Source of the DNA: Dehalococcoidia bacterium
Lineage (GTDB): Bacteria > Chloroflexota > Dehalococcoidia > UBA6926
Assembly: GCA_034422835.1 (NCBI GenBank)
Contig: DAOUJJ010000006.1
Location: forward strand, 64,799 to 128,798
DNA length: 64,000 nucleotides
Direction of reading: 5' to 3'
Shown: piece after piece, positions 1 through 64,000 of the stretch
Layout of the letters: every line of letters begins with the position of its first letter
Numbering within the stretch: position 1 is the first letter of the stretch
The notes under the pieces: generated by a model
Seen by the model: the letters and a program-made list of their open reading frames with translations, nothing else
Databases searched by the model: none
What the model was told of the DNA's origin: nothing
Position numbers and translations under genes: made by a program

Positions 1-945
1 ATGAAGTGGTGCGATAGCGCTCGTTGCCTGACGATGAGCGGATCAGAGAACATCGTTCCGTCAAAGCTCGATATGCCCGCCTCCGTCCCCACCCACAGAA
101 GCTCCGCATCGTTGACCGCGTCCTCGTCCGGCGCCAGTACGGCCAGCGCAGTCACGAAGTTGGACGGCAAACCCTCCTGCGTGGTGTATGGGTCATCCCG
201 CCATTCGCCGTCCGCGTGCAGCACGTTCAGGCCGCCGCCATACGCGCCGATGTAGAGATCGCCCTTGGAGTCCTCCAGGAAAACACGCACTTCGTTTGAG
301 GCCAGGGGGCTGTTGTCTTCTGTATAGACGGTGCGTCGTCCGTCCTCCTCGAACACCACGACGCCGTCCTTTGATCCAACCCAGACGCGGCCTCCGGCGT
401 CCTCGTAGAACGTCCAGATACGATCGTCGGGAAGGCCGTCATCGGCGCGGAAGGTCGTCCATTCACCATCTTCGAACAGACGGATGCCCTCGCCCCACGT
501 GCCGACCCATATCCGATCCTGGCTGTCCAGCAAGAGCGCGGAGACGAACACCTCATCCAGGCCGAGGCTGCCATCGTCATCGAGGCGCGACCATTGGCCA
601 TCTTCAAGGACGACGATGCCCTTCTCCGTGCCGACCCAAACAGCGCCGTGCGGGTGATGGATGAACGAGGTCACGCGCGCAGTGATGCCGCTGTTGGTCG
701 CGTTATAGGTGATGAGCGCCCCATCGTCATAGAGAGACGCGCCATTGTCGAAGCCCGCGAACCACTTGCGCCCGTGGGTGTCCTCGTAGACCTCCGTCAG
801 ATAGAAACTGGCGATGCTGGTGTTTTCGACGTTGTAAACGGTCCACAGGCCGCGGCCTGAATTGGTCTGCTCGCCGCTGCCGGCGGCACCAATGAGGACA
901 AGCATCATCAAAGACGCCAATGTGACGCCGCGTAATGCGTTCACA
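1..945 (-). CDS. Secreted beta-propeller protein (two-component-regulator propeller / Reg_prop-like repeats); partial, C-terminus beyond window start
   Basis: Minus-strand frame is open from the window edge to a GTG at 945, preceded by GGAGGGGAAAGG. The N-terminus is signal-peptide-like (LASLMMLVLIGAAGSG). Repeated W/G/D-rich ~45-aa units (VWVGTxxG, RIWVGT, DGxW) are typical of Reg_prop propellers. Not in the ORF track because it runs off the window. Confidence 0.6.
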
Positions 946-1183
946 GCCTTTCCCCTCCGGGACCGGCGTGGGCGTGCTGTTTCATGCGATTCAATTCTTG
1001 GACGCGCGTAATCATTCACTCTGAGCACACAGTTTAGCGCGGAATGAGCCGAGTGGCGCGGCTAGCGGCAAAAATGACGCGCGCGGGAGTCGCGTGGTAC
1101 GATACGGCGTGTCTGAAACTGCCAAGAGCAGCGTGAATCAGTGGTGGGACTAACTGAGCTGTCTTGCGCAAAGGGGGTACCAA

Positions 1184-1612
1184 TTGGCGGATGAGGTTTT
1201 GGGCGTGTCCATCGGGCGCGTTGTGACGTTCACCAAGCAGATCACGGCGCGTGACGTGGAACTCTTTGCAGAGGCGTCCGGAGACGATCAGCCGCTGCAC
1301 CTCAACGATGACATTGCCAAGCGGTCCCGCTTTGGTCAACGCATCGCGCACGGTATCCTGACAGCCGGCGTCATATCCGCCGCCATCGGCACAAGGCTGG
1401 TGCCGGACGGCATCGCCATCTACCTTGGCCAGACACTCCAGTTCCAGCGGCCCGTCAACCTGGGCGATACCATCACCGCCACGCTTGAGGTGACCGCGCT
1501 GGACGCGGAGCGCAGGCGGGCGACCCTTTCCACAACATGCGCGAACCAGAACGATGAGACAGTTCTCACCGGCGAGGCGCAGGTGCTGCTCGACGCGCTG
1601 GGTGAGGAATAA
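1184..1612 (+). CDS. MaoC-like (R)-specific enoyl-CoA hydratase / hotdog-fold dehydratase, 142 aa
   Basis: Single hotdog domain with MaoC signature region (DDQPLHLNDDIAKRSRFGQRIAHG). First gene of a co-directional acyl-CoA cluster. Confidence 0.85.
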   Translation: MADEVLGVSIGRVVTFTKQITARDVELFAEASGDDQPLHLNDDIAKRSRFGQRIAHGILTAGVISAAIGTRLVPDGIAIYLGQTLQFQRPVNLGDTITATLEVTALDAERRRATLSTTCANQNDETVLTGEAQVLLDALGEE

Positions 1613-1680
1613 CACGAAAACCACAGCCGCGCAGATACACCGTCGAGGACCAGCTATTCCGTCACAGGAGGCCTTAGCAG

Positions 1681-2712
1681 ATGTTTGTTCTTGATCAGGG
1701 CAGCCGAATTGTCGTTCCGCGGACGGAAATGACGTATCCCGGCCACAACATGCGGATGCATGAGAATGCATCCACTGCGCCCGTCGACCACGTAATGGCC
1801 GACCTGGAGGATGCCTGCCCCTACGAGTTCAAGGGTGATCCTTCCCGCAGCACCATCATGGAGGCGTTCAACACACTCGATTACGGCGACAAGGTCGTCA
1901 CGTTCCGCCCGAACAACATCCATTCCCGCTTCTTCCTCGGCGACGTGGAGACGATCATGCGGGGAGCCGTCGACAAGTTCCACGGGATTATCCTGCCCAA
2001 GGTGACGGGACCGGAGGACGTGATCTACGTCTCCCGTCTTCTGGATGCGCTTGAGCTTGAGGCAGGATGGACGACAAAGGTTGCCATTGAGACTCTAATC
2101 GAGACGCCCGAGGCGATGGTCAACGTCAGCAAGATTGCAACGGCATCGCCGCGGATGGCGGGACTGATCTTCGGCATCGCGGACTTCGCGGCGGTGATGG
2201 GCGTCGTGGACGTCGTTGAAAACCAGAACAAGAACTTCCACTACGCCAAGCAGCACATGGCGGTGGCGGCAAAGGCTGCCGAGCTGCACGCCATCGACAA
2301 CGTATTCTTCACCCTCGTCCGGCGTGACACGACGGAGGAGGACGCGGCCAAGATCAATGAGGACCTGCTCCAGAAGAACGTCGAAGCCGCGAACCTGGGC
2401 ATGGACGGCACGTGGATCATCCACCCGCAACAGGCGCCGATGGCCAACATGGCCTACACACCGAGCGACTCCCTTACGGAATACGCCTCACGCCTGATTG
2501 ACAACTACCATGAGCGCGGCGGCGGGGCATTTGTCTTCGAGGAGACGGGAGAGTTCGTCGATGAGGCGACGGCCAAGGGTTATCTGGTGCTCCTTGCAAA
2601 GGCCGCGCAGGCGGGCAAGGTGGAAGCGGACTGGCTGTCCGAGCACGCCGCGCGACACGCGGAAATCACGGGCTATGACGTGCTGCGGCAGGCGGGCCGA
2701 CACGTCGCCTAG
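1681..2712 (+). CDS. HpcH/HpaI-CitE family CoA-ester lyase (malyl-CoA / beta-methylmalyl-CoA / citramalyl-CoA lyase-like), 343 aa
   Basis: CitE-like TIM-barrel lyase length and motifs (FRPNNIHSRFF, ETPEAMVNV, IFGIADFA). AGGAGG RBS upstream of the ATG. Confidence 0.8.
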   Translation: MFVLDQGSRIVVPRTEMTYPGHNMRMHENASTAPVDHVMADLEDACPYEFKGDPSRSTIMEAFNTLDYGDKVVTFRPNNIHSRFFLGDVETIMRGAVDKFHGIILPKVTGPEDVIYVSRLLDALELEAGWTTKVAIETLIETPEAMVNVSKIATASPRMAGLIFGIADFAAVMGVVDVVENQNKNFHYAKQHMAVAAKAAELHAIDNVFFTLVRRDTTEEDAAKINEDLLQKNVEAANLGMDGTWIIHPQQAPMANMAYTPSDSLTEYASRLIDNYHERGGGAFVFEETGEFVDEATAKGYLVLLAKAAQAGKVEADWLSEHAARHAEITGYDVLRQAGRHVA

Positions 2713-2735
2713 AGGAATCCCCGTCCGAGAGCGTC

Positions 2736-3896
2736 ATGCCTGATCCCGTCATCGAACCGCAGGACGCCATCGCGGCTGAGGTGCGCCGGTGGGTTGACCG
2801 AGAGGTCATTCCGGTCGTTGATGAGCTTGAGCACAACAACACCTTCCCCGACCAACTCGTGAAAGGGATGCGGGAACTCGGCCTATTTGAGTTGATGATT
2901 CCCCAGGAATACGGCGGCATCGGCGCAACATATGTGAGTTATTCCGGCGTGGTTGAGGAGTTGGCACGGGGATGGATGAGCCTTGGCGGGATTCTGAATA
3001 CCCACGTCATCATCACGCACCTTGTCGCCACGTACGGCACGGACGACCAGAAACAGCGTTATCTGCCGCAGCTGGCAACGGCGGAGCGGCGAGGCGCGCT
3101 GACAATCACGGAGCCGAACGCAGGCTCAGACGTGCAGGCGATCCAGACCGTTGCCGTGAAGGACGGGGACGACTACGTGGTGAATGGCTCCAAGCTGTTC
3201 GTGAGCAACGGGCGGCGCGGCGGGCTGTTTGCCATGGCCGTCAAGACGGACCCTCACGTCGATCCTCGCTATCGCGGCATCTCCTGCCTGCTCGTTCAGC
3301 CCGATTTTGAGGGCTTCAACGTCACGCGTGACATTGAGAAACTTGGGTACAAGGGCATCGAGGCGTCCGAGCTATCGATGGACGACCTGCGCGTCCCTGC
3401 GAGCAACCTGCTCGGCGGTGAGGAGGGACAGGGGTTCTTCCAGATACTGAGCGGCGTTGAAGTTGGGCGAGTGAATACGGCGGCGCGGGCCGTCGGTGTG
3501 GCGCGGGCGGCATTCGAGGCCGCGGCGACGTATGCCCAGCAGCGGCAGGCGTTCGGCAAGCCCATCGGAGAACACCAGGCCATCCAACTCAAGCTCGCCG
3601 ATATGTACACGAACATCACGGCGGCGCGGCTGTTGGCGCGGTGGGCTGCCGGGGTCAAGGACCAGGGCGGTCGGGCCGACACGGAGGTCGGCATGGCCAA
3701 GCTGTTCGCGACCGAGGTTGCAACAGAGGCGACACTGGAGTCCATGAGGATTCATGGCGGGATAGGCTACACGAAGGAGATGCCGGTTGAGCGGTTCTTC
3801 CGGGACGCGCCCGGCATGATGATCTATGAGGGCACGAACGAGATCCAGCGGACTATCATCGCGCGGAGCGTGCTGCAGCGGTACGCTGTGAGTTAA
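2736..3896 (+). CDS. Acyl-CoA dehydrogenase, 386 aa
   Basis: Canonical ACAD N-alpha/beta/C-alpha layout. C-terminal YEGTNEIQR motif containing the catalytic Glu. Confidence 0.9.
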   Translation: MPDPVIEPQDAIAAEVRRWVDREVIPVVDELEHNNTFPDQLVKGMRELGLFELMIPQEYGGIGATYVSYSGVVEELARGWMSLGGILNTHVIITHLVATYGTDDQKQRYLPQLATAERRGALTITEPNAGSDVQAIQTVAVKDGDDYVVNGSKLFVSNGRRGGLFAMAVKTDPHVDPRYRGISCLLVQPDFEGFNVTRDIEKLGYKGIEASELSMDDLRVPASNLLGGEEGQGFFQILSGVEVGRVNTAARAVGVARAAFEAAATYAQQRQAFGKPIGEHQAIQLKLADMYTNITAARLLARWAAGVKDQGGRADTEVGMAKLFATEVATEATLESMRIHGGIGYTKEMPVERFFRDAPGMMIYEGTNEIQRTIIARSVLQRYAVS

Positions 3897-3909
3897 TCGG
3901 GGGATAAGC

Positions 3910-4482
3910 ATGCAATTCGGGCGGTATCTTGAGGAGTTCGAAGAGGGGGCGGTGTACAAGCACTGGCCCGGCAGGACAATCACGCAGGCGGACGATATCG
4001 CCTTCTGCATGCTGACGATGAATCACCATCCACTGCACATCGATGAGGAGTTCGGCAGGAACAGCCAGTTCGGGCAGAACGTCGTTGTGGGCAACCTGGT
4101 TGTCGACATTGCCTTTGGTCTCAGCGTGCCGGACGTGTCCGGGCGCGCTATCGCCAATCTCGGGCTGGATGAGATTCGATTCCACAAGCCGACGTTCCAC
4201 GGGGATACCATTCATGCAGAGACAGAAGTGCTGTCGGTGCGATCAAGCGATACACGACCGGATCGTGGCGTCGTGACGGTAGAGACACGCGCCAAGAACC
4301 AACGCGAAGAGACGGTGATGACGTTCAAGAGGAGCGTACTGATTCCACGGAGACCCGATTCCTCTGCCGAACGGAATCAGGAGATAATCGAAGCCCGTGA
4401 GCGCGGCGAGAAAGTCAAGGAAATCGCTGCTCGATATGCGCTAACGGAGGCACGTGTGTACGAGATTCTGCGGGGGCTGTAG
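3910..4482 (+). CDS. MaoC-like hotdog hydratase with C-terminal Fis-type helix-turn-helix extension, 190 aa
   Basis: Residues 1-150 are a MaoC hotdog (HHPLHIDEEFGRNSQFGQNVVVG). The last ~38 aa (RNQEIIEARERGEKVKEIAARYALTEARVYEILRGL) look like an HTH_8/Fis-type DNA-binding helix pair. Confidence 0.8.
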   Translation: MQFGRYLEEFEEGAVYKHWPGRTITQADDIAFCMLTMNHHPLHIDEEFGRNSQFGQNVVVGNLVVDIAFGLSVPDVSGRAIANLGLDEIRFHKPTFHGDTIHAETEVLSVRSSDTRPDRGVVTVETRAKNQREETVMTFKRSVLIPRRPDSSAERNQEIIEARERGEKVKEIAARYALTEARVYEILRGL

Positions 4483-4484
4483 CT

Positions 4485-6149
4485 ATGGCAACACGCTCTG
4501 AAGAGGAAATCCGCGCCGCGCACGCGGCGTGGGAGGAAAAGACCGCCGGCGCCCGTGAGCGCAAGGAGTCCTTTGACACTGATTCAGTTGAGGGGATCAG
4601 CCGGGCGTATTCGCCTGAGAGCATCCCTAATCTGGACTTTCTCAGTGAAGTTGGATTCCCCGGCGAGTACCCATTCACGCGCGGCGTGCAGCCAACCATG
4701 TACCGGGGGCGGCTATGGTCGATGCGGCAGTACGCCGGATTCGGCACGCCGACGGAGTCCAATGAGCGCTTCCGCTACCTGCTGGAGCAGGGGCAGACGG
4801 GACTCTCGGTGGCCTTTGATCTCCCAACGCAGCTGGGCTACGACTCCGATGATTCGCACTCGCTTGGCGAGGTCGGCAAGGTCGGCGTGGCCATCGATTC
4901 CCTACGCGATATGGAGTTGATGTTCCAGGACATCCCGCTGGACAAGGTCAGCACCTCCATGACCATCAACGCGCCGGCAGCCCTGTTGGTCGCCATGTAC
5001 GTGGCGGTTGGCGAGAAACAGGGGCATGAACCCGCCGCGCTCACCGGAACCGCGCAGAACGACGTGCTCAAGGAATACATCGCGCGCGGGACGTATATCT
5101 ATCCGCCGGGGCCATCATTGCGCCTTGCCGCGGATCTCGTCGGCTATTGCGCGCGGGAGATGCCGCGATTCAACAGCATCTCCATCAGCGGCTATCACAT
5201 GCGCGACGCCGGCAGCACGGCGGCGCAGGAAATCGCGTTCACGTTCGCCAATGCCATCGCGTATGGCGAGGCATTTGTGGAACGCGGCGTCGACGCCGAT
5301 TCATGGGGCCCGCGCGTCTCATGGATTTTCAATACGCACAACAATTTTCTGGAGGAAGTCGCCAAGTACCGGGCGCTGCGCCGCATGTGGGCGAAAATCA
5401 TGAAAGAGCGGTTCGGCGCGCAGGACCCACGGTCATGGATGCTCCGAACGCACACGCAGACCGGCGGCTCCACGTTGACGGCGCAACAGCCGCAGAACAA
5501 CATCGTCCGCGCGGCGTACCAGGCCATGGCGGCGGTGCTGGGCGGCGTGCAGAGCCTTGCGTTGTCTTGCTACGACGAGGCGCTTGGCATCCCGACGGAT
5601 GAGGCGCAGCGCGTTGCCTTGCGAACGCAGCAGATCCTCGCGCATGAGACGGGGGTTGCCGACACCGTAGACCCGCTTGCAGGTTCCTACTTCGTCGAGT
5701 GGATGACCAACAACCTGGAAGAGAAGGCGTGGCAGTACCTGCGCCAGATCGAGGATCTTGGCGGCGCTGTGACTGCCATCGAGAATGGTGTCATTCAGAA
5801 GGAGATCGTGCAGGCGTCCTATGACGTAGCGCAGTCCATCGAGAACGGCGATCAGCTTGTCGTCGGCGTCAACTCATTCACGGACGGCAACGAGGACCAA
5901 TCTCTGCAGGTGTTCCGCGTGGACAACCGCGTCGTCGCGGAGCAGCACCAATCGCTGGAGCGTGTACGCGCTGAGCGGAGCGCGGAGGACGTGACGAACG
6001 CGCTTGAGGCGCTGCGAGGCGCGGCGCGTGGAAACGGCGACCTCATGGAGCCGATATTGGGCGCAGTGCGGGCGTACGCGACGACGGGCGAAATCTCAGA
6101 GGCGCTGAGAGACGTGTTCGGCGAGTACACGCCGCCGGTGGAGGTCTAG
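4485..6149 (+). CDS. Methylmalonyl-CoA mutase family, large (substrate-binding TIM-barrel) subunit; no fused B12-binding domain, 554 aa
   Basis: Strong similarity by eye to the MCM catalytic domain (RQYAGFGTPTESNERF, GLSVAFDLPTQLGYDSDD, FNSISISGYHM, QPQNNIVRAAYQAMAAVLGG). It ends at the typical C-terminus of split-type large subunits. No small B12 subunit gene is adjacent. Confidence 0.9.
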   Translation: MATRSEEEIRAAHAAWEEKTAGARERKESFDTDSVEGISRAYSPESIPNLDFLSEVGFPGEYPFTRGVQPTMYRGRLWSMRQYAGFGTPTESNERFRYLLEQGQTGLSVAFDLPTQLGYDSDDSHSLGEVGKVGVAIDSLRDMELMFQDIPLDKVSTSMTINAPAALLVAMYVAVGEKQGHEPAALTGTAQNDVLKEYIARGTYIYPPGPSLRLAADLVGYCAREMPRFNSISISGYHMRDAGSTAAQEIAFTFANAIAYGEAFVERGVDADSWGPRVSWIFNTHNNFLEEVAKYRALRRMWAKIMKERFGAQDPRSWMLRTHTQTGGSTLTAQQPQNNIVRAAYQAMAAVLGGVQSLALSCYDEALGIPTDEAQRVALRTQQILAHETGVADTVDPLAGSYFVEWMTNNLEEKAWQYLRQIEDLGGAVTAIENGVIQKEIVQASYDVAQSIENGDQLVVGVNSFTDGNEDQSLQVFRVDNRVVAEQHQSLERVRAERSAEDVTNALEALRGAARGNGDLMEPILGAVRAYATTGEISEALRDVFGEYTPPVEV

Positions 6150-6205
6150 GAGACGGGCTACGATTATCAGGGTTTGGCAAGATACGAGCGCGCTTTGGCG
6201 CGCGT

Positions 6206-6232
6206 GGATTCCCGCCTTCGCGGGAATGACGG
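6206..6232. repeat. REP-like palindromic element GGATTCCCGC-CTTC-GCGGGAATGACGG
   Basis: Intergenic, between the mutase gene and the SDR gene. Same core as the other copies. Confidence 0.7.
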
Positions 6233-6265
6233 AACAGAAGAGTTACGGAACAGGGGGTAAGGACG

Positions 6266-7015
6266 ATGGCAGGACTGTTGGACGGCAAGGTAGCGCTCGT
6301 TACGGGTGGATCACGCGGGATCGGCCGCGCCACGGCAATCGAGTTGGCGGCGAGCGGCGCGGCAGTCGCGGTGAACTATAACGCGAACGCGGACGCGGCC
6401 ACCGAGGTGGTCAATGAGATCACAGGGGCGGGCGGCAAGGCGGGCGCGTACCAGTTCAATATCGCCGACCGCGCGGCGGTTGATTCCCAGATCGACCAGA
6501 TCGTGTCCGACCTCGGACCGGTCCAGATCCTGGTGAACAACGCGGGCGCGACCGCAGATCGCACGCTCAGGAACATGTCAGACGAGCAGTGGGACAGCGT
6601 TATCGAGGTCAATCTGACCGGAACGTTTAACGTCACAAAGAAGGTCTGGAACATCATGGGCGAGGCAGGCGGCGGCCACATCGTCAACATCAGTTCCATC
6701 GTTGGCGAGGCCGGACGGCTTGGTCTGATCAACTATTCAACGGCCAAGGCGGGGCTTTTGGGCTTCACCAAGACGGCCGCGAGAGAGGGCGCGCGCACCA
6801 ACATCCAAGTGAACGCCATCGCGCCCGGGTTCATCGATACGGACATGATTTCCGGCCTGACGCCGGAGATGAAGGAGAACCTCAAGAAGGAGGCCGTTCT
6901 TGGCCGCCTGGGCGAGGTTGAGGAGATCGCGAAGGTCGTGCGGTTCATCGTGAGCGAGGCGAGCTACATGACGGGCGCGACTATCGACGTGAACGGCGGG
7001 ATGTACTACCGCTAG
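6266..7015 (+). CDS. SDR-family 3-oxoacyl-(ACP/CoA) reductase (FabG/PhaB-like), 249 aa
   Basis: TGGSRGIG Rossmann motif, NNAG motif, YSTAK catalytic motif. Confidence 0.85.
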   Translation: MAGLLDGKVALVTGGSRGIGRATAIELAASGAAVAVNYNANADAATEVVNEITGAGGKAGAYQFNIADRAAVDSQIDQIVSDLGPVQILVNNAGATADRTLRNMSDEQWDSVIEVNLTGTFNVTKKVWNIMGEAGGGHIVNISSIVGEAGRLGLINYSTAKAGLLGFTKTAAREGARTNIQVNAIAPGFIDTDMISGLTPEMKENLKKEAVLGRLGEVEEIAKVVRFIVSEASYMTGATIDVNGGMYYR

Positions 7016-7057
7016 GACTCCGTTGGCTACCGGGGACAACCCAGGGGGGATCAAACC

Positions 7058-8245
7058 ATGAGCGATGCAGTGATCGTGAGCGCGGTGCGAACCGCGGTGG
7101 GGACGATGGGCGGCGGCCTCTCAGGCGTGGCGGCGCCAAAACTGGGCGCAGTCACTATCAAGGAGGCCATCGGGCGCTCCGGCATTCCCGACGAGATTTT
7201 GCCGGATGAGGTGCTGATGGGGAACGTGATCCAGGCCGGATTGGGGCAGAATCCCGCCCGGCAGTCCGCCATCGAGAGCGGTTTGCCCGTCAGCGTGCCC
7301 GCCACCACCATCAACAAGGTATGCGGCTCCGGCCTCAAGACCGTCATCCTGGCCTCACAGGCCATTCGCGCAGGCGATGCCAGCTACATCGTCGCGGGCG
7401 GCATGGAAAACATGAGCGCCGGGCCGTACCTCGTGCAGAACGGCCGCTACGGCTATCGCCTCGGCAACGCCGAGCTGATCGACGCGACGGTCCACGATGG
7501 GCTGTGGTGCGCGATGGAAGATTGCCACATGGGCATCACGGCGGAGAACGTGGCCGCCGAATACGGCGTTACACGCGAGGACCAGGACGCTTTCTCCGCG
7601 GAGTCGCAGCGGCGCGCCGGGGCTGCGATGAGCAGCGGCCGTTTCGCGGATGAGATCGTCAACGTGGAGATCCCGCAGCGGCGCGGCGATCCGGTCATCG
7701 TGGACACCGATGAGCACCCGCGCCCGGACTCCACCAGCGAGACGCTGGGCAGGCTGCGCCCCGCCTTCACGCAGGACAACGGCACAGTCACGGCGGGCAA
7801 CGCCTCCGGCATCAACGACGGGGCGGCAACGACCATCGTGGTCTCTGAGGAGTTCGCCAACGAGCACGGTCTCAAGCCGCTGGCGCGCGTGCGCGGCTAC
7901 GCCGCCGCAGGCGTGGACCCCCGCATCATGGGCATCGGCCCCATCACTGCCATGCAGAAGGCCGTCCGCCACGCCGGACTGACCATCCAGGACATCGACC
8001 TGATCGAGTTGAACGAGGCGTTCGCGGCGCAGTCCGTGGCGGTGACGCGGGAGCTTGAGCTCGACTCGGACATCGTGAACGTGAACGGCGGCGCAATCGC
8101 CATCGGTCATCCCATCGGCGCGTCGGGCACGCGCATCTTCGTGACTCTGTTGCATGAGATGCAGAAGCGGGAGGCGCAGTTCGGCATGGCATCGCTGTGC
8201 ATCGGCGGCGGACAGGGCATCGCGCTGGTCGTTGAGGCCGTATAG
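7058..8245 (+). CDS. Acetyl-CoA C-acetyltransferase (thiolase II), 395 aa
   Basis: Thiolase motifs NKVCGSGLK (Cys nucleophile), [20 protein letters not shown]. Confidence 0.95.
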
Positions 8246-8314
8246 GAGGTTATTCCTCGGGTCTGCCGGCAGGCGTACAATCGGATAGTACGGGATTGAA
8301 AAGGAGTTGGGCTG

Positions 8315-8491
8315 GTGACGACGGTGGAAGAGCGCGTTAGTTTCATTGAGGGCAAGCTGGATCAGTTTGCCACGAAGGCCGATCTGGCCGAGACGGAATC
8401 GCGCTTGATCAAATGGATGGTAACGTTGCAGTTGCTTGGGTTGGGCGCAATAGCAGCAATCGTGGCCACGGCAGTCCAACTGATGGGATAG
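8315..8491 (+). CDS. Small hypothetical protein (58 aa) with coiled N-terminus and C-terminal transmembrane helix
   Basis: GTG start 8 nt after AAGGAG. Sequence VTTVEERVSFIEGKLDQF...LLGLGAIAAIVATAVQLMG. Below the ORF-track length cutoff. Confidence 0.3.
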   Translation: MTTVEERVSFIEGKLDQFATKADLAETESRLIKWMVTLQLLGLGAIAAIVATAVQLMG

Positions 8492-8587
8492 TGACGGCAT
8501 TTCGCCACTTGACGCAGACAGTAGCAATCAACTCTGTGGGGCGTGAATTGTTGCGGGGCGGGCGCTGAACGGCGCGGCCTCTGACAC

Positions 8588-8617
8588 TTGCGCGGGTTGG
8601 GGAGACATGCGTATACT
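8588..8617 (+). promoter_or_regulatory. Sigma-70-like promoter of groES-groEL (TTGCGC-N18-TATACT)
   Basis: Hexamers seen directly. CIRCE lies immediately downstream, as is typical for HrcA-regulated heat-shock promoters. Confidence 0.5.
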
Positions 8618-8624
8618 GCGCGTG

Positions 8625-8651
8625 TTAGCACTCTCGGCTTGAGAGTGCTAA
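8625..8651 (+). promoter_or_regulatory. CIRCE operator (HrcA binding site) TTAGCACTC-N9-GAGTGCTAA
   Basis: Perfect 9-bp inverted repeat with a 9-nt spacer, 40 bp upstream of groES. Confidence 0.9.
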
Positions 8652-8691
8652 TTGTGCGAAAACAAGGGTTACAGGAGGGATAGAGAGAGGT

Positions 8692-8985
8692 ATGGCGCGC
8701 ACATTTCAGCCGCTGGGGGATCGGATTCTGATCAAGCCCATTGAGCAGGAGGAGGTCTCCAAGGGGGGGCTGGTCCTGCCGGATACGGCGCGGGAGCGTC
8801 CTCAGGAGGGCGAGGTTATCGCGGCCGGCCCGGGACGCCTCAACGACGAGGGTAGCCGGATTCCGATGGAACTCGCCGTCGGTGACAAGGTTCTGTACGC
8901 GAAGTACGCGGGAACGGAACTGAAGGAAGACGACGAGGACTATCTGGTGCTCCGGGAGTCCGACATCCTGGCGAAGATCAGTTAG
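8692..8985 (+). CDS. groES: Co-chaperonin GroES
   Basis: 97 aa with cpn10 signature (ILIKP, KGGLVLPD, EGEVIAAGPG). Confidence 0.97.
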   Translation: MARTFQPLGDRILIKPIEQEEVSKGGLVLPDTARERPQEGEVIAAGPGRLNDEGSRIPMELAVGDKVLYAKYAGTELKEDDEDYLVLRESDILAKIS

Positions 8986-8991
8986 CTGTAG

Positions 8992-10629
<1,638 letters not shown>

Positions 10630-10654
10630 GCCGACTCACCTGATTCAAGACCGC

Positions 10655-10697
10655 AAGTACCCCGCTCACCGTGCGGTGAGCGGGGTACTTCTTTTTC
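10655..10697 (+). terminator. Rho-independent terminator after groEL
   Basis: GTACCCCGCTCACC-GTGC-GGTGAGCGGGGTAC stem followed by TTCTTTTT. Confidence 0.8.
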
Positions 10698-10754
10698 GGA
10701 GGCGGTTGGTCGTTTGGCTGAACGGCTTGTACCATCAGGCAGGGGGGTGAACTC

Positions 10755-11474
10755 ATGGGACAGCTCGATGGCAAGGTCTGCATCATTACCGGAGGGGGCA
10801 GGGGCATCGGGAAAGGGATTGCGCGCGCATTCGCCAAGGAGGGCGCGACCCTTGTCCTGGCTTCGCGACAACTTGAGTATCTCAATGAGACCGCCGAGGA
10901 GATGCGCGGATACGGATCGCCTACCCTCGTGGTCCAGACGGACGTGACCAGCGAGGAGGAGATCAAGAGCCTCTTTGCGGCCACAATGGCGGAATACGGG
11001 CGAGTCGACATTCTCGTGAATAACTCTGGGGTGTTCGACGGCGGCCCGGTCGATGAGCTCTCGTTGGAAACGTGGAACAAGGTCATCAGCATCAACCTCA
11101 CCGCGGCTTTCATCTGCACAAGAGAGGCCATGAAGATCATGAAGCCGCAGGGAGGCGGGCGAATCATCAACATCGGCAGCATCTCGTCCAGTATCCCCAG
11201 GATGAATTCGGCCGCTTACGCAACCTCCAAGCACGGGATCATCGGCCTGACAAAGTCGACGGCGCTTGAAGGCAGGGACTATGGCATCTCAGCGGGCGCT
11301 CTTCACCCGGGGAGCGTCACCCTGGAATGGCGCGGGCCGGAGGACCCGAACGCGACGATGTCAGTGGACGACATCGCCATCGCGGCATTGGCAATGGCGG
11401 TGATGCCGCCGTACGCCACCATGCTTGACGCGACGGTTCTGCCCATCAGGCAGCCCTTCCTGGGCCGGGGCTAA
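10755..11474 (+). CDS. SDR-family oxidoreductase, 239 aa
   Basis: TGGGRGIG Rossmann motif, NNSG motif, YATSK catalytic motif. Confidence 0.85.
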   Translation: MGQLDGKVCIITGGGRGIGKGIARAFAKEGATLVLASRQLEYLNETAEEMRGYGSPTLVVQTDVTSEEEIKSLFAATMAEYGRVDILVNNSGVFDGGPVDELSLETWNKVISINLTAAFICTREAMKIMKPQGGGRIINIGSISSSIPRMNSAAYATSKHGIIGLTKSTALEGRDYGISAGALHPGSVTLEWRGPEDPNATMSVDDIAIAALAMAVMPPYATMLDATVLPIRQPFLGRG

Positions 11475-11481
11475 CCGTGCC

Positions 11482-12582
11482 GGCACCCCCACCCTAACCC
11501 TCCCCCATCAAGGGGGAGGGGATAACCCTCGTCATTCCCGCACCCACTCCGTCATTCCCGCGCCCACTCCGTCATTCCCGCGAAAGCGGGAATCTGAATC
11601 ACATTGAGCCAACCAAACCCCGTAACGCCCCCCTTCCTTCATTCCCGCCCCCTCCCCTCATTCCGGCGAAAGCCGGAATCCATCGGGACTCCCCCCATGT
11701 GACACCACAATTTGCACCAAACAAAACGCCCGTCCTAAAGTCGCCACACAACACGCCATACCCCGGCGGCGGGGAACGTCGACACCCCCGCCGTCACCTT
11801 TCCCCGGGAGCGCAAAAAGGAGGGCGCTCCCTCGAGGGGCGCATCGGTGCCAAAAACCTTCGGTTTCCCGGCCAGGAAACCACGACGGGTCGCCCGTGGC
11901 CACGGGTGATCAGTGACGGTGGGCTGACGGGAGCCAAACTCGGACGGGCGGCAGTCGCGGCGCAGCGAGTGTCGTCCGGCGCAAGATTTGCAGACTTGCA
12001 CGAACACCCGGAGACCGGAGCGCGGCCTAAACGGTGGCCGACGCGATGGAACAAAACTCCCACTGCGCCGAACCGAACGTCCCACAACCGACCGAAGGCC
12101 AGGCACCGATGCGCCCCACCAAGAACCCCAACCCCCCAAACCGAAAGGAGAACCCAAGGAAAACCCAGAAAGGAGAAACCCAATGAGTCGTGGCAGACGT
12201 GCCCGCAGACTCCACCACCTCCGCTCCATCGCCCGACGCACTGAGCGCGGAGCCAAGGACATGGCCGCCATCGAAATCGTGAGAAGTATCGTGGAAGCGC
12301 GCCCCAAACCCGGCAACAATCGGGGCAAGAGGGCCCGCACCGGCTTGGAGCTTGCCCGCTCCGTGGCGGAACTCAGCGCCGTCCCCATGACCGAGCACGA
12401 AATCCGCGTCCTCGGCCGCCAACTGGACGCCCTAATCCGCCGCGCCTCCACCCTCCGTTCGCCCTGAGCCCGTCGAAGGGCGAACGCCCCCTGTCATTCC
12501 CGCCCCCTCTCGTCATTCCCGCGAAAGCGGGAATCCAGAGTCCCCTCCCCCTTGATGGGGGAGGGCCAGGGTGGGGGTGCCG
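11482..12582. mobile_element. ~1.1-kb non-autonomous MITE-like element bounded by 40-bp terminal inverted repeats (GGCACCCCCACCCTAACCCTCCCCCATCAAGGGGGAGGGG)
   Basis: Left end 11482-11521 and right end 12543-12582 are reverse complements, 38/40 identical. Each end is followed inward by GTCATTCCCGCGAAAGCGGGAAT palindromes. The left end also has three tandem 20-bp units GTCATTCCCGC(A/G)CCCACTCC. The interior is C/A-rich and low-complexity, with no transposase. Confidence 0.45.
12183..12467 (+). CDS. Hypothetical small basic protein (95 aa) inside the TIR-bounded element
   Basis: ATG 5 nt after AAAGGAGAAA. The sequence composition is non-repetitive (MSRGRRARRLHHLRSIARRTERG...LGRQLDALIRRAS). No recognisable domain. 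Confidence 0.25.
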   Translation: MSRGRRARRLHHLRSIARRTERGAKDMAAIEIVRSIVEARPKPGNNRGKRARTGLELARSVAELSAVPMTEHEIRVLGRQLDALIRRASTLRSP

Positions 12583-12599
12583 CCGAACTTAACCTAGAC

Positions 12600-13285
12600 G
12601 GATCGGCCGTACAATGCCGGGCGATGCCCCGCTGCGGTTATCCTTGCCATGCCGAGCCACAGCGAACCACGCGATGCCATGCTCCGCCAAGCCACACACT
12701 ACCAAGCCATACCTTGCCCTGATGTCCTTGCCATACCGTGCCTTGCAGGACGCTGCCGCGCTCTGCCGGGCCCCGCCGTACCGTGCCACGAATGTCCTTG
12801 CCCCGCCATGTCGGGCCTAGCCTAGCCACACCGGGCGGTGCAATGCCGGGACATACCCCGCCACGATTATCCTTGCCCTGCCATACCGCACCTTACCGCG
12901 CCTAACCATGCTCTGCCAGGCCATGCAGTACCAAGCCTTACCGTGCCACGAGTGAGTCCTTGCCATGCCAAGCCGATCCCAGCTGCACCTAGCCGTGCGG
13001 AGCCATGCATTGCCGGGCCTTGCCAAGAAGTTCCTTGCCGCGCCGTGCCCTGCCGAGACCTGCCGTACACCGCCATACCGGGCCTAACCGTGCCCTACCG
13101 GGCCGTGAAGGTTCCTCGCCAAGCCGGGACTTGCCCAACCAAACATGGCCCAGCCATACCATGCATTGCCGCGCCTCGCCTCGATGGCCCTTGTCCTGAG
13201 GAACCTTGCCATGCCGTGCCATGCTATGCCGGACTGCGCCGTGCCATGCGCTACCCCGCCATGCTATACCCTGCCGCGATAGAAA
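12600..13285. repeat. ~680-bp degenerate pentanucleotide-periodic tract (NNGCC)n, e.g. ATGCC/TTGCC/AAGCC/TACCG, strongly strand-asymmetric (C-rich top strand)
   Basis: Cutting the sequence into 5-mers gives ~135 consecutive units, most ending in GCC or containing TGCC. All six reading frames are open with many ATGs (ORF-track entries 12589..13302 on both strands). There is no repeat/spacer alternation. Confidence 0.7.
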
Positions 13286-13288
13286 CGC

Positions 13289-13879
13289 TTAACGCTCTTT
13301 GATGTGCGCGGTCGTGAATCTTCCGTAAGTGCCACTCTTGGACGGTCTCCAATCTCCGAGGCCGATGCGACGGCCGGCAACGTCGAACCAGGTCTCAAGT
13401 TTCTGGTGATCCACTAGTTCTTCATCGCAGTCCAGAACAATATCTACGCTCCAGGGCGTATCGAACTTCGCCCTTGTCCTCACGATTTTGCTGCGTTGAA
13501 CTACAACGACGCTCTGAAACTGTGTACTGTTCATCAACTCGTCGAACGTAGCACCATAGGTTTTAACATCGTACGTGAAGGTGGTTTCTAGTACGACCAA
13601 GCCTCCACGCACGTCGGGACCTTCACGGGTTTTTCGAGCTGCCTCTTCTATGCAAGCTCGGATGGCTTGGGGCGGGACCGTGACCGTATCCCCTTCGCGC
13701 CAGAGGCTGTTGAGCGTTTCGAGTTGTCGGAGTCTGGCGTCGTCCGATTCAGTTCGGTTTGTGCCACGTCTGCTGGTGATGGTCTGGATTTCTTTTGTAA
13801 AGGGGTTGCCGGGTAAGAGTCCGTCACTGGAGTGTTGGATGAGAGACGTTTCACCCTCGATTCTGACATCGTAAAGCAT
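13289..13879 (-). CDS. Hypothetical protein (196 aa) in a low-GC islet
   Basis: ATG at 13879 is preceded by GAGGAGG at -10. The ORF track extends to a TTG at 13918. Composition is diverse and no domain is recognised. GC is ~50% versus ~65% in flanks. Confidence 0.5.
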   Translation of the reverse strand: MLYDVRIEGETSLIQHSSDGLLPGNPFTKEIQTITSRRGTNRTESDDARLRQLETLNSLWREGDTVTVPPQAIRACIEEAARKTREGPDVRGGLVVLETTFTYDVKTYGATFDELMNSTQFQSVVVVQRSKIVRTRAKFDTPWSVDIVLDCDEELVDHQKLETWFDVAGRRIGLGDWRPSKSGTYGRFTTAHIKER

Positions 13880-14148
13880 TGGTCGATTGCCTCCTCGAAG
13901 ACTTGTTTGAACTGCCAAATGTCACCCTCAAACCGCCTGATTGCAGTTATGACGGAGTGGCAAATTGAGCACAGCCACGTTAGGTCATCCGATACCTCCG
14001 TTCCCACTGGTGGATAGTGGTAGTGGTGAGCTTCGACACCGGGCCGCTGCCCACACCCTTGGCAGAGGCCGTTGCTACGCGCTTGAGCCTCAGCGCGGGC
14101 TTTCCGATAAGCCTCTGTTTTGTAGCGGTCAGGTTCCTTGGGTGTCAT
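13648..14148 (-). CDS. HNH endonuclease (N-terminal HNH domain; 3' portion low-complexity and overlapping the downstream gene, possibly frame-disrupted)
   Basis: Residues 25-70 CQGCGQRPGVEAHHYHYPPVG...LTWLCSICHSV match a CxxC...H-H...CxxC HNH zinc-finger nuclease motif. The C-terminal ~90 aa are S/P/R-rich and overlap the 13289..13879 CDS by ~230 nt in another frame. Confidence 0.5.
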   Translation of the reverse strand: MTPKEPDRYKTEAYRKARAEAQARSNGLCQGCGQRPGVEAHHYHYPPVGTEVSDDLTWLCSICHSVITAIRRFEGDIWQFKQVFEEAIDQCFTMSESRVKRLSSNTPVTDSYPATPLQKKSRPSPADVAQTELNRTTPDSDNSKRSTASGAKGIRSRSRPKPSELA

Positions 14149-14305
14149 GGTCTCGATCCTCGCAAGAACGGCAGGTTGTCGCTGTGGAATAGGGTGCGGT
14201 TGGGGACGTTTAGGTCTGCCATGCGTAGTGTTCTCCGGCGTTTGCTGCGCCTATAGGGACAGGGTACAGGTTTTGCGCGGTCAATGCGAACGTATGGGCG
14301 GCGCT

Positions 14306-14331
14306 GGATTCCCGCGTGCGCGGGAATGACG
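14306..14331. repeat. REP-like palindromic element GGATTCCCGC-GTGC-GCGGGAATGACG
   Basis: Same palindrome core as at 6206, 11571, 12513, 37302, 37741 and 42895. Confidence 0.7.
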
Positions 14332-14402
14332 ATGGTGAGCAATCACGTCTTTAGATTCTTCGACTCCGCTGCGCTCCGCTCAGAATGACAGTTGGGGGCG
14401 CT

Positions 14403-14441
14403 CGCCCTTCGACAGGCTCAGGGTGAACGGTGGGGCGGGGG
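14403..14441. repeat. Companion repeat CGCCCTTCGACAGGCTCAGGGTGAACGGTGGGGCGGGGG
   Basis: Related copies at 42947-43007 and 12471-12490, reverse-complemented at 40775-40800, and partially at 37262-37290. Confidence 0.6.
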
Positions 14442-14449
14442 TTATGGGG

Positions 14450-15472
14450 TTACGCCGTCATTCTGAGGTTGGGGGTGGCGTCAAGGCTGCCGTTATCGGG
14501 TTGGGCGCCGTGCTCGATGACGAATGCGGCGCGGGCGGCGATCATCACGCCGTTGTCCGTGCAGAGTCCGGGGCGGGGCCGCCATACGGGCATGTCCGCT
14601 TTGCGCAGAACATCCTCGCCGAGGGCGCTGTTTGCCGCGACGCCGCCGGACAGCATGACCGACTTTGCCTTCGTCGCCCGAGCGACCTCCAGCAGGCGGT
14701 CCGCCAAGCCCGTGACGGCGGTCTGCTGAAAGCCCGCGGCGATGTTGGCGACATCCTCCTGCGTCAGCGCGTCCGTCCCGCCCATTTCGTTCACCACGCG
14801 GAGCACCGCCGTCTTGAGGCCGCTGAAGCTGAAATCCCATGAGTCCCTGATCAGCGGGCTGGGAAAACGGACGGGATCGGTCGCCTCACGCGCGACGCGT
14901 TCGATGATCGGGCCTCCTGGGTAGCCAAGGCCAAGCAGCCGCGCCACCTTGTCGAACGCCTCACCCGCGGCATCATCTCTCGTCTCGCTCAGTAGCCGGT
15001 AGTTCTCGTGCTCCTCAACCAGCACGATGTCCGTGTGGCCGCCGGAGACGATGAGCGCAACGGACGGCAGCAGCGGGTCGCCCCGCTCCTCACTGTCCCA
15101 CTGCCCGTCCACAATCCAGTTTGCATAGACGTGCCCCTCAAGGTGGTGGATGCCGTACAACGGCAGGTCCCACGCCATGGCGAGCGCCTTGGCGAAATTG
15201 ACGCCCACCAACAGGGAGCCCGCCAGCCCGGGGCCGTACGTGACGGCGATGGCATCGAGATTGAGGTCTCCGTCATGTTTCTGCATGACGTCACGCAGGA
15301 GCGTGGGGAACGTCAGCAGGTGTTGGCGTGACGCAATCTCCGGAACCACGCCGCCGAATCGCGCGTGGATATCCGCCTGTGATGAGAGTCCATGGACGAT
15401 GAGGCGCCGGCCGTCCTCAACGAGGGCGATGCCGGTCTCATCGCAAGACGATTCAATACCAAGGACTCTCAT
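14450..15472 (-). CDS. tsaD: tRNA N6-adenosine threonylcarbamoyltransferase
   Basis: Kae1/YgjD family with MRVLGIESSCDETG, HHLEGH and SGG motifs; 340 aa. Confidence 0.95.
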   Translation of the reverse strand: MRVLGIESSCDETGIALVEDGRRLIVHGLSSQADIHARFGGVVPEIASRQHLLTFPTLLRDVMQKHDGDLNLDAIAVTYGPGLAGSLLVGVNFAKALAMAWDLPLYGIHHLEGHVYANWIVDGQWDSEERGDPLLPSVALIVSGGHTDIVLVEEHENYRLLSETRDDAAGEAFDKVARLLGLGYPGGPIIERVAREATDPVRFPSPLIRDSWDFSFSGLKTAVLRVVNEMGGTDALTQEDVANIAAGFQQTAVTGLADRLLEVARATKAKSVMLSGGVAANSALGEDVLRKADMPVWRPRPGLCTDNGVMIAARAAFVIEHGAQPDNGSLDATPNLRMTA

Positions 15473-15488
15473 GGCGAGCCTGCGCGGC

Positions 15489-16130
15489 TCACGCCGCAGT
15501 GAGCTGCAGCATCAACATGGCGAACTCATTCTCCTGCGCCGCCATGCGGTAGAGCGAGCGCACCGCAGGATCCATGCCGGACTTGATGATCGTCGATATG
15601 TGCTCTTCTTCAATGACATTCGGCATCTGCGACCAGCCGATCACGATGGTATCGCCGTCGTCAATATGCTCGTTCGCCACGTAGATGGGCACTTCACCCT
15701 CTTCTCCGAGCGCAACACCCGAGTCACCCGGCGTCACGTAGCCCGGATAATAGATCTGTTCCCTGGTAACAACCCAGGAGACCGCCGGGCCTGCCCATGC
15801 AAGGTAGACCTCATTCCCGGTGATCGCGGCCAACACCGCGCTTGCGCGCCAGCCGCGCACCGAGTATTCGCTGAGGGTTGATTGCGCAGACTCAATCGCG
15901 TTCTGCAGGTAGCGTGTCGTCGTCAGTCTTCGCTGCGCATTGAGGCCTTCCTCAAGCGCCTCCCACACGATGTCCGAGACTGTTGCCACGGGCCCTGAGA
16001 CGACCTCAACCAGCCCGTAAACGGTCTCGATGCCGTCTCGCTGCCCGTCATCCCACTTGCGGATATAGGGCTCCATCGGCTGTGCCTCGCCGCCTGAAAT
16101 GCTGAAACTCGCCGTCGCGTATGTTGCCAT
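15489..16130 (-). CDS. PP2C/SpoIIE-like phosphatase-domain protein, possibly catalytically divergent, 213 aa
   Basis: Colinear resemblance to PP2C blocks (VYLAWAGP...VVTRE, DGDTIVIGWSQM, C-terminal AMLMLQL), but the canonical DGxGG metal-binding motif is not evident. Confidence 0.45.
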   Translation of the reverse strand: MATYATASFSISGGEAQPMEPYIRKWDDGQRDGIETVYGLVEVVSGPVATVSDIVWEALEEGLNAQRRLTTTRYLQNAIESAQSTLSEYSVRGWRASAVLAAITGNEVYLAWAGPAVSWVVTREQIYYPGYVTPGDSGVALGEEGEVPIYVANEHIDDGDTIVIGWSQMPNVIEEEHISTIIKSGMDPAVRSLYRMAAQENEFAMLMLQLTAA

Positions 16131-16282
16131 TCGAAAAATCCCCGCGCTCTCAAAATAGCTTCCCGTTAATGATACCAGTGGGCGCTACTCCCCCGGCTTG
16201 GCGCGAACGTTGCCGTGTGGGTTGTAGAATAGTCACCTAATAGCTAGAACAATCTCCCATCAGGGAGGAGGGACGCGCGCGC

Positions 16283-17545
16283 ATGCAGGAGGTCGAGACC
16301 ATTAGCCTTGCGCTATTGGGGCTCTCCTTTCTCTTTTCGGCAATCTTCTCAGGCACGGAGGCGGCTTTCCTCGCGTCACAACCGCATCGCCTGAGACACC
16401 TGGCCGAGAACGGTTCGCGAGGGGCGCGCATGGCGGCGGGGTTGAAGGAAAGGCCGGAGCGATTCCTTTCGACGCTGCTGGTCGGCAACAACCTTACCAA
16501 CACGGCCGCCGCGGCCATCGCAACCAGCATCGCCCTGACGCTGCTCGAGAACTCGGAGCAGGGACTCGTTGCCGCCACGGTTATCACCACCATTGCCCTG
16601 CTCGTCTTCGCGGAAATCACCCCCAAGACGGTTGGGGCGCGTCATGCCGAGCGCGTGATGGTGATACTCGCGCCGCCCTTCCGTGTTTTCTCCTTCGTTT
16701 TCGCGCCCGTCACGATCGTCTTCACAACGTTCGCGGGCTTTGTGGCATGGCTGACGGGCGGGACGCGCCGCGCAGTGGTGGACGCGCAGGAGTTCCGCGC
16801 AATGATCAGGACCGGCGTTGAGCAGGGAACCATGGAGGAGCGGGAGGCGGAGCTTGTCCACAAGGTGTTCCAGTTCGGCGACCGCATGGTCCGGGAGATC
16901 ATGACGCCGCGGACAGAGATCATCTGGGTGCGGAACGGAACGACGCTCTCGGAGTTTCTTGAGATATACGCGCAGCATTCCCACTCACACTTCCCCGTCC
17001 TGGGAGACGAGCCGGATACCGTGGCGGGCATCCTCGCCATCAAGAGCGTCCTCCACAAGCACGCTTTGGGTGAACTCACCATGAACAGTTCCATCACCAC
17101 GGACCTGCGTGAGACGCACTTCGTTCCGGAGACCAAGATGATTGACGACCTCATGGATGAGATGCGGGCGCAGCGGTCACGAATGGTGATGGTGGTCGAC
17201 GAGTTTGGCGATATTTCCGGCCTCGTGACGCTCAGCCGCGCCATCGAACTCATCGTCGGACGTGTGGATGATCCCGGCGACCCGCAAGCGTTCCAGGCGG
17301 TGGATGAGCGCACCGTGCGCGTGGACGGCATCATGCACATCGACGAACTGGCGGAGCAGTTGAACATCCACCTGCCGGACGGCGACGGCGAGTATGAGAC
17401 CATCGCCGGCTTCGTGCTCAAGCAGCTTGGGCGGATTCCTGAGGAGGGTGAAGCCCTCGTTCACGGCCCATACGAAATCACAGTGGCGCAGATCCACGGC
17501 GCGCGCATCGACGAGGTCACGGTGCGCACGGAGGACGCTGGGTGA
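16283..17545 (+). CDS. HlyC/CorC (CNNM) family transporter: DUF21 membrane domain + CBS pair + CorC_HlyC, 420 aa
   Basis: N-terminal 4-TM DUF21, paired CBS region, C-terminal transporter-associated domain. Typical TlyC-like architecture. Confidence 0.9.
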   Translation: MQEVETISLALLGLSFLFSAIFSGTEAAFLASQPHRLRHLAENGSRGARMAAGLKERPERFLSTLLVGNNLTNTAAAAIATSIALTLLENSEQGLVAATVITTIALLVFAEITPKTVGARHAERVMVILAPPFRVFSFVFAPVTIVFTTFAGFVAWLTGGTRRAVVDAQEFRAMIRTGVEQGTMEEREAELVHKVFQFGDRMVREIMTPRTEIIWVRNGTTLSEFLEIYAQHSHSHFPVLGDEPDTVAGILAIKSVLHKHALGELTMNSSITTDLRETHFVPETKMIDDLMDEMRAQRSRMVMVVDEFGDISGLVTLSRAIELIVGRVDDPGDPQAFQAVDERTVRVDGIMHIDELAEQLNIHLPDGDGEYETIAGFVLKQLGRIPEEGEALVHGPYEITVAQIHGARIDEVTVRTEDAG

Positions 17546-17575
17546 CGGAAGTATTGAACTTGCATGGGGGGATTT

Positions 17576-18647
17576 GGTGGAAGAAGTCAAACTGTGGGAA
17601 CTAGCCGGAACCCAGGCCAAGCCTTTGGGTTCGAATAACCAGTTGGAGTCCGAGGAGTCACTCGAAGATACCCTCGTCAACAACCCGGACCTGCTAATCG
17701 ACGGTCTGACACTGGTGGGACGGCAGACTCCCACCGAAGGCGGACCCCTTGATCTGCTGGGTGTCGATCCCGACGGCAAGCTGGTCGTGTTCGAGTTGAA
17801 GCGCGGGACGCTTTCGCGTGAGGCCGTCGCGCAAATCATCGATTACGCCTCCGACCTCGACAATATGGATCTCGATGCCCTAGCCGACCACATCTCAAAA
17901 AAGTCGGGCGATCATGGCATTGAGGAGATAGCGAACTTTCAGGAGTGGTACAGCGCGGAATTTGGGGAGTTAGACTCGCTGAAGCCCCTGCGTCTGTTCC
18001 TGGTTGGGCTGGGGACGGACGACCGAACGGAACGAATGGTGCGGTTTCTCGCCCAGAACAGCGGCATGGACATCTCGCTGCTGACCTTTCACGCGTTCGA
18101 CTATGACGGCAAGACCATCCTTGCCAAGCAAGTGGAAGTAGAGGCCGTGGCCGAACCCGATCGCCGCCCCACAAGGCGACGTCGGACGCCAGCGGAGTTA
18201 GACCGGGACTTCGACGAGAAGATGGAAAAGTATGGGACGCGTGATCTCGTCGATGCAGCTCACCGAATGTTCAAAGAGCATTGGCCGGGAGTGACAGGAC
18301 GCCCAGACCGCTTTGGACTCCACATTAGATTTCCCCATACAGATCGCCGTAAAGGATATACGCCACATGCACGCATTGACGCCTGGAGAGACGAAACAAT
18401 AAGCGTAGTCTTCTTCCGCCGTACCAAGGCACTGTGCCTGGATGAGTTCAGAGAACCCGTACGAGAGATTCCATATGCAACTTGGCCGAAAAATCGAGAC
18501 CCTTTGGACGACCCCAGGACAGAGATTCAGTTCCACCTGACCCTGCAAAGCTGGGACACTCACAAGGAACGCCTGACCGCTTTGCTGCAAGCCATCTACG
18601 CGGCATGGCAGAACAACGATCAGAATGGCGGCGCGGAATCAGAATGA
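17576..18647 (+). CDS. PD-(D/E)xK nuclease-fold protein related to NucS/DUF91, with additional C-terminal domain, 357 aa
   Basis: Motif GPLDLLGVDPDGKLVVFELKRGTLSREAVAQIIDYASDL gives the D...D...E-x-K...Q-Y signature of NucS-type RecB-like nucleases. GTG start 6 nt after GGGGGG. The ORF track's upstream extension overlaps the preceding gene. GC is slightly depressed. Confidence 0.6.
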
Positions 18648-19285
18648 ACCTCTACCTGGTGCGGCATGGGGAGACGGAGTGGAACCGCGAGGGGCGCGCG
18701 CAGGGACGCGCCGACGTTCCGTTGAATGAGGCCGGCATCGCGCAGTCGCAGGCGCTTGCGAACACCTTTGCTTCCCTGAACGTAGCAGCGGTTATGTCGA
18801 GTTCTTCACGGCGGGCAGTCCGTACCGCGGAGGCCATCGCGGCACCGCACAGCCTCACCGTGACCCCCAAAGATGATTTGCTGGAACTCAACTTCGGTGG
18901 GCTGGACGGCGCGCCGCTGCGGGACATGCGCGAGATGTTCCCGGACTTCTTCGAGCACTGGACGCGCGATCCCGCCACCGCGCAGTTCCCGGACGGCGGC
19001 GAAACGCTCCAGCAACTCCAGGATCGGACATGGGCCGCCGTGGAGGCCGTCGCGCGGTCGCATGACACACAGGACAACGTGATTATCGTGTCGCACGCCT
19101 TCGCGCTGTATTCCATCATGTGCCGCGCGCTGGGGATGCCGCTGTCCAACTACGGGCGGCTGCGGATCACCCCGGGCACGTACAGCCTCCTCGTCTCGCG
19201 CGCGCCGAACGTCATCGGGCCTGCGGATGAGCTTCAATGGGCGCTGACGAGCCTGAACGTCACCCCCGTGCCGTCCGCGGACTGA
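18644..19285 (+). CDS. Histidine phosphatase family protein (phosphoglycerate mutase-like), 213 aa
   Basis: N-terminal LVRHGETEWN motif (catalytic His) plus a second His block (VSHAF). The ATG overlaps the upstream stop (ATGA). Confidence 0.85.
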   Translation: MNLYLVRHGETEWNREGRAQGRADVPLNEAGIAQSQALANTFASLNVAAVMSSSSRRAVRTAEAIAAPHSLTVTPKDDLLELNFGGLDGAPLRDMREMFPDFFEHWTRDPATAQFPDGGETLQQLQDRTWAAVEAVARSHDTQDNVIIVSHAFALYSIMCRALGMPLSNYGRLRITPGTYSLLVSRAPNVIGPADELQWALTSLNVTPVPSAD

Positions 19286-19292
19286 TCTCACG

Positions 19293-20408
19293 ATGGCCTC
19301 AACCAACCGACAGGCGGCTTCGGACCTCGTTGGCAGTGTCCATAACGCGCTGGCATCCGGCGGTTTTCTGGGACGAGGAGCGCGTCTCCTTGTGGGGGTG
19401 TCCGGTGGCCCGGATTCAACCGCGCTGCTGGCGAGCCTCATTGAGCTGCGAGACGACTGCCGGCTTGAGCTGCGCGTCGTCCACGTGGACCACGGCCTAC
19501 GGGCTGAGTCACGGGGTGACGCGGAGTACGTGAGGCGTCTATGCGCCCGGTGGAATGTGCCCGGTAACGTGACGCGGGCGAATGTTAAAGAGCGCCGGCG
19601 GGCGGAGAGGTTGTCCGTTGAGGAGGCGGCGCGCAAGGCGCGCCATCACGCGCTGATGGACGAGGCTGCCGCGTCAGGAGCGGACGCCATCGTGCTTGGG
19701 CACACGGCGGATGACCACATCGAAACCGTGCTGCTGAGCCTGCTGCGCGGGGCGGGACTGCGCGGCCTGGCGGGGATGGCAGAGCAGTCGGAATCGCCGT
19801 TCACACTGCCCGGCGGGGAGCGCGTGCCGATCCTCCGCCCCCTGCTTGGCGTGACGCGGGCGGGCGTGATGGACTATCTGAAAGAGCGGCGGCTGCGGCC
19901 CCGGCAGGACGCGTCCAACGCGGATCCGGAGCATCTCCGGAATCGCGTGAGGCATGAGTTGCTGCCGCTGATGGAACGCATCCGCGGGGGCGCATCGGAC
20001 GCCGTTGGACGGGCATCGGAGGATGCCCGGCTCGCGCTGGAGTACGTGGAGTCGCAGGCGGACGAACTCTGGGGGGAGGCGTGCGAGATTGCGGCGGATG
20101 GGCAGTCGGTTCGCATCGACCGTGTAGTGATGCGCGGCGCGCACGCGGCGCTGCGGCACATCATCGTCGAGCGGGCGATCATATCGTTGTTGGGCTCGGC
20201 AGAGGGGTTCAGCCGGCGAAACTACCGGGATATCGACGCGATGATCACGACGGGCCGCACCCGCTCGGAGATCGATCTGCCGAAAGGGCTGCGCCTTGCC
20301 TGCGGGGACAAACGCACGGCGGCGCTGTCCGTCGGCGCGCGGATCAAGCGGCTGCGACGGGGCGTCATTGGAGAAGACTCGACGATAGAGGGTACTATTG
20401 AGGCATGA
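19293..20408 (+). CDS. tilS: tRNA(Ile)-lysidine synthetase
   Basis: PP-loop SGGPDS, followed by the HVDHGLR block. Confidence 0.9.
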   Translation: MASTNRQAASDLVGSVHNALASGGFLGRGARLLVGVSGGPDSTALLASLIELRDDCRLELRVVHVDHGLRAESRGDAEYVRRLCARWNVPGNVTRANVKERRRAERLSVEEAARKARHHALMDEAAASGADAIVLGHTADDHIETVLLSLLRGAGLRGLAGMAEQSESPFTLPGGERVPILRPLLGVTRAGVMDYLKERRLRPRQDASNADPEHLRNRVRHELLPLMERIRGGASDAVGRASEDARLALEYVESQADELWGEACEIAADGQSVRIDRVVMRGAHAALRHIIVERAIISLLGSAEGFSRRNYRDIDAMITTGRTRSEIDLPKGLRLACGDKRTAALSVGARIKRLRRGVIGEDSTIEGTIEA

Positions 20409-20737
20409 GCAGGCGACGAAATCAGACTCCGAGGCCGGGTCAGGGCGGCGGGCGCGATGGACGCGCCGGTCGCGGCGGCCAGCCAAATATGGGCGGGAAC
20501 CGGGCGGAGCGGCGGTCATTCCTGGAGCGGCTGCGCGTGCGTGAGGACGTGGCACCAGACGCGCCGTCGGGAATGCGGCGGGGGCAGCAGCGCGGCAACA
20601 ACAGGCCGCGACGCCGCGGCGAAGGCTGGACGTTCGGGCGCATATTCGTCCTGACTGTTATGGTTCTCATTGGCCTTGCAGTGGCGCTGAGCGGCTTCGT
20701 GGGGGTTCTCTCTCAAGGCGGGGGACCGACTAGCTAG
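20405..20737 (+). CDS. Hypothetical Arg/Gly-rich protein with C-terminal TM helix (110 aa), translationally coupled to tilS
   Basis: ATGA overlap with the tilS stop. The N-terminus is highly basic and the C-terminus is hydrophobic (IFVLTVMVLIGLAVALSGFVGVL). Could be real or GC-bias noise. Confidence 0.35.
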   Translation: MSRRRNQTPRPGQGGGRDGRAGRGGQPNMGGNRAERRSFLERLRVREDVAPDAPSGMRRGQQRGNNRPRRRGEGWTFGRIFVLTVMVLIGLAVALSGFVGVLSQGGGPTS

Positions 20738-20742
20738 CACGC

Positions 20743-20768
20743 TTGACATTATAGAACACATGTATTAT
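20743..20768 (+). promoter_or_regulatory. Putative promoter (TTGACA ... TATTAT) in a 30-bp AT-rich patch upstream of the Gp37/Gp68-TcmP pair
   Basis: Perfect -35 TTGACA at 20743-20748, with T/A-rich -10 candidates 14-16 nt downstream. Followed by a CCCCCTC...GAGGGGG inverted repeat at 20772-20800. Confidence 0.35.
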
Positions 20769-20806
20769 TCTCCCCCTCGCGGCGGGAGTGAGTGAGGGGG
20801 CGCGGC

Positions 20807-21550
20807 GTGGCATCGTCGATTGAGTGGACGGACGAGACGTGGAATCCCGTCACGGGCTGCTCACGTGTCTCCCCGGGCTGCGATAATTGCTACATGTTCG
20901 CGCTGTACCCGAGGCTGCACGCGATGGGCGTGCCGGGCTACGAGGAATCGGCGGACACGGTCAAGCTGCTGCCTGAGCGCCTCAATGCCCCGCTAACATG
21001 GGCCAAGCCGCGCCGCGTGTTCGTGAACAGCATGTCCGACCTGTTCCATCCCAAGGTGCCATTTGAGTTCATCTCGCAGGTCTTCGACGTCATGCGCCAA
21101 GCGGATCAGCACATTTTCCAAGTGCTGACCAAGCGGCCCGGCAAGGCAGCGGGATGGTGGGAGCAGTGCGGCAAGCATGAGTTCGGCGAGTGGCCGTCCA
21201 ACGTGTGGATCGGGACATCGGTCGAGAACCAGAAGTACGCCCCACGCCTGACTGTTCTTGGGCGGATTCCCGCCGACGTTCGCTTTGTATCCGCTGAGCC
21301 TCTGTTGGGGCCTTTGGATCTCACACACTGGCTTGAGAATGACACCTTGCAATGGGTCATCGTCGGTGGTGAGAGCGGATCCCGCGCACGACCAATGGAC
21401 GAAGAATGGGCAAATTCTTTGCAGGAGCAGACCCAAAATGCAAGGGTGAGCTTCTTCTTCAAGCAGTGGGGCGGCCGGCGGGGCAAACGCAGCGGGGAAG
21501 AGGCCATCCTGGCCGGCAGGACGTGGCAGGAGATGCCGGTCGCGGTTTGA
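20807..21550 (+). CDS. Phage protein Gp37/Gp68 family (DUF5131) with N-terminal three-Cys motif, 247 aa
   Basis: IEWTDETWNPVTGCSRVSPGCDNCY (C-x6-C-x2-C), then FVNSMSDLF, WVIVGGESG, FFFKQWG, all characteristic of PF07505. GTG start 6 nt after GAGGGGG. Confidence 0.8.
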   Translation: MASSIEWTDETWNPVTGCSRVSPGCDNCYMFALYPRLHAMGVPGYEESADTVKLLPERLNAPLTWAKPRRVFVNSMSDLFHPKVPFEFISQVFDVMRQADQHIFQVLTKRPGKAAGWWEQCGKHEFGEWPSNVWIGTSVENQKYAPRLTVLGRIPADVRFVSAEPLLGPLDLTHWLENDTLQWVIVGGESGSRARPMDEEWANSLQEQTQNARVSFFFKQWGGRRGKRSGEEAILAGRTWQEMPVAV

Positions 21551-21554
21551 ATCG

Positions 21555-22412
21555 ATGACCCAGCACCCTTCATTCGGCGGCCCGTGGACTCAGGAAAAAC
21601 TTGACATTCTGAGCCATTACTTGAATTCGTACACAACTGCACTCAAGAATTTTTCCTTTAACCTCATTTATATTGATGCCTTCGCCGGATCAGGTTCCTA
21701 TCAGATGGGCACTCTGGACCCTAACAGCCCTTATCAGGATTTTGACGACCATCGCCAAGGGTCTGCCAGGTTAGCCCTTGATGTCGACGACAAGCCGTTT
21801 GACCGACTTATCTACATCGAGAAGAATCCCGAATTTGTGACTTCTCTAAATGCAATAAAGCGCCAGAACCCTAAACGCTCTATAGATGTGATTGAGGGTG
21901 ACGCCAACGAAGAACTACCAAAGATTTGCGAGGCTATGGGTCCGAGAGACAGAGCAGTAATGTTCCTTGACCCGTACAAAACAGAGGTTAATTGGGTGAC
22001 AGTAGAAGCGATTGCGAAGACTGAAAAGATCGACTGCTGGATACTCTTTCCATTGATGGCGCTCACTCGAATGATGGATAAAGACGAACGGCCAAGTGAA
22101 AGCCTTTCGCTTGAACTGGATCGGGTTTTCGGTGAGAGACATTATTGGCAAGACAATCTCTATCGCCGCTCGGAGCAACAGTCGTTATTCCCGGACGAAG
22201 AACTTGTGGTTAGAGAGCCTCAGTATCGGATTGCTGAGGTATATCGAGACAGACTAGCGACCATATTTGCCGCCATTGCACCAACTAGACGCTTACTTGT
22301 GAACTCCCAGAACGCGCCATTGTTCGAACTGATCTTTGCTGTTGCTTCTCCAAGTCCTCGTGCAAAATCGCTAGCTATACGGATTGCTGAGCATAACCTT
22401 TCGAGCCCATGA
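21555..22412 (+). CDS. TcmP-like (three-Cys-motif partner) protein with Dam-like methyltransferase motifs, 285 aa
   Basis: Immediately downstream of Gp37/Gp68, the conserved family pairing. Contains IYIDAFAGSGSY (motif I, FxGxG) and VMFLDPYK (motif IV, DPPY-like). GC is ~48%, well below flanks. Confidence 0.7.
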   Translation: MTQHPSFGGPWTQEKLDILSHYLNSYTTALKNFSFNLIYIDAFAGSGSYQMGTLDPNSPYQDFDDHRQGSARLALDVDDKPFDRLIYIEKNPEFVTSLNAIKRQNPKRSIDVIEGDANEELPKICEAMGPRDRAVMFLDPYKTEVNWVTVEAIAKTEKIDCWILFPLMALTRMMDKDERPSESLSLELDRVFGERHYWQDNLYRRSEQQSLFPDEELVVREPQYRIAEVYRDRLATIFAAIAPTRRLLVNSQNAPLFELIFAVASPSPRAKSLAIRIAEHNLSSP

Positions 22413-22420
22413 CGCCCCCC

Positions 22421-23176
22421 TCACCTTACCCGTGGCCTGCCGCCGAAGCGGAGGCGGGCGAGGCCTTTGATGTCTTCCCAGGCGGTGGAGATGATCTTGA
22501 CCCTCGTGTCCGGATCTTCTTCCCACGCGACGGGGAAATCGGCAATCGGGTAGCGGTTTTTCTCGGCCAAGAGCAGCAGTTCGGTATCGAAGAACCACGC
22601 GTTGTCCTTGATGAGCGGCAGGAGATTGTCAGCGGCGCGTCGGCTGATGGCCTTGAAGCCGCACTGCGCGTCCGAGAACCCGCTCCAGAACACCGACTTG
22701 ATCATCAGGTTGTAGGAACGCGAGACGAACTCGCGCTTGAATGAGCGCGTCGTCTGTGCGCCCCGCTTGAGGCGGGAGCCAGTCGCCACGTCGTGGCCGT
22801 CCCTGACCGCGCCAAGCAGGTCCGGGATGCGGTTGATGTCCGTCGAGAGGTCCACGTCCATGTAGGCGCGGATATCGGCGTCGCTCTCGCTCCACGCCCG
22901 TTTGAGCGCCCTGCCGCGTCCCTTTTGCTCCAGGTGGACGACGCCGACTTCACCCTCAAACAGCGCCGCCAACTGATTCGCCACTTCAAGCGTGCCGTCC
23001 ACAGAGCCGTTGTCGGCGATAACGACGCGCCAGCGGTAGTCGGTTAGATTCTCGCGGCAATACGGCAGCAGGCGTTCAAGGCAGACGGGCAGCGAGTGCT
23101 CCTCGTTGTAGACGGGGATAACGATGTCGGCGGAGGGGCGCGATTCAGGCGCATCCGCGGCAGGAGTGTCCGTCAT
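22421..23176 (-). CDS. GT2-family glycosyltransferase (polyprenol-phosphate sugar transferase-like), 251 aa
   Basis: VIPVYNEE, DNGSVDGT and DxD (DVD) motifs. Confidence 0.85.
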   Translation of the reverse strand: MTDTPAADAPESRPSADIVIPVYNEEHSLPVCLERLLPYCRENLTDYRWRVVIADNGSVDGTLEVANQLAALFEGEVGVVHLEQKGRGRALKRAWSESDADIRAYMDVDLSTDINRIPDLLGAVRDGHDVATGSRLKRGAQTTRSFKREFVSRSYNLMIKSVFWSGFSDAQCGFKAISRRAADNLLPLIKDNAWFFDTELLLLAEKNRYPIADFPVAWEEDPDTRVKIISTAWEDIKGLARLRFGGRPRVR

Positions 23177-23185
23177 GACTGCCGC

Positions 23186-24745
23186 CTAGTGTCGGAAATG
23201 GCGGATGCCGGTGAATACCATTGCAGCGTTGGCTTTGTTGGCGGCGGCGATGACCTCATCGTCACGGACGGAGCCGCCGGGCTGCACGGCCGCCGTGACG
23301 CCGCCCGTGAGCGCCATCTCCAGCCCGTCCGCGAACGGGAAGAAGGCGTCCGAGGCCACGACCGCGCCCTGCACGTCGTCCCCGGCCAGTTTCAGCGCAA
23401 GCTCCACGCTGATGAGGCGATTCGGTTGTCCTGCGCCCATGCCGAGCAACGCGCCGTCTTTCACAATCACGATGGCGTTGGACTTCACATGCCGCGCCGC
23501 TTTCCACGCGAACCGGAGATCGGCGAGTTCAGCGTCCGTCGGGGCGCGCTCCGTCACCGTCTGCCACTCGCCCATCTCGCCCATGTCCGCCGCCTGCACG
23601 AGGAATCCGCCGCGCACCGTGCGGATATCCAGCGACGGCGTGGCGGCGGACGAATCTCCCATTTCAAGCAGGCGCAGGTTGCGCTTTTGCGTGAGCACCG
23701 AGAGCGCGTCATCGTCGTAGGAGGGGGCGATGACAATCTCATAGAACGCCTCGTTGATGGCCTCCGCCGTCGCCTTGTCCATCGGGCGGTTGGCGGCGAT
23801 GATGCCGCCGAACGCGGAGACGGGGTCGCCTGCAAGGGCGCGGCTAAACGCGGTGGCGAGGTCGGGCGCGGTGGCGAGGCCGCAGGGGTTGCCGTGCTTG
23901 ATGATGGCAACCGTGGGGGCGTCCGGGAAATCGCAGACGATGTTCCACGCGGCGTCCGCGTCAAGGATGTTGTTGAAGGACATCTCACGGCCATGGACCT
24001 GGCGCGCGGACGGGATGCCCTGCGCGGGGCGGCCCGGGTCGTTGACGCGGTAGAGCCCGCCCGCCTGGTGGGGATTCTCACCGTAGCGGAGCGACTGAAT
24101 GGATTGGAGAGCCAGCACCCGCTCTGCGGGGAGTGCGGCAGCCTCATCGTCCATGCCGGCGGCGCCCAAGTCCCGCGCGAGGTAGTTGGCGATGATCGTG
24201 TCATAGGCGGAGACGTGCTCAAATGCCTTGCGGGCAAGGCGACGGCGCTCGGCGACGGGGACGACGCCTGCGCGCAGCATCTCCAGCACCTGCGCGTAAT
24301 CGGCGGGGTCAATCAGGACGATGACGGCGGGGAAATTCTTGGCGGCGGCGCGGACCATCGTCGGGCCGCCGATGTCGATCTGCTCCAGCGCGTCCATGAG
24401 CGTCACGTCCGGCTTCGAAACGGTCTCCGCGAAGGGATAGAGATTGACGGCGATGAGGTCGATGGTGCCGATTCCATGCTCCTCCATCTGCGCCACGTGA
24501 GCCGGCTCCTCGCGCTTGGCGAGAATGCCGCCGTGGACGCGGGGATGGAGCGTCTTGACGCGGCCATCGAGTATCTCCGGGAAGCCCGTCAGGTCCTCGA
24601 TGTGACGCGCGTCGACGCCAGCGCCTGTCAGGAAGCGATGGGTGCCGCCTGTCGCGTACACCTCCCACCCGAGATCGGTCAGTCCGTGCGCGAGATCGTC
24701 CGCGCCGTCCTTGTTCGATGGGGCGATGATTGCTCGAAACGTCAT
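23186..24745 (-). CDS. purH: Bifunctional AICAR transformylase / IMP cyclohydrolase
   Basis: MGS-like N-terminal domain plus AICARFT domain, 519 aa. ATGA-coupled to purM. Confidence 0.97.
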   Translation of the reverse strand: MTFRAIIAPSNKDGADDLAHGLTDLGWEVYATGGTHRFLTGAGVDARHIEDLTGFPEILDGRVKTLHPRVHGGILAKREEPAHVAQMEEHGIGTIDLIAVNLYPFAETVSKPDVTLMDALEQIDIGGPTMVRAAAKNFPAVIVLIDPADYAQVLEMLRAGVVPVAERRRLARKAFEHVSAYDTIIANYLARDLGAAGMDDEAAALPAERVLALQSIQSLRYGENPHQAGGLYRVNDPGRPAQGIPSARQVHGREMSFNNILDADAAWNIVCDFPDAPTVAIIKHGNPCGLATAPDLATAFSRALAGDPVSAFGGIIAANRPMDKATAEAINEAFYEIVIAPSYDDDALSVLTQKRNLRLLEMGDSSAATPSLDIRTVRGGFLVQAADMGEMGEWQTVTERAPTDAELADLRFAWKAARHVKSNAIVIVKDGALLGMGAGQPNRLISVELALKLAGDDVQGAVVASDAFFPFADGLEMALTGGVTAAVQPGGSVRDDEVIAAANKANAAMVFTGIRHFRH

Positions 24746-25782
24746 TCGCGCTCCATTCGGAGGATGATCTGATCGCCATCCGGCGGGCGTTCTTCAATTG
24801 TGCCGATCTGCGCGCTGCCCTCCATGGCGGACATCACCATCGGCGCGTCCTGCGGGCGTACGACGGCGACCATCCCCATGCCCATGTTGAACACGTCATA
24901 CATCTCTGTCAGCGGGATTTCGCCGCGACTGCTGATGAGACGAAAGATGGGGGGCACAGTCCACGCGCCGCAGTCGACGACAGCCTGCAGGTTATCCGGC
25001 AGGACGCGCGGCACGTTTTCCGCGTAGCCGCCGCCCGTGATATGGGCGAGCCCGCGGACACGCCGCCGCATCGGCTTCAGTTCCTGATAATAGGGCCGGT
25101 GGACGGCCAACAACGCCTCAGCGACTGTCTTGCCGTCGAGTTCAGGCGGTCTTTCGTCAAGGTTCTCAGGGTGATCATCAAGATCAAAGACGCGGCGGGC
25201 CAACGAGTAGCCGTTGGTGTGGAGGCCCGTTGAGGGCAGGCCGACGAGGACGTCACCCGCGCGGATGCCCGTCCCGTCAATGAGGTCCCAGCGCTCCACC
25301 GCGCCAACGATGAATCCGGCGACATCATAGTGGCCCTCACGGTATGTGCCGGGCATCTCGGCAGTTTCGCCGCCGATGAGAGCGATGCCGGCAGCGCTGC
25401 ACGCCTCCGCAATGCCCCGCACGATGTCAGCGGCATCCTGTGGATTGAGACTTTCGGCGGCGATGTAGTCCAGGAAGAAGAGCGGATCGGCGCCCTGCAC
25501 CCAGATATCGTTGATGCAGTGATTCACCAGATCCGCGCCAATGCTCGCGAACGATCCGGCCTGCTTGGCGATGTTGATCTTGGTGCCCACGCCGTCGGCG
25601 CTGGCAACGAGTATCGGCTCACGGTAGGAATCCAGCTTGAAAAGTCCGCCAAAGCCGCCGATGTCGCCCAAAACGCGGTTGTTATACGTGGACTGAGCGA
25701 ATGGGCGCATCAGGCGCACGGCCTCTTGCCCCGCGCCGATGTTCACACCGGCTGCCGCGTAGCTCGACTCCGAATCAGACAC
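24742..25782 (-). CDS. purM: Phosphoribosylformylglycinamidine cyclo-ligase
   Basis: AIR synthase motifs (SYAAAGVNIGAG, DGVGTK, GGETAEMPG). A GTG start overlapping the purF stop gives a 347-aa product. The ORF-track start at 25959 would overlap purF by 185 nt. Confidence 0.9.
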   Translation of the reverse strand: MSDSESSYAAAGVNIGAGQEAVRLMRPFAQSTYNNRVLGDIGGFGGLFKLDSYREPILVASADGVGTKINIAKQAGSFASIGADLVNHCINDIWVQGADPLFFLDYIAAESLNPQDAADIVRGIAEACSAAGIALIGGETAEMPGTYREGHYDVAGFIVGAVERWDLIDGTGIRAGDVLVGLPSTGLHTNGYSLARRVFDLDDHPENLDERPPELDGKTVAEALLAVHRPYYQELKPMRRRVRGLAHITGGGYAENVPRVLPDNLQAVVDCGAWTVPPIFRLISSRGEIPLTEMYDVFNMGMGMVAVVRPQDAPMVMSAMEGSAQIGTIEERPPDGDQIILRMERE

Positions 25783-27196
25783 GCAGGGGGAGCCGCTCCA
25801 ACGCAAATTTATCAAGCTCAACCTGGACAGGGACGGTGTATTCACCCGTGAAGCACGCTGTGCAGAAACCCGGCCCTTCCTGGGCGACGGACGTGTACAG
25901 GCTCGGGACATCAAGGAATCCGAGGCTGTCAACGCCGAGCTCGTCACGAACCTCTTCAACGCTGCGGTCCGACGCGAGCAACTCGGCCCGGTTCGGCATA
26001 TCGATGCCGTAGTGGCAGGGATAGCGGATGGGTGGGGCGCAGACGCGGAGATGAATCTCCTTCGCCCCGGCGCTGCGGAGCAGGTCGATCAGGTGACGCG
26101 TCGTTGTGCCCCGCACGATGCTGTCGTCCACGATCACCAGACGCTTACCCTCGATGACCTCTCGTAGAGGGGTCAGCTTGAGGCGGACGCCCTCGTCGCG
26201 GAGGCGCTGATCGGGTTGAATGAATGTGCGGCCAACATAGCGGTTCTTGACCAGCGTCTCGTAGAACGGGATGCCGGAGCCGTGCGCGTAGCCGATGCCG
26301 GCTGCGTTGGCGGAGTCCGGAACGGCGCTGACGATGTCCGCCTCGACCGGGTGCATCCGCGCCAGTTCTTTGCCCATCGCCTCGCGGCTCAGATAGACGC
26401 GCCGACCTTCCAGAACGGAGTCGGGGCGTGAGAAGTAGATGTGCTCAAAGATGCAGAGGGATCGCGCCTCACGGCGTCCAAACGTGGAATGAAGACCGGT
26501 TGAGTCGATGCGCACTATTTCGCCGGGCTCCACGTCCCGAACGAACTCTGCGCCTACGTTCTCCAGAGCGCACGTCTCAGAAGCGGCCATATAGCCGGAC
26601 TCGCCGACACGTCCAAGGCTTAGCGGGCGGAATCCGTGCGGATCCCGAACGGCATAGACGGCGTCCTTGGTGAGGATGGTCAGGCTGTACGCGCCCTCAA
26701 GTCGGAGCATTGCCGCCGTGATCTTCTCCTCCCATGTTTCGCCGGGGAGGACGGCGATGAGTTGGGCGATAACTTCGGAATCGGTGGACGTGACGAACTG
26801 CGCGCCGAGTTCAAGCGCCTCCTCCCGCAGGAGTTCGGCATTGACCACGTTGCCGTTGTGCGCGATGAGGACTTCTCCGAGGGGGCCGTTGGCCGGAATG
26901 GGCTGGGCATTGGCGAGCGTGGAGCTGCCGGTGGTGGAGTAGCGGGTGTGGCCGATAGCGAGTTTGCCGGGGATGACGTTCAGGGTGTGCTCATCGAAAA
27001 CACGGTTGACGAGGCCAAGCCCGCGGTAGAGGTGGAGTTCCTGGTTGTCGTCAGAAGCGGCGATGCCGGCGCTTTCCTGGCCGCGGTGCTGGAGGGAAAA
27101 GATACCGAAAAAGGCAGCCCGAGCGGCGTCACCGCCCGGTAGGTAGATGCCAACGACGCCGCAAGCGTCGTGCAACTTGTCGTCGTCCACTCTCAC
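25775..27196 (-). CDS. purF: Amidophosphoribosyltransferase
   Basis: N-terminal CGVVG (Ntn Cys), PRTase domain, C-terminal Cys cluster; 473 aa. Confidence 0.95.
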   Translation of the reverse strand: MRVDDDKLHDACGVVGIYLPGGDAARAAFFGIFSLQHRGQESAGIAASDDNQELHLYRGLGLVNRVFDEHTLNVIPGKLAIGHTRYSTTGSSTLANAQPIPANGPLGEVLIAHNGNVVNAELLREEALELGAQFVTSTDSEVIAQLIAVLPGETWEEKITAAMLRLEGAYSLTILTKDAVYAVRDPHGFRPLSLGRVGESGYMAASETCALENVGAEFVRDVEPGEIVRIDSTGLHSTFGRREARSLCIFEHIYFSRPDSVLEGRRVYLSREAMGKELARMHPVEADIVSAVPDSANAAGIGYAHGSGIPFYETLVKNRYVGRTFIQPDQRLRDEGVRLKLTPLREVIEGKRLVIVDDSIVRGTTTRHLIDLLRSAGAKEIHLRVCAPPIRYPCHYGIDMPNRAELLASDRSVEEVRDELGVDSLGFLDVPSLYTSVAQEGPGFCTACFTGEYTVPVQVELDKFALERLPLRV

Positions 27197-27307
27197 CTAC
27201 CGGTGAACATCAGGTCCGGCTCCCCGGGCGCTGTCCAAGCGAAACAAAATCAAGGATACCAAACCTCAGGTCAGAACGCACGCCAAAATGAGGTCCCTTG
27301 AGGCGCT

Positions 27308-28501
27308 CTAGCCCGCCACGGCTGCGATGGCGTCCTCCAGGATGGCAACGCCCTTGTCCATGTCCTCATCCGTCAGTATGAGGGGCGGCATGAGGCGGAG
27401 GGCGTTGGGGCGCACGCGGTTGACCAACATGCCGCGCTCAAGGCAGGCCGTGAGCACGTCGCCCGCGATCTCATCCGTGAACTGCACGGCCGCAAGCAGT
27501 CCCATGCCGCGCACCTCGGCAATCGACGAGTGACGGTCAGCGAGGCCCTTGAGAGCGCCAAGCAGCCGCTCGCCCGAGACCCGAACCCGGCCGGGGATGT
27601 CTTCCGCCAACACGGTACGAATCACGGCGCGGGCGGCGGCCGTCGTGAGGACGTTGCCGCCGTACGTGGAGCCGTGGTCGCCGTATGTGAGCGCGTCCGC
27701 GTGATCCTTGGTCAGGAACGCGCCGATGGGCACGCCGCCGCCGAGTCCTTTCGCCAGCGACATCACGTCAGGCTCGACTCCAAATGCCTGGTAACCGAAG
27801 AGGTGTCCAAGCCTGCCGACACCCGTCTGAACTTCATCCAGGATCAACAGGAGGTTGTTCTCGTCGCACCATGCGCGGACGGCGGGCAGATAGTCGGGAT
27901 CGGGAACGTTGACGCCGCCCTCACCCTGCACCGGCTCCAGCATCACGGCGACGGTGCGCTCCGTGGTGGCCTCACGTATGGCGGCCATGTCATTGAACGG
28001 GACGTGAACGAAACCGGGTGTGAGCGGCTTGAAACCTTCCTGGTAGTGCGGTTGGCCGGTGGCGGCAACGGTGGTCATCGTGCGGCCATGGAACGATTCA
28101 AGCGCGGTGATGATCTCATAAGCGCCGTCCTTGTGGAGCGCGCCATAGCGGCGGGCGACCTTGATCGCGCCCTCCACGGCCTCCGCGCCGCTGTTGCAGA
28201 AGAAGACGCGGTCCATGCAGGAATTATCGATGAGGAGCTGCGCAAGCTCAATCTGCGGAACGGTGTAGAAGGCGTTGGACGTCTGAATCAGGGTGGCGGC
28301 TTGCTCCGCGATTGCCTCTGTCATCGCCGGATGGGAGTGCCCCAGCGTGGCTGTTGCCCATCCACCCACGAAGTCCAGGTACTCCTTCCCCTTGTCATCC
28401 CACACGGTGCTGTCTTTACCGCGCACGAGGGTTACCGGAACACGGCGAACCGTCTGCATGTAATAGTCGGACTCTACCTGTTGCCAGTCTTTAGTCGTCA
28501 T
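27308..28501 (-). CDS. argD: Acetylornithine aminotransferase (class III PLP aminotransferase)
   Basis: ArgD-like sequence with the PLP-Lys region (LAKGLGGGVPIGAF). ATG at 28501 sits 6 nt after GGAGAG and gives 397 aa. The ORF track's upstream extension is unsupported. Confidence 0.88.
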   Translation of the reverse strand: MTTKDWQQVESDYYMQTVRRVPVTLVRGKDSTVWDDKGKEYLDFVGGWATATLGHSHPAMTEAIAEQAATLIQTSNAFYTVPQIELAQLLIDNSCMDRVFFCNSGAEAVEGAIKVARRYGALHKDGAYEIITALESFHGRTMTTVAATGQPHYQEGFKPLTPGFVHVPFNDMAAIREATTERTVAVMLEPVQGEGGVNVPDPDYLPAVRAWCDENNLLLILDEVQTGVGRLGHLFGYQAFGVEPDVMSLAKGLGGGVPIGAFLTKDHADALTYGDHGSTYGGNVLTTAAARAVIRTVLAEDIPGRVRVSGERLLGALKGLADRHSSIAEVRGMGLLAAVQFTDEIAGDVLTACLERGMLVNRVRPNALRLMPPLILTDEDMDKGVAILEDAIAAVAG

Positions 28502-28623
28502 GTGATTCTCTCCATTACCGCCGGTGAACATAAAGGAGGCAGTGAATGCCCCTTGCGACGTTTCCGTATAAGCTATCGTACCGCTTAGGGACGCAAGTCG
28601 ATAGGGTGCGCCCACCGGAGGAC

Positions 28624-29004
28624 ATGATGACGGAACCTGTACTCAATGAGCCTTTCAGCCTGTTCAACACCGGCGCGTTGCTTGGTGACAATCGCAAAAT
28701 CTCGGCGCTCGACCCCGGCGACAGCCCTGCAGGCGGTTGGGTTGTAAGCGTGCAGCATGTCGCCGAGTCATGGACAGAGTGGCGGCGTCATGCCGACGGC
28801 GATGTGTTCCTGTTCCTGCTGTGGGGCGCGGCGGTTGTGCTAACTGCCGACGACTCCGTGGAAGACGCAGCTTCCAATGACCTCAAGGCGGCCGGCGCGT
28901 TCATCGTGCCTTCCGGGACATGGCACCGCGTGACGGTGGAGGAACCGGCAAACTTGCTGACTGCCGTGCGGACAGGTGATATCGAAAGTCGGTCCGCCAG
29001 TTAG
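28624..29004 (+). CDS. Cupin-domain protein, ~126 aa
   Basis: Small beta-barrel-like sequence with two His clusters. The ATG follows GGAGGA. Weak family assignment. Confidence 0.45.
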   Translation: MMTEPVLNEPFSLFNTGALLGDNRKISALDPGDSPAGGWVVSVQHVAESWTEWRRHADGDVFLFLLWGAAVVLTADDSVEDAASNDLKAAGAFIVPSGTWHRVTVEEPANLLTAVRTGDIESRSAS

Positions 29005-29007
29005 TCG

Positions 29008-31764
29008 CTACGCTGCCGCGCTTTGCTCTTCCTCTTCTTCAAGGGCCTCGTCGATTGTCCGGGCGATGTCCTCGATCTGTCGGGTGAGTTCCTCGGCGGA
29101 ATCGCGCAGGCCGTCCAACTCGGAACGCAGCCGTTCAATGACGGTCAGCGGTGTAATCCCATCATCGCCGGTCTGTTGCGGTCTCGTCTCGCGGATGGCA
29201 GTTGTGCCGCCCTCTCTGGCGAGAAGATTATTCAGTGATTGACTCAGAGATGGGAGCATCACCGGTTCCTCGCCCTGCTGCACAAGCACAACGCGCGTCA
29301 GCTGCGGGTAGTCGATGTCCTCGGCTTTGAGGTAGATCGGCTCCGCGTAGATGATGTTGTCGCCCACCGGGATGACGAGCAGGTTGCCGCGCAGGACGTT
29401 CGATCCGGCCTGATCCCACAAGGTGAATTGCTGTGAGATCTCAGGGTTCGTCGTAATACGCGCCTCAACCTGCTGCGGGCCGTCGATCTGCCGCTCCTTC
29501 GGGAACGTGTAGGCGATGAGCGAGCCGTAGTTTTCGCCATCGTTGCGGGCCGCCAGCCATCCAACAAGATTCGGTTTGCCGTCCGGCGTGAACGGCATGA
29601 TCAGCACAAACTCCTCCTGCTCTTCTCCCGGCAGGCCCATGATGAGGTAATAGGGTTCCATGACCTGTGCCTGATCGCTGAAGAACAACTCCAGCGGGAA
29701 GTTCCACAGGTCCTCCTGGTTATAGAAGACCTGCGGGTCCGTCATGTGGAACTTGAGATACTTGTCCGCCTGGATGGTGAAGAAATCCTCCGGGTAGCGC
29801 AGATGGGAGCGCAGCGCTTCCGGCATCTCGCTCATCGGCTTGAAGAGATCGGGGAACACGCTCTGGTAGGTGCGGATGATGCCATCCGATTCATCCGCGA
29901 TGTAGAGATCGACGGACCCGTCATAGGCGTCAATCACCGCCTTGACGCTGTTGCGAATGTAGTTGAAGCCGTTCGGCGCCGGTTCTGAATACGGGAAACG
30001 GTCGCTGATCGTGTAGGCGTCCTGGACCCAGTAGAGCTTGCCGTCCGCCACGACGATATAGGGGTCGGAATCGAGCGCAAGAAACGGCGCAAGTTGGCTG
30101 ACGCGTTCCTGAATGTCACGGTAATAGAGTATCTGGCTCTCGTTGGTGATTGCCCCGGTAATCAGGATGTTGAGATCGGTGAACCGCCACGCAAAGAGGA
30201 CGCGGGACAGGAGGCCGCTGATGGACACGCCGTTGCCCTCATAGGACTGGTAGACCGGGCCGGCGTCTGTCGGATGATCGAATTCCGGCGTCGTACTTCG
30301 CACAATCACCCAATCGTCCGTTGCCTCCCCAAAATAGACCTGCGGAACGTCGACGTGGGGCGCGCCGGTGACCGGCTCCGGCGGGATGTCCTGCAGGAAG
30401 AACTCCGGCAGGCCGTCCTGGGTGAACTCCGTCACGGGGCTCATCGCCGCGCCGTACCCGTGCGTGTATTGCAGCCGCTCATTGACCCACGTCTGCGCCT
30501 GCGGGTCCAACTGCGATTGCACAAGCTCACGCGTGCCGACCATTACCTGCCGATAATCGCCGTCAATGGTGTATCGGTCTATATCGATATCGAGGAACGA
30601 GTATTGCAGTCGGAAGAACTGGATCTGGTTATAGACGTCACGGAGCGGACGGTGATCCCAGAGGCGGATGTTTTCGAACGTGCCCGGGTTGGCGTCCACG
30701 ATCTCATGGGTGATGCTCTCCGGGCTTGAGTCGTATGGCTGCTCTTCGATGCGGTTGAGCGCAAATCCTTCCCGCGTCATCTCGATACTGCGCTCGATGT
30801 AGGTTTGCTCACGCTCAAATTCATTTGGCTGCACCTGGAAACGCTGAACGGCTGCGGGCAGGAGCCCGGTGCCGACGGTCAGCGCAAGGAACCAGATGCC
30901 GATGGCGGCCAACGGAAGGCTCTGCCAACGGAGGAAGGAGTTGGCCGCAAGCAAGATGGCGACCACGATGCTGATGACGATCAGAAGCCGCAGAGCCGGC
31001 TGACGAATCACAACGTCCGTGTAGGCTGCGCCATACGCGGCGCCCCGCGCCGAGTACAGAAGTTCCTGAAGGCTGAGCCAATAACCGATAGCAAGCAGCA
31101 GGAAGAAGATGACACCCAAGCCTGACAGGTGGGCGCGAAGGGTGGGCGTCAGCGAGAACTGGAAGCCTCCGAGGGCGAAATTGATGGCGTAGATACCGAC
31201 GGCAAAGAGGGCGTTGACAATGACAACACCCAGCGCCCACCCCTGCAGGAATCGATAGAAGGGCAGATCAAACAGGTATGCCGAGACATCGCGGTTGTAG
31301 AGCGGGTCTGTCAGGTTGAACATTTCTGCGTTTGTAAACCGCAGCGCCGTTTCCCAATAACCGGACGCCGCCGCGCCAAAGACAATCGACAGCAGGACAC
31401 CGGCGACGATGAGGCCGATGACGACCAGCCGCCGCGCCCACGTGAGCGCCTCAAGCGGAATGTTCAGGGCCGCTTCGGGCGAGATGCCTTTCGGCGAGTA
31501 GCGCTCCGCCAGGTAAACATTCGCGCCAAAGACGGCAGCGAAAATGAGCGCGCCGAGTACGAACAGGGCGATGCGCGTCGTGAGAATGGTTGTGAAGACG
31601 GACAGATAGCCGAGATTGTCGAACCAGCGCCAATCGACGTAGATGTTGGCGGCTATGGAGCCGCCGATCCAGAGTAGGAGCAGCGCGCCGAGTGGAATCG
31701 CCCAATTGAGAATTGAGGATAGGCGCGGCGGCTCCCGCCGCTCGAATTCGTCCAGAAAGCTCAC
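29008..31764 (-). CDS. UPF0182 family integral membrane protein, 918 aa
   Basis: N-terminal multi-TM region, then a large extracytoplasmic domain and an acidic C-terminus. Length and architecture are typical of UPF0182. Confidence 0.8.
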   Translation of the reverse strand: MSFLDEFERREPPRLSSILNWAIPLGALLLLWIGGSIAANIYVDWRWFDNLGYLSVFTTILTTRIALFVLGALIFAAVFGANVYLAERYSPKGISPEAALNIPLEALTWARRLVVIGLIVAGVLLSIVFGAAASGYWETALRFTNAEMFNLTDPLYNRDVSAYLFDLPFYRFLQGWALGVVIVNALFAVGIYAINFALGGFQFSLTPTLRAHLSGLGVIFFLLLAIGYWLSLQELLYSARGAAYGAAYTDVVIRQPALRLLIVISIVVAILLAANSFLRWQSLPLAAIGIWFLALTVGTGLLPAAVQRFQVQPNEFEREQTYIERSIEMTREGFALNRIEEQPYDSSPESITHEIVDANPGTFENIRLWDHRPLRDVYNQIQFFRLQYSFLDIDIDRYTIDGDYRQVMVGTRELVQSQLDPQAQTWVNERLQYTHGYGAAMSPVTEFTQDGLPEFFLQDIPPEPVTGAPHVDVPQVYFGEATDDWVIVRSTTPEFDHPTDAGPVYQSYEGNGVSISGLLSRVLFAWRFTDLNILITGAITNESQILYYRDIQERVSQLAPFLALDSDPYIVVADGKLYWVQDAYTISDRFPYSEPAPNGFNYIRNSVKAVIDAYDGSVDLYIADESDGIIRTYQSVFPDLFKPMSEMPEALRSHLRYPEDFFTIQADKYLKFHMTDPQVFYNQEDLWNFPLELFFSDQAQVMEPYYLIMGLPGEEQEEFVLIMPFTPDGKPNLVGWLAARNDGENYGSLIAYTFPKERQIDGPQQVEARITTNPEISQQFTLWDQAGSNVLRGNLLVIPVGDNIIYAEPIYLKAEDIDYPQLTRVVLVQQGEEPVMLPSLSQSLNNLLAREGGTTAIRETRPQQTGDDGITPLTVIERLRSELDGLRDSAEELTRQIEDIARTIDEALEEEEEQSAAA

Positions 31765-32570
31765 GCTGTTGCTCCTGCCGTTGCGGCCTGTTTAGTCTCT
31801 CTCACAATGCGCGTGCCGGTGTCATGTTCAAGCGCGTCACGCAGGGCATTGGGCACACGGCCATCGATAATCTGCGCGGTCTGGGCATGGGCCAAAGCGT
31901 TCAGGCACGCTGTTACCTTGGGAATCATGCCGCCGGTGATGATACCGTCATCTATTAACTCTCGTACGCGCTCCTCAGATAGAGTGGGCAGCAGTTCCCC
32001 GTCAGCGCCCAACACGCCTGGCACGTCCGTCATGAAAATGACGCGATCGGCCTCCAGAGCGCCTGCCAGAGCCCCTGCCACGGAGTCCGCGTTGACGTTC
32101 AGCAGCCTGCCCTTGTCATTCGTGTCTATGGAGACGGGTGAAAAGACCGGGATGAAATCGCGGTGCAACAGACCAAGGATGAGATCGGTTTCGACAGCCG
32201 CAACCTCGCCCACACGACCAAGCTCAGGGTCTTTCACTTCGGCGGCGATAACCGCGCCGTCCGCGCCGGTCAGACCAACGCCGCGTCCACCGGCCTCTCC
32301 GATAGACGCCACGATGCGCGTATTGACCAAGCCGCATAGAACCGCCGTAACGACGTCCAACGCCTCGTCACTCGTAACACGCAGGCCGCGCACGAACGTC
32401 GATTCAACGCCCACCTGGTCGAGCCACTGAGATATGAGGGGGCCTCCGCCGTGAACGACAACAGGCCGGACGCCTTGCCTCTGCACGGCAACCAGGTCCT
32501 GAAAGGTTGTATCGTCGGGGCCAAGGGCGTTCCCGCCTATCTTGACGACTATCCGGGCATTTTCAGCCAT
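31761..32570 (-). CDS. argB: Acetylglutamate kinase
   Basis: Amino-acid kinase family (VVKIGGNAL, VVVHGGGP); 269 aa. Confidence 0.92.
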   Translation of the reverse strand: MAENARIVVKIGGNALGPDDTTFQDLVAVQRQGVRPVVVHGGGPLISQWLDQVGVESTFVRGLRVTSDEALDVVTAVLCGLVNTRIVASIGEAGGRGVGLTGADGAVIAAEVKDPELGRVGEVAAVETDLILGLLHRDFIPVFSPVSIDTNDKGRLLNVNADSVAGALAGALEADRVIFMTDVPGVLGADGELLPTLSEERVRELIDDGIITGGMIPKVTACLNALAHAQTAQIIDGRVPNALRDALEHDTGTRIVRETKQAATAGATA

Positions 32571-32658
32571 TACGCTCCCACATCAATTATTAGCCGAAGC
32601 AGCATTCAGCGTACCAGAGTACGAATGGAGGCGGGACGAGCAAACCGTGTCCTGACAC

Positions 32659-33870
32659 TCAGGTGGTGTACTCACCGTTGATGCGAACATATTCATAGGA
32701 GAAATCGCACGTCCACGCCGTCGCCGCCCCATCAGCGAGGTCGAGCGATACGTCAAACCGCACCTCAGGCTGCTTCATGCGCTCAACGGCATCGTCCCTG
32801 TCAAAGGGAACGGCCTGCCCGTTCTCCAACACGCAGATGTCGTTGAAATGCAGCGTCACTTTTGATTCCTGCATCTCGATCCCACTGCGCCCCAGCGCCA
32901 TCATCACCCGGCCCCAGTTGGGATCATTGCCAAAGACAGCGGTCTTGACCAGTGGTGACGTGGAGATGACGCGGGCGGCCTGCCGGGCGTCTTCATCGCT
33001 GAGGGCGCCGGACACGTTGATCTCGATGAGCTTTGTAGCCCCCTCGCCATCTCTCACGATGGCCTTTGCCAGTTCCATGGAGACTTGAGTGATAGCCTCT
33101 TCTATGAGTGCCTCATCTTCTCCGCTGCTGATAGGAGTGTTGCCGGCCGCGCCGTTGGCGATGACGATGAACGTGTCATTTGTAGACGTGTCTCCATCAA
33201 CGCTTATCACGTTGAACGAGCGATTCGCGGCCCGCTGAACGATGCCATTCAGGCAGTCCTGTTCGATCGCCGCGTCCGTCGTGACGAATGCGAGCATCGT
33301 TGCCATGTCCGGGTGGATCATGCCGGAACCCTTGGTTGCGCCCGCGACAGTGACGGTCTCACCGCCGATCTCCACGGTGACGGCGCTTTCCTTTGAGACG
33401 AGATCCGTTGTCATGATTGCAAACGCAAAGTCGTGGCCGGCACCGTCGGCGAGCTCTACGGCATCGATTCCGCGGCGCATCACGTCCATGGGCATGGGAA
33501 CGCCGATGACGCCCGTGCTGCAGACAAGCACTTCCTCCGGGCGCAGGCCAAGCTTCTCGGCCACCGCCTGTGCCGAGGCCCGGGCATCGATCATTCCCTG
33601 CTCTCCGACCGCCGCGTTGGCGTTGCCGCTGTTGACGACAACAGCGCGAGGGGCCGCTTTGCCGATATGCTCGCGGCTTAGCACCACGGGCGCCGCCGTA
33701 ACCTTGTTCTTCGTGAAAACCGCCGCGCCCGTCGTCTCGCCATCCGCAGCAAGGATGGTCACGTCGAGGACATCCTCCGGCGTATCTGAGCGGATGCCGG
33801 CATGAACGGCGCCTGCGCGAAATCCACACGGCGAGGTGACGGAGCCGTTGTCGAGTGGCGTGATGGTCAT
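32659..33870 (-). CDS. argJ: Bifunctional glutamate N-acetyltransferase / amino-acid acetyltransferase
   Basis: ArgJ motifs (GFRAGAVHAGI, ATML autoproteolysis site in GMIHPDMATMLAFV). ATG at 33870 after AGGAGA gives 403 aa. The track's 504-aa extension is unsupported. Confidence 0.9.
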   Translation of the reverse strand: MTITPLDNGSVTSPCGFRAGAVHAGIRSDTPEDVLDVTILAADGETTGAAVFTKNKVTAAPVVLSREHIGKAAPRAVVVNSGNANAAVGEQGMIDARASAQAVAEKLGLRPEEVLVCSTGVIGVPMPMDVMRRGIDAVELADGAGHDFAFAIMTTDLVSKESAVTVEIGGETVTVAGATKGSGMIHPDMATMLAFVTTDAAIEQDCLNGIVQRAANRSFNVISVDGDTSTNDTFIVIANGAAGNTPISSGEDEALIEEAITQVSMELAKAIVRDGEGATKLIEINVSGALSDEDARQAARVISTSPLVKTAVFGNDPNWGRVMMALGRSGIEMQESKVTLHFNDICVLENGQAVPFDRDDAVERMKQPEVRFDVSLDLADGAATAWTCDFSYEYVRINGEYTT

Positions 33871-33975
33871 TCCTTGTATCTCCTGACAGACATATCCTGT
33901 CCGTCTACAAGCTCTACGATACATGGAAACAACGGGGCGTACAGGTACAATGCCACCAAGTGAAAGGACGCGGCC

Positions 33976-34203
33976 ATGCCAACGAGCACGGATACAGAGA
34001 TTATCTTCATGGTGCGGGACGATCCTCTTGACGGCGGTTTCAATGCCTCTGCCCTTGGCTACGCAATCCATACGCAGGGCGACACTTTCGACGAACTGCG
34101 ATCCAACGTGCGTGAAGCCTTCGATGTGTTCTTCGATGAAGACATGCCGCGGCCAAAGATCATTCGCCTTCACTATGTGCGAGACGAAGTAATGGCTCCG
34201 TAA
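33976..34203 (+). CDS. UPF0150/HicB-like family small protein, 75 aa
   Basis: GGFNASALGYAIHTQGDTFDELRSNVREAFDVFF resembles the HicB/UPF0150 N-terminal RNase-H-like fold. No adjacent HicA. Confidence 0.45.
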   Translation: MPTSTDTEIIFMVRDDPLDGGFNASALGYAIHTQGDTFDELRSNVREAFDVFFDEDMPRPKIIRLHYVRDEVMAP

Positions 34204-34273
34204 GACTCTAACAAGTCGGCAATACCGTAACTGGCCTCAACATACTTTCCATTTGTCTCCGAGGGGAATTCTT

Positions 34274-36568
34274 ATGACACAAACGCAGCAAGAAGGAACG
34301 CGCATTGTTGGGCGGGGGGTTCAACGCGTCGATAGCGCTGAACGCCTGACCGGCGAGGCCGTGTTCGGCGCGGATCACACCACGGAGGGCACGCTGTACG
34401 CCAAGCTGGTCCGCAGCCCCTACGCCAATGCGCGCGTTCTCAGCATCGATGTCTCAAAGGCCGCGGCCATGCCCGGCGTGCGTGCAATCGTCACGTCCGC
34501 CGACTTTCCCTACATCGCCATGAGCAACCAGGCCGTCGGCGGCGAGATCACCATGACGCCGCGTGATCAGCGGCGGATGCAGATGGCGGAGGACCGCATC
34601 TTCTATCACTGGCAAGCCGTCGCCGCGATCGCTGCGGACGACGTGACGACTGCCGAGGAGGCCGCCGCGCTCGTTGAGGTTGAGTACGAGCCGATTGAAC
34701 CTGTCGTTGACGTGGAGCGCGCCGTTCGGCCTGAGTCATCCCTCGTTCACGATGATCTCTACACGTGGGAGTTCGCCGGGGGGCCGTCCGACAGACCAAG
34801 CAACATAGCTCGCCGCGTTGAGTTTGAGCGCGGCGACGTTGAGCAGGGCTTTGCCGAAGCGGACATCGTCATTGAGAGGACCTTCCGCGGCGGCACCGTC
34901 CACCAGGGATATTTGGAGCCGCAGGCATGCACGGTGGACGTGCGCGAGGACGGCCATCTGACCGTGTATTCATCCAGCCAGATCAGTTTTAACTTGCGCG
35001 ATACGCTGTCCATCATCCTCGGCCTGCCGCAGGACAAGATCACTGTCGTGCCGCTGGAGATCGGCGGCGGATTTGGCGGCAAGGCGGGGCTTGGCATCGA
35101 GTTCGTGACGGCGCTGCTGGCAATGAAGGCTCGCCAACCCGTCAAGTTGGTGCTTGCGCGTGAGGAGGTCTTTCGCGCGTCCGGGCCCACGTGCGCCCAC
35201 GTCATCAATCTCCGCATCGGCGCGATGCGAGACGGCACGGTGACGGCGTTCGACGGCCGCTATCTGCTGGACACCGGCGCGATGACGGGTTTCACACATT
35301 CCGCCACCGCGGCGCTGACCGGCGCATCGCACTACCGCTTCAAGCATCTGCACATTGACGCCTATGACGTTGTGACGAACAAGCCTGTCGCGATGGCCTA
35401 CCGCGCTCCGAGCGGCCCCATCGGCAACTACCCGACCGAGGTCGTGATGGATGAGCTTGCAGAGGAATTGGGGATGGATCCCATCGACCTCCGTCTTAAG
35501 AACGTGACGGAGGAGGGCGACCCGCTCCCCAACAGCCTCAATATGCCGGTCTGGGGCCTGAAGAAGATTCTGCTCGCCGCAAAGGAGCATCCCGCATGGA
35601 CTGATCCCGTGCCGGATGGACACGGTCGCGGCTTTGCGGCGGCGTACTGGGGCGGCGCGACGCTCACATCGAGCGCGGAGATCGTCGTCAACCCGGACGC
35701 GACGTTCGAGGTCACAACCGGTTCAGTCGACCTCACAGGCACGCGCACGACGATGGCGCAGTTCGCCGCCGAAGAGTTGGGCGTGGAGATGGAGCAGGTC
35801 AGCGTCCGCAGCGGCGATACGGACTCCGTCGGCCATACGGACGGGTCGTTCGGCAGCCGCACGACACTCACGACGGGAACCGCCGTGATGCTCGGCGCCC
35901 GTGACGCGCTGGAGCGGCTGCGCGCCGTCGCGGCGGACATGCTCCGCGTCGAACCGGACTTCGTCGACTACGAGAATCAGACATTCACAGCGCGTGATTC
36001 CGATCGGAGCGTCACCCTGGCCGATGCTTGCAAGGCGGCGGTGGAGGCCAATGAGGGCGAGGAGCTGAAGGTCATCAACATGGCAACGGGGCTGCCTGCC
36101 GCGCCAACGTCAGCGGCGTCCATCGCGGAGGTGGCGGTCGACAAGGCAACCGGTCGGACGGAGATCAAGCGGTTTACGATCTTCCAGGACCCCGGCAACG
36201 CGATCAATCCGCTGGCCGTCGAGGGCCAGATGCAGGGCGGCGCGGCGCAGGGCATCGGCTGGGCGCTGTGGGAGGTGTACGACGTCGACGTCGCGACGGG
36301 CATGATCCGCAACCCGAACTTTTTGGACTACCGGATGCCGACGACTGTTGACGTGCCGATGATCGAGCCGGTCATCGTGTCTACGCCGAACCCGAGCGGG
36401 CCGCACGGGGCGCGGGGTGTGGGCGAGATACCCTTGGTCACACCCGTGGGCGCAATCGGCAACGCCATCTACCACGCAACGGGCGTCCGCCTGCACCAAA
36501 CGCCATTCACGCCTGAGCGGGTCTTGTGGGGGCTAAAGGGGTTGGAGGGGGCCACTCGACCAGCGTAG
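34274..36568 (+). CDS. Xanthine dehydrogenase / CoxL-family molybdopterin-binding subunit, 764 aa
   Basis: Aldehyde oxidase/xanthine DH a/b hammerhead and MoCo-binding domains, seen as conserved Gly-rich blocks. ATG at 34274 follows GAGGGG. Confidence 0.9.
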   Translation: MTQTQQEGTRIVGRGVQRVDSAERLTGEAVFGADHTTEGTLYAKLVRSPYANARVLSIDVSKAAAMPGVRAIVTSADFPYIAMSNQAVGGEITMTPRDQRRMQMAEDRIFYHWQAVAAIAADDVTTAEEAAALVEVEYEPIEPVVDVERAVRPESSLVHDDLYTWEFAGGPSDRPSNIARRVEFERGDVEQGFAEADIVIERTFRGGTVHQGYLEPQACTVDVREDGHLTVYSSSQISFNLRDTLSIILGLPQDKITVVPLEIGGGFGGKAGLGIEFVTALLAMKARQPVKLVLAREEVFRASGPTCAHVINLRIGAMRDGTVTAFDGRYLLDTGAMTGFTHSATAALTGASHYRFKHLHIDAYDVVTNKPVAMAYRAPSGPIGNYPTEVVMDELAEELGMDPIDLRLKNVTEEGDPLPNSLNMPVWGLKKILLAAKEHPAWTDPVPDGHGRGFAAAYWGGATLTSSAEIVVNPDATFEVTTGSVDLTGTRTTMAQFAAEELGVEMEQVSVRSGDTDSVGHTDGSFGSRTTLTTGTAVMLGARDALERLRAVAADMLRVEPDFVDYENQTFTARDSDRSVTLADACKAAVEANEGEELKVINMATGLPAAPTSAASIAEVAVDKATGRTEIKRFTIFQDPGNAINPLAVEGQMQGGAAQGIGWALWEVYDVDVATGMIRNPNFLDYRMPTTVDVPMIEPVIVSTPNPSGPHGARGVGEIPLVTPVGAIGNAIYHATGVRLHQTPFTPERVLWGLKGLEGATRPA

Positions 36569-36596
36569 CGCACGAGACCTTCCGAAAGGCAGACTG

Positions 36597-37178
36597 ATGG
36601 CGGATTACACTCTCGATTTTCATGGCACGCAACCATCTTGGCTAGAAGCTAAGCAGGAATTCCTCGACCTTTACCATCGAGCATTAAGGCAGTCCGGCAG
36701 CAAACGCAGATCGCGAATTGACGTTGTTCATGGGTACGGATCAACCGGTGAGGGAGGCGTGATTCGTGATTCTCTTCGAGACTTCCTAGCTACACGATTG
36801 AAGTACCTAGAATATAGGCCGGGTGAAGTCGTGGACAACAATTCGGGGCACACAATAGTAATTCCTCGGCTACCCATACCCGGTTACGAGTACCAGCGCC
36901 CACAAAGATCTCGCGACTCTCAGCATGTTTCGCGAAGTCCTTCAGTTCCTCAGAAAAGTACAGTGCGGCGGGCAAGCAGCAACAGGGTCGTCGAGAACGA
37001 AATCCTAGGCTATTGTTCAGAATCGCGCACAATGCATGAGATTCATCTGCGGCTGAATGGCCGACTCGGACAATCTCAATTGAGTGCATTGGTTTGGTCC
37101 CTAATTGCAGAGCGCAAGCTAATCACCCGAACCAGCAACGGTAAACTTGTATTCCGGAGTCACAATAAATCAACGTAG
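36597..37178 (+). CDS. Smr-domain protein with C-terminal winged-helix-like region, 193 aa (low-GC)
   Basis: LDFHGTQPSWLEAKQEFLDLYHRALRQSGSKRRSRIDVVHGYGSTGEGGVIRDSLRDFL matches the Smr (MutS2 C-terminal) nuclease domain. GC is ~48%. Confidence 0.6.
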   Translation: MADYTLDFHGTQPSWLEAKQEFLDLYHRALRQSGSKRRSRIDVVHGYGSTGEGGVIRDSLRDFLATRLKYLEYRPGEVVDNNSGHTIVIPRLPIPGYEYQRPQRSRDSQHVSRSPSVPQKSTVRRASSNRVVENEILGYCSESRTMHEIHLRLNGRLGQSQLSALVWSLIAERKLITRTSNGKLVFRSHNKST

Positions 37179-37303
37179 TGGATTTCTACGGTGGGGTGCA
37201 TGAATCGACGGCCTTGTTTCGATGACGAGACGCTGGATTATTACCGCGAGTTGTTTGCGGAGGGGTAGGCTCAGAGCTGCCATGGGCAGCTAAGGACTTC
37301 TGG

Positions 37304-37383
37304 ATTCCCGCTTTCGCGGGAATGACGAGGCGGGGAGCCTACTCCTCGTCTTCCTCCGCATCATCATCCAAGATTTCGGCGTC
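37304..37383. repeat. 80-bp direct repeat copy A: REP palindrome plus duplicated gyrA 3' end (last 14 codons + stop)
   Basis: 77/80 identical to 37741-37820. Copy A lacks the rest of gyrA (stops after 3 codons upstream). Confidence 0.85.
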
Positions 37384-37515
37384 ACCGCTGTGACCTGTTT
37401 TCCAGCACTGTGATAGAGTGGTTGCGCACATTTGACGCCATCGTAAACGAGAGCATAACCGCGGGAAATCTGGTTGCTCCATTAGGCATACCGAGCTAAA
37501 GGAAGGAGCATAACG

Positions 37516-37740
37516 GTGCCGGAAGAGCCCCTGGGCTACGTTGATCTGACGCTCAAATACGAGTTTGAGGAAGAACAGTGGATTGGAGTTTGCCTCGAAC
37601 TCAGCACGAGCACATTCGCCGATACGCTCGATGAGGTACAGGACGACCTAACGCGACTTGTCATCGAACACCTCAACCTCTTGGAAGACGCCGGCGAAAG
37701 AGAGCGATTCTTCAAGGAGCATGACATCTCTTACCACTAG
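37516..37740 (+). CDS. HicB/UPF0150-like small protein (74 aa) lying exactly between the two 80-bp direct repeats
   Basis: YVDLTLKYEFEEEQWIGVCLELSTSTFADTLDEVQDDLTRLVIEHL resembles the HicB N-terminal domain. The stop codon abuts repeat copy B. Low GC. Confidence 0.45.
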   Translation: MPEEPLGYVDLTLKYEFEEEQWIGVCLELSTSTFADTLDEVQDDLTRLVIEHLNLLEDAGERERFFKEHDISYH

Positions 37741-37820
37741 ATTCCCGCTTTCGCGGGAATGACGGGGCGGGGAGCCTACTCCTCGTCTTCCTCCGCATCA
37801 TCATCCAGGATGTCGGCGTC
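37741..37820. repeat. 80-bp direct repeat copy B (genuine gyrA 3' end + downstream REP palindrome)
   Basis: Partner of copy A at 37304-37383. Confidence 0.85.
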
Positions 37821-40631
37821 CGCATCATCCTCGCCGTCGAGGATTTCTGCGTCTGTGTCCTCGCCCTCAATCAGCGCATCGTCCTCAAGCGGGGCGTCGT
37901 CGTCCGGCACAATTTCTACGATGCTCTCGGACGGTTCGTCGGAGATTTCGGCGGTTGATTCCTCAGTGGTCTCCGCCTCTGCGGCCTTTGCCCTGCCGTT
38001 TCTGCGGCTCTTGGCGGATGTCTTTGTCTTTGCGCCGGCTTTGGCCTTCGACTTCGCGCCGTTCTTCTTACCGGAGCCGTTCTTTGCCTCCGGCTTGGGG
38101 AGTTCCTCTTCGGGCTCCGGGAACTGCGCTATCGCGACGACTACATCATCCTGCTCAAGGCGCATCACATGGACGCCGCTGGTGTCTCTCCCACGCGTGG
38201 GCCGCACATTGTCGAGAGTGGTGCGTATCACGATGCCCTTCCTGGAGATGAGCATGATCTCCTCGTCGCGCTTGGCGGCGGCGAGGCCCACAATCAGGCC
38301 GGTGTTCTTGTGGCGATCACTCCGCACCTTGAACGTGGCGACCCCCATGCCGCCCCTGTTGCGGAGCGGGTACCCGTCGGTCTGGGTCCCTTTCGGCGTT
38401 TCGACAACCGCTCCGGTGCCCATGCGCGTGCTCTTGCCATAGCCACGGGCAGAGATTACGAAAAGGTACTTCTCCGGGTCTGCCATAACCGCGCCAACGA
38501 CGTTGTCTTCCGTGCCTCGCTTGCCGAAGCGGATGCCGCGCACGCCGCCGGACGTTGCGGATGCAACTCTCAACGCGTTCGTCTCGAATCGGATAGCGAG
38601 ACCTTGCTCGGTTACGAGAATGACCTGGTCTTCCTCCTTTGCCAGGATGACGCTGACAAGATCGTCACCCTCTTCCAGATCCATCGCCTTCTTCCCAGTG
38701 CTGCGGATGCGGACGAAGCGCTCCAGGGGCGTTCGCTTCACCTCGCCCTTGCGCGTGGCGAATACGAGGTAATCGTGTTCAGAGAGATCAGATGCCGCCA
38801 TAACGGTCGTCACTTGCTCGTTGGGCGCCAAGGCGCTGCCCTGGAACAGGTTGGCGACGGGGATGCCGCGCGCCGTCCGTGACGCCTCCGCCGGCAGGTC
38901 AAAGCACCTGAGCGTCGTTACGCGGCCCCGGTTTGTGAAGAACAGCAGCGTGTCATGCGTGTCACAGACCAACAGGTGTTGAACGATGTCCTCTTCTCGC
39001 GTGGTCACGCCGGTCACGCCCCTGCCGCCCCGGTGCTGCCGCCGGTACGCGGACGCCAGCACGCGCTTGATGTAGCCGCGCTGGCTGATGGTGACGACGA
39101 CCTCGTTGTGCGGAATCAGATCCTCGCGGCGAACCGCGCCGAGTTCGTTCTCGTCAATCTCGGTGCGGCGCTCGTCGCCGTGCTTCTCCTTGAGCTCCTC
39201 GATCTCCTCACGAACGACGGTCGTGATGCGGGTCGGGTCGGCAAGGATGGACTCCAACTCGGCGATGCGCTCACGCAGTTCCTCAAGTTCTTCCAGGATG
39301 GCCTGGCTCTCAAGAGCGGCGAGACGGCGCAGCTGCATATCGAGGATCGCCTGCGCCTGCCGTTGTGACAGCGTGTAGCGCTCGATCAGCGTGATGCGGG
39401 CGGCGTCAGCAGACTCGGCGTTGCGAATGACCTCAATGACTTCATCGAGATTGTCCAGAGCGACGCGAAGCCCCTCCAACACGTGGGCGCGGTCCTGCGC
39501 GCGGCGCAATTCATAGCGTGTGCGGTTGATAACAACATCACGCCGGAAGCGGATGAAGTGGTGGATGATCTGCCGGAGCGGCAGGACCTGCGGCTCTCCG
39601 TCCACCAGCGCCAGGGCGTTGATGGAGAAGGAGGTGCGCATGGCCGTGTGTTCAAAGAGATTGTTGAGAACGATGTGGGCGGCGGCGTCACGCCGCAGTT
39701 CAATGACGACCCGCAGCCCATCGCGGTCCGATTCATCTCGAATCTCGCTGATGCCGTCCAGCCGCTTGCTGCGGACGAGATCGGCCATCTTTTCGACAAG
39801 CGCCGCCTTGTTGACCTGATAAGGAAGTTCAGTGACGACGATCTGCGAGCGTTGGTTGCGCCCTTCGATCTCCTGGATCTCGGCCCGCGCCTCGATGATG
39901 ACGCGGCCGCGGCCGGTGGCGTAGGCGCTGCGCACGCCCTCCGTGCCGCGGATGATGCCCTGGGTGGGGAAATCCGGTCCCTTGATGAATTGATGCAGCT
40001 CATCGAGCGTGGCATCGAACTCGCCGCCGCCCGGCGTCTCGCGCCAGCGTTCGATGGCGAACAGGATGGCATCGCAGACTTCAGTCAGATTGTGGGGCGG
40101 CATGTTTGTCGCCATGCCGACGGCGATGCCCGCCGTGCCGTTGACCAAAAGGTTGGGAATGCGTGCCGGCAGGACAACCGGCTCACGCTCCGAACCGTCA
40201 AAGTTCTCCGCAAACGCGACGGTCTGCCTGTCGATGTCGGTAAGCATCTCCTCCGCGATAGAGGCCAGCCGCGCCTCCGTGTAGCGCATGGCAGCGGGCG
40301 GATCGTTATCGACGGAGCCAAAGTTGCCCTGACCGTCAACAAGCGGATAGCGCAGCGAGAACGGCTGGGCAAGGCGAACAAGGGCGTCATAGACCGGCGA
40401 ATCGCCGTGCGGATGGTACTTGGCGATGACATCACCCACGACACGGGCGCTCTTGCGGTAGGCGGTGTTGCTGCGCATCCCCTGTTCATACATGGCGTAG
40501 AGGACACGGCGCTGGACGGGCTTGAGTCCGTCTCGAACATCCGGCAGGGCGCGCGAGACGATGACGCTCATCGCGTAGTCCAGATACGCCTCGCGCATCT
40601 GGCGTTCAAGGGCAACGGAGCGTTCAACCAT
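37776..40631 (-). CDS. gyrA: DNA gyrase subunit A
   Basis: Active-site Tyr region ([10 protein letters not shown]), GyrA-box (QRGGRG) in the C-terminal beta-pinwheel, acidic tail. ATG at 40631 sits 9 nt after GGAGG. Confidence 0.95.
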
Positions 40632-40755
40632 GAAGCATCGCCTCCATCCCGGGCCGACGGGCAAATCAGGCGCTAAGAAACGTCGGAAATCCTATTTGAT
40701 TCGTGCGCCCAGTCTAGCATTTTTGGGGTGGAAATGCATCACATATACGGGTCGG

Positions 40756-40838
40756 TGCGTGACCCTGAGCCTTCTTCCTCCGGTCACCCTGAGCGCAGTC
40801 GAAGGGCGAACTCCCCCATGTCATTCCGAGCGCAGCCG
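40756..40838. repeat. Composite REP-like repeat (reverse orientation): GGTCACCCTGAGCGCAGTCGAAGGGCGAAC plus degenerate GTCATTCC...GGAATC palindrome
   Basis: Reverse complement matches the CGCCCTTCGAC...GCTCAGGGTGA companion motif. Forms the left border of the MTase-HNH islet. Confidence 0.55.
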
Positions 40839-40844
40839 AGGAAT

Positions 40845-41150
40845 CTAAATTCTGCTTCGCAAGGCCTCTCGCACTAGCGCGGCCCGACCTCTGCCGTCTA
40901 TTCCGAAATATCCGATTGCCCGCAAACGGCCAAACTTTGTGTCACTGCGAATCTCTTCCTTTTCCCTTTCGTCCATGTCCGAATAGTCGAGGATTTCATC
41001 CAATGTCATTTTATCCATGTCATCCGAAGACAGGAGCATGAACTTTACGATCGCCTCATGATGCGGATCGTACGCGGCTGTCCATTTCGGGCGAGGCGTC
41101 TGAAACCTCCGCTTGATGGACTCTATGAGCACGACGACAATCTTCACCAT
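40845..41150 (-). CDS. Hypothetical small acidic protein, 101 aa, downstream in the MTase-HNH operon (low GC)
   Basis: ORF immediately downstream of the MTase-HNH gene on the same strand. No recognisable domain. Confidence 0.4.
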   Translation of the reverse strand: MVKIVVVLIESIKRRFQTPRPKWTAAYDPHHEAIVKFMLLSSDDMDKMTLDEILDYSDMDEREKEEIRSDTKFGRLRAIGYFGIDGRGRAALVREALRSRI

Positions 41151-41165
41151 TTTCTGGCCCCTTTC

Positions 41166-42626
41166 TCAGTCGCGCCGGATACCATCTCGCCGAAGTTTCG
41201 CTAGCAGTTCCTCTTGCGTTCCCGTGCCTTTCGTCGAGTTGCAAGCCTGACACAGTAGTTGCAGGTTGGCGATGTGGTCAGTACCGCCCTTTGCGCGGGG
41301 TACGACGTGGTCGATGGTGAGATTGCGATACGGGAACAACGTTAAGCATCCGCTACAATGTCCCTCTTGCGCTCCGTACAGGTGACGCTTGTTCGCGTCC
41401 ACATTGTACGGCGGGATGCTTCCCAAGTCCGTCCGTCTGGGAACGTCGGTGCGATGATTGACTCTCAGTGAAGTGAATCCCAACTCATTGCCGAGCCGCA
41501 TCTTGACCAGTTCGTGGGCCTTTGGCGATACGTCTATGCCTACCCACTTGCGCTTCTCGCCATCTTTGAAGCTCTCTGCGGCCACGCACGCCGTCGCGCA
41601 ACCACAGAACGGATCGAGTACTACATCGCCGGGATCAGAGGACGCTGCAATGATGCGCTTTAGCAGGGCAAGGGGTTTCTGTGTGGGATACCCCGTGCGC
41701 TCCGAGTGATTGCCCGTTAGCGCCGGAATATCGTCCCACAGATTCGAGACGGGTTGGCCCTTGCTCTCATTGAGATACACCTTGCGCTCAGGGACACCTG
41801 CCCTGCTTTCGGGGATGCCCGCGCCGCTCCGAGCCTGTCTGATTCGTTTGTCTGCATCGAGTTCCATCATTCGCGCCTGGCTGTAACGCCATGTCCGCAC
41901 ATGACCACGAAACTCATATTGATACCCTCCCCCCGACAATCCGCCCGTATGCAGGGGGGCAGTACGGTAAGGCCCGCGCCCATCGTTGTCATTGTGACGA
42001 TATGTCTTCTTTACGTATTCAGGGTCAAGAGGACGGCGCGGGCCATTCCAAATCCCCTTGCCATCTTTCGCATAGAAGAGCAGCGTATCGCAAACACGGC
42101 CAAAGCCTCGGGCGTCGTTGTGAGAGCCGTACCGCCGCCACACAACCTCATTGCGAAAGTTGCCCTGCCCAAAGATAGAGTCCATGACCTGCTTGAGATA
42201 GTGACTGGCCGTGTCGTCGCAATGCAGGTAGATGCTGCCCGTCGTCTTGAGGACGCGCTTCATCTCAAGCAAGCGGACGGCCATCATAATCAGGTACGCC
42301 TTCATACCCTTGCCATGCGACAGACCGGCGGCGTCAATCACGCTGTAGAGCGCAGGCTCCTTCTCCGCAATCTCGCCGTGCCATGCCACGTCCAAATCGT
42401 CGAGCGTCCAAATGTCCTTGAATTCCGCGCCCTCTGCCGGACTGCCGATTGGCGCTCCGTAACTCTGATTGGAGTTGAACGGAGGATCGAGATAGATGAG
42501 GTCTACTGTCTCGCTGTTCATACCCCGCAGAATGTCGAGGTTGTCACCCGTCCAGATAGTACGATTCTTGAAGTTGGGGGCTGCCATCAGCGCGCCCCAT
42601 CCCGGGGGCGCGCGACGATGCGGCAT
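41166..42626 (-). CDS. DNA methyltransferase (N6-adenine/N4-cytosine, beta-class: DPPF ... FxGxG) fused to C-terminal HNH endonuclease domain, 486 aa
   Basis: Motif IV IYLDPPFNS precedes motif I VVLDPFCGCATA (beta-class order). The C-terminus CSGCLTLFPYRNLTIDHVVPRAKGGTDHIANLQLLCQACNSTKG is an HNH motif. GC is low relative to flanks. An alternative start at 42587 (MAAPNF...) is possible. Confidence 0.85.
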   Translation of the reverse strand: MPHRRAPPGWGALMAAPNFKNRTIWTGDNLDILRGMNSETVDLIYLDPPFNSNQSYGAPIGSPAEGAEFKDIWTLDDLDVAWHGEIAEKEPALYSVIDAAGLSHGKGMKAYLIMMAVRLLEMKRVLKTTGSIYLHCDDTASHYLKQVMDSIFGQGNFRNEVVWRRYGSHNDARGFGRVCDTLLFYAKDGKGIWNGPRRPLDPEYVKKTYRHNDNDGRGPYRTAPLHTGGLSGGGYQYEFRGHVRTWRYSQARMMELDADKRIRQARSGAGIPESRAGVPERKVYLNESKGQPVSNLWDDIPALTGNHSERTGYPTQKPLALLKRIIAASSDPGDVVLDPFCGCATACVAAESFKDGEKRKWVGIDVSPKAHELVKMRLGNELGFTSLRVNHRTDVPRRTDLGSIPPYNVDANKRHLYGAQEGHCSGCLTLFPYRNLTIDHVVPRAKGGTDHIANLQLLCQACNSTKGTGTQEELLAKLRRDGIRRD

Positions 42627-42894
42627 CGCATCGTGGAACGGAACCGACTATCCACTGAGTGCCCCCCTGCGGCATCGTGACCGGGACTTCTTGCAACAGG
42701 AGCCAGCAATCAACGTAGATCCGCAAGGGGACAGGGGAATCCCTGCCGCGATGCGATTGACCTACGCTCAAAAAAGAATACGTAGCTCCTGTTGCACGCT
42801 CATTCTGCTAGCCGTCGGGGAGGCTGTCAACGGGAATTAGTGGTCGCTCCGTACGGGTGAGTGGCAACGGTGATGTGGGGCTCAATGAGTTTCG

Positions 42895-43007
42895 GATTCC
42901 CGCTTTCGCGGGAATGACGGAGGGGGACGGGAATGACGGAGGGCGGGCGCCCTTCGACGGGCTCAGGGCGAACGGGGGCGGGGGTAGGCTCAGGGTGAGC
43001 GGTGGGG
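42895..43007. repeat. Composite REP-like repeat: GGATTCCCGCTTTCGCGGGAATGACGG + GGGAATGACGG + CGCCCTTCGACGGGCTCAGGGCGAACGG + GGCTCAGGGTGAGCGG
   Basis: Right border of the MTase-HNH islet. Same motifs as at 14306-14441. Confidence 0.7.
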
Positions 43008-43036
43008 GCTTGGGGGGCGCTGGGGGCGCGGGGGCT

Positions 43037-44380
43037 TTATTGGCCTAGGTGGATTTCTGTTGTTGGGTTGAGGGCTGCCCAGAGGAACCAGAGGGCGTTA
43101 TCCGCCTTGACGGGTGTTAGGCGCTGACCGCCAAGCTCACCCTCATCACCGGCTCCAAGCAGCGTCCACAGCGTTCCGGTTTCCGTGTCACGGAAGAAAT
43201 CGCCCGCCGCCTCAAATTCCAGGATGCGATCACCAAGCCGTCGGCTGAACGCTGCTGCGGAGCCGGAGTCGTGCGATGCCGCAATGCTCTCTTCATCCAG
43301 GGCCGAACGCGTGCCGGCTTTCCAGAACACAACCACCGGCTCGCCGCCAATCTCCGTATTGACGACCTGCGCCTGCCTGAGGCGCGCAAACGGGAACGCA
43401 ATGACCTCCTCGCCGATCTCCACGCCCAGCACGCGCTCCTTGGGGCTCAGGCGCTCATCAAGTTGGCCGATGAAAAGGTCAGGCGGATTGTTGGGCGAAT
43501 CGTAGCCGAAATACTGCGAGCCGCCGTACACGGGCCAGAACTCCGGGTTTCCGCTTGCCGGCGACAAGACTCTGCCCTCAGGGTACGAGCGGAAGAACTC
43601 GGCGAAGGAGGTGATGTAGGCGGGGATGTACTCAAGCTGCTGCCCCGCCGCCGCGCCGACGATGGCCTGTCCGCCCGCCTGCTGCCACCACGATTCCGTT
43701 TGATCGTCCCACATCACCTGGTTGGAAAGGCGCAGGTTGCCCGTTGTGCCGAAGTTCAGTTCGACACCGTCAACCACACGGCTAAAGGCCTTTGCCGTGT
43801 ATCCCAGCGGAGAATATGTAACGAGCACCGGCTGGCCGCCGATGCTGTCATTCACGACCTCATGGAAGGTCAGGATGCCGAGCGGATAGGCGCGGGCATC
43901 GCCATTGATCTCCACAACAGCGACGGGATGATCAAGCGTCAGCCAACTCCGCATGGCTTCATCTGCGACTGTTTCAAGAACCGAGCGGAATTGAGGTTGA
44001 TAGATAGGCTCGATCCCGTTTCGAGCCGCTCCACCGGAGATAATCTCATCCGGGTCCACCGTCCATCGGCGGAAGTCCGTCTCCCGCCAATGGCTGATGT
44101 TCACGCTGAGCGGCGGAATCTCCACATAGACGTTCACACCGTCAACAACGTCAAAGTGCCCGGGGGCAGGCGTATTCGTTGCCACGGCGGGCGGCAGAGT
44201 GGAGCGTGGCGTCGGACTGGCGCCGGGAATCAAGCTGCGGTCGCCGGTTGCCGTACTTCCATTGCACCCGACAGCCAATGCGGCAACGACTACCACCGTA
44301 ATCAGTGGCACAATAGCAAGGGCGGGCTGCAATCGGTTCATTACCCGAAGCCTGAAGGTATTAGCCAGTCGGTTCGTCAT
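43037..44380 (-). CDS. DUF3179-family secreted/lipoprotein, 447 aa
   Basis: Signal/TM N-terminus with Cys (LAVGCNGS). Central PVLVTYSPLGYTAKAF block resembles the DUF3179 core. Confidence 0.55.
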   Translation of the reverse strand: MTNRLANTFRLRVMNRLQPALAIVPLITVVVVAALAVGCNGSTATGDRSLIPGASPTPRSTLPPAVATNTPAPGHFDVVDGVNVYVEIPPLSVNISHWRETDFRRWTVDPDEIISGGAARNGIEPIYQPQFRSVLETVADEAMRSWLTLDHPVAVVEINGDARAYPLGILTFHEVVNDSIGGQPVLVTYSPLGYTAKAFSRVVDGVELNFGTTGNLRLSNQVMWDDQTESWWQQAGGQAIVGAAAGQQLEYIPAYITSFAEFFRSYPEGRVLSPASGNPEFWPVYGGSQYFGYDSPNNPPDLFIGQLDERLSPKERVLGVEIGEEVIAFPFARLRQAQVVNTEIGGEPVVVFWKAGTRSALDEESIAASHDSGSAAAFSRRLGDRILEFEAAGDFFRDTETGTLWTLLGAGDEGELGGQRLTPVKADNALWFLWAALNPTTEIHLGQ

Positions 44381-44473
44381 GTCCTGTCACTTGTGGCATC
44401 GCGCTTGGAGGTGCGCCTATGCGCTTTCCAGTATGTCACGGAGGGCAGAAAAGCGAGAGGATATGAGGGTCGC

Positions 44474-45874
44474 GTGGTGACATCCAATTCCCGGGGGAGT
44501 GTTCTGATCAGCGGCGGACGGGTCATCGACCCGTGGCAGAATCTTGACGCCGCGGGAGACGTGCTGCTGCAGGATGGCCGTGTCGCGTGGACGCGCGTCG
44601 GCGCGGACGGCAGTCCCGACGTCCCGTCCGATACACGGCGGATCGATGCGTCGGGCATGATCGTCGCTCCCGGTTTCATTGACCTGCACGCCCACCTCCG
44701 TGAACCGGGGCAGGAGCACAAGGAGACCATTGAGAGCGGCACGCGCGCGGCGGCGAAAGGCGGCTTCACCACCGTCTGCGCCATGCCAAACACAGAGCCG
44801 CCCCTCGACTCGCCCGAGTTGATTGAATTTGTGAAGCGCCGCGCGGCGTCCGACGCGAGTGTCCATGTCCTGCCCATCGGAACAATCACCGTTGGGCGAG
44901 CGGGCCGGGAGCTTGCGGATCTCAGTGGGCTCGCCGCGGCGGGGGCTGCGCTGCTCAGCGATGATGGCTCAGCCGTCGCGAACGACGATGTCATGCGGGC
45001 GGCCTTTGTGGAATCCGCGCGGCTCGGCCTGCCTCTGAGCCAGCACTCCGAGGACCCGGAGGTCATCGGCAACGCGGCGGCGCATGCAGGCGAGGCGGCA
45101 AGGGAACTTGGGCTGCCCGCCGCGCCCGCCGAGGCGGAGACGAGCATCGTCGAGCGAGACCTGAGACTGGTTGCGGAGACGGGGGGGCGTTTGCACGTTG
45201 CCCACGTCTCAACGGCCGGCGCAGTTCACCTGCTGCGTGATGCCAAAGAGCGCGGCCTCCCTGTGACATCGGAGGTCACGCCGCACCACCTGACACTGAC
45301 GGATCGTGCCCTGTTGGGCGAACGGGGTCCGCAGTACGGGTGGCCAAACGGCCCTGTGGCAGACACGTCGCTGCGCGTCAATCCGCCGCTGCGCCCTGAA
45401 GAGCATGTGAACGCCTTGGTGGACGCGCTGCGCGAGGGAATGATTGACACTATTGCGACGGACCACGCGCCCCACTCAGCACAGGACAAGGACGGCAGGT
45501 TTGTCGACGCAGCGCCCGGCATTTCCGTCTTCGAGACGGCGTTCGGGCTGATGATGACAGCGCTTGTTCACACGGGGCGGCTGGACTTGCCGACCCTCAT
45601 TGCGCGGCTGACCATCGGCCCTGCCAGGATAATTGGCGCGGCGGCTGAAACGTTGGGGCTGCGCGGCCTGACGCCGGGCGCGGCGGCTGACGTTGTCGTG
45701 CTTGATCCCGAACGCGCGTGGACAGTGCGCGCGGATGAATTTGCCTCTCTGGGCAAGAACACGCCGCTGGAGGGATGTGAACTGCGGGGGATGGTAACCC
45801 ACACCTTTGTCGGCGGAGTCCAGGTCTATGCGGTGGAGGAACAGCCTGCGGCGCATGGGGCGGCGCGGTCATGA
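44474..45874 (+). CDS. pyrC: Dihydroorotase
   Basis: Amidohydrolase metal-binding motifs (DLHAHLREPG, HVAHVST, DHAPH). A GTG start near 44474 follows GAGGG. The upstream part of the 867-aa track ORF is antisense noise. Confidence 0.88.
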   Translation: MVTSNSRGSVLISGGRVIDPWQNLDAAGDVLLQDGRVAWTRVGADGSPDVPSDTRRIDASGMIVAPGFIDLHAHLREPGQEHKETIESGTRAAAKGGFTTVCAMPNTEPPLDSPELIEFVKRRAASDASVHVLPIGTITVGRAGRELADLSGLAAAGAALLSDDGSAVANDDVMRAAFVESARLGLPLSQHSEDPEVIGNAAAHAGEAARELGLPAAPAEAETSIVERDLRLVAETGGRLHVAHVSTAGAVHLLRDAKERGLPVTSEVTPHHLTLTDRALLGERGPQYGWPNGPVADTSLRVNPPLRPEEHVNALVDALREGMIDTIATDHAPHSAQDKDGRFVDAAPGISVFETAFGLMMTALVHTGRLDLPTLIARLTIGPARIIGAAAETLGLRGLTPGAAADVVVLDPERAWTVRADEFASLGKNTPLEGCELRGMVTHTFVGGVQVYAVEEQPAAHGAARS

Positions 45875-46992
45875 CGCTCATCGGGAGAACCGAGGAGCGA
45901 GAGGCGTTTCTCGTCCTGGAGGACGGGAGCATCCACCGCGGCTATGCGTTCGGCGCCGTTGGCGAGGAGGCCATCGGCGAGGTCGTCTTCAACACATCCA
46001 TGGTCGGGTACCAGGAGATGCTGACTGATCCATCGTATGGCGGGCAGATTCTCGTTCCGACGTACCCCCTGCAAGGCAATTACGGCATCAATGACCGCGA
46101 CGTCGAGTCCTCGCGGATACAGGTTCGCGGTTTCGTTGTCCGCGAGGCATGTGACTTGCCCAGCAACCGACTCTCGACACGCACCCTGGACGACTTCCTG
46201 CGAGATGAGGGTGTGCCCGGCATCTACGGAGTGGATACGCGCGCGCTCACGCGCCGAATCCGCATGGCCGGCGTCATGATGGGCATCATCACGACCGAGG
46301 GGTCGCCTGAGGAGGCGCTTACGCGGCTGCGTGAGGCGCCGGACTACGGCAGCCTTGATCTGGTCAGCGATGTTATCACGACATCCCCGTATGAATGGAC
46401 GGAGGGGCCGGGAGAGCTGCCGCCGGACGCGCCGCGCGTCGTTGTGATGGATGAAGGGTTGAAATACAACATCCTGCGGCTGTTGCGGCGGAGAGGATGC
46501 GCCGTGACCGTGGTCCCCAGTTCCACCTCATTCGACGACGTGATGGCTCTACGTCCCTCGGGCGTGCTCTTATCCCCCGGGCCGGGTGATCCGGCGCTGT
46601 TGGAAGGAGTCGTGCAGACTGCGGGGGGCTTGCTGGGGCGGCTGCCGGTCATGGGCATCTGCCTCGGGCACCAGGTGGTCGCGCGGGCTTTGGGCGGGCA
46701 AACGTACAAGCTGAAGTTCGGGCACCGGGGCGGGAATCATCCCGTCAAGGACCTCGCCACCGACCTTGTGACGATCACGGCGCAGAATCACGGCTACGCG
46801 GTGGACTCGGACGGACTGCCACCGGGGCTGGAGGTAAGCCACATCAACCTGAACGACCACACGGTCGAGGGGCTGACCCATCGTGAAATGCCCCTGCTGA
46901 CGATTCAGTATCACTCTGAGGCGTCGCCGGGCCCTCTGGACAATGAATATCTTTTTGACCGGTTTTTAGACTTGATTCGAGAATACAGGTAG
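45871..46992 (+). CDS. carA: Carbamoyl-phosphate synthase small (glutaminase) subunit
   Basis: CPSase small-chain N-terminal domain plus class-I GATase (GICLGHQ, HGYAV). ATGA overlap with pyrC. Confidence 0.95.
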   Translation: MTLIGRTEEREAFLVLEDGSIHRGYAFGAVGEEAIGEVVFNTSMVGYQEMLTDPSYGGQILVPTYPLQGNYGINDRDVESSRIQVRGFVVREACDLPSNRLSTRTLDDFLRDEGVPGIYGVDTRALTRRIRMAGVMMGIITTEGSPEEALTRLREAPDYGSLDLVSDVITTSPYEWTEGPGELPPDAPRVVVMDEGLKYNILRLLRRRGCAVTVVPSSTSFDDVMALRPSGVLLSPGPGDPALLEGVVQTAGGLLGRLPVMGICLGHQVVARALGGQTYKLKFGHRGGNHPVKDLATDLVTITAQNHGYAVDSDGLPPGLEVSHINLNDHTVEGLTHREMPLLTIQYHSEASPGPLDNEYLFDRFLDLIREYR

Positions 46993-47080
46993 GGTATAGT
47001 GTCGCGAAGCGCGGGTAAAGCGGAATTGGTTTTTGTGTCGACGTCGTGTTTCACGGCGGTCGGCCGAGAAGGAGGTTTCG

Positions 47081-47686
47081 ATGGTGCTGGAAATGGAAGC
47101 GCCACTGGACCGGGGCTATACACCTACCCAACAGACGGAGCCCCAACGCCGGCAGTCCCAACTGGTCGAGTACGAGATTCTCGACTCTTATTGGGTACAT
47201 CAGCATCAATGGATCTGGTTGTCGGGCCTGGTACTGGTCACAATTTCGATGTTCGGCATGGCCGTGTTGCCCATGGGGCTGGCAGGCCACGAGCTGCGCA
47301 CCGAAATCATCAGCTTTGTATCGGTCATTTCAGTTGCGCTCACACTCATCTGGTGGGGCATGCTGCGCCACATGTTGAACGCATTAGCAGTGGTGAAGCA
47401 TCGCAAGCGCGAGATAGAGCGCAGTTTGGGAATGCGGATGGAGTTCTACCTTGCGGCATCACGGGCGCGCAGCAAGCGCGATCGCATTCGCGAGTTCGCT
47501 CAGCAGGAAGCGGGCGACGATCCGGAGCTTCGCGCGGACATCGCCGATTTCCTCCGATCCGTCACCGTTCGCCAGAGCTTCATCCCGGGCGAAGAGAGCG
47601 CATGGGCCATCATCCCGTTCCTCTTCATGGGCGCGTGGATCGTCTTCTGGGCCATCACGGCCGGCCCGTCAATCTTCAGCTTCTAG
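47081..47686 (+). CDS. Hypothetical integral membrane protein (~201 aa, 3-4 TM) inserted between carA and carB
   Basis: ATG follows GAAGGAGG. Hydrophobic helices present (WIWLSGLVLVTISMFGMAVL, IISFVSVISVALTLIWWGML, WAIIPFLFMGAWIVFWAI). Confidence 0.5.
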   Translation: MVLEMEAPLDRGYTPTQQTEPQRRQSQLVEYEILDSYWVHQHQWIWLSGLVLVTISMFGMAVLPMGLAGHELRTEIISFVSVISVALTLIWWGMLRHMLNALAVVKHRKREIERSLGMRMEFYLAASRARSKRDRIREFAQQEAGDDPELRADIADFLRSVTVRQSFIPGEESAWAIIPFLFMGAWIVFWAITAGPSIFSF

Positions 47687-47792
47687 GGCCAAGCGTCAAC
47701 ATCGTTTACACGTCGCGCGTCCCGGCGCAACCTGCCGGGGCGCGTGAACTTGTGTCTCTGACGCACTCGGCATCCCTGCGCGGGAGGGCGGC

Positions 47793-50700
47793 ATGACGAC
47801 CACGCCGGAACGCCCGTCCCGCGTGCTCGTGCTCGGCAGCGGACCGATTGTCATCGGCCAGGCCGCCGAGTTCGATTACGCAGGCACGCAGGCCTGCCGC
47901 GCCCTGCGCGAGGAGGGCGTTACGTCCATCCTCGTCAACTCCAACCCCGCCACAATCATGACCGACCACGAGATCGCGGACGTGGTCTACATCGAACCGC
48001 TGACCGTTGAGGCAGTGACACGTGTCATCGAACGGGAGCGGCCCGATGGGCTGCTGCCAACGCTCGGCGGGCAGACCGGGCTCAATCTCGCCGTCGATCT
48101 GGCAGAGACGGGCGTGCTGGAGCAATACAACGTCCGTCTCCTGGGAACGCCGCTGGATGCGATACGCACGGCGGAGGACCGCAATCTCTTCCGGCAGATG
48201 CTTGACGAGATCGGCGAGCCAGTGCCGGAGAACGAGGTCGTCACCACAGTTGAGGACGCCCGCACGGTGGCGGAACGCCTCGGCCTGCCCGTCGTGATTC
48301 GCCCCGCCTACACACTGGGCGGCTCGGGCGGAGGGATTGCGTACACACCGGAGCAGTTGGATGAGCAGGTTCGCACGGGTCTCTCCTACAGCCCCATCGG
48401 ACAGGTGCTTGTTGAGCGCAGCCTGATCGGCTGGAAAGAGATCGAGTACGAGGTCATGCGTGATGGGGCGGACACAACGATCACCGTCTGCAACATGGAG
48501 AACCTGGACGCGATGGGTGTCCACACCGGCGACAGCATCGTCGTCGCTCCCAGCCAGACGCTGACGGACAAGGAGTACCAGATGCTCCGCTCCGCCAGCC
48601 TGAAGATCATCTCCGCCCTGGGCATAGAGGGCGGCTGCAACGTCCAGCTCGCGCTGGAGCCGCATCCGACGGTGGCCGGCAAGGGGCAGAACGCGGGCTA
48701 TTCGGAATCGCCCTATTACGTCATTGAAGTCAATCCTCGCGTCAGCCGCTCCTCGGCGCTGGCGTCCAAGGCAACGGGGTATCCGATTGCCCGCGTCGCC
48801 GCCAAGATTGCCGTCGGCAAGCGGCTGGACGAGATTCCCAACGCGGTCACGCAGGTCACCACGGCCGCTTTTGAACCGGCGCTCGACTATTGCGTGGCCA
48901 AGATTCCGCGCTGGCCGTTCGACAAGTTCCCGTCCGGCGACCGTTCATTGGGCACACAGATGAAGGCCACCGGCGAAGTGATGGCCATCGACCGCTCGTT
49001 TGAGGCCGCATTACAAAAGGCAGTCCGGTCGCTGGAGGTGGCCGGGGACAGCCTGCTGTGGGAGCACGGCTCATGGAGCGCAATCTCTGACCCTCTGGAA
49101 GAACTGCCGCTTCACCCGAATGACCAGCGCCTGTGGGCGCTGATGGCGGCGCTGCGACGCGGCGTTTCGCTTGAGGACCTCTCCGTCAAAACCGGCGTTG
49201 ATCCGTGGTTCCTGTACAAGCTGAACGCCATTGTCGGCATGGAGAACAGGCTGCTGGCGGAGCCCCTGACACCGCGCCTGCTGCGTGACGCAAAACGCAT
49301 CGGATTCTCCGATACACAGATCAGCACCCTGGCGGACCGGCTCCCTGAGCAGGTTCATGAGCTGCGGCAGGAGTGGGACATCCGCCCCGTTTACAAGATG
49401 GTGGACACGTGCGCGGCGGAGTTTGAGGCGGCCACGCCCTATTTTTACTCGACCTACGAAGAGGAAAACGAAGCGTTGCCGTTGGAGGGGCGATCGGCCG
49501 TCGTCATCGGCAGCGGCCCAATCCGCATCGGGCAGGGAATCGAGTTCGACTACTGCTCCGTTCACGCCGCCTGGGCTCTGCAGGATGAGGGCGCGGCCAG
49601 CATCATCATCAATTCCAACCCGGAAACCGTGTCCACGGACTTCGATACCTCAAACCGCCTCTATTTCGAGCCGCTTGACGAGGAGGGCGTCGCCTGTGTC
49701 CTGGAGAACGAGCGCGTCACGCATGGGGAGCAGGAGATGTTCCCCCACACGGCAGCGCAATTCGGCGGACAGACGGCCATCAATCTGATCAGCCCGCTTA
49801 GCAGGCGCGCCTTTACCATTCTGGGCACTCAACCGGCGACCGTCGATCAGGCCGAGGACCGCCAGCGGTTCGATGAATTCGTCACGACGCTCGGCATCCC
49901 CCGCCCACCCGGCGCCGGGGTGACGTCCATCGAAGAGGGGCTGGCCGTTGCGAACTCCATCGGATATCCGATTGTCGTCCGGCCGAGTTTCGTACTTGGC
50001 GGGCGCGCAATGGAGATCGTCCATACGCCGGCGGAGTTCACGCGCTACGTGATGACCGCTATGGAAGAGGTCGGAGACAACCGCCCCATCCAGGTAGACA
50101 AGTTCCTTGAAGGGATGGAGGTGGAGGTGGACGCCGTCAGCGACGGCGAGGACGTGCTCATACCCGGGATCATGGAGCACATCGAGCGGGCAGGCGTCCA
50201 CAGCGGTGATTCCATGGCCGTCTATCCGGCCCCCTCGATATCCGAGGACGATGAGCGGCAGATCGTCGACTACACGATCCAGCTTGGCCGCGCATTCGGC
50301 ATCATTGGGTTGATGAACATCCAGTTCGTCGTTGTCCACAACGAGAACCAGGACGGGACGCCCGCGCCATCCACCGTCTACGTGCTTGAGGTCAACGTCC
50401 GCTCCAGCCGCACGGTGCCGTTCATCTCCAAGGTGACGGAGGTGCCCATGGTCAGTCTCGCCACACGCGTCATCATGGGGCGCACGCTCAAGGAGATGGG
50501 GCATGAGAGCGGCCTGTGGCCGAAGAAGCCGCTCGTGGCCGTCAAAGCGCCCGTCTCGTCCATGGCCAAGCTGATGGGCGTGGACACGTATTTGGGGCCG
50601 GAGATGAAATCCACGGGAGAGGTCATGGGAATCGACACGTCCCTCGCTCCCGCTCTGACAAAGGCGCTGCAGGCGGCGCGGCTCATGCTGCCGCAATCCG

Positions 50701-51140
50701 GTGGCATCCTCATCAGCGTGTCCGACCGCGAAAAGGCGGAGGTGGTGCCGATTGCGCGACGCCTGGCCGCGCACGGCTACGAGGTCTACGCAACGGAGGG
50801 CACCGCGACGATCCTGCGCGCCGTTGGCATTGAGGTTGCCGGGGTCCCGGCCAAGGTCAGCGAGGGCGACGACGGCTCCGGCACGACCACTGATCTGATC
50901 CGCGACGGCCGCGTGCACGCCGTCGTCAACACCATGTCCGGCAACCGTGTGCCACTGAGGGACGGCTTTGAGATTCGCAGAGCCGCCACGGAGCAGGGCA
51001 TCCCCTGCTACACGAGCCTGGACACGTTCCGCGTGGCCGTTGATTCCGTGACGGGCGGCGCGGAGGCGGGCGAGTACAGCATTATGCGCCTCGATGAATA
51101 TGTGAACGGCAGGCCGTCGGACGAATTTCAGGCCCGGTGA
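47793..51140 (+). CDS. carB: Carbamoyl-phosphate synthase large subunit
   Basis: Duplicated ATP-grasp halves plus MGS-like C-terminal domain; 1115 aa. Confidence 0.97.
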   Translation: MTTTPERPSRVLVLGSGPIVIGQAAEFDYAGTQACRALREEGVTSILVNSNPATIMTDHEIADVVYIEPLTVEAVTRVIERERPDGLLPTLGGQTGLNLAVDLAETGVLEQYNVRLLGTPLDAIRTAEDRNLFRQMLDEIGEPVPENEVVTTVEDARTVAERLGLPVVIRPAYTLGGSGGGIAYTPEQLDEQVRTGLSYSPIGQVLVERSLIGWKEIEYEVMRDGADTTITVCNMENLDAMGVHTGDSIVVAPSQTLTDKEYQMLRSASLKIISALGIEGGCNVQLALEPHPTVAGKGQNAGYSESPYYVIEVNPRVSRSSALASKATGYPIARVAAKIAVGKRLDEIPNAVTQVTTAAFEPALDYCVAKIPRWPFDKFPSGDRSLGTQMKATGEVMAIDRSFEAALQKAVRSLEVAGDSLLWEHGSWSAISDPLEELPLHPNDQRLWALMAALRRGVSLEDLSVKTGVDPWFLYKLNAIVGMENRLLAEPLTPRLLRDAKRIGFSDTQISTLADRLPEQVHELRQEWDIRPVYKMVDTCAAEFEAATPYFYSTYEEENEALPLEGRSAVVIGSGPIRIGQGIEFDYCSVHAAWALQDEGAASIIINSNPETVSTDFDTSNRLYFEPLDEEGVACVLENERVTHGEQEMFPHTAAQFGGQTAINLISPLSRRAFTILGTQPATVDQAEDRQRFDEFVTTLGIPRPPGAGVTSIEEGLAVANSIGYPIVVRPSFVLGGRAMEIVHTPAEFTRYVMTAMEEVGDNRPIQVDKFLEGMEVEVDAVSDGEDVLIPGIMEHIERAGVHSGDSMAVYPAPSISEDDERQIVDYTIQLGRAFGIIGLMNIQFVVVHNENQDGTPAPSTVYVLEVNVRSSRTVPFISKVTEVPMVSLATRVIMGRTLKEMGHESGLWPKKPLVAVKAPVSSMAKLMGVDTYLGPEMKSTGEVMGIDTSLAPALTKALQAARLMLPQSGGILISVSDREKAEVVPIARRLAAHGYEVYATEGTATILRAVGIEVAGVPAKVSEGDDGSGTTTDLIRDGRVHAVVNTMSGNRVPLRDGFEIRRAATEQGIPCYTSLDTFRVAVDSVTGGAEAGEYSIMRLDEYVNGRPSDEFQAR

Positions 51141-51170
51141 CGGGCTCATCATCGCCATTACGGAAGCCTC

Positions 51171-51956
51171 ATGGCCACTTTCGAGACGATTGCGCAGGGC
51201 ATGATCCTTGTGCGCATCGGAGCATCAAAGGTGGCTCGCGCCGCGAAGCCGGGGCAATACGTTCAGCGACGCGGACACATCGCGCAGGGCATCGTGAGCG
51301 ATGATCTGCGCGCTCAAACCCTGCCGTTCGATCCGCAGCCCTACCCAATCCTCTCAGTCGACACGAACAGTGGCGAGATCACTGTTCTGGCAGTAACGGA
51401 AGATGGGTACGACTCCGCGATCACATCGACACCGACAGGTCTCGAATGGGCGGTGAGAGGGCCGTTGGGCAAGCCTGTCACGATTGATCCCGCGGCAAGG
51501 CACGTGGCGTTTATTGCGCAGGGGGACGGCATTGGGGCGCTCATCACCGTGATGCGGGAGGCTGCTGAACGCGGCGTCCGCGTGACGCTCATGGCCGGAG
51601 CGGAGAACGCCTGGCAGCTCTATCCGTCACATCTGTTGCCCGACGGCGTGCGCGAGATGACAGCGACGGACGACGGCTCGGCGGGAATACGCGCCCCCGT
51701 CACTCATCTACTGCCGCAGGTTCAGGATGAGGCTGATCTACTGGTCGCGTCCGGCCCACCAAAGCTGTACGCGGACCTGGCCCGCATGCGCGCTGACGGC
51801 CTGCTGACCATTCCGACGACGGTCATGGTGCTGCCGCGCCTTGAGTGCCGCGACGGAAAATGCGGCGAGTGTGTGGTGCAAATGACCGACGGCCCACGGC
51901 TAGCCTGCATGGACGGGCCCGCCTTTGATCTGGATGAGGTGGACTGGGAAGCGTGA
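51171..51956 (+). CDS. Dihydroorotate dehydrogenase electron-transfer subunit (PyrK)-like FAD/[2Fe-2S] protein, 261 aa
   Basis: Its position after carB and its length fit pyrK. C-terminal Cys cluster ECRDGKCGECVVQ...ACMDGP. The N-terminal FAD-binding motifs are divergent. No pyrD follows. Confidence 0.6.
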   Translation: MATFETIAQGMILVRIGASKVARAAKPGQYVQRRGHIAQGIVSDDLRAQTLPFDPQPYPILSVDTNSGEITVLAVTEDGYDSAITSTPTGLEWAVRGPLGKPVTIDPAARHVAFIAQGDGIGALITVMREAAERGVRVTLMAGAENAWQLYPSHLLPDGVREMTATDDGSAGIRAPVTHLLPQVQDEADLLVASGPPKLYADLARMRADGLLTIPTTVMVLPRLECRDGKCGECVVQMTDGPRLACMDGPAFDLDEVDWEA

Positions 51957-51978
51957 ATGACCGCTATCCGGTAGTTAT

Positions 51979-53004
51979 TCAGTCGCTTTGCATCGGCAAT
52001 TGGACGATTGCGCTGCCGCGTACGCATGGCCTTCCGCCGCTGCCCTCGCTCCACAGTTCAAGCTCGACAAGGGCTGTGCCGTCATCGTCGCGCCACTTCC
52101 GTGAGACGCGGCCATAGTGCATGATCGTCTCGCCGATGAACTCCGGGGAGCGAACCTCTCCGCGAAAGTGGCGCAGGATGCCACGCCGTCCCATCCACCG
52201 CGTCGCGGTCTGGCACAGCATGTCCCCCGAAAGATCACCCTGCGCGATCCGCTCCGGCAGGCCCTCAACCTGCGCATAGGCACGATCGTAGTGGATCAGA
52301 TGGCTGTTGGTCTTCACGAGGCCGTAGAAGAAGACCTGCACGGTTGAGATGAAACGCGGCAGTGGTGTCAGTTCATCACCCTCGTGAACGTCATCCCACA
52401 CCGGCTCGTCCGTCCACTGCGGCGGCTCGGTGGGCCGCGCCTGCGCGCCATCCTCAAGTTCGAGCACGCCCCATTCACGCCCGGTGCCGTCCGGTGATGA
52501 CGGCTGCAGCACGATGGCCGTCGTGGTGCGGTCAATCATCACCGTGCGGCCATGCTGGTTCGTGATCGTCATCTCCTTGGTGGTAAAGATCATTGTGCCC
52601 GAGCGTCCCTGCTTCTCCTCAACGTCCGTGACCGTTGATTGGTGCGTCAGCACATCACCCGGCCTGATGGGCTCGATAAAAGTCACGTCCATGCCCGTGA
52701 AACGCGACTGCGCGCCGGGGATACGCAGTTGGAGGAGGTCATTGCGCGTATCCGGCAGGCCGTCAGGACGGAGATCGGCAATGGCGGTTGGAGGAAAGTT
52801 TGTAGAGCCGGTGAACAGCGGTGGCGCAACGATGCCGCCGTACGGGCCGTCTTTGGCACGGTCTTGGTCAACATACGAGGGCCGCACGTCATCGACGGCA
52901 TAGGCGTAGCGGGCAATCTCATCAAATGTGATGGGCGGCCGGGATTCCGGCTCGGATGTCCGTCCGAGCAACTCCCGCGCTGCTTGCAGCACCTTGCTTG
53001 TCAT
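51979..53004 (-). CDS. Double-hotdog (N-terminal hotdog + C-terminal MaoC-like) enoyl-CoA hydratase/dehydratase, ~341 aa
   Basis: Two tandem hotdog domains. ATG at 53004. The ORF-track N-terminal extension is unsupported. Confidence 0.75.
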   Translation of the reverse strand: MTSKVLQAARELLGRTSEPESRPPITFDEIARYAYAVDDVRPSYVDQDRAKDGPYGGIVAPPLFTGSTNFPPTAIADLRPDGLPDTRNDLLQLRIPGAQSRFTGMDVTFIEPIRPGDVLTHQSTVTDVEEKQGRSGTMIFTTKEMTITNQHGRTVMIDRTTTAIVLQPSSPDGTGREWGVLELEDGAQARPTEPPQWTDEPVWDDVHEGDELTPLPRFISTVQVFFYGLVKTNSHLIHYDRAYAQVEGLPERIAQGDLSGDMLCQTATRWMGRRGILRHFRGEVRSPEFIGETIMHYGRVSRKWRDDDGTALVELELWSEGSGGRPCVRGSAIVQLPMQSD

Positions 53005-53065
53005 ATCTGTCCAGCCCCGATGACTTCTGTGAGTACCAAGCAAGGATACGGCAACATGGCGGCAG

Positions 53066-53105
53066 CGTTCCCTCACCCCCACCCAACCTTCCCCCGTCAA
53101 GGGTG
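53066..53105. repeat. Degenerate copy of the TIR motif (CACCCCCACCCAACCTTCCCCCGTCAAGGGTGAAGG) in the divergent intergenic region
   Basis: Compare the TIR at 11482-11521 (CACCCCCACCCTAACCCTCCCCCATCAAGGGGGAGGG). Confidence 0.5.
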
Positions 53106-53136
53106 AAGGAGCATCGCCCGGTAGTTAGAGCGTTGC

Positions 53137-55578
53137 GTGAATCGAGGGAAAAATGGCACAGTGAGCGCCATGACGAATACGAACGACGGCAAGACGGCGC
53201 TTGGACACCTGAAGGTTGTTGAGCTTGGCGGCGGCACCGGAGCATCCGCCATGGCGGGGCGGTTGCTTGGCGATATGGGCGCAGATATTGTGCTCATTGA
53301 ACCGCCCGGAGGGGTTGGGGCGCGCCGCATCGGCCCATTCGCCAACGACATTGACGATCCCGACCGCAGCCTGACGTTCCTCGACCACAACATCAACAAG
53401 CGCTCCGTGGTTCTTGATCTCGATACGCCGGACGGGCAGGAGTCTGTGCGCCGCCTCGCCTCATGGGCGGACGTGCTGATTGAGTCGTATGAACCCGGGT
53501 ATCTGCCGGAGCGCGGCCTCGGCTATGAGGACCTCGCTGGAATCAACCCCGAACTCGTTTACGGCTCCCTGACGCCGTTCGGCCAATCCGGGCCGTACTC
53601 GAACTACGCCTCGACGGAACTCATCATCCAGTCGTTGGCGGGGGACCCGTGGGTCTACGGCGACGATGAACGCGCCCCCGCGATGGTGCCCGGCGACGCC
53701 ACCGCCCGCATCGGCTCCATGCATCTTGTCTACGGCATCCTGCTTGCGCTACGAGAGCGACGGTGGTCGACGCGCGGCCAGCACGTTGACGTGTCGCGGC
53801 AGGACATCGGCGTCTGGCAGCTGGTGAGCGGCAGCATCTCCCGCGTCGGGCTGCGGAACGAAGTCTTCCGCCGTCCCGGCAAGGCGTCCACCGGCATCGG
53901 CAGCATCTATCACTGCGCGGACGGCGTAATCCAGTTCTTCCCGTCCACCAACGCGCAGTTCCGCGGCCTGGTCACGGGCTGGATGCAGGACTCCACGTTC
54001 GACGATGAGGCATGGGACGACACCAATTTCCGCCGCGACAACTACGACATCATCGACGTGGCAATGCGAGAGTTCATGGGCAAGCTAACCGCCGCGGAGA
54101 TCGAGGAAAAGGCGGCCATCCACGATGTGCCCATGGCGCGCCTGTCCACGATGGCGGAGTTTGTGGAACATCCACACACCGTCGCTCGCAAGTTCATAGT
54201 CGATACCACTCATCCCGTCGTTGGCGACTACCGCGCCCCCGGCCCGCCGTACAGGTTTAAGGCCACGCCCTGGGCGATTACCCGCCATGCGCCGCGCGTG
54301 GACGAGCACGGCGCCGAACTGCGAGAAATGATTGCAGGGCTGTCATCCATGCCCGCTGACCTGGCGAAATATGTTGCGCGGCGGCACGATCAGCGCAAGC
54401 AGCCGCTTGAGGGAATACGCATCGCCGACCTGAGCCGTGTGTTTGCCGGGCCGTTCGGCACGATGCTGCTGGGATTCCACGGCGCGGAGGTCATCCGGAT
54501 CGAGTCGGAGGATCTGCCCGCGTTCCGCATGCCGATGCAGCCGAACTACCCGGAACTGAACCGCAACAAGCAGTGCGTGACCATCGATATGCGCTCAAAG
54601 AAGGGGCAGGAACTCATCAAGGGCATCGTCGCGCAGTCGGATGTTGTGTTTGAGAATTTCCGCCCAACCGTCATGGAGCGCATGGGGCTATCCTACGAGG
54701 AACTGCGCAAGGTTCGACCGAATGTGATTATGGCATCTATGTCAGGGTACGGTATGGACGGCCCGATGAGAGATCGGCCTGCGTTTGGGCAGCTGCTGAT
54801 GGCGTTCGGGGGCTTGTCCTACATGTGGGGGCATCCTGAGAGCGACATCGATACGCGCCCCAAGAATGCGTATTCTGACTTCACGCTCGGCGCGCAGGCG
54901 GCCATGGCCGTAATGATGGCGTTGGAACACCGCGATCAAACCGGCGAGGGGCAGCACATCGAGAGTTCCCACGTAGAAGGACTGGCCGCGCTGCTTGGGC
55001 CGGAGATGCTGAGCTACCTCATCAACGGGGTCAGCCCGCAGCCGCGCGGCAACGCCAGCGACATATACGCTCCGCACGGCGTCTACCCCTGCCAGGGCTT
55101 TGATGCGTGGGTGTCCATCGCCGTCGAAAACGATGAGCAGTGGAACAAGCTCGTTGCGGTGATGGACGAGCCGACGTGGGCGAGTGACGGGAAATTCGCA
55201 ACACAGGAGAACCGTCTTGCCAATCGCGCCGAGCTTGATGAGCGGCTGAGCGAGTGGACATCCACGCGCTGGGCGGGGCAGATCCAGGTCGCGCTGCAGG
55301 CCGTCGGCGTGCCGTGCGGCGCGGTGCAGAACCCGCTTGATCTCCTCAAGGATCCTCAGCTAGAGCATCGTGGCACCATCGTCACGGCGCACCACGACCC
55401 GGACTGGTGGGGCACCATGCAGCACCCCGGCGTCTCCCTGCACCTGAGCGCCACGCCCGGCTGGGCGACGGACTCCACGCCCGGCCTCGGCCAAGACAAC
55501 GACCGCGTCTTCAAGCAGCTGCTCGGCCTCACCTCCGCCGAGATAGAAGCGCTAACGGCGGAGGGGGTGCTGAGGTAG
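53137..55578 (+). CDS. Tandem fusion of two family-III (CaiB/BaiF) CoA-transferase domains, 813 aa
   Basis: The first domain begins LKVVELGGGTGASAMAGRLLGDMGADIV. The second begins at ~residue 425 with IRIADLSRVFAGPFGTMLLGFHGAEVIRIE. Both have the glycine-rich CoA-binding start typical of CaiB-type transferases. Confidence 0.8.
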   Translation: MNRGKNGTVSAMTNTNDGKTALGHLKVVELGGGTGASAMAGRLLGDMGADIVLIEPPGGVGARRIGPFANDIDDPDRSLTFLDHNINKRSVVLDLDTPDGQESVRRLASWADVLIESYEPGYLPERGLGYEDLAGINPELVYGSLTPFGQSGPYSNYASTELIIQSLAGDPWVYGDDERAPAMVPGDATARIGSMHLVYGILLALRERRWSTRGQHVDVSRQDIGVWQLVSGSISRVGLRNEVFRRPGKASTGIGSIYHCADGVIQFFPSTNAQFRGLVTGWMQDSTFDDEAWDDTNFRRDNYDIIDVAMREFMGKLTAAEIEEKAAIHDVPMARLSTMAEFVEHPHTVARKFIVDTTHPVVGDYRAPGPPYRFKATPWAITRHAPRVDEHGAELREMIAGLSSMPADLAKYVARRHDQRKQPLEGIRIADLSRVFAGPFGTMLLGFHGAEVIRIESEDLPAFRMPMQPNYPELNRNKQCVTIDMRSKKGQELIKGIVAQSDVVFENFRPTVMERMGLSYEELRKVRPNVIMASMSGYGMDGPMRDRPAFGQLLMAFGGLSYMWGHPESDIDTRPKNAYSDFTLGAQAAMAVMMALEHRDQTGEGQHIESSHVEGLAALLGPEMLSYLINGVSPQPRGNASDIYAPHGVYPCQGFDAWVSIAVENDEQWNKLVAVMDEPTWASDGKFATQENRLANRAELDERLSEWTSTRWAGQIQVALQAVGVPCGAVQNPLDLLKDPQLEHRGTIVTAHHDPDWWGTMQHPGVSLHLSATPGWATDSTPGLGQDNDRVFKQLLGLTSAEIEALTAEGVLR

Positions 55579-55609
55579 TGTTTTTCTCCAAGGACATCGG
55601 AAGGAATGC

Positions 55610-56092
55610 TTGATGACGAACGATGAAGAACAGCAAAAGACGAACGAAACCGAAGAAACTGAGGCGGTGCCCAAGGAATCGGGGATGCGCGGTCTGTTTG
55701 GCAAAGCCCGCTCTGCGGTCTCTGATGGTCTAGATCGGGCTCAAGAAGTGGCTACTCCGCATGTAGAGCGGGCACGGGAGGCCGCCACACCTCATGTTGA
55801 GAGAGCGCAAGAGGCTGCTGCGCCACACGTTGAGCGCGTCCAGGAGGCCGCTGCGCCGCATGTTGAGCGTGTTCAAGAGGCCACCGCGCCACATGTTGAA
55901 AGAGCCCAAGACATATATGCAAAGACCATCGGAGCGGAGTTCCGTGAAGAATTCACGCGATACGTGAACGCCGCCACGACGACCATCGTTGGCCTCCATC
56001 AGGATCAAGCGGCGACCCAGGAGCGCGTCGATCAGTTGGAGAATGAGGTTGAAACGCTAAAGCAGCGCATTGCCGACCTAGAGAATCGCTAA
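55610..56092 (+). CDS. Hypothetical protein with five tandem 11-aa repeats (ATPHVERAQEA) and C-terminal coiled coil, 160 aa
   Basis: 33-bp tandem repeats ~55735-55900, then QERVDQLENEVETLKQRIADLEN. No known family. Confidence 0.5.
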   Translation: MMTNDEEQQKTNETEETEAVPKESGMRGLFGKARSAVSDGLDRAQEVATPHVERAREAATPHVERAQEAAAPHVERVQEAAAPHVERVQEATAPHVERAQDIYAKTIGAEFREEFTRYVNAATTTIVGLHQDQAATQERVDQLENEVETLKQRIADLENR

Positions 56093-56097
56093 CCAGT

Positions 56098-57327
56098 TTG
56101 ATGGCCACACCTCTGACAATGAACATCGAGACTTCTCTGACAGAACTTGAGGCTCTGGGGGAGCAATTTCCTGAGGCCGAGTCGGACCGACTGTATGATC
56201 TTGCCCGCCAAAGGGCCATCAAGGCAGAGCAATCACTGCTTGAACTGGCTGCGCTCGCAGCAGATCTCTCGATTGATGACATCACCAATCTCGGGTTGGA
56301 GCCGGGTGTTGGTCTGCTCAATGTGCCGAATCTACTAGCCACTTACGAGCCTGATTCTGAGAGGGACACGAAGGAATTCCTTGAGATACTCCGCTCTATG
56401 AACGATACTCCCGACGCACTGGAAATGGCCCCGCTCATATTGGCGGCAGTAGTTCGGAGATATCCAGATGACCCGCTGGGATTTCTTCAAAGAATCAAGG
56501 ACGAGGATTGGGATCCTGATGACATCCCTCTGGATGATGTATTTGGGCAGATTAGGGGACATTATTTTGAGGAACTTGTTGTTAGTCAATTAAAGAGCGG
56601 ACAGGTCTTAGGCGAGTTATGGTTGCAGGCCGGACAAACTGTCGACTTACCGCTTGATCCAACCATACGTGGATGGGATATCCAGATTTTTGATGGGGAC
56701 ACACTCAATGAAAGATTCTCTCTAAAGGCGACCGAGAGCATCAAACGGGTCAAAGAAGCCCTTCAGGAATATCCAAGGTTTCGCGTCGTTGCTACTTCCG
56801 AGATTGACGGCACAGCAGAGGACATTCTGACAACCGACATCTCCAATTCTGAACTGCAGGAGGATATGAAGGGTTGGGTTCGAGAGATTAATGAGGCTGA
56901 GGATGGAGCTTTTTCGATAGACATATCAGACCCGAATCTCAAAGAGAGAATTCTTAGACAAGCTGAAGAGTCTGTTGAGGGCTCACTGGACAATGCCCTA
57001 GATAACGCAGTGGAGATAGCTCTTGACGCCGTCCCGGTAGTATCCGGCGTGATTGTCCTTGTTAGTGAGGGGCGCGCGGTTCTCATGGGAGCGGCGCAGT
57101 TGGAGGACGCCCTCAAACGCGGGGCACAACGGCTCGGGAAAGCAACCGCCTTTACGACGGCAGGAGCAATTATGACAGCCGCGTCCGTGCCGGGAATTGC
57201 CGTCACTCCAGCCCTATTAGCCGCCCGCGTTTGGGCATCACGCCTCGGCAATCGCGCCACCATGGGAACAATCGCCAAAGAGCACGCGGATACGCTTTTG
57301 GCTCTGAGACAACAGCCTCTACAATGA
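56098..57327 (+). CDS. Hypothetical protein, 409 aa (acidic N-terminal two-thirds, hydrophobic/Ala-rich C-terminal third)
   Basis: Long ORF in a ~50% GC islet, 6 nt after the preceding gene. No recognisable domain. Confidence 0.5.
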   Translation: MMATPLTMNIETSLTELEALGEQFPEAESDRLYDLARQRAIKAEQSLLELAALAADLSIDDITNLGLEPGVGLLNVPNLLATYEPDSERDTKEFLEILRSMNDTPDALEMAPLILAAVVRRYPDDPLGFLQRIKDEDWDPDDIPLDDVFGQIRGHYFEELVVSQLKSGQVLGELWLQAGQTVDLPLDPTIRGWDIQIFDGDTLNERFSLKATESIKRVKEALQEYPRFRVVATSEIDGTAEDILTTDISNSELQEDMKGWVREINEAEDGAFSIDISDPNLKERILRQAEESVEGSLDNALDNAVEIALDAVPVVSGVIVLVSEGRAVLMGAAQLEDALKRGAQRLGKATAFTTAGAIMTAASVPGIAVTPALLAARVWASRLGNRATMGTIAKEHADTLLALRQQPLQ

Positions 57328-57559
57328 TGGTTAGTGAAGGTGAGGAAGCTATAGCGACAGACGAGGCATTACTCCGGCGTATTACGTCCCGTCTGGATGT
57401 GTTTGACGGCAAGCCGATCATCCGAGACATGCGTATTTCCGTCGCGTTGATTCTCAGCCTGCTGAGCCAGGTGAATCAATCGAGAACATTCTGGCTGATT
57501 ATCCACGGCTTGAGCCTGCCGATATCCAGGCCTGCATGGCCTACGCCCGCGCGGCCTAG
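57324..57559 (+). pseudogene. DUF433-family gene disrupted by a single-nucleotide frameshift near 57465
   Basis: The N-terminal 48 aa (..RITSRLDVFDGKPIIRDMRISVALILSLLS) are in one frame. The conserved DUF433 C-terminus GESIENILADYPRLEPADIQACMAYARAA* is in the adjacent frame, ending TAG at 57557-57559. Confidence 0.5.
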
Positions 57560-57855
57560 TCGCCGATTGATTCAGGGAGGCGACGGTTGCCGTGCCGGAT
57601 GTGAAGAATCTGCACACCGTCTTCAATCGGACGGTAGAAAATCACGTACGGAGTTGAGGGCACGGCGAATGTCCGAATATCAGGGCCTGACTCCGGACGC
57701 AATACGCCCATACGGGGTTGGTCCGCCAAGCGAAAGCAAAGAGTTTCCAGGCGATCAACGAGCCTGTTAGCGTTGGCTACGCTGTCAGCGGCTATGTAGT
57801 CGGAAATCTGTTGAAAATCACGGAGTGATTGTTCGGAAAAGTTGCAACGGCTCAT
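57556..57855 (-). CDS. ParE/RelE-family type II toxin, 99 aa
   Basis: ParE-like C-terminal motif (YVIFYRPIEDGVQILHIRHGNR). Confidence 0.8.
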   Translation of the reverse strand: MSRCNFSEQSLRDFQQISDYIAADSVANANRLVDRLETLCFRLADQPRMGVLRPESGPDIRTFAVPSTPYVIFYRPIEDGVQILHIRHGNRRLPESIGD

Positions 57856-58118
57856 TCAGCCTGTTGCTCTATTTCTCGAATCCGCTCCCGAACGTCGGCA
57901 AAAACCTCTTCGGCGGTGTGGACCTCGCCCCGGGCAATCTGGTCGATGCTGGTCTGAATCTTCTTACGGATGTCCGCGAGTTCCTCTTCGTAGCCTTCGT
58001 CACCCGGCCGCAGCAGGCCCATCTCGTCGCCGAATCCGTCGTCAGACGCGCCGTTCTGGCCGGACTCAGTAGGAGCCTCGGCGGAGGTTTTCGTCTTGTT
58101 CTTGTCGCTGATTTCCAT
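57852..58118 (-). CDS. Antitoxin of the ParE module (ParD-like), 88 aa
   Basis: Small acidic ORF, 4-nt overlap with the downstream toxin. Typical TA organisation. Confidence 0.55.
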   Translation of the reverse strand: MEISDKNKTKTSAEAPTESGQNGASDDGFGDEMGLLRPGDEGYEEELADIRKKIQTSIDQIARGEVHTAEEVFADVRERIREIEQQAE

Positions 58119-58226
58119 GCGCCCAGACTACTCCCATGGGCAAGCTGTAGCAACAGACGACGCCCTTACACAGAGGCGCGACATGAATATCATGACAATG
58201 GGATTCTGGTAAGGAGGTCTACCATC

Positions 58227-58577
58227 ATGCCCAACATTGAGTTCTATCACTGGTCTACTTGAAACACGTGCAAGACGGCGAAGGCGGTGCTTTCGCAAGC
58301 GGGGCACGAGTTTGCCGAGCGTGATTTCTTCAAGAATCGATTCGCCAGGGATGAGATCGTCGAGCTTCTGAACGGGGAGCCGCCGAGCGCGTTGTTCAAT
58401 CCCCGATCACAGGCTCTCAAGAAGGCGGGCATTGACCCGGCCTCCCTGAATGAGGACCAGACGCTGGATCTGCTTGTGGAGGAGCCCCGCTATTGGCGGC
58501 GTCCAGTGGCCGTCATCGACGGCAAGCTCATCGCGGGGGCGAACACCAAGGTACTGGCGGCGGAGCTGGGACTATAG
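58227..58577 (+). CDS. ArsC/Spx (YffB-like) thioredoxin-fold protein with in-frame TGA at the first CxxC cysteine position (U-N-T-C); candidate selenoprotein or pseudogene, 116 codons
   Basis: Strong RBS AAGGAGG 9 nt upstream of ATG 58227. Translation reads MPNIEFYHWST-[TGA 58260-62]-NTCKTAKAVLSQAGHEF... The family consensus ..IYxxPxCSTCRKAxxWL puts Cys exactly where the TGA is. The downstream frame continues as the ORF-track entry 58287..58577. Total length matches ArsC-family size. Confidence 0.5.
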
Positions 58578-58581
58578 GATG

Positions 58582-58872
58582 TCAGTTCAGCCGAATCGCC
58601 CGGCGTCCCTGCCAAACACGGAGAATGTCGACCCCGTCTTCTATCGGACGATAGAGAATCATGTATGGCGTATTGCGCACGGGTAGAGAGCGAACATCGT
58701 ACCCAAGGTCAGGGCGCTGTATTCCTAACGAGGGAAAGTCTGCCAAGAGCGCGCAAGTACTTTGGATCCGCCTGATTAAAAGCTCAGCACTCTGACGGCT
58801 TCCGCGGGCCACATACTGGCCGATGTCGGTGAGATTGTTCTCGGCCTCATGACTGAAAACGTAGCGGCTCAT
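58582..58872 (-). CDS. ParE/RelE-family type II toxin (second copy), 96 aa
   Basis: YMILYRPIEDGVDILRVWQGRR, paralogous to the toxin at 57556..57855. Confidence 0.8.
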   Translation of the reverse strand: MSRYVFSHEAENNLTDIGQYVARGSRQSAELLIRRIQSTCALLADFPSLGIQRPDLGYDVRSLPVRNTPYMILYRPIEDGVDILRVWQGRRAIRLN

Positions 58873-59174
58873 TCCTTTTGTGAACGAGCCTCCTGCTGAT
58901 GCACTTCTGCCAAGCGTTTCCTCAGTCTGTCAAAAACCACTTCTGCCGGGATCATCTCTCCACGCGCGCGCTGCTCATCCGCATCGCGTACCCGATTCCG
59001 TAATTCCTCAATCTCTTCATTCGTCATGGGTATTTCTTCATACTCGTCCGGGTTCTCGCGCATCTCGAACACGATAAGAGCCGTGCGGACAATCTCGTCA
59101 ACCGACCTGAACTTACCCGTGTCCAGAAACTTCTGGATTAGGGCGCAAGTATCGTCACTGAGTTGAATATCCAT
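58869..59174 (-). CDS. ParD-like antitoxin, 101 aa
   Basis: 4-nt overlap with the toxin; acidic, helical sequence. Confidence 0.55.
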   Translation of the reverse strand: MDIQLSDDTCALIQKFLDTGKFRSVDEIVRTALIVFEMRENPDEYEEIPMTNEEIEELRNRVRDADEQRARGEMIPAEVVFDRLRKRLAEVHQQEARSQKE

Positions 59175-59236
59175 GCCATCACCCTATGTGGATTGCTCCA
59201 ACGGCGCAAGCTCAGTTACTCCGGTCACACTTTCGA

Positions 59237-59683
59237 CTATCCCGGGTGCCTTGGTAGCTCCACCGTTGCGGTGCCTGGGGTGACCTTTTCGCCGTTCTGG
59301 TTGGTGATCAACATTTCAAGGTCAACGACGTGGCGGCCATCGTCGTCAACGCGTTTGTCCGTCACGTGCCCCGTGCATGTCAGAACGTCGTTCTTGAAGT
59401 TGATGCCGCGCAGCTGGGCGTTCAGCGTCAGGATCGCGCCCTCGTCGCCGATCCACTTCCGAACGAGCGTGTGCAGATAGGAAACACGGATGCGACCCTG
59501 CCCGATGACTGCGGGTTGGCCGTTCTCCTTCGCGCCCTCGTCGTCCATGTGATAGCCCACAAACTCGTCATACGTGGCCGCCCACCGATTCCAGTTCATC
59601 AGGTCCGTCACGCGTTCGAACGGCGGCAGTTCCTGTCCGACCTCGACATCGTCCCAATAGAGAACCTCAACGTGCGTCGTCAT
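59237..59683 (-). CDS. MaoC-like hotdog dehydratase, 148 aa
   Basis: Hotdog-fold sequence. Adjacent to a second hotdog-type ORF, a HadAB/ChsH-like pairing. Confidence 0.65.
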   Translation of the reverse strand: MTTHVEVLYWDDVEVGQELPPFERVTDLMNWNRWAATYDEFVGYHMDDEGAKENGQPAVIGQGRIRVSYLHTLVRKWIGDEGAILTLNAQLRGINFKNDVLTCTGHVTDKRVDDDGRHVVDLEMLITNQNGEKVTPGTATVELPRHPG

Positions 59684-59702
59684 ATCATCGTCCCCGTTGC
59701 CG

Positions 59703-60242
59703 TCACCACGAGATATTCGTGGTACGGGTTGTCTTGACCACCTCGCCGTTCTGCTTTGTCCAGGTTTCCTCCGTGATGTAGAAGATCATGGCGCCGAGGC
59801 GGCCGCTGCGTTCATAGAGGTCCGTCACCGTGATGACGCTCGTAATCTCATCGCCCGGCCGCATCCGCTCTAGGTAGACGGTGTCGACACCGCCAAACAG
59901 GTAGTTAGGAGGCGCGCCGGGTGGGCGCAGGCTGCGGGCGCTCTCAAGAGCCGCTTGGGCATCGTCGAGATGGTCCGGATGCGGGCCGACGTGCGCGCGT
60001 CCGATCATCCACGCGAAGGGGTTGAACTCCTCCGGCGCGATGATGCCGCCCCAGCGGGTCTGTGCCGCGTGCTCCGCGTCCCAATAGATGCGCGGCGGCA
60101 CCTCCGGCCAATAGATGGAGATGGCGGCGCGGCGGATATCGCTCTCGGAGATGGGCGGCGATGTCAGCGGCGGCGCTTTCGCACCCACCCACGCGCGCAT
60201 CGCATCGGTAATCAGGGACTGTCCATCGCTGTTCGTCGTCAT
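59703..60242 (-). CDS. Hotdog-fold (N-terminal-type, non-catalytic-like) dehydratase partner subunit, 179 aa
   Basis: Resembles the N-terminal half of the double-hotdog protein at 51979..53004. Confidence 0.55.
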   Translation of the reverse strand: MTTNSDGQSLITDAMRAWVGAKAPPLTSPPISESDIRRAAISIYWPEVPPRIYWDAEHAAQTRWGGIIAPEEFNPFAWMIGRAHVGPHPDHLDDAQAALESARSLRPPGAPPNYLFGGVDTVYLERMRPGDEITSVITVTDLYERSGRLGAMIFYITEETWTKQNGEVVKTTRTTNISW

Positions 60243-60295
60243 GGCCGCCTCCGGCTATAGCTTACGCAAGCGCGGCCGGCTCGTGAACCCTCAGT

Positions 60296-60739
60296 TTATC
60301 CCTTGAGTTCCTTCTCCAGGTTTTTGATGAAGTCTTTCATCTGGGAGTTGGCCTTGGAGCGGATGAACGGCTGACCCATCGTGCCCAGCTTGCCCATGAA
60401 CTGGATATCCGTCGCGACGGTGAGCGTTGAGCTGTCCGCGCCCGCCTCGGCGATCGACGCATCAACGATGACACGCAGCCCGCCGCCGGCCAAGGCCTTG
60501 GCGTTCCCCTCGATGCGCCAAGTGTAGTCCTCGGCGTTCTGTGTCGTGGTGAGTTCGCCGTCGAGGCTGATCTTCATCGGGCCGACGCGCGTCTCCATCT
60601 TGCCGGAATACGTATTCGGGCCTGTTTCGACGACATTGCTCACGCCGGGAATCAGGCCGGCGGCGCGAGGGACATCTTCCAACAGGCTCCATACTGCTTC
60701 CCGTGAAGCCCCCACCTGTGATTCTTGTTCGATCTTCAT
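60296..60739 (-). CDS. coxG: CoxG-like SRPBCC protein (carbon monoxide dehydrogenase subunit G family), 147 aa
   Basis: SRPBCC/CoxG sequence features. Directly downstream of coxM. Confidence 0.8.
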   Translation of the reverse strand: MKIEQESQVGASREAVWSLLEDVPRAAGLIPGVSNVVETGPNTYSGKMETRVGPMKISLDGELTTTQNAEDYTWRIEGNAKALAGGGLRVIVDASIAEAGADSSTLTVATDIQFMGKLGTMGQPFIRSKANSQMKDFIKNLEKELKG

Positions 60740-60776
60740 CCCTTGTGTTTACCCTTTCACCGGTGATGACCGGCTG

Positions 60777-61637
60777 CTACTCAAGCCCGAGTACGCGGGT
60801 CAAGGCACGGCGTGTGAACACCACGGCCATGTCCGTCTTGTACTCCGCGGAGCCGCGGAAATCGGGCGTCGGCGCGCAGAGATCGCGAACCGTCTCGGCT
60901 GCCTCTCGCACCAGGTCCGCCGTCGGCTCCTTGCCCACCAGCACACCCGCGACGGTGTCTGCGTAGACTGCGGTCGAATTGACCGCGCCAAGCCCGACAC
61001 GCACGTCCGTGACAACGCCGCCGTCGACGACGCCGAGCGCGGAGACCGCAACCGTCGGATAATCGTCCGCCGTGCGCGGCAGGAACTTGATGTACGTGGT
61101 CTTGGCGTTGGCCGGCGCTGCCGGGACGGTGATGCCCGTGACGATCTCGCCCTCTTCAACGCCGGTTGTGTAGTAGTCCACGAACCAGCCGTCTCGCGCC
61201 TTAACCGTCCGCTCGCCGTCCTTGGATGCGACGTGGATGCTCGCATCAAGAACGAGCAGCGTGGGCGGCGGGTCCTGCGCCGGGTCGCCGTGAGCGACGC
61301 CGCCGCCGACCGTTGCCGCGTTGCGCACGCGGACCGTCGCGACCTCGCCATAGGTCTCTGTCAGGAGCGGATTGTTCTCTTCAACGACGCTTGACGTTGC
61401 CACCTCTTGCTGCGTCGTGCGGCCGCCAATCTGCAGGCCCTCGCCCGTCGAGCGGATGTAGTTAAGGCCGTCGATGTTCTGCAGGCTGACCAGGTGATCA
61501 ACGTAGATGAGGTCCTGCTTCATCATGTTGATGAGGCCGGTGCCGCCGGAGATGACACGCGCCTCCTCGCCGTAATCGCTCAGCAGGCTGTGCGCCTCCG
61601 CCAGCGTGGAGGGCGTGTGGAATTGAAAGTCTCTCAT
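60777..61637 (-). CDS. coxM: Molybdo-flavoenzyme FAD-binding (medium) subunit, CoxM-like, ~286 aa
   Basis: FAD_binding_5 motifs (ISGGTGL...) plus the CO dehydrogenase flavoprotein C-terminal domain. ATG at 61637 follows GGGGGGTGG. The track's N-terminal extension overlaps coxS. Confidence 0.88.
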   Translation of the reverse strand: MRDFQFHTPSTLAEAHSLLSDYGEEARVISGGTGLINMMKQDLIYVDHLVSLQNIDGLNYIRSTGEGLQIGGRTTQQEVATSSVVEENNPLLTETYGEVATVRVRNAATVGGGVAHGDPAQDPPPTLLVLDASIHVASKDGERTVKARDGWFVDYYTTGVEEGEIVTGITVPAAPANAKTTYIKFLPRTADDYPTVAVSALGVVDGGVVTDVRVGLGAVNSTAVYADTVAGVLVGKEPTADLVREAAETVRDLCAPTPDFRGSAEYKTDMAVVFTRRALTRVLGLE

Positions 61638-61648
61638 TGTCCACCCCC

Positions 61649-62143
61649 CTAGTTGCCCAGCCGGATCATTTCGCCGGCCTTCTGAATCGACTCGATAATC
61701 TTGTAGTAGCCCGTGCAGCGGCACAGGTTGCCCATCATCCAGTTCTTGATCTCGTCCTCGGTGGGATCGGGATTCTGCTCAAGCAGGGCGCGGGAGGCCA
61801 TGATCTGGCCGGGCGTGCAGATGCCGCACTGGAACCCGCCGTAGTTCATGAAGGCCTCTTGCAGCGGATGGAGCTTGTCGCCGTCCGCCACGCCCTCGAT
61901 GGTCGTTATCTGGGAGCCGCCGGCCTGGACAGCAAGCAGGATGCACGAGGAGACGATCGCGCCGTCCATCTCGACGGTGCAGATGCCGCACACGCCGACG
62001 CTGCACGCCTCCTTGGTGCCCGTCAGGCCGAGGTCATATCGAATGAAATCCACAAGCGTTCGGCGCGGCGGGACCTCCGCCGTATATTCCGTGCCGTTGA
62101 TCGTGACCGTTACCGGCACGCGGGCGACTGTATCTGTCGTCAT
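61649..62143 (-). CDS. coxS: [2Fe-2S] small subunit of molybdoenzyme (CoxS-like), 164 aa
   Basis: Plant-type ferredoxin Cys motif (CSVGVCGIC) and second cluster (CGICTPG...CRCTGY). Confidence 0.92.
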
Positions 62144-62294
62144 AGACTCCTACCCCTCCCCACCACTGAATTACTGAATTTCGTCAGAAATTGATTATAG
62201 CAGTGAGTGCATTCGCGTGCCGCCGTGTGGTACAACTCAAGGCAGCGCTTGCGCCATTCCAATGAACAACGTACGGGCAAGGAGGAACCACGCC

Positions 62295-62582
62295 ATGGCT
62301 GCCTATTTGATAACCGATGTTGAGGTGACGGATGAGAACCTCTATGCGCAGTTTCGTGAGCGGATGACGCCTGCCATCGAGTCCTACGGCGGCAAGTTCA
62401 TCGAGCGCGGCGGCGCGATAGAGGTCATCGACGGCTCCTGGACGCCCACTCGTCTCGCCATCGTGGAGTTCACCACCATGGAGCAGGCGCACGCATGGCT
62501 GGACTCGGCTGAGAACCACGCCCTCGACGAGATTCGCAACAGGTCTTCCAGGATCAACATGGTGCTGGTGGAGGGGGTCTAG
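62295..62582 (+). CDS. DUF1330-domain protein, ~95 aa
   Basis: MAAYLITDVEVTDENLYAQF... is typical of DUF1330. ATG follows AAGGAGG. The ORF-track upstream extension lacks an RBS. Confidence 0.65.
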   Translation: MAAYLITDVEVTDENLYAQFRERMTPAIESYGGKFIERGGAIEVIDGSWTPTRLAIVEFTTMEQAHAWLDSAENHALDEIRNRSSRINMVLVEGV

Positions 62583-62596
62583 GGTCTTTAGGGACT

Positions 62597-64000
62597 TTAG
62601 ACCCTATTCCGTTTCCGATGCCGGCGCCACAGCAGCCACAGCAACAGCAGTAGTAGCACCAGGATCAGCCACAGGTAGATCAGAGTATTCAGCAGCGTCG
62701 GCTCCTGAATAATCTCCGCAGGCTCAGCGGGTGTTGGCGTAGGTGTGGCCGCCGGTGCAGGCGTCGCTGTCGGAGTAGGCGTCGCTGTCGGAGTAGGCGT
62801 CGCTGTCGGCGTGGGTGTCGCTGTCGGTGTAGGCGTCGCTGTCGGTGTAGGCGTCGCTGTCGGCGTAGGCGTCGCTGTCGGTGTGGGCGTCGCTGTCGGT
62901 GTGGGCGTCGCCGTCGGCATAGGTGTCGCTGTCGGTGCAGGCGTCGCCGTGGCCGTAGGCGTCGGCGGGTCCGGATCCGAGTCCGGGGGCGGATCGACCG
63001 TCGGGGGCTCAGGCGCTGGCGGGATCACCGTAGGCCCGGATGAGTCGTCATCGACGATGGTCAGCGTCAGGGTGTTTGTGGCCCACGGGTCGGATATGGT
63101 ATCGGACGCCAATCCCGACACCGTCAGCCTCCGGTGAGGTTCATCCACCTGGTTGTCATTGGGGATTATCACTATGCCGTTGCTGACCGTCCGGCCCGGC
63201 GGGATGGTCAGTGAGTGGGTGGGCATCGTGAAGATGCCGGACGATTGTGGCGGGTCCACCATCACCTGTATCGTCGTCATCGCGACGGACGGCCGGTCCA
63301 GGGTGGCATGTACGGTACTGGATTCCCCCTTCTCTGAGATAGAACTAGGCGCCAGTTCCAGCGTAACCCGGGGTTTTGGCGCGTCGGGCGCCGGGGGTTG
63401 CGGAGCGGCCTGTCCGGTGTTGTATATCACTCCGCCGCTAGTAGCTACCTGGATGCCGGATGCGGTGATGTCCGCGTCCGCGCCCCAGCAGGCGGCCTTC
63501 CCCGCCATGGTGACGGCGCATGTGTGAAAAGCGCTGGCGGCAACGGCGCCAAAACGGACGTAGCGGTATTTTTCCGGTACGGTAACCTGACCGAAATCGG
63601 CAGTGGTGCCTGCTGCGCCACCCCAGCAGGCCACTCGCCCTGCCCTGGTTACGCCGCAGCTGTAATAAAGCCCGACGGCGACATCGGCGAAAGCTGCGCC
63701 GCTCAACTCAGCCGGCAGGGTGGATTGCCCGTATGCGTTCCACCCCCAGCAGCGCACTGTCCCGTCCGCCTGGCCGTTCTGTCCATCCAGGATGCCGCAG
63801 TTATGGTAGGCCCCGGCGTCTATTGTGGAGAAAGTGCCTTCCGGCGCCTCGGCTTGATCGTGATTCTGCCCGTCAGGCGGGGTTCCCCAGCACTTTACCG
63901 TGCCGGCCGCTTGCTCATTCTGCCCATCGAGGATGCCGCAGCTGTGATACCACCCGCCTGTAACGGCAGAAAAGGTGGACTGGGCCAGGTCATTCGGCAA
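62597..64000 (-). CDS. RCC1-repeat (beta-propeller) surface protein with Pro/Thr-rich linker and C-terminal TM anchor; N-terminus beyond window end
   Basis: Repeated [15 protein letters not shown] units (RCC1-like). Linker of (TPTPTA)n, then hydrophobic [19 protein letters not shown] and basic tail. The frame is open to the window edge. Confidence 0.7.
62762..62960. repeat. 18-bp tandem repeat (GGCGTCGCTGTCGGTGTA)n, ~11 copies, encoding the (TPTPTA)n linker
   Basis: Near-perfect tandem units with G/C wobble variation; internal to the RCC1-repeat protein gene. Confidence 0.85.

What the first reader, a model, noticed from the sequence alone, without database searches (positions are those of the whole stretch)
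20740..22412. Gp37/Gp68 (three-Cys) + TcmP gene pair with its own AT-rich promoter: candidate uncharacterised nucleic-acid modification/defense module
A 30-bp AT-rich patch with a perfect TTGACA sits in ~65% GC DNA, followed by a GC-clamp inverted repeat. It precedes a PF07505-type protein (CSRVSPGCDNC three-Cys motif) and, 4 nt later, a TcmP-like protein. The TcmP-like protein has the Dam-class motifs IYIDAFAGSGSY (motif I) and VMFLDPYK (DPPY-like motif IV), and its GC is ~48%. From established database knowledge this pairing is conserved across phages and bacteria, but to my knowledge it has no assigned function. The MTase-like motifs plus a radical-SAM-reminiscent Cys triad suggest a DNA/RNA modification or anti-restriction role. 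Horizontal acquisition is suggested by the GC drop and the convergent GT2 gene downstream.
Basis: partly seen in the sequence, partly recalled or inferred. Interest (0 to 1): 0.75.

Follow-up and report, generated by a model that had tools for sequence, protein, structure and literature searches.

The report
SOS-controlled radical-SAM-like and TcmP gene pair
This known but uncharacterised two-gene pair (a three-cysteine radical-SAM-like enzyme plus a methyltransferase-fold partner) has a promoter carrying the same operator as recA, so it is probably switched on by DNA damage, which gives a testable lead to its function.

Summary
A DUF5131/PF07505 gene (20807-21550) and a TcmP/TIGR04474 gene (21555-22412) form a bicistronic unit behind a sigma-70-like promoter, and TcmP has 48% GC against about 63% in the flanks.

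The pair is already catalogued: TcmP is named as the PF07505 partner, and PADLOC lists the pair as untested candidate PDC-M41. It is therefore a member of a known, function-unknown kind.

- **SOS operator.** The AT-rich patch holds a GAAC-N4-GTTC-type operator between -35 and -10. The motif recurs upstream of the pair in about half of 78 unrelated Chloroflexota loci. A matrix built only from those sites also finds recA promoters.
- **Mycobacterial link.** In the M. tuberculosis complex the pair is Rv2735c/Rv2734. It lies directly after recA-recX, is co-transcribed with recA, and responds to mitomycin C.
- **Partner range and turnover.** TcmP also pairs or fuses with two other SPL-related radical SAM families. 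At this locus TcmP is replaced by recombination: its synonymous sites are saturated while the flanks show dS of about 0.3.

TcmP has a class I methyltransferase fold with invariant SAM-binding and DP(Y/F) motifs. It resembles RlmJ/RsmD, not Dam.

Best reading: a LexA-repressed, DNA-directed two-enzyme module. The chemistry is untested, and a conflict or defence role remains possible.

The parts
20743..20748 (+). -35 hexamer TTGACA of the operon promoter
   Evidence: 10/12 match to consensus. A TTGACA-like hexamer precedes the operator at a fixed spacing in 37 of 41 loci that carry the box.
20751..20768 (.). LexA-type (Cheo-box-like) operator ATAGAACACATGTATTAT. The core GAACACATGTAT spans 20754-20765, in the spacer between -35 and -10.
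   Evidence: It scores 16.8 bits with the PWM. The same GAAC-N4-GTAT variant precedes recA in L041 and in the closest metagenomic Dehalococcoidia recA loci.
20766..20771 (+). -10 hexamer TATTCT
20772..20800 (+). GC-rich inverted repeat in the short 5' leader. Its 3' arm, GAGGGGG (20794-20800), is the ribosome-binding site.
   Evidence: It folds at -25.7 kcal/mol with z = -0.53, which is not significant. It is conserved only in L005.
20807..21550 (+). DUF5131 / PF07505 ('phage Gp37/Gp68') three-Cys radical-SAM-like protein of 247 aa. An alternative upstream GTG lies at 20792.
   Evidence: - PF07505, E = 3e-90.
- PADLOC PDC-M41B, E = 8.9e-93.
- TIGR04471, E = 8.8e-13, below the family cut-off.
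- Invariant C18/C25/C28 and GGESG.
- AF2 model at pLDDT 79 with a (beta/alpha) barrel-like core.
21555..22412 (+). TcmP (three-Cys-motif partner protein) of 285 aa, with a class I SAM-methyltransferase fold
   Evidence: - TIGR04474, 193 bits.
- PDC-M41A, E = 5.5e-80.
- AF2 model at pLDDT 85 and pTM 0.83.
- Motif conservation across the family.
21238..21477 (+). Divergent (recombined) segment within the 3' third of DUF5131
   Evidence: Nucleotide identity to L005 is 0.60-0.72 here, against about 0.9 on either side.
21598..22422 (+). Replaced TcmP allele. The right-hand breakpoint falls exactly at the TcmP and GT2 stop codons.
   Evidence: Nucleotide identity to L005 is 0.42-0.70, then 0.93 or more from 22423 onward. 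Synonymous sites are saturated (pS 0.78-0.92), while the flanks have dS 0.22-0.42. The allele tree disagrees with the flanking-gene tree.

Best explanation
The locus is a LexA-repressed, DNA-damage-inducible bicistronic operon. It encodes a two-enzyme module that acts on nucleic acid, most probably DNA.

Proposed sequence of events
1. In undamaged cells a LexA-type repressor occupies the GAAC-N4-GT(T/A)(C/T) operator. The operator lies inside the core promoter, between -35 and -10.
2. DNA damage activates RecA, LexA cleaves itself, and the promoter fires.
3. DUF5131 and TcmP are translated from one mRNA (4-nt gap between the genes).
4. TcmP is a class I SAM-binding methyltransferase-fold protein of the RlmJ/RsmD type. 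I propose it binds the substrate and flips a target or damaged base into its D-P-(Y/F) pocket, either methylating it or presenting it.
5. DUF5131 is a highly conserved three-Cys (CX6CX2C) enzyme. It is classed with spore photoproduct lyase and SplB-like 'DNA repair photolyases' in the radical SAM superfamily. I propose it performs 5'-deoxyadenosyl-radical chemistry on that nucleotide, either direct lesion reversal or a damage-linked base modification.
6. TcmP is the exchangeable targeting subunit and DUF5131 is the conserved catalytic core.

Shown here or in the literature
- The operator, its enrichment, and its sharing with recA.
- Strict gene pairing.
- The folds and the conservation of the motifs.
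- Pairing or fusion of TcmP with three SPL-related radical SAM families.
- Membership of the recA operon and a mitomycin C response in M. tuberculosis.
- Allelic replacement of TcmP.

Inferred
- LexA binding itself.
- Fe-S cluster binding and SAM cleavage.
- Methyl transfer.
- DNA as the substrate.
- Physical interaction between the two proteins.
- Repair as the outcome, rather than a conflict role.
For: Regulation
- A GAAC-N4-GTTC core with at most 1 mismatch lies within 150 nt upstream of DUF5131 in 28 of 78 loci. The same is true of 31 of 608 control upstream regions (Fisher p = 1.2e-13).
- An 18-nt PWM gave 61 hits of 12 bits or more in 1.61 Mb. Of these, 42 lie directly upstream of the pair, including the window and the TcmP-first locus L080.
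- The spacing from the -35 hexamer to the box is fixed at 17-20 nt in 25 loci and at 5-7 nt in 9 loci, the class that includes the window.
- The PWM was trained only on pair sites, yet it hits recA promoters. It scores 12 bits or more in 21 of 77 recA upstream regions against 14 of 911 other windows. The nearest Dehalococcoidia recA genes carry TTAGAACATATGTATTTA.
- GAAC-N4-GTTC is the LexA motif of Firmicutes and Actinobacteria, with variants in Chloroflexi (PMC4951493).

Cross-phylum support
- The M. tuberculosis-complex locus reads recA(intein)-recX-TcmP(Rv2735c), with DUF5131 (Rv2734) convergent (family scores).
- A perfect SOS box lies upstream of that recA.
- Rv2735c is co-transcribed with recA (PMC3062782).
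- Rv2734, Rv2735c, recX and recA form a differentially expressed cluster after mitomycin C (PMC5057432).
- Two Chloroflexota loci have the pair within about 3.5 kb of recA.

Enzymology
- The TcmP model is confident and has a methyltransferase fold.
- A TcmP profile hits an RsmD-like methylase, aligning LDP-Y with LDPPY.
- Motifs I, III and IV are nearly invariant across the family.
- DUF5131 has invariant Cys residues. It is listed in radical SAM Megacluster-5-2, beside SPL (PMC9477430).
- TcmP also occurs with a PA0069/Rv2578c-family radical SAM protein, and fused to DUF1848.
- SplB-like radical SAM genes are LexA-regulated in many phyla (PMC4951493).

DNA context in phages
- Solo DUF5131 genes lie in replication, recombination and methylase modules.
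Against: - Nothing biochemical is known for either family.
- Pfam's Radical_SAM model does not match DUF5131. The cysteine spacing is non-canonical.
- About half of the Chloroflexota loci lack a clear box.
- No LexA-type box was found upstream of the pair on the Nocardioides, Nostoc and S. meliloti plasmids or in phage BaxterFox.
- One Chloroflexota recA (L060) lacks the box.
- Several features are typical of conflict systems rather than housekeeping repair genes:
  - TcmP allele turnover.
  - Patchy and mobile distribution.
  - Plasmid neighbours McrBC, BREX and Hna.
- The actinobacterial TcmP subfamily, including Rv2735c, has DQQ in place of DP(Y/F). Methyl transfer may therefore not be universal.
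- Rv2735c is frameshifted in many clinical M. tuberculosis isolates (PMC9846648), so it is dispensable there.
Confidence: 0.45

Rival explanations
1. The pair is an anti-phage or anti-mobile-element defence system (PADLOC candidate PDC-M41). TcmP acts as a fast-evolving sensor or specificity subunit, or as a self-marking methyltransferase. DUF5131 acts as the effector that damages or modifies invading nucleic acid. SOS control would then couple the system to prophage induction or to infection-associated DNA damage.
For: - Both proteins match the PDC-M41 models strongly.
- On plasmids the pair sits next to McrBC plus an N6-methylase, BREX genes and the Hna defence gene (PMC12445080).
- In temperate phage BaxterFox it lies between the integrase and the immunity repressor.
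- TcmP shows allele replacement with saturated synonymous sites and a tree that disagrees with the flanks.
- A PDC-S11 (NucS_C-like) candidate gene lies 3 kb upstream in the window.
- A few Chloroflexota neighbours are IetA, type IIG R-M, or Mrr.
Against: - No experimental test was found.
- Most immediate neighbours in 75 loci are metabolic housekeeping genes.
- No nuclease, toxin or abortive-infection effector domain is present.
- DUF5131 is unusually conserved for a defence effector (65-90% identity across phyla).
- Placement in the recA operon in M. tuberculosis fits a DNA-damage role more directly.
Confidence: 0.3
2. The pair is a stable-RNA (rRNA or tRNA) modification pair. TcmP would be an RlmJ/RsmD-like RNA methyltransferase and DUF5131 an RlmN/Cfr- or MiaB-like radical SAM RNA modifier.
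For: - The best structural and profile neighbours of TcmP are rRNA and tRNA methyltransferases: RlmJ, RsmD-like, Trm1, CmoA.
- The window gene lies just after tilS. In M. tuberculosis DUF5131 abuts miaB.
- Some phage annotators label DUF5131 'RNA methyltransferase'.
Against: - The tilS neighbourhood is confined to six close relatives, and no neighbour family is shared by more than 8 of 80 loci.
- Housekeeping RNA-modification genes are not normally swapped between alleles, carried on plasmids or phages, or placed under a recA-type operator.
- TcmP does not match the Pfam RlmJ or RsmD families at E <= 0.01.
Confidence: 0.12
3. The pair is a selfish mobile two-gene cassette with no benefit to the host. 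It would be an addiction-like modification/damage pair, or hitch-hiking genes, and the LexA boxes would only time its expression or transfer to host stress, as with prophages and integrons.
For: - The pair occupies many unrelated chromosomal sites with no conserved third gene.
- It occurs on conjugative plasmids and in temperate phages.
- The cassette-like recombination breakpoints fall exactly at gene ends.
- Other PWM hits precede a phage integrase and a Uma2 nuclease.
Against: - No recombinase, transposase or flanking repeats accompany the pair in the window.
- The pair is kept at one locus across genomes that have diverged to dS of about 1.
- DUF5131 is under strong purifying selection (dN 0.07-0.15 against dS 0.6-1.4).
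Confidence: 0.1

Closest known systems
TcmP / PF07505 pair as defined by NCBIfam TIGR04474, listed as PADLOC candidate system PDC-M41
   Same: Both window proteins match these models far above threshold, and the genes are adjacent and co-oriented. Adjacency holds in 80 of 80 related loci.
   Different: Nothing differs in architecture: this is an ordinary member. The catalogue entries carry no function, no regulation and no experimental test. The LexA operator, the recA-operon link and the TcmP allele turnover are not part of those descriptions.
SplB-like 'DNA repair photolyase' radical SAM proteins (COG1533; PA0069/Rv2578c family) and spore photoproduct lyase
   Same: - Both belong to the same radical SAM megacluster as DUF5131 (PMC9477430).
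- SplB-like genes are LexA-regulated in Actinobacteria, Proteobacteria and Verrucomicrobia (PMC4951493), as proposed here for DUF5131-TcmP.
- TcmP is found next to a PA0069/Rv2578c-family protein in Nostoc.
   Different: - DUF5131 has CX6CX2C rather than CX3CX2C.
- It does not match Pfam Radical_SAM.
- A profile comparison with the Nostoc SplB-like protein aligns only the Cys motif, at 2.7% probability.
- SPL and SplB act without a methyltransferase-fold partner.
RlmJ (23S rRNA m6A2030 methyltransferase) and RsmD-like amino-methyltransferases
   Same: - The motif I variant DxxAGxGxYQ is shared with RlmJ.
- LDP-Y aligns with the LDPPY motif IV of an RsmD-like methylase.
- TcmP and RlmJ are of similar length, about 280 aa.
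   Different: - There is no significant sequence match to RlmJ (E about 0.5) or to the corresponding Pfam families.
- One Pro of motif IV is missing.
- TcmP is obligately linked to a radical-SAM-like gene, is mobile and is hypervariable.
- RlmJ and RsmD are solitary, vertically inherited housekeeping genes.
'Radical SAM mobile pair' proteins A and B (TIGR04471 / TIGR04470)
   Same: DUF5131 proteins give significant but sub-threshold matches to pair protein A (E = 8.8e-13 and 2.5e-19). The Nostoc TcmP neighbour matches pair protein B weakly. Both are two-gene mobile units built around SPL-related radical SAM proteins.
   Different: The scores are far below the equivalog cut-offs (48-70 bits against 355). 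The partner here is a methyltransferase-fold protein, not a second radical SAM enzyme.

Membership tests
DUF5131 / PF07505 (phage Gp37/Gp68) | Match to the Pfam model above the gathering score | tested here: met
   302.4 bits against a cut-off of 28.9, covering profile positions 2-243 of 243.
DUF5131 / PF07505 (phage Gp37/Gp68) | Conserved N-terminal three-cysteine motif | tested here: met
   C18, C25 and C28 (numbered from the 20807 start) are invariant in 39 homologues of 68-90% identity.
TcmP (TIGR04474) | Match to the NCBIfam model above its cut-off | tested here: met
   193.1 bits against a cut-off of 53, covering profile positions 1-261 of 263.
TcmP (TIGR04474) | Encoded next to, or fused with, a three-Cys (PF07505-type) protein | tested here: met
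   The gap in the window is 4 nt. Adjacency holds in 80 of 80 loci. A fusion to DUF1848 is seen in P0340.
PADLOC PDC-M41 candidate defence system | Both component HMMs (M41A and M41B) match adjacent genes | tested here: met
   M41A E = 5.5e-80 and M41B E = 8.9e-93.
PADLOC PDC-M41 candidate defence system | Protection against phage | not testable with these tools
   No paper mentions PDC-M41. This needs an experiment.
Radical SAM superfamily | CX3CX2C motif, or an accepted variant, ligating a [4Fe-4S] cluster | tested here: inconclusive
   The motif is CX6CX2C-Y, not canonical. It aligns locally with GCxxxGCxxCY of an SplB-like protein with a 3-residue insertion, but at only 2.7% probability. 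Cluster binding cannot be tested here.
Radical SAM superfamily | Match to Pfam Radical_SAM (PF04055) or to a curated radical SAM family | tested here: not met
   There is no PF04055 hit. TIGR04471 scores 48 bits against a cut-off of 355. The family is nevertheless listed as a radical SAM subgroup, Megacluster-5-2 (PMC9477430).
Radical SAM superfamily | Partial (beta/alpha)6 TIM-barrel core | tested here: inconclusive
   [not shown]
Class I SAM-dependent methyltransferases (amino-methyltransferase type) | Rossmann-like methyltransferase fold | tested here: met
   [not shown]
Class I SAM-dependent methyltransferases (amino-methyltransferase type) | Motif I (D/E-x-x-x-G-x-G) and motif IV ((D/N/S)-P-P-(Y/F/W)) | tested here: inconclusive
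   Motif I, DAFAGSG, is present and about 97-99% conserved. Motif IV is D-P-(Y/F), lacking the second Pro, with D 100% and P 99% conserved. The actinobacterial subfamily has DQQ instead. Methyl transfer has not been tested.
RlmJ family (PF04378) / RsmD family (PF03602) | Significant sequence match to the family model | tested here: not met
   No Pfam family matches at E <= 0.01. RlmJ chains score E about 0.5. The profile reaches an RsmD-like chain at E = 8e-4 over 80 residues only. A few homologues carry a precomputed PF03602 hit.
Dam-class (alpha) DNA adenine methyltransferases | Sequence or structure match to Dam-type DNA methyltransferases | tested here: not met
   [not shown]
LexA (SOS) regulon | LexA-type operator overlapping the promoter, shared with core SOS genes of the same clade | tested here: met
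   Searches give the enrichment and the fixed spacing. Searches show the same motif at recA. PMC4951493 gives the identity of the motif.
LexA (SOS) regulon | LexA binding and DNA-damage induction | not testable with these tools
   For the M. tuberculosis orthologues only, the literature shows co-transcription with recA (PMC3062782) and differential expression after mitomycin C (PMC5057432). Nothing is known for Chloroflexota.

The most novel reading that the evidence does not exclude
The TcmP/DUF5131 pair, together with its TcmP/SplB-like and TcmP-DUF1848 relatives, would be a new class of SOS-induced, radical-based DNA processing system. A conserved SPL-clade radical SAM catalytic subunit would be aimed at particular bases, lesions or sequences by an exchangeable base-flipping subunit with a methyltransferase fold. 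The nearest analogy is the swapping of specificity subunits in restriction-modification systems. The outcome would be either a novel direct-reversal DNA repair pathway or a radical 'restriction/modification' activity that operates during DNA damage and prophage induction.
Probability: 0.25. Interest if true: 0.85.

Novelty: new member of a known kind. Interest (0 to 1): 0.6.

Why it matters
The two families are widespread. TcmP alone has about 5,000 clusters at 50% identity. DUF5131 gave more than 8,000 hits and occurs in 180 phage genomes. Neither has a known function.

If the pair belongs to the SOS response, four things follow:
- Rv2735c and Rv2734, the unexplained genes attached to the M. 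tuberculosis recA operon, gain a rationale.
- A radical-SAM-plus-methyltransferase-fold module joins the DNA-damage toolkit, beside the equally uncharacterised SplB-like proteins.
- Experimenters get a clear induction condition (mitomycin C or UV) and clear phenotypes to test.
- Interpretation of the PADLOC candidate PDC-M41 is tempered. Embedding in defence islands on plasmids and SOS control on chromosomes have to be reconciled.

Tried and rejected
- **The GC-clamp hairpin as a regulatory element.** Its folding energy is no better than that of shuffled sequence (z = -0.53), and it is conserved only in L005. Rejected.
- **A third conserved gene.** I clustered 810 neighbouring ORFs within 6 kb of the pair. 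No family occurs in more than 8 of 80 loci.
- **Defence-island context in Chloroflexota.** Pfam and PADLOC scans of 139 immediate neighbours show mostly metabolic genes and only scattered defence hits. No clear enrichment; a proper background is still lacking.
- **LexA boxes of the appropriate clade type in other taxa.** None was convincing upstream of the pair in the Nocardioides, Nostoc and S. meliloti plasmids, or in the BaxterFox and Synechococcus phages.
- **Other strong boxes in the window.** AGAAC-N4-GTTCT with up to 2 mismatches gives 10 matches against 15.8 expected. No lexA, recA, dinB or uvrA gene was detected in the window by tblastn.
- **Sequence-level homology of DUF5131 to solved structures or to an SplB-like protein.** No PDB sequence hit. 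hhalign gives 2.7% probability.
- **Foldseek of the DUF5131 model against PDB.** Only weak, generic TIM-barrel hits.
- **Literature.** No paper gives a function for TcmP, DUF5131, PF07505, Gp37/Gp68 or PDC-M41.
- **Dam-class assignment.** Rejected; see the membership tests.
Full report
**1. What is at the locus**

- A promoter-like site lies in a 29-bp AT-rich patch: TTGACA at 20743, a 17-nt spacer, then TATTCT ending at 20771. This is a 10/12 match to the sigma-70 consensus.
- A short GC-rich inverted repeat follows. Its 3' arm, GAGGGGG, is the ribosome-binding site.
- Two co-oriented genes follow, separated by 4 nt.
  - Gene A matches PF07505/DUF5131 at E = 3e-90. Its homologues are 247 aa long, so the likely start is GTG at 20807 rather than 20792.
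[quoted passage not shown] It has no Pfam match.
- GC falls to 0.45-0.49 across gene B, against 0.62-0.70 around it.
- A GT2 glycosyltransferase gene converges on gene B from 9 nt away.
- The inverted repeat is unremarkable. It folds at -25.7 kcal/mol, z = -0.53 against shuffles, and it is conserved only in the nearest relative.

**2. Is the pair known?**

Yes, as an uncharacterised pair.
- The TIGR04474 name itself records the partnership.
- PADLOC-DB lists the two proteins as candidate defence system PDC-M41 (E = 5.5e-80 and 8.9e-93).
- RadicalSAM.org lists DUF5131 as radical SAM Megacluster-5-2, beside MJ0683-like (5-1) and spore photoproduct lyase (5-3) (PMC9477430).
- Full-text searches found no paper that assigns or tests a function.

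**3. The proteins**

*TcmP*
- The AlphaFold2 model is confident (pLDDT 85, pTM 0.83).
- At sequence level the five best PDB matches are all RlmJ, but they are not significant (E about 0.5). They align DAFAGSGSYQ with DTHAGAGRYQ.
- A TcmP profile reaches an RsmD-like methylase at E = 8e-4 and aligns LDP-Y with LDPPY.
- The family has 5,037 representatives at E <= 1e-3. In 140 diverse members (median 38% identity to the query) the key residues are nearly invariant:
  - motif I: D41, F43, G45 and G47, each 96-99% conserved;
  - N118, 97%;
  - R133, 99%;
  - D139, 100%, and P140, 99%;
  - D160, 100%.
- 'Dam-class' is the wrong label. No Dam-type or other DNA methyltransferase appears in any search.
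- A divergent actinobacterial subfamily carries IDLMAGQP and F(L/I)DQQ instead. Catalytic methyl transfer may therefore not be universal.

*DUF5131*
- It is unusually conserved: 65-90% identity across Chloroflexota, Latescibacterota, Rhodothermaceae and Spirochaetia contigs.
- C18, C25 and C28 (a CX6CX2C pattern) and a GGESG motif are invariant.
- The model (pLDDT 79) has six beta-alpha units.
- Pfam Radical_SAM does not match. TIGR04471, 'radical SAM mobile pair protein A', matches significantly but far below its cut-off.
- The radical SAM assignment therefore rests on the cysteine triad, the barrel-like fold, these weak homologies and the database classification. No direct test supports it.

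**4. Gene neighbourhoods**
- A genome scan with the TcmP profile returned 80 loci, nearly all from Dehalococcoidia or other Chloroflexota MAGs. This places the window in that group.
- DUF5131 lies next to TcmP in 80 of 80 loci. The usual layout is DUF5131 immediately upstream with a gap of 0-60 nt. Two loci have the order reversed.
- Five loci (L001-L005) share the window's arrangement from the CBS-domain gene through tilS to purF. The other 75 have unrelated flanks.
- No third gene family occurs in more than 8 loci.
- The 139 immediate neighbours are mainly metabolic (IMPDH, gamma-glutamyltranspeptidase, dehydrogenases, hydrolases). A few are defence genes: IetA, type IIG R-M, Mrr.
- The conserved unit is therefore just the two genes and their promoter.

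**5. The promoter carries an SOS-type operator**

When I aligned the upstream regions, a palindrome of the form AGAACATATGTTCT recurred in unrelated loci.
- **Enrichment of the core.** A GAAC-N4-GTTC core with at most 1 mismatch lies within 150 nt upstream of DUF5131 in 28 of 78 loci. The figure for control upstream regions in the same loci is 31 of 608 (Fisher p = 1.2e-13).
- **PWM scan.** An 18-nt PWM with consensus TTAGAACATATGTTCTAA, built from 26 of these sites, gave 61 hits of 12 bits or more in 1.61 Mb. Of these, 42 lie directly upstream of the pair, and 16 of those 42 were not in the training set. They include the window site (ATAGAACACATGTATTAT, 20751-20768, 16.8 bits) and the TcmP-first locus L080.
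- **Fixed position.** The distance from the -35 hexamer to the GAAC core is 17-20 nt in 25 loci, so the box overlaps -10 and the start site. It is 5-7 nt in 9 loci, so the box lies in the spacer; this class includes the window and its five syntenic relatives.
- **Independent test on recA.**
  - One of the non-pair hits precedes recA in L041 (TTAGAACGCATGTATTGA; RecA by Pfam at E = 1.6e-131).
  - I then fetched 80 metagenomic recA loci related to that gene.
  - The PWM had never seen a recA site, yet it scores 12 bits or more in 21 of 77 recA upstream regions, against 14 of 911 other windows.
  - The closest Dehalococcoidia-type recA genes carry TTAGAACATATGTATTTA at 22 bits.
[quoted passage not shown] 2002).

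I conclude that the 'AT-rich promoter' is a LexA-repressible promoter. LexA binding itself is inferred. About half of the loci show no clear box, and one recA (L060) also lacks it.

**6. Independent support from mycobacteria**
- A paper on M. bovis BCG notes that BCG_2748c carries a TcmP domain and that recX is BCG_2749c (PMC7387457).
- In M. tuberculosis the gene after recA-recX is Rv2735c (PMC3062782).
- I recovered the protein as P0415/P0422 (330 aa; P0415 has 681 member sequences). It contains the peptides NPLASE and KGTNAE(L), which are encoded by the published Rv2735c primers.
- It scores 201.9 bits on TIGR04474.
- Its contig reads as follows:
  - recA with intein;
  - recX;
  - TcmP;
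  - a convergent DUF5131 gene that overlaps the TcmP 3' end (PF07505, 342 bits; this is Rv2734);
  - miaB.
- A perfect GAACAGGTGTTC box precedes that recA.
- Published experiments show that Rv2735c is co-transcribed with recA and recX (PMC3062782). They also show that Rv2734, Rv2735c, recX and recA form the largest differentially expressed cluster after mitomycin C (PMC5057432).
- In two Chloroflexota loci the pair lies within about 3.5 kb of recA.
- The link to the DNA-damage response therefore recurs in two phyla through two different genomic solutions.

**7. TcmP partners with several SPL-related radical SAM families**
- On a Nostoc plasmid, TcmP is divergently paired with a PA0069/Rv2578c-family (SplB-like) radical SAM protein, beside brxL and brxA.
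- In P0340, TcmP is fused to DUF1848, which has a C-terminal CX3CX2C.
- SplB-like proteins are themselves LexA-regulated in many phyla and have been proposed as core SOS components (PMC4951493).

**8. TcmP is the exchangeable part**

Window compared with its closest relative, L005:

| Gene(s) | dS |
|---|---|
| Flanking genes | 0.22-0.42 |
| DUF5131 | 0.61 |
| TcmP | saturated (pS 0.78) |

- TcmP is only 58-64% identical to the alleles at the same locus in five relatives whose GT2 proteins are 82-97% identical. The allele relationships disagree with those of the flanking genes.
- Nucleotide identity to L005 runs as follows:

| Window coordinates | Identity to L005 |
|---|---|
| up to 21237 | about 0.9 |
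| 21238-21477 (3' third of DUF5131) | 0.60-0.72 |
| 21478-21597 | 0.85-0.93 |
| 21598-22422 (TcmP) | 0.42-0.70 |
| from 22423 | 0.93 or higher |

- This pattern indicates allelic replacement by recombination, not relaxed constraint.
- All alleles at this locus have low GC (0.48-0.52).
- The GC drop therefore marks a circulating TcmP allele pool. It does not mark a recent arrival of the pair.

**9. Mobile contexts elsewhere**
- TcmP occurs in 5 of 50,697 phage records and DUF5131 in 180.
- In Gordonia phage BaxterFox the pair lies between the integrase and the immunity repressor.
- Solo phage DUF5131 genes lie in replication, recombination and methylase modules.
- On plasmids the pair is next to McrBC, BREX or Hna (PMC12445080).
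- No LexA-type boxes were evident in these cases.
- These contexts keep the defence reading alive.

**10. Verdict**

The best-supported account is a LexA-controlled operon encoding a conserved SPL-clade radical-SAM-like enzyme and an exchangeable, RlmJ/RsmD-like base-flipping partner that act on DNA during the damage response.

My confidence differs by step:
- about 0.8 for SOS control in this lineage;
- about 0.5 for DNA as the substrate;
- about 0.35 for repair as opposed to a conflict role.

The pair is a member of a known, uncharacterised kind. The regulatory link, the identification of Rv2735c/Rv2734 as this pair, and the allele turnover are the new and testable elements.

Noticed in passing
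window 17394-18647 (+): A 417-aa ORF with a NucS_C endonuclease domain (PF01939, E = 1.4e-9) matches PADLOC single-gene candidate PDC-S11 (E = 2e-34). It is more variable than its flanks in the syntenic relatives (62-74% identity) and was not detected in L001. It is a second candidate defence gene 3 kb from the pair.
   Followed up: partly
window 20405-20737 (+): A 110-aa ORF overlaps the tilS stop codon. Its N-terminal part is Arg/Gly-rich and basic, and its C-terminus is hydrophobic. It has no family match but is conserved in L001-L005 (52-90% identity), so it is probably a real gene and not part of the pair.
   Followed up: partly
L052 4312; L031 16356; L037 4283 and 2438; L030 19489: High-scoring copies of the same operator precede other genes: a Uma2-family putative nuclease, an HD-domain protein, a phage-type integrase, a VWA protein and a MetE-like protein. 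These are candidate further members of a Chloroflexota SOS regulon.
   Followed up: partly
L076 about 3085-3116: Two operator-like sites lie in tandem upstream of the pair (AGAACAAATGTCTA followed by AAGAATATATGTTCTT). This resembles the tandem LexA sites described for Verrucomicrobia lexA promoters.
   Followed up: no
L041 12556-13665 and L060 about 13551-14522: recA lies about 2-3.5 kb downstream of the DUF5131-TcmP pair in two otherwise unrelated Chloroflexota genomes. The L060 recA and the L060 pair both lack a recognisable box.
   Followed up: partly
L083 8903-10150 (-), S. meliloti pSymA: A 415-aa ORF with a GMT-like wHTH domain (PF22560, E = 4e-7) lies between TcmP (SMa2243) and DUF5131, directly downstream of the Hna defence helicase. 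It could be a third component in the rhizobial version.
   Followed up: no
P0415 / L166 6001-6993; L082 5738-6721; L165 4980-5933: The actinobacterial TcmP subfamily, including Rv2735c, replaces DAFAGSG with D(L/V)MAG(Q/E)P and LDP(Y/F) with (L/I)DQQ. In these loci the two genes are convergent and overlap at their 3' ends rather than being co-oriented.
   Followed up: partly
P0241 (552 aa), P0327 (412 aa), P0350 (382 aa): P0241 looks like a tandem duplication of TcmP and could be an assembly artefact. P0327 and P0350 carry N-terminal extensions of 90-125 aa with no Pfam match.
   Followed up: no
L168 7048-7719 (Burkholderia phage phi1026b): An SOS-response-associated peptidase (SRAP) gene lies about 2.6 kb downstream of the end of the solo DUF5131 gene and next to the integrase/attP region. 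This is another loose association of DUF5131 with SOS-related functions.
   Followed up: no
window 24742-25959 / 25775-27196 (-): The mechanically listed purM ORF starts far upstream of the conserved PurM domain and overlaps purF by about 185 nt. The true purM start is probably internal: the homologue in L170 is 346 aa.
   Followed up: no

Follow-up and report, generated by a model that had tools for sequence, protein, structure and literature searches.

A duplicated gyrA 3′ end in a Dehalococcoidia genome as a probable recombination scar between two spacer cassettes

Genes and repeats between the XDH-like gene and gyrA

We analyzed a 64,000-nucleotide stretch of DNA from a Dehalococcoidia bacterium, hereafter the window, at the spacer between a gene of the xanthine dehydrogenase (XDH) family and gyrA (Table 1). 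The XDH-like gene matched the NCBIfam XdhA-like model (E 5e-134), under the equivalog cut-off, and it is syntenic in the related L082, L083, L084, L167, L168, and L170 with 84–94% nucleotide identity; homology to all relatives stops at ~36551. The gyrA orthologues matched Pfam DNA_topoisoIV and DNA_gyraseA_C. Nucleotide identity of gyrA to the relatives was 82–91%, its C-terminal tail is hypervariable and acidic, and no alignment of this tail to L082/L083 was possible. Because the relatives' proteins are 927–929 aa, the true start codon of gyrA probably lies downstream of 40664. Besides a pseudogene remnant of 17 codons, the XDH-like gene and gyrA have only the ORFs Smr193 and hicB′ between them; as judged from the ORF list and Pfam, there is no integrase, transposase, or recombinase ORF between the two anchors and none between the repeats. 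The GC content is ~0.51 across 36597–37750 versus ~0.64 in the flanks, and low GC was also seen in the orthologous spacers of the relatives.

Table 1. Features of the XDH-gyrA spacer and its anchors (positions in the window)
Feature	Positions	Strand	Description and basis
XDH-family molybdopterin oxidoreductase, large subunit	34253..36568	+	conserved; bounds the variable spacer on the left
Smr193, stand-alone Smr-domain protein	36597..37178	+	upstream of copy A, outside the repeats; Pfam Smr
Pseudogene remnant, metalloprotease-like (Peptidase_M10-type)	37218..37268	+	last ~17 codons and stop; blastn
Spacer with small palindrome (GCTGCCATGGGCAGC)	37269..37299	+	alignment with L166 and L167
Repeat copy A	37300..37383	+	REP palindrome 37304-37323; dead gyrA stop and last 14 codons 37339-37383, minus-strand sense
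Novel illegitimate junction 37383/37384	37382..37385		gyrA codon -15 joined to upstream edge of hicB leader; 2-nt microhomology TC
hicB leader	37384..37515	+	terminator-like hairpin and T-run at 5′ edge (37381-37402); GTGATAGAGTGG motif; RBS AAGGAAGGAG
hicB′, truncated HicB-type antitoxin gene	37516..37740	+	codons 1-74 of 114; homologue alignment
Repeat copy B	37737..37820	+	REP palindrome 37741-37760; functional gyrA stop and last 14 codons
gyrA (DNA gyrase subunit A)	37776..40664	-	conserved; bounds the variable spacer on the right; ORF listing

An earlier reading of the sequence alone (the sequence-only reading) had described two 80-bp direct repeats carrying a REP palindrome and the gyrA end, of which only one is joined to gyrA. 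We recovered both repeats at 77 of 80 identical positions and could extend them to 84 nt each (80/84 identical), and copy B alone indeed runs on into gyrA. Each copy consists, in order, of CT(G/A)G, a 20-nt palindrome (ATTCCCGCTTTCGCGGGAAT), a 15-nt spacer, and CTA, which is the gyrA stop codon on the minus strand, followed by the last 14 codons of gyrA; taken formally, the whole structure amounts to a 437-bp unit present 1.19 times. As a REP-type repeat, the palindrome recurs throughout the genome, and the 64-kb window contains 8 copies where 0 are expected. It is perfect over 20 nt, with conserved flanks, extragenic copies, and strong hairpins, and the family is restricted to the closest relatives. 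The repeats have only a core of ~30 nt in common with the other REP copies, indicating that in the other ~52 nt the gyrA 3′ end is truly duplicated. In alignment A7, the gyrA-tail copies A and B are each other's nearest relatives; substitutions specific to the window and an indel state are common to the two and missing from both L167 and L168, and copy A has private substitutions at 37302 and 37371. The segment between the copies (37384–37740) is, as the sequence-only reading had it, a low-GC stretch of 357 nt with a 74-aa ORF whose stop abuts copy B, the TAG lying within the first bases of that copy.

Smr193 exceeded the Pfam Smr cut-off (E 2.2e-6; 28.2 bits vs. 25.7) and is composed of an N-terminal Smr domain, a disordered S/R/Q-rich linker (residues ~99–127), and a C-terminal domain of ~60 aa. 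Profile searches matched the Smr domains of MutS2 and N4BP2 in the PDB, and the AF2 model of the N-domain matched the folds of MutS2 Smr, YdaL, and N4BP2 with a probability of 1.0. The DxH and HGxG motifs of Smr are kept, and TLDFHG and VVHGYGSTGEGG are invariant among the homologues. The C-terminal domain is probably, on weak matches, a winged helix: AF2 gave a pLDDT of only 51–67 with a helix-helix-beta-hairpin order, the paralogue Smr159 matched the TBPIP/Hop2 winged helix (E 0.008), and the Smr C-terminal region weakly matched the winged helices of Hop2 (E 0.97) and rpc34 (probability 0.28). Thus, Smr193 resembles stand-alone Smr proteins (E. coli SmrA/YdaL and SmrB) and the MutS2 Smr domain in N-domain sequence, fold, and DxH/HGxG motifs, whereas its C-terminal partner, which follows the disordered linker and is probably a winged helix, is different, and its scores are far under the NCBIfam SmrA and MutS2 equivalog cut-offs. 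The family is very small, with tandem paralogues in L166 and L167. Counterparts at the same position are found in L166 (P0021, 97% amino acid identity) and L167 (~90% nucleotide identity), and L083/L084 carry a 35–36% identical Smr gene there, such that an Smr gene follows the XDH-like gene in L083, L084, L166, and L167.

Between Smr193 and copy A lies the pseudogene remnant, which showed 84–88% identity in blastn to the 3′ ends of protease-like genes in L083 (P475; 5750–5794) and L084 (5751–5792). Its translation ends in FDDETLDYYRELFAEG before the stop, compared with YYDEETLDYYRELFAE in P475; the full-length genes in the relatives encode 344–475 aa and match Pfam Peptidase_M10. At the place of the short spacer that follows, L166 and L167 have the second Smr gene, Smr159 (~480 bp), and then the same gctaaggactt flank. 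Two Logan contigs from other sequencing runs match the window at 100% identity as far as the copy A REP, and both end short of the 37383/37384 junction.

The truncated hicB gene and its family

The 74-aa ORF, hicB′, was aligned with its homologues (n = 20, mostly 114 aa), and the alignment covered their residues 1–74. The gene breaks off directly behind codon 74, at the REP itself, whose left edge, CTAG, furnishes the stop codon. Its leader is 78–83% identical to the regions upstream of hicB in L081, L083, and L084, and the conserved GTGATAGAGTGG motif may be a promoter. The AF2 model of hicB′ (pLDDT 90.9) showed a beta-beta-beta-alpha-alpha fold with the three-stranded sheet on a helix, dsRBD/RNase-H-like, of the HicB N-domain. 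The top PDB matches were 2yzt and the antitoxin 3k6q (probability 0.99; weak E-values, 0.25), followed by dsRBD proteins. Pfam gave no match at E ≤ 1 for the 74-aa product and none for the 114-aa P0002, and the distant relative P0019 matched HicB_lk_antitox at E 0.0017, under the cut-off; the family had no NCBIfam or PADLOC match either. Full-length hicB is directly followed at its 3′ side by hicA in L081, L083, L085, L169, and L170, with HicA_toxin (Pfam) scores of 29.6–30.8 bits in L081 and L169 against a cut-off of 27 bits, and hicA is 3′ of hicB in at least 54 of the 80 metagenomic loci of the family. The presence of cognate hicA beside the full-length relatives therefore indicated that the family is HicB and that the window copy is an orphan; together with the HicB/UPF0150 fold, this bore out the HicB-like label that the ORF had been given. 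A search for hicA was negative: neither HicA nor the hicB 3′ part is present in the whole 64-kb window (tblastn). The hicBA unit was also found at other locations, in L081 and L085, where flanking repeats are absent.

HicAB, or HicBA, is a type II toxin-antitoxin system in which HicA is an mRNA interferase toxin and HicB the antitoxin (PMC11594946). The full-length relatives likewise form a two-gene hicB-hicA operon with a HicA above the Pfam HicA_toxin cut-off, and the 74-aa product is predicted to share the beta-beta-beta-alpha N-domain fold of HicB/UPF0150, which binds HicA in solved systems. However, the window contains no hicA and only 74 of the 114 codons, the 40 C-terminal residues of the full-length proteins have no recognizable RHH or HTH DNA-binding domain, and the gene order of this family places the antitoxin first. 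Comparison of hicB′ with L168 gave a dN/dS of 0.14, based on 11 differences, and this limited evidence suggests purifying selection. The gene may be a relic in the course of decay or else an orphan antitoxin domain. A second hicB-like gene without hicA was observed at 33976–34203.

Spacer alleles in related genomes and the novel junction

The spacer exists in several alternative versions across the related genomes. L167 represents an empty site: it has Smr193, Smr159, and REP-gyrA with one repeat copy and no hicB, and reads gctaaggacttCTAG-REP-gyrA. L166 carries the Smr cassette with Smr159 and no hicB, and its sequence breaks inside the REP. L168 has hicB′ (74 aa) and REP-gyrA, with a truncation and junction identical to those of the window and without copy A. 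In L169 and L170, an intact hicBA adjoins gyrA, and hicBA also lies within the XDH-gyrA spacer of L082–L084, where L083/L084 hold an Smr gene and hicBA together. In L083/L084, hicBA is bracketed by a duplicated 3′ end of a neighboring gene, a second case of such an arrangement. The window corresponds to the sum of the L167-type and L168-type spacers: the left flank of copy A (gctaaggacttCT[A/G]G) is the one that L166 and L167 have ahead of their only REP-gyrA copy, and the left flank of copy B (TCTTACCACTAG) is identical to the hicB′-REP junction of L168. The XDH and gyrA flanks are 90–94% identical to both parental-type alleles.

The two parts meet at the novel junction, where GATTTCGGCGTC is directly followed by ACCGCTGTGACC. 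From 37382 onward, the sequence is homologous to the L081, L083, and L084 hicB units. The equivalent hicB leader of L170 begins 7 nt past the XDH stop, and the window junction is within ~7 nt of this abutment. The junction sits inside gyrA codons, away from the REP, and is known from a single assembly. No genome nearer than ~97% spans it, and L166, L171, and L172 all end within the REP; therefore, we infer the direction and age of the event. Similarity based on the XDH-like gene follows the order L166 > L170 ~ L168 > L167, which the alleles do not track, so several histories are possible. Furthermore, copies A and B both carry the window-specific gyrA tail, which requires either that donor and recipient belonged to one species-level population or that gene conversion took place later.

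Origin of the duplicated gyrA end

We consider it probable that the duplicated gyrA end is a recombination scar joining two spacer cassettes, with the XDH-gyrA spacer as a recombination hot spot, and the one illegitimate junction would fit one-sided or unequal recombination. The hicB-hicA module is the older resident of the spacer, as it stands intact by gyrA in L169 and L170 and occurs in L082–L084. In the REP-bearing clade, a REP copy would then have replaced hicB codons 75–114, hicA, and the spacer to 15 nt from the gyrA stop, a step that we take to be a shared derived junction because the window and L168 have exactly the same one. We infer this REP-associated deletion of the hicB 3′ part and hicA from its end states only, and a role of the REP in it only from the position of the junction. 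An alternative cassette of Smr193, the protease remnant, and Smr159 has the same REP-gyrA end, as seen in L167 and L166. In the window lineage, a single illegitimate join would have fused the Smr cassette, broken 45 nt inside gyrA, to the 5′ edge of the hicB′ leader at the 2-nt TC microhomology, and the remaining exchange would have been homologous, in XDH and/or REP-gyrA. Since both cassettes would be retained, their shared right end (REP and gyrA tail) is now doubled; gyrA remains intact through copy B, copy A is a dead pseudo-tail, and hicB′ is left without its toxin partner. Recombination between the repeats could delete hicB′ precisely and yield the L167-type allele again. Possible routes are homology-facilitated illegitimate recombination (HFIR), unequal crossover, or single crossover of a small circle. 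HFIR has been put forward for orphan immunity gene arrays (PMC5361080), and single-crossover integration leads to duplications of 109–950 bp (PMC3240628). Homologous flanks and a junction with microhomology only, as expected of an HFIR product, are present here and agree with HFIR without being specific to it.

Alternatively, the structure might have arisen within the chromosome, which we regard as unlikely, by tandem duplication of the 437-bp spacer and subsequent replacement of the first hicB′ copy by the Smr cassette. An XDH-hicB′-REP-gyrA ancestor would have duplicated the hicB leader, hicB′, REP, and gyrA tail, giving the tail-to-leader junction, and ordinary homologous allelic replacement or deletions would have brought the Smr cassette. 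The 1.19 copies of the 437-bp unit, a junction where the joint of a tandem duplication from 7 nt past the XDH stop to gyrA codon −15 is expected, and the window's own tail sequence in both copies agree with such an origin. However, it takes at least two events instead of one, no relative has two hicB′ copies, and the second step is limited to 84 nt of right-hand homology. A duplication ancestral to the window, L166, L167, and L168, with the copies kept alike by gene conversion, appears quite improbable. The L167 type would then have lost hicB′ by repeat recombination and the L168 type would have had its left part replaced; recombination across the 84-nt repeats would yield exactly the L167 sequence, the allele distribution is independent of XDH similarity, and hicB′ looks constrained, which could preserve the arrangement. 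Nevertheless, the substitutions and indel state shared by copies A and B would demand repeated conversion of a non-functional copy, and the origin of copy A is left unexplained. We hold an assembly chimera, in which two co-existing strains, each with one of the two alleles (Smr or hicB′), became one contig via the shared REP-gyrA repeat, to be very unlikely: both parental alleles do occur in related metagenomes, and the junction is in one assembly only with the Logan contigs ending before it, but a graph chimera would switch in shared sequence, whereas the junction partners are unrelated with 2 nt in common and copy A has its private substitutions.

The sequence-only reading had seen in the locus the footprint of an integration or duplicative recombination at the REP, with the Smr and HicB-like genes as cargo. 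The duplication footprint and the empty site in L167 stand; the junction is not at the REP, and no recombinase accompanies it. A small mobile or integrative element with Smr-wHTH and HicB-like cargo, inserted site-specifically at the REP or gyrA 3′ end, with the repeats as attL/attR and the gyrA end restored by the element, is in our estimation extremely unlikely. The window does resemble integrative islands with attL/attR in its direct repeats with a gene 3′ end, its low GC, and its empty-site allele. However, no integrase is present, the repeats enclose just 357 bp with a truncated gene, their sequence is local and not element-borne, L168 has hicB′-REP-gyrA without a second repeat, and the low GC is common to the orthologous spacers. 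Smr193, correctly recognized as a low-GC gene with an Smr domain, is upstream of copy A and not bracketed by the repeats; because it is outside them and relatives have an Smr gene at this conserved position, it is an unrelated resident gene and not cargo of the repeat-forming event. Nor is hicB imported cargo, but a truncated remnant of the resident hicBA, which makes the content between the repeats a leftover of an older spacer module. There is also no general Smr-HicB co-occurrence: the 80 metagenomic loci of the HicB family contained no Smr relative, and of the close relatives, L083/L084 have both genes in one spacer. On the whole, the locus is an unexceptional scar of rearrangement in which a toxin-antitoxin module has decayed, not a cargo-carrying mobile element.

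Arrays of orphan immunity genes with C-terminal displacement in T6SS/Rhs/CDI systems (PMC5361080) are alike in that a cassette is anchored by a conserved flank with an illegitimate other end, a protective gene (there immunity, here antitoxin) outlives its toxin, and conserved segments are duplicated. In contrast, the toxin here would have been lost through the REP-associated deletion before the two cassettes came together; what is duplicated is a REP with the 3′ end of an essential housekeeping gene, and no part of a toxin gene; and there is one step and no array. Like known REP elements, the window palindrome is short, multi-copy, and located between convergent genes, and one copy is a deletion end-point. 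It is possible, though rather doubtful, that hicB′ is a selected orphan antitoxin with an anti-addiction or immunity function against incoming HicA, and that the spacer gathers such orphans by additive cassette displacement. This is proposed because hicB′ was kept in two lineages after toxin loss and because of the second hicA-less hicB-like gene and the bracketed hicBA of L083/L084; if true, the XDH-gyrA spacer would be the toxin-antitoxin counterpart of T6SS orphan-immunity arrays. In a bolder variant, the ~850-bp hicBA unit would travel as a small circle, through single crossovers at homologies of ~100 nt.

As a recombination scar, the locus offers a clean natural example of the duplication of an essential gene's 3′ end without a mobile element, via aberrant exchange of alternative spacer alleles, and of toxin-antitoxin decay to an antitoxin-only stub. 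It also cautions against reading an integrated island into the combination of direct repeats, low GC, and small stress-type genes. The current understanding of HicAB, REP, and Smr-type systems is unchanged by it. For annotation, it newly brings out a HicB family to which Pfam, NCBIfam, and PADLOC are blind and whose partner HicA is recognizable, and likewise flags the small family of Smr proteins with a probable winged helix.

Duplication of the gyrA end and the REP palindromes

The sequence-only reading had described an 80-bp duplication of the gyrA 3′ end, and the repeat search showed that it is real: a single family was found, with two 84-nt copies (A and B) spaced by 437 nt and identical at 80 of 84 positions. 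On the plus strand, each copy runs from CT(G/A)G through a perfect palindrome, ATTCCCGCTTTCGCGGGAAT, to GACG(A/G)GGCGGGGAGC, followed by CTA (the minus-strand gyrA stop) and by 14 codons from the acidic tail of gyrA. As had been read before, only copy B is continuous with gyrA. gyrA is intact in the window and copy A is non-functional; a 47-aa ORF at copy A is the dead gyrA tail fused to antisense sequence of the hicB leader.

The palindrome was observed eight times in the window, against an expectation of zero. Only ~30 nt around it are common to the other copies, indicating that, besides two REP elements, the copies share ~52 nt truly duplicated from the gyrA end. The REP hairpins are strong and placed between convergent genes, and a role as putative terminator or insulator is plausible. 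An Rfam search returned no relevant match. The palindrome family was found only in the closest relatives (loci L166, L168, L171 and L172), with a mutated form in L167, and was not found at the L081-L085 or L169 loci. Reading REP as an integron cassette or attC site was rejected, as there was neither an attC-like structure nor an array. An inverted repeat around the P-tail and gyrA stops was likewise dismissed, since each of the two proteins finishes in EE* and, in L082/L083, coding by itself produces this effect too.

Relatives differ strongly in the acidic tail at the GyrA C-terminus, which is hypervariable and unalignable to L082/L083, and the gyrA 3′ end holds an internal tandem repeat. The long antisense ORF over this end is a low-complexity artefact.

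Coordinates of window features and gene order in the spacer of relatives (window positions unless a locus is named)
Feature or locus	Position or identity	Description
Smr193	36597-37178 (+)	Smr gene
Copy A	37300-37383	
hicB leader	37384-37515	
hicB′	37516-37740 (+)	74-aa truncated hicB
Copy B	37737-37820	
gyrA	37776-40664 (-)	
REP-type palindromes	6208, 11574, 11660, 12515, 14308, 37304, 37741, 42896	8 copies in 64 kb; ATTCCCGCnnnnGCGGGAAT, conserved CTGG..GACG flanks
Low-GC region	36597 to ~37750	GC ~0.51 vs ~0.64 outside
Dead gyrA tail ORF	37339-37482 (-)	47 aa
Unalignable GyrA tail	37776-37960	
gyrA tandem repeat	37785-37853	27-33 nt
Antisense ORF	37759-38442 (+)	227 aa
XDH-like gene end	36551-36568	extension ..GLEGATRPA*
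Palindromic filler	37276-37288	13 nt, GCTGCCATGGGCA
Second HicB-like gene	33976-34203 (+)	between argJ and XDH-like gene
Methyltransferase	41166-42626 (-)	486 aa, N6/N4 type, C-terminal HNH motif
Smr159	L166 785-1287; L167 6657-7159	second Smr gene
Repeat in L083, same in L084	5730-5840 / 6704-6815	~111 nt, direct
hicBA unit	L081 5856-6707; L083 5857-6689; L085 3062-3651	~850 bp
Window, left unit		XDH - Smr193 - protease tail - short palindrome - gctaaggacttCTGG - REP - gyrA tail (copy A)
Window, right unit		hicB leader - hicB′ - REP - gyrA tail (copy B) - gyrA
L166	96.8%; SRR33343654	Smr193 - protease tail - Smr159 - gctaaggacttCTAG - REP; contig stops in REP
L167	~90%; 1.85-Mb circular contig	Smr193 - degraded protease tail - Smr159 - gctaaggacttCTAG - REP
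L168	XDH 92-94%, hicB′ 95%	P344 - hicB′ (74 aa) - REP
L169	~80% nt	hicB114 - hicA - 28 nt - gyrA stop; without REP
L170	XDH 94.5%	XDH stop + 7 nt - hicB leader - full hicB - hicA (contig end)
L082	gyrA 82.8%, XDH 84%	hicBA - P423 (metalloprotease-like)
L083 / L084	XDH 84-85%	Smr153 - P475 - hicBA - orphan P475 tail - P432

Occupants of the spacer between the XDH-like gene and gyrA

Syntenic loci were obtained via protein look-ups of HicB and Smr, and all of them carried the XDH-like gene on the left and convergent gyrA on the right. A gyrA scan of genome contigs was of no use for the empty-site test, the identity being at most 53% among the matches listed; searching with the C-terminal 200 aa of GyrA gave a best match of 74% and none closer. 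An empty-site allele does exist in a related genome, namely L167, where a single repeat copy is present and hicB is absent. In L168, the hicB′/REP junction (..TCTTACCAC joined to TAGATTCCC..) is identical to that of the window and the second repeat is absent, indicating that this junction is older than the duplication. Alignment A7 further showed that the left flank of copy A is that of L166/L167 and the left flank of copy B is that of L168. Both tail copies have window-specific states missing in L167 and L168; with these two as outgroups, about two substitutions per copy are derived. Of the spacer's occupants, hicBA is the older one, and hicB is what is left of it, not newly imported cargo as had been proposed.

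The Smr gene, proposed as further cargo, lies upstream of copy A and is therefore not bracketed by the repeats. Smr genes of the same architecture directly follow XDH in L083 and L084 (35-36% aa identity to Smr193), L166 (97% aa) and L167 (~90% nt), indicating that Smr is a resident of the variable spacer, unrelated to the repeat. Smr193 scored above the Pfam Smr cut-off and contains a bona fide Smr domain with DxH and HGxG motifs, plus a disordered insert specific to the window lineage; its C-terminal domain is weakly assigned as a winged helix. Neither Smr nor HicB nor HicA matched a defence system in PADLOC. A Smr relative was present at 0 of 80 HicB-family loci, and a functional link between Smr and HicB was rejected on this count.

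In L166 and L167, a tandem second Smr gene, Smr159 (Pfam Smr 4e-11; weak TBPIP winged-helix match), lies between the protease-tail remnant and REP, where the window has only a palindromic filler; deletion most likely explains its absence. The lineage-specific extension of the XDH-like gene in the window and L166 is missing from L170 (..QLEG*), L168 and L083, which makes the ancestral XDH stop codon the left limit of the Smr cassette. Just upstream of gyrA, the methyltransferase gene is kept in L082 (N6_N4_Mtase plus HNH), and other genes stand there in L167 and L083, so the other side of gyrA is variable too. L171 and L172, Logan contigs of two unrelated runs (SRR13587050 and SRR31984834), are 100% identical to window 34097-37324 and 36238-37325, so that other samples, too, contain this strain or allele; both contigs break inside the copy A REP.

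The truncated hicB gene

A protein search with the 74-aa ORF found 20 relatives, and nearly all close ones were 114 aa long. These align only up to the last residue of the window ORF, indicating that the window hicB halts after codon 74, exactly at copy B. An exact database look-up of the product returned no record, and none of the curated HicB models (Pfam, NCBIfam, PADLOC) recognised it. In relatives, a ~78-aa ORF directly after hicB matched Pfam HicA_toxin at 29.6 and 30.8 bits (cut-off 27), and L085 has a precomputed HicA_toxin match. Among 80 more distant metagenomic loci of the HicB family, at least 54 had a HicA relative ending 100-500 nt downstream on the same strand. The AlphaFold model of the product (18 sequences; pLDDT 90.9) predicted a beta-beta-beta-alpha-alpha fold, with the UPF0150-type 2yzt and the putative antitoxin 3k6q as best PDB matches (probability 0.99, E 0.25); dsRBD proteins came next. 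Thus, the earlier label "HicB-like" is upheld by fold and by the HicA partner in relatives, although the window copy lacks 40 codons. A tblastn search of the 64 kb found neither hicA nor the hicB 3′ part anywhere. The product is assigned as a HicB antitoxin by partner and fold; the sequence-model test failed, and the defining partner is missing in this genome.

In hicB′ the conserved domain is complete, the RBS is strong and the leader is conserved, and a natural 73-aa homologue (P0020) stops at the same place. The stop codon of hicB′ comes from the ancestral CTAG at the REP edge, present in L166, L167, L168 and copy B, without which the ORF would extend ~230 codons antisense to gyrA. The truncated copies of the window and L168 differ by 7 synonymous and 4 non-synonymous changes (dN/dS 0.14); the probability of at most 4 non-synonymous among 11 changes under neutrality is ~0.006. 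These small counts, 11 differences, hint at continued constraint on hicB′ as an orphan antitoxin.

The second small HicB-like gene shares 73% aa identity with L082 2990-3262, which has a Pfam HicA_toxin gene downstream. Its hicA partner is also missing from the window, such that the XDH gene has a hicB-type gene without its toxin on either side.

The novel joint and its possible origin

A single joint in the window is truly novel, 37383/37384 (..GATTTCGGCGTC joined to ACCGCTGTGACC..), where the hicB leader abuts gyrA codon -15 at its 5′ edge and only TC is shared. From 37382 onward the sequence is homologous to the hicB units of L081, L083 and L084, and in L170 the leader begins 7 nt past the XDH stop. 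The simplest history combines a single illegitimate joint with a homologous exchange, the partners being two alternative cassettes with both flanks in common. Earlier, as the end states imply, hicB codons 75-114, hicA and the spacer would have been lost and REP would have taken their place. A piece of the Smr-type allele with its anchor in XDH and its other end 45 nt into gyrA could then have had this free end joined to a hicB′-type chromosome just past the XDH stop, which would be homology-facilitated illegitimate recombination (HFIR). The event may also have been the mirror image, anchored in gyrA, or an unequal crossover or single crossover of a 437-bp circle. In each of the three routes both cassettes are kept, and the shared right end is thereby duplicated. 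Because gyrA is essential, only products with a complete gyrA 3′ end survive, which is why the event looks like an insertion "restoring" gyrA. HFIR has been proposed for orphan immunity gene arrays in V. cholerae T6SS clusters and Rhs loci (PMC5361080), and single-crossover integration in E. coli was seen to duplicate 109-950 bp of the homologous segment (PMC3240628).

Besides this exchange between cassettes, a tandem duplication followed by allelic replacement may have produced the locus, or gene conversion may have kept the two copies of an old duplication alike. The joint is spanned by no genome closer than 97%; L166, L171 and L172 end inside REP. An assembly chimera is unlikely, since the joint connects unrelated sequence and copy A carries private substitutions. 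The repeats had also been read as the footprint of an integration, but an att pair is contradicted by the lack of a recombinase, the mere 357 bp between the copies, the local origin of the repeat sequence and the presence of the "insert" without the repeat in L168. Similarly, a mobile hicBA unit with long target-site duplications was rejected, because L081, L082, L085, L168 and L169 showed no flanking repeat; it was retained only within the improbable reading given below. The closest analogue of the process in the window is additive cassette displacement through one-sided homologous recombination, and all components of the locus are of known kinds. We consider it improbable that HicB domains lacking a toxin are kept here by selection in the manner of orphan immunity genes; the hicA-less gene at 33976-34203, whose L082 orthologue has a HicA partner, and the bracketed hicBA of L083/L084 bear on this question.

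In L083 and L084, a direct repeat with 80-90% identity brackets an intact hicBA and consists of the final 22 codons of metalloprotease-like P475 plus 43 nt downstream, a second case of hicB(A) between duplicated 3′ ends of a neighbour gene. These could be paralogous protease-gene tails, as an alternative to target-site duplication. The hicBA unit is 85-87% identical, with the same left edge, ACATAATCACCGCGG.., including a terminator-like palindrome, in L081 and L083. Flanking repeats were not found at the loci of unrelated context, L081 and L085, where the unit adjoins an MFS transporter gene. Its occurrence in unrelated gene contexts suggests that the hicBA module travels as a discrete cassette.

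Follow-up and report, generated by a model that had tools for sequence, protein, structure and literature searches.

Between gyrA and a DUF3179 gene, in a 64,000-nucleotide stretch of Dehalococcoidia DNA that we call the window, lies a gene that joins a DNA methyltransferase to an HNH nuclease domain and is followed by a small ORF. What would such a protein do, how did its gene come to lie there and is the small ORF its partner? An earlier note on this DNA had described a low-GC islet with REP-like repeats as its boundaries, and had proposed a self-contained, possibly phage-derived module with a small acidic protein as controller or immunity factor. We followed these proposals up by domain searches, comparison with related loci and analysis of the surrounding DNA; the features are listed in Table 1.

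Table 1. Coordinates in the window of the features of the methyltransferase–HNH locus.
Feature	Coordinates	Strand	Evidence
Variable slot between conserved gyrA-upstream and DUF3179-downstream DNA	40738..43070		Alignment and blastn against L002
Two left-flank REP-like units, GTCACCCTGAGCGCAGTCGAAGG and GTCATTCCGAGCGCAGCCGAGGA	40783..40842	(+)	Pattern search
Small-ORF cassette: RBS, ORF, terminal REP	40818..41166	(-)	86–92% DNA identity to L001, L002, L003 and L084
101-aa orphan ORF; helical protein with basic ends and an acidic middle, pI 8.0	40845..41150	(-)	ORF list, homologue search, AF2
Putative methyltransferase–HNH mobile unit: promoter-like site, leader, gene	41158..42832	(-)	DNA identity to L088 and L089
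Methyltransferase–HNH fusion CDS	41166..42587	(-)	ORF list; Pfam N6_N4_Mtase and HNH_5/HNH; match to P0001
HNH (His-Me finger) nuclease domain, CxxC...DH...N...CxxCN	41199..41357	(-)	Pfam, NCBIfam and PDB matches
Beta-class, Type III Mod-like amino-methyltransferase domain, residues 1–375	41463..42587	(-)	Pfam, PDB sequence and fold matches
Target-recognition-domain cassette, about residues 151–300	41699..42147	(-)	blastn gap against L088 and L089; identity per region
Long hairpin in the conserved 5′ leader of about 200 nt	42688..42804	(-)	MFE, compensatory changes, covariance model
Promoter-like site TTGACA-17-CAGAAT, 5′ edge of the transferred unit	42802..42830	(-)	Consensus match only
Right-flank composite REP cluster, copy of genome-wide elements	42884..43007	(+)	Repeat families D2, D12, D14, I1 and I3

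Domains and family of the fusion protein

The reading frame of the fusion stays open as far upstream as an ATG at 42626 (41166–42626(-)), which gives a 486-aa reading; the start at 42587, which gives 473 aa, is backed by the family alignment, by a family-wide M-x-x-PNF/W start and by a 100% match to a protein of 473 aa (P0001). Pfam scans confirmed that methyltransferase and HNH nuclease share one polypeptide. N6_N4_Mtase (PF01555) matched residues 41–375 of the 486-aa reading (E = 1.3e-38, 133.6 bits against a gathering cutoff of 26.7), and HNH_5 (2.7e-13, 50.1 bits, cutoff 27.5) and HNH (6e-13, 49.1 bits, cutoff 21.4) matched residues 424–476; no RAMA domain was detected by the scan. The DPPF of motif IV (residues 34–37) lies N-terminal to the DPFCGCAT of motif I (residues 325–332), the order of the beta class to which the enzyme had been assigned, with the recognition domain, the variable region of the protein, between them. 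The methyltransferase part matched Mod, CcrM and RsrI among PDB sequences, its best fold match was EcoP15I Mod (4zcf, E = 2e-18) and the PADLOC model MTase_III covered residues 21–378 (E = 2e-39), all PADLOC matches to the protein being to generic methyltransferase models. The motif IV Asp and one source annotation (the name of P0014) suggest N6-adenine as the base modified. A linker of about 45 aa leads to a complete CxxC/DH/N/CxxC-N HNH domain, with the HNH domains of IscB and Cas9d as its NCBIfam matches and 4h9d and Cas9 as its PDB matches.

More than 8,000 proteins match the fusion, and all 120 among the matches listed have the same architecture. The family spans many bacterial phyla and one Nitrosopumilus MAG, mostly sponge-symbiont lineages by name, and even the closest relatives are drawn from many phyla. 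Across 191 members, the DPPF and DPFxGxAT motifs are about 100% conserved. We also checked whether the HNH motif is a degenerate zinc ribbon, and found the catalytic residues retained: H427 and N441 in 191/191 members, N450 in 189/191, and the Zn-site cysteines C411, C414, C446 and C449, two CxxC pairs of the McrA/Cas9-type subgroup, in 189–191 of the 191 (99–100% for all seven positions). The nuclease thus appears catalytically competent, and strong purifying selection acts on both active sites. Elsewhere the homologous methyltransferase core (44–47% identity) carries Mrr (Mrr_cat, PD-(D/E)XK) or T5orf172 instead, joined at the same point. That one core is fused to unrelated nuclease folds suggests that nuclease activity as such is the selected trait. 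HNH, GIY-YIG-like and PD-(D/E)XK domains are also folds of free-standing homing endonucleases, however, so this domain-swap argument is not exclusive to restriction.

Members of the family are publicly annotated simply as ‘DNA methyltransferase’, and some cellular loci hold truncated, methyltransferase-only derivatives. Our literature searches found no characterised methyltransferase–HNH fusion, and in the PDB entries and papers found, an HNH domain was never fused to an amino-methyltransferase. No partner gene is conserved beside the fusion gene in 80 loci. When the ORFs of 83 loci were clustered and the neighbours on both sides scanned with Pfam, the IS1595 transposase was the sole recurring gene; no Res or helicase family recurs among the neighbours of the 80 loci, nor is a separate gene for specificity or for a nuclease conserved near family loci. 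In the window, the fusion gene has gyrA, the 101-aa ORF and the DUF3179 gene as neighbours.

The recognition domain departs sharply from this conservation. Compared with its relative P0003, the protein is 93% identical in the N-terminal region, 96% in the C-terminal methyltransferase region and 100% in the HNH domain, but 31% in the recognition domain; against the family, identity is 25–46% in the recognition domain versus 61–78% in the other regions. At the DNA level, the recognition-domain segment of the window is unique against otherwise 92% identical relatives, and it interrupts the blastn alignment with L088 and L089. One locus (L060) carries four tandem copies with three distinct recognition domains among them; the frames are 93–100% identical and the recognition domains 17–36%. 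We conclude that specificity is probably altered through exchange of a recognition-domain cassette. Hypervariable recognition domains are typical of defence specificity, unlike those of housekeeping methyltransferases; regulatory methyltransferases such as CcrM and Dam have fixed specificity.

Mobility of the gene and its genomic slot

The unit formed by the promoter-like site, leader and gene is 92% DNA-identical to L088 (window 42832–42148 and 41698–41158) and 83–86% identical to L089, and both copies stand in gene contexts unrelated to that of the window. The promoter-like site is invariant in all three, with the L088 homology starting exactly there; its exact pattern is absent from JGI metagenome contigs. 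The leader, 221 nt long, folds with an MFE of −109 kcal/mol (z = −4.85), and its hairpin shows four compensatory pair changes in L089. We rejected the hairpin as a family-wide element, since its covariance model matches only the window, L088 and L089. No known RNA families, tRNA genes or terminators were found in the islet.

An IS1595 transposase lies immediately upstream of the family gene in at least 8 loci. In L022, L028 and L068, the IS1595 DDE transposase and the methyltransferase–HNH gene lie together within GGGAATTAT... terminal inverted repeats, and in L022 an 8-bp target duplication accompanies these repeats. Such relatives resemble IS1595 transposons with passenger genes. The window copy differs from them: with no transposase ORF in the islet and no match to inverted repeats of the GGGAATTAT type, it was rejected as IS1595 cargo. 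The promoter-like site, the 92% identical copies in unrelated contexts and the IS1595-borne relatives argue that the gene is, as regards mobility, the self-contained module that had been proposed, apparently moving horizontally as a single gene. The suggested phage origin did not hold. Relatives in INPHARED phages, PLSDB plasmids and IMG/VR have the methyltransferase only, and the HNH tail, present in 71/96 proteins of cellular loci, occurs in one (L090) of the best 80 viral loci.

Both flanks of the locus were confirmed by the ORF list and Pfam (gyrA, 37776–40664; DUF3179, 43037–44380, E = 3e-85). DNA conserved with the syntenic locus L002 runs up to about 40737 and again from about 43071, and L002 carries in this slot a methyltransferase–Mrr gene, the small ORF and a 69-aa ORF; the slot is therefore polymorphic. 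The GC dip is present but mild, with 0.58 in the islet and 0.617 (sd 0.029) as the mean of the window, within the lowest 11% of windows of the same size, and a GC3 of 0.67 against 0.78 in gyrA and carA. The REP-like repeats on either side are likewise real and non-random. On the left, GTCAYYCYGAGCGNAGYCGARGR occurs twice (40783–40805 and 40820–40842), and the pattern search gave 3 matches against 0.02 expected by chance; on the right, GATTCCCGCTTTCGCGGGAATGAC lies at 42895–42918 within the composite cluster, whose core has 8 copies in the window and whose 85-nt composite is found again at 12452–12536. They do not bound the islet, since such repeats are genome-wide, and we rejected them as element ends because, in addition, the two sides differ in type and neither is an inverted repeat of the other. 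L001 and L002 both retain the second left unit together with the small-ORF cassette, and the left REP is part of that cassette.

The 101-aa ORF

As described earlier, a 101-aa ORF follows the fusion gene; it begins 15 nt downstream, with no predicted terminator in between, and is preceded by the SD-like GAAAGGGG. The protein is not acidic as had been stated, with 18 D+E against 19 K+R and an acidic stretch at residues 41–72 only. It has no Pfam, NCBIfam or PADLOC match and no HTH or other recognisable domain, and its all-helical AF2 model gave no PDB fold match (best Foldseek E = 3); the low confidence of this model (pLDDT 66) makes the structural test for an HTH a weak one. Substitutions are biased by codon position, with position 2 lowest, which suggests that the ORF is translated. 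Searches of 5.8 billion clusters found only 7 homologues, and a search of 1.84 billion representatives added none.

Homology of the small-ORF cassette to L001, L002, L003 and L084 begins 12–16 nt upstream of the ATG, and in the window the cassette is joined to the methyltransferase–HNH unit at an 8-nt microhomology, GAAAGGGG/GGAAGGGG. In six other loci the ORF adjoins a methyltransferase–Mrr gene, which is intact in five of them and divergently oriented there, and in L084 the ORF and the neighbouring methyltransferase–nuclease gene are degraded together. It is absent from 80/80 other methyltransferase–HNH/nuclease loci and from the two closest relatives of the fusion gene (L088 and L089). We conclude that its pairing with the fusion gene in the window is, in all likelihood, a secondary juxtaposition of a separate cassette that is not a regular partner; the ORF is now probably co-transcribed with the gene, though not required by it.

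We consider it rather unlikely that the 101-aa protein functions as an accessory to methyltransferase–nuclease fusions, for example a regulator or nuclease inhibitor, in which case the window would hold a true two-gene system. All 7 carrier loci place the ORF beside a methyltransferase–nuclease gene of the same superfamily, in at least five differing genomic contexts, and the joint decay in L084, the close spacing, SD-like GAAAGGGG and missing terminator in the window, and the codon-position bias are in keeping with such a role. Its absence from the 80 loci and from both closest relatives weighs against it, as do the handful of homologues and the lack of an HTH, known domain or fold match to a low-confidence model. 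Elsewhere, moreover, the partner is an Mrr fusion, divergent where intact, and the arrangement in the window appears to stem from microhomology-mediated juxtaposition, with the ORF’s native upstream region missing. A controller or immunity factor as regular partner, as first suggested, is thus not borne out, and the consistent adjacency to methyltransferase–Mrr genes sustains a weaker form of the partner idea.

Proposed function and its rivals

On balance, we take restriction–modification by a single, self-contained chain to be the most likely function of the 473-aa protein. The Type III Mod-like methyltransferase would use its central recognition domain to read a short DNA motif and would modify host copies of the motif, probably as N6-adenine, so that methylation protects them, and the C-terminal HNH domain on its linker may nick or cut at or near sites that the recognition domain finds unmethylated. 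Each HNH domain has a single active site, and HNH enzymes typically cut one strand per site, so a double-strand break would need a dimer or two sites; beta-class and Mod methyltransferases form dimers, and the enzyme may dimerise, or act on two sites, to make the break. At this locus, a putatively autonomous expression unit of promoter-like site, structured leader and CDS landed in the variable gyrA–DUF3179 slot, where it was joined through microhomology to a pre-existing small-ORF cassette, the normal companion of the related methyltransferase–Mrr gene. Comparative sequence evidence supports restriction–modification on several counts: domain content and order, conservation of both active sites, swapping of recognition cassettes, interchangeable nuclease folds, the lack of a conserved neighbour, viral relatives without the nuclease, IS1595 mobility and spread across phyla. 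Against it, a fused enzyme has difficulty establishing itself in a naive host whose DNA is unmethylated and lacks the separate regulation used by classical systems; the methyltransferase-only truncated derivatives in cellular loci and the purely generic PADLOC matches also count on this side.

Two other readings explain part of the same evidence, and both seem to us improbable. The gene could be a selfish or homing element in which HNH, or Mrr or T5orf172 in relatives, nicks or cuts DNA to spread the methyltransferase cassette into new sites, the methyltransferase recognising the site or protecting the occupied allele. The gene’s occurrence on its own, with sharply delimited homology and in unrelated intergenic settings, would fit this, as would spread across phyla and the textbook use of all three nuclease folds by free-standing homing endonucleases. 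Yet the insertion is intergenic and the contexts vary by locus (window, L088, L089 and 80 loci), never being a conserved target gene, intron or intein; wherever mobility can be traced to a mechanism, a DDE transposase is responsible, with terminal inverted repeats and target duplication; and hypervariable recognition domains and tandem multi-specificity arrays are unexpected of a homing enzyme, which has to retain one target. Alternatively, the protein could be an orphan methyltransferase, regulatory or protective, whose HNH domain serves Zn-dependent DNA clamping or repair nicking or has no catalysis at all, as its public annotation, the many methyltransferase-only relatives and the lack of a separate restriction gene nearby might suggest. 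This reading sits poorly with a catalytic His and Asn that are invariant in addition to the Zn ligands, with the replacement of HNH by other nuclease folds, and with recognition domains that diversify where those of CcrM and Dam are fixed.

A single-chain restriction–modification enzyme of this build would combine traits of several known systems. The order of motif IV, central variable recognition domain and motif I is that of Type III Mod proteins (EcoP15I, 4zcf; Helicobacter pylori, 6k0w; Mbo45V, 7dsu), to which the methyltransferase also has its best fold and best PDB sequence match, and recognition-domain swapping in the family resembles variation among mod alleles. Unlike in Type III systems, there is no Res helicase–nuclease gene nearby (window and 80 loci) and no ATPase, and a small HNH domain is present in cis. 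By domain architecture, the fusion resembles Type IIG/IIC/IIL enzymes (the MmeI, Eco57I, BpuSI and TsoI family) in apparently placing nuclease, methyltransferase and recognition in one chain, with one recognition domain that both activities would share and no need for a partner gene. Characterised enzymes of these types are known to have a PD-(D/E)XK domain at the N terminus, a methyltransferase of the gamma class and a recognition domain at the C terminus (PMC2731913, PMC3751577), whereas the fusion has a beta-class methyltransferase, an internal recognition domain and a C-terminal HNH. The CxxC...DH...N...CxxC(N/H) beta-beta-alpha-metal core is shared with stand-alone HNH enzymes (KpnI, MnlI, Hpy99I, PacI, Gme HNH 4h9d and McrA) and with the HNH of Cas9 and IscB, but all of these are separate proteins or are joined to other recognition modules. 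In a comparative-genomics passage by Iyer, Zhang and Aravind, the RAMA domain is described as a fusion partner of N6A-methyltransferases and of nuclease domains (REase, HNH, URI and T5orf172), most of these nucleases being regarded as restriction endonucleases of N6A-modifying systems (PMC4738411). The fusion shares the general domain class, but those fusions involve RAMA, and that passage does not describe a Mod-like–HNH family, recognition-cassette swapping or IS1595 carriage.

The window itself holds an ordinary family member and an orphan ORF. More tentatively, the family as a whole may be a large uncharacterised class of ATP-independent, single-chain ‘Mod-nuclease’ restriction–modification enzymes, in which an interchangeable C-terminal HNH, Mrr or T5orf172 domain replaces Res, specificity changes by cassette exchange, including in tandem arrays, and IS1595 carries the genes across bacterial phyla, and into archaea, in sponge microbiomes. 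If one recognition domain does serve both methylation and cutting, this compact 473-aa architecture with modular specificity cassettes would differ from all characterised types, would inform the evolution of restriction–modification by nuclease-domain displacement and could be a source of programmable nicking or cutting enzymes; IS1595 carriage would then clearly exemplify transposon-borne transfer of an entire defence unit from one phylum to another. Because the family is very large yet annotated only as ‘DNA methyltransferase’, defence inventories would miss it, especially those for marine MAGs, sponge symbionts included. A joint enrichment of PF01555 and PF01844 has been reported for sponge metagenomes (cited in PMC12284385), and genes of this family could explain some of it.

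The methyltransferase–HNH protein and its family

The earlier observation on this two-ORF islet was largely correct, and its reading of the larger ORF as a beta-class methyltransferase fused to a full HNH motif was borne out. Pfam matched N6_N4_Mtase (E=1.3e-38) and HNH_5/HNH (E~1e-13). The NCBIfam models that matched were those for adenine methyltransferases and, over the tail, those for the HNH of IscB and Cas9d; the only PADLOC matches were to non-specific methyltransferase models of Types II and III. A start at 42587 follows from the alignment of the family and from a 473-aa database entry with 100% identity. In this reading DPPF (residues 34–37) lies N-terminal to DPFCGCAT (325–332), so the methyltransferase is beta-class, and the C-terminal tail, CxxC...DH...N...CxxCN, is a complete McrA/Cas9-type HNH. 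We checked whether the HNH had lost its catalytic His or Asn; both residues, the four Zn cysteines and the methyltransferase motifs are 99–100% conserved in an alignment of 191 members. The nearest fold to an AlphaFold model (pLDDT 78) was EcoP15I Mod, a Type III enzyme subunit (Foldseek E=2e-18), followed by H. pylori Mod, CcrM, M.BceJIV and M.RsrI; the fused HNH was absent from every solved structure matched in PDB sequence and Foldseek searches.

Coordinates of features in the window and in related loci (L022, L028, L068)
Feature	Sequence	Coordinates	Strand	Remarks
gyrA	window	37776-40664	minus	one flank of islet
Small ORF	window	40845-41150	minus	between gyrA and DUF3179 gene
Large ORF, methyltransferase–HNH	window	41166-42626	minus	as first read; between gyrA and DUF3179 gene
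Methyltransferase–HNH unit	window	42832 to 41158	minus	
Long leader hairpin	window	42688-42804	minus	within leader 42588-42800; directly after promoter-like site
DUF3179 gene	window	43037-44380	minus	other flank of islet; Pfam E=3e-85
Smr-domain ORF, 193 aa	window	36597-37178	plus	Pfam E=2e-6; in low-GC stretch 36450-37800
Intergenic REP clusters, GATTCCCGCTTTCGCGGGAATGAC and associated G-rich units	window	6196-6238; 11480-11700; 12426-12582		
Further intergenic REP clusters, GATTCCCGCTTTCGCGGGAATGAC families	window	14296-14459; 37292-37334; 37729-37771		
Complete IS1595-type element, transposase and methyltransferase–HNH	L022	4555-7512		terminal inverted repeats and direct repeat
Element with inverted repeats like L022's	L028	4948-7428		
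Element with inverted repeats like L022's	L068	5016-7226		

A homologue search gave at least 8000 matches; all 120 matches listed share the methyltransferase and HNH architecture (56–77% identity, ~450–470 aa) and, where named at all, are called only 'DNA methyltransferase'. A one-genome-per-species scan found at least 595 relatives, the best 80 of which, a ranking skewed towards relatives of the window sequence, come from Dehalococcoidia and other Chloroflexota, Poribacteria, Acidobacteriota, Latescibacterota, Binatia, Gamma- and Alphaproteobacteria, Bacteroidota, Rhodothermales, Spirochaetia and one Nitrosopumilus MAG. Judged from lineage names, many of these hosts appear to be sponge symbionts; PMC12284385, citing earlier work, states that bacterial metagenomes from sponges are enriched in both PF01844 and PF01555. 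Literature and structure searches found no characterised or solved member. We conclude that the window copy is an ordinary representative of a family that is large and unstudied.

Exchange of domains and mobility

Identity to the window protein was 25–46% over residues 151–300, the recognition domain, and 61–78% elsewhere (191 members). The database relative P0003 is 93% identical in the N-terminal part, 31% in the recognition domain, 96% in the C-terminal methyltransferase part and 100% in the HNH, and at the DNA level one of the two closest relatives, L088, is 92% identical on either side of a 449-nt recognition-domain segment unique to the window. A Flammeovirgaceae MAG (L060, 5947-11867) carries four tandem methyltransferase–HNH genes with frames 93–100% identical and three different recognition domains (17–36% identity), and L059 and L072 likewise combine near-identical frames with differing recognition domains. 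These comparisons indicate that variation across the family is mosaic. Another locus, L070, holds two methyltransferase–T5orf172 genes in tandem.

The nuclease also varies: in other loci, Mrr_cat/PD-(D/E)XK or T5orf172 occupies the C-terminal place of the HNH in fusions with the methyltransferase core (44–47% identity). Viral, phage and plasmid relatives have the core without any nuclease, except that the HNH tail occurs in 1 of the 80 best IMG/VR loci, compared with 71 of 96 proteins in cellular loci; this does not support the phage-derived module proposed in the earlier note. We found no conserved neighbour gene in the 80 loci examined. Together with the conserved active sites and the swapped recognition domain, these features fit a self-contained single-chain restriction–modification enzyme, the best-supported reading and one that we narrowly favour. 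A nuclease effector would then be coupled to a diversifying recognition module in one chain, and mobile elements would keep just the protective half, the methyltransferase, and drop the nuclease. Type IIG/IIC single-chain enzymes offer the closest predicted mode of action, although their canonical layout differs. The methyltransferase belongs to the Mod-like beta-class group, but a Res gene is absent, which excludes a Type III system. In PMC4738411, Iyer, Zhang and Aravind describe a RAMA domain fused to N6A-methyltransferases and to nucleases of several folds, HNH and T5orf172 among them; unlike the fusions described there, our protein has no detected RAMA domain.

The sole recurrent neighbour was a transposase of the IS1595 family. 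It sits immediately upstream, in the same orientation as the family gene, at no fewer than 8 loci whose hosts belong to different phyla. The complete L022 element ends in 41-nt arms (95% complementary) holding terminal inverted repeats that begin GGGAATTATGTAG, and is bordered by an 8-bp direct repeat, AAATCTTT, which we read as a target duplication. Hosts belonging to different phyla carry inverted repeats of this kind; neither they nor the transposase were found at the window copy. The window unit starts exactly at a promoter-like TTGACA-17-CAGAAT, a consensus match invariant in the window, L088 and L089 (the other closest relative). Its ~200-nt leader, folded as a 221-nt stretch, has a predicted energy of -109 kcal/mol (z=-4.85), with four compensatory pair changes in the L089 hairpin. 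A covariance model of the hairpin, R1, matches only these three sequences, so the structure is sublineage-specific; it may act in regulation as a leader or represent a DNA-level palindrome.

The small ORF and the surrounding repeats

Small-ORF homologues numbered 7 in 5.8 billion clusters, with no more among 1.84 billion representatives, and the protein gave no domain (Pfam, NCBIfam, PADLOC) and no fold match. It had been described as acidic; its pI is 8.0, with 18 acidic and 19 basic residues and an acidic segment in the middle only. The ORF is probably translated, as its frame is kept open and second codon positions carry the fewest substitutions.

The earlier note also placed the small ORF in one operon with the methyltransferase–HNH gene, as its partner protein. 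The small ORF does adjoin a methyltransferase–Mrr_cat gene in six of six other carrier loci, spanning at least four further genomic contexts, and is divergent from it in the five with that gene intact; in the decaying sixth (L084, 4085-6198) methyltransferase and Mrr lie on different fragments, with the small ORF truncated to 65 aa. L002, syntenic with the window (gyrA...DUF3179), holds methyltransferase–Mrr together with the small ORF oriented the other way. The ORF is missing from L088, L089 and all 80 other loci, which does not support a dedicated partnership. Window homology to its cassette begins just 12–16 nt before the ATG, and the cassette abuts the methyltransferase–HNH unit end at a common GAAAGGGG/GGAAGGGG. 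This late start, the junction and the absence from relatives argue that the 'operon' arose secondarily, when two cassettes came to adjoin within a variable slot; transcription from the methyltransferase promoter probably continues into the small ORF here. The HNH family does not need the small ORF, and a functional link to methyltransferase–nuclease enzymes in general seems unlikely. In L089 (1740-1830) the methyltransferase–HNH stop is followed by GAAAGGGG and, at about 16 nt, an ATG, an arrangement suggesting that the SD-like unit end may recurrently capture downstream ORFs.

The islet had been described as low in GC and bounded by REP-like repeats. These repeats do exist, in numbers far beyond chance. 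The window contains 8 copies of the right-hand core, and the right flank's 85-nt composite recurs at 12452-12536. The repeats are not element boundaries, since the REP type differs between the left and right flanks and GATTCCCGCTTTCGCGGGAATGAC-family clusters in several intergenic regions indicate that REPs are genome-wide. The GC dip is present but mild: GC is 0.58 where the mean is 0.617, which falls in the lowest 11% of windows, and a GC3 of 0.67 compares with 0.78 in gyrA and carA. Other low-GC stretches lie just downstream of gyrA (36450-37800, 0.54) and at ~20450-21700. Two directly repeated 84-nt copies, 95% identical (37300-37383 and 37737-37820), comprise a REP unit and the last gyrA codons and flank a 74-aa ORF (37516-37740, plus strand) that is HicB-antitoxin-like by eye and has no Pfam match; the 3' end of gyrA may thus have received a small insertion. 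Finally, an 18-nt unit repeated in tandem with at least 13 registers (62696-63019) probably encodes a 6-aa repeat.
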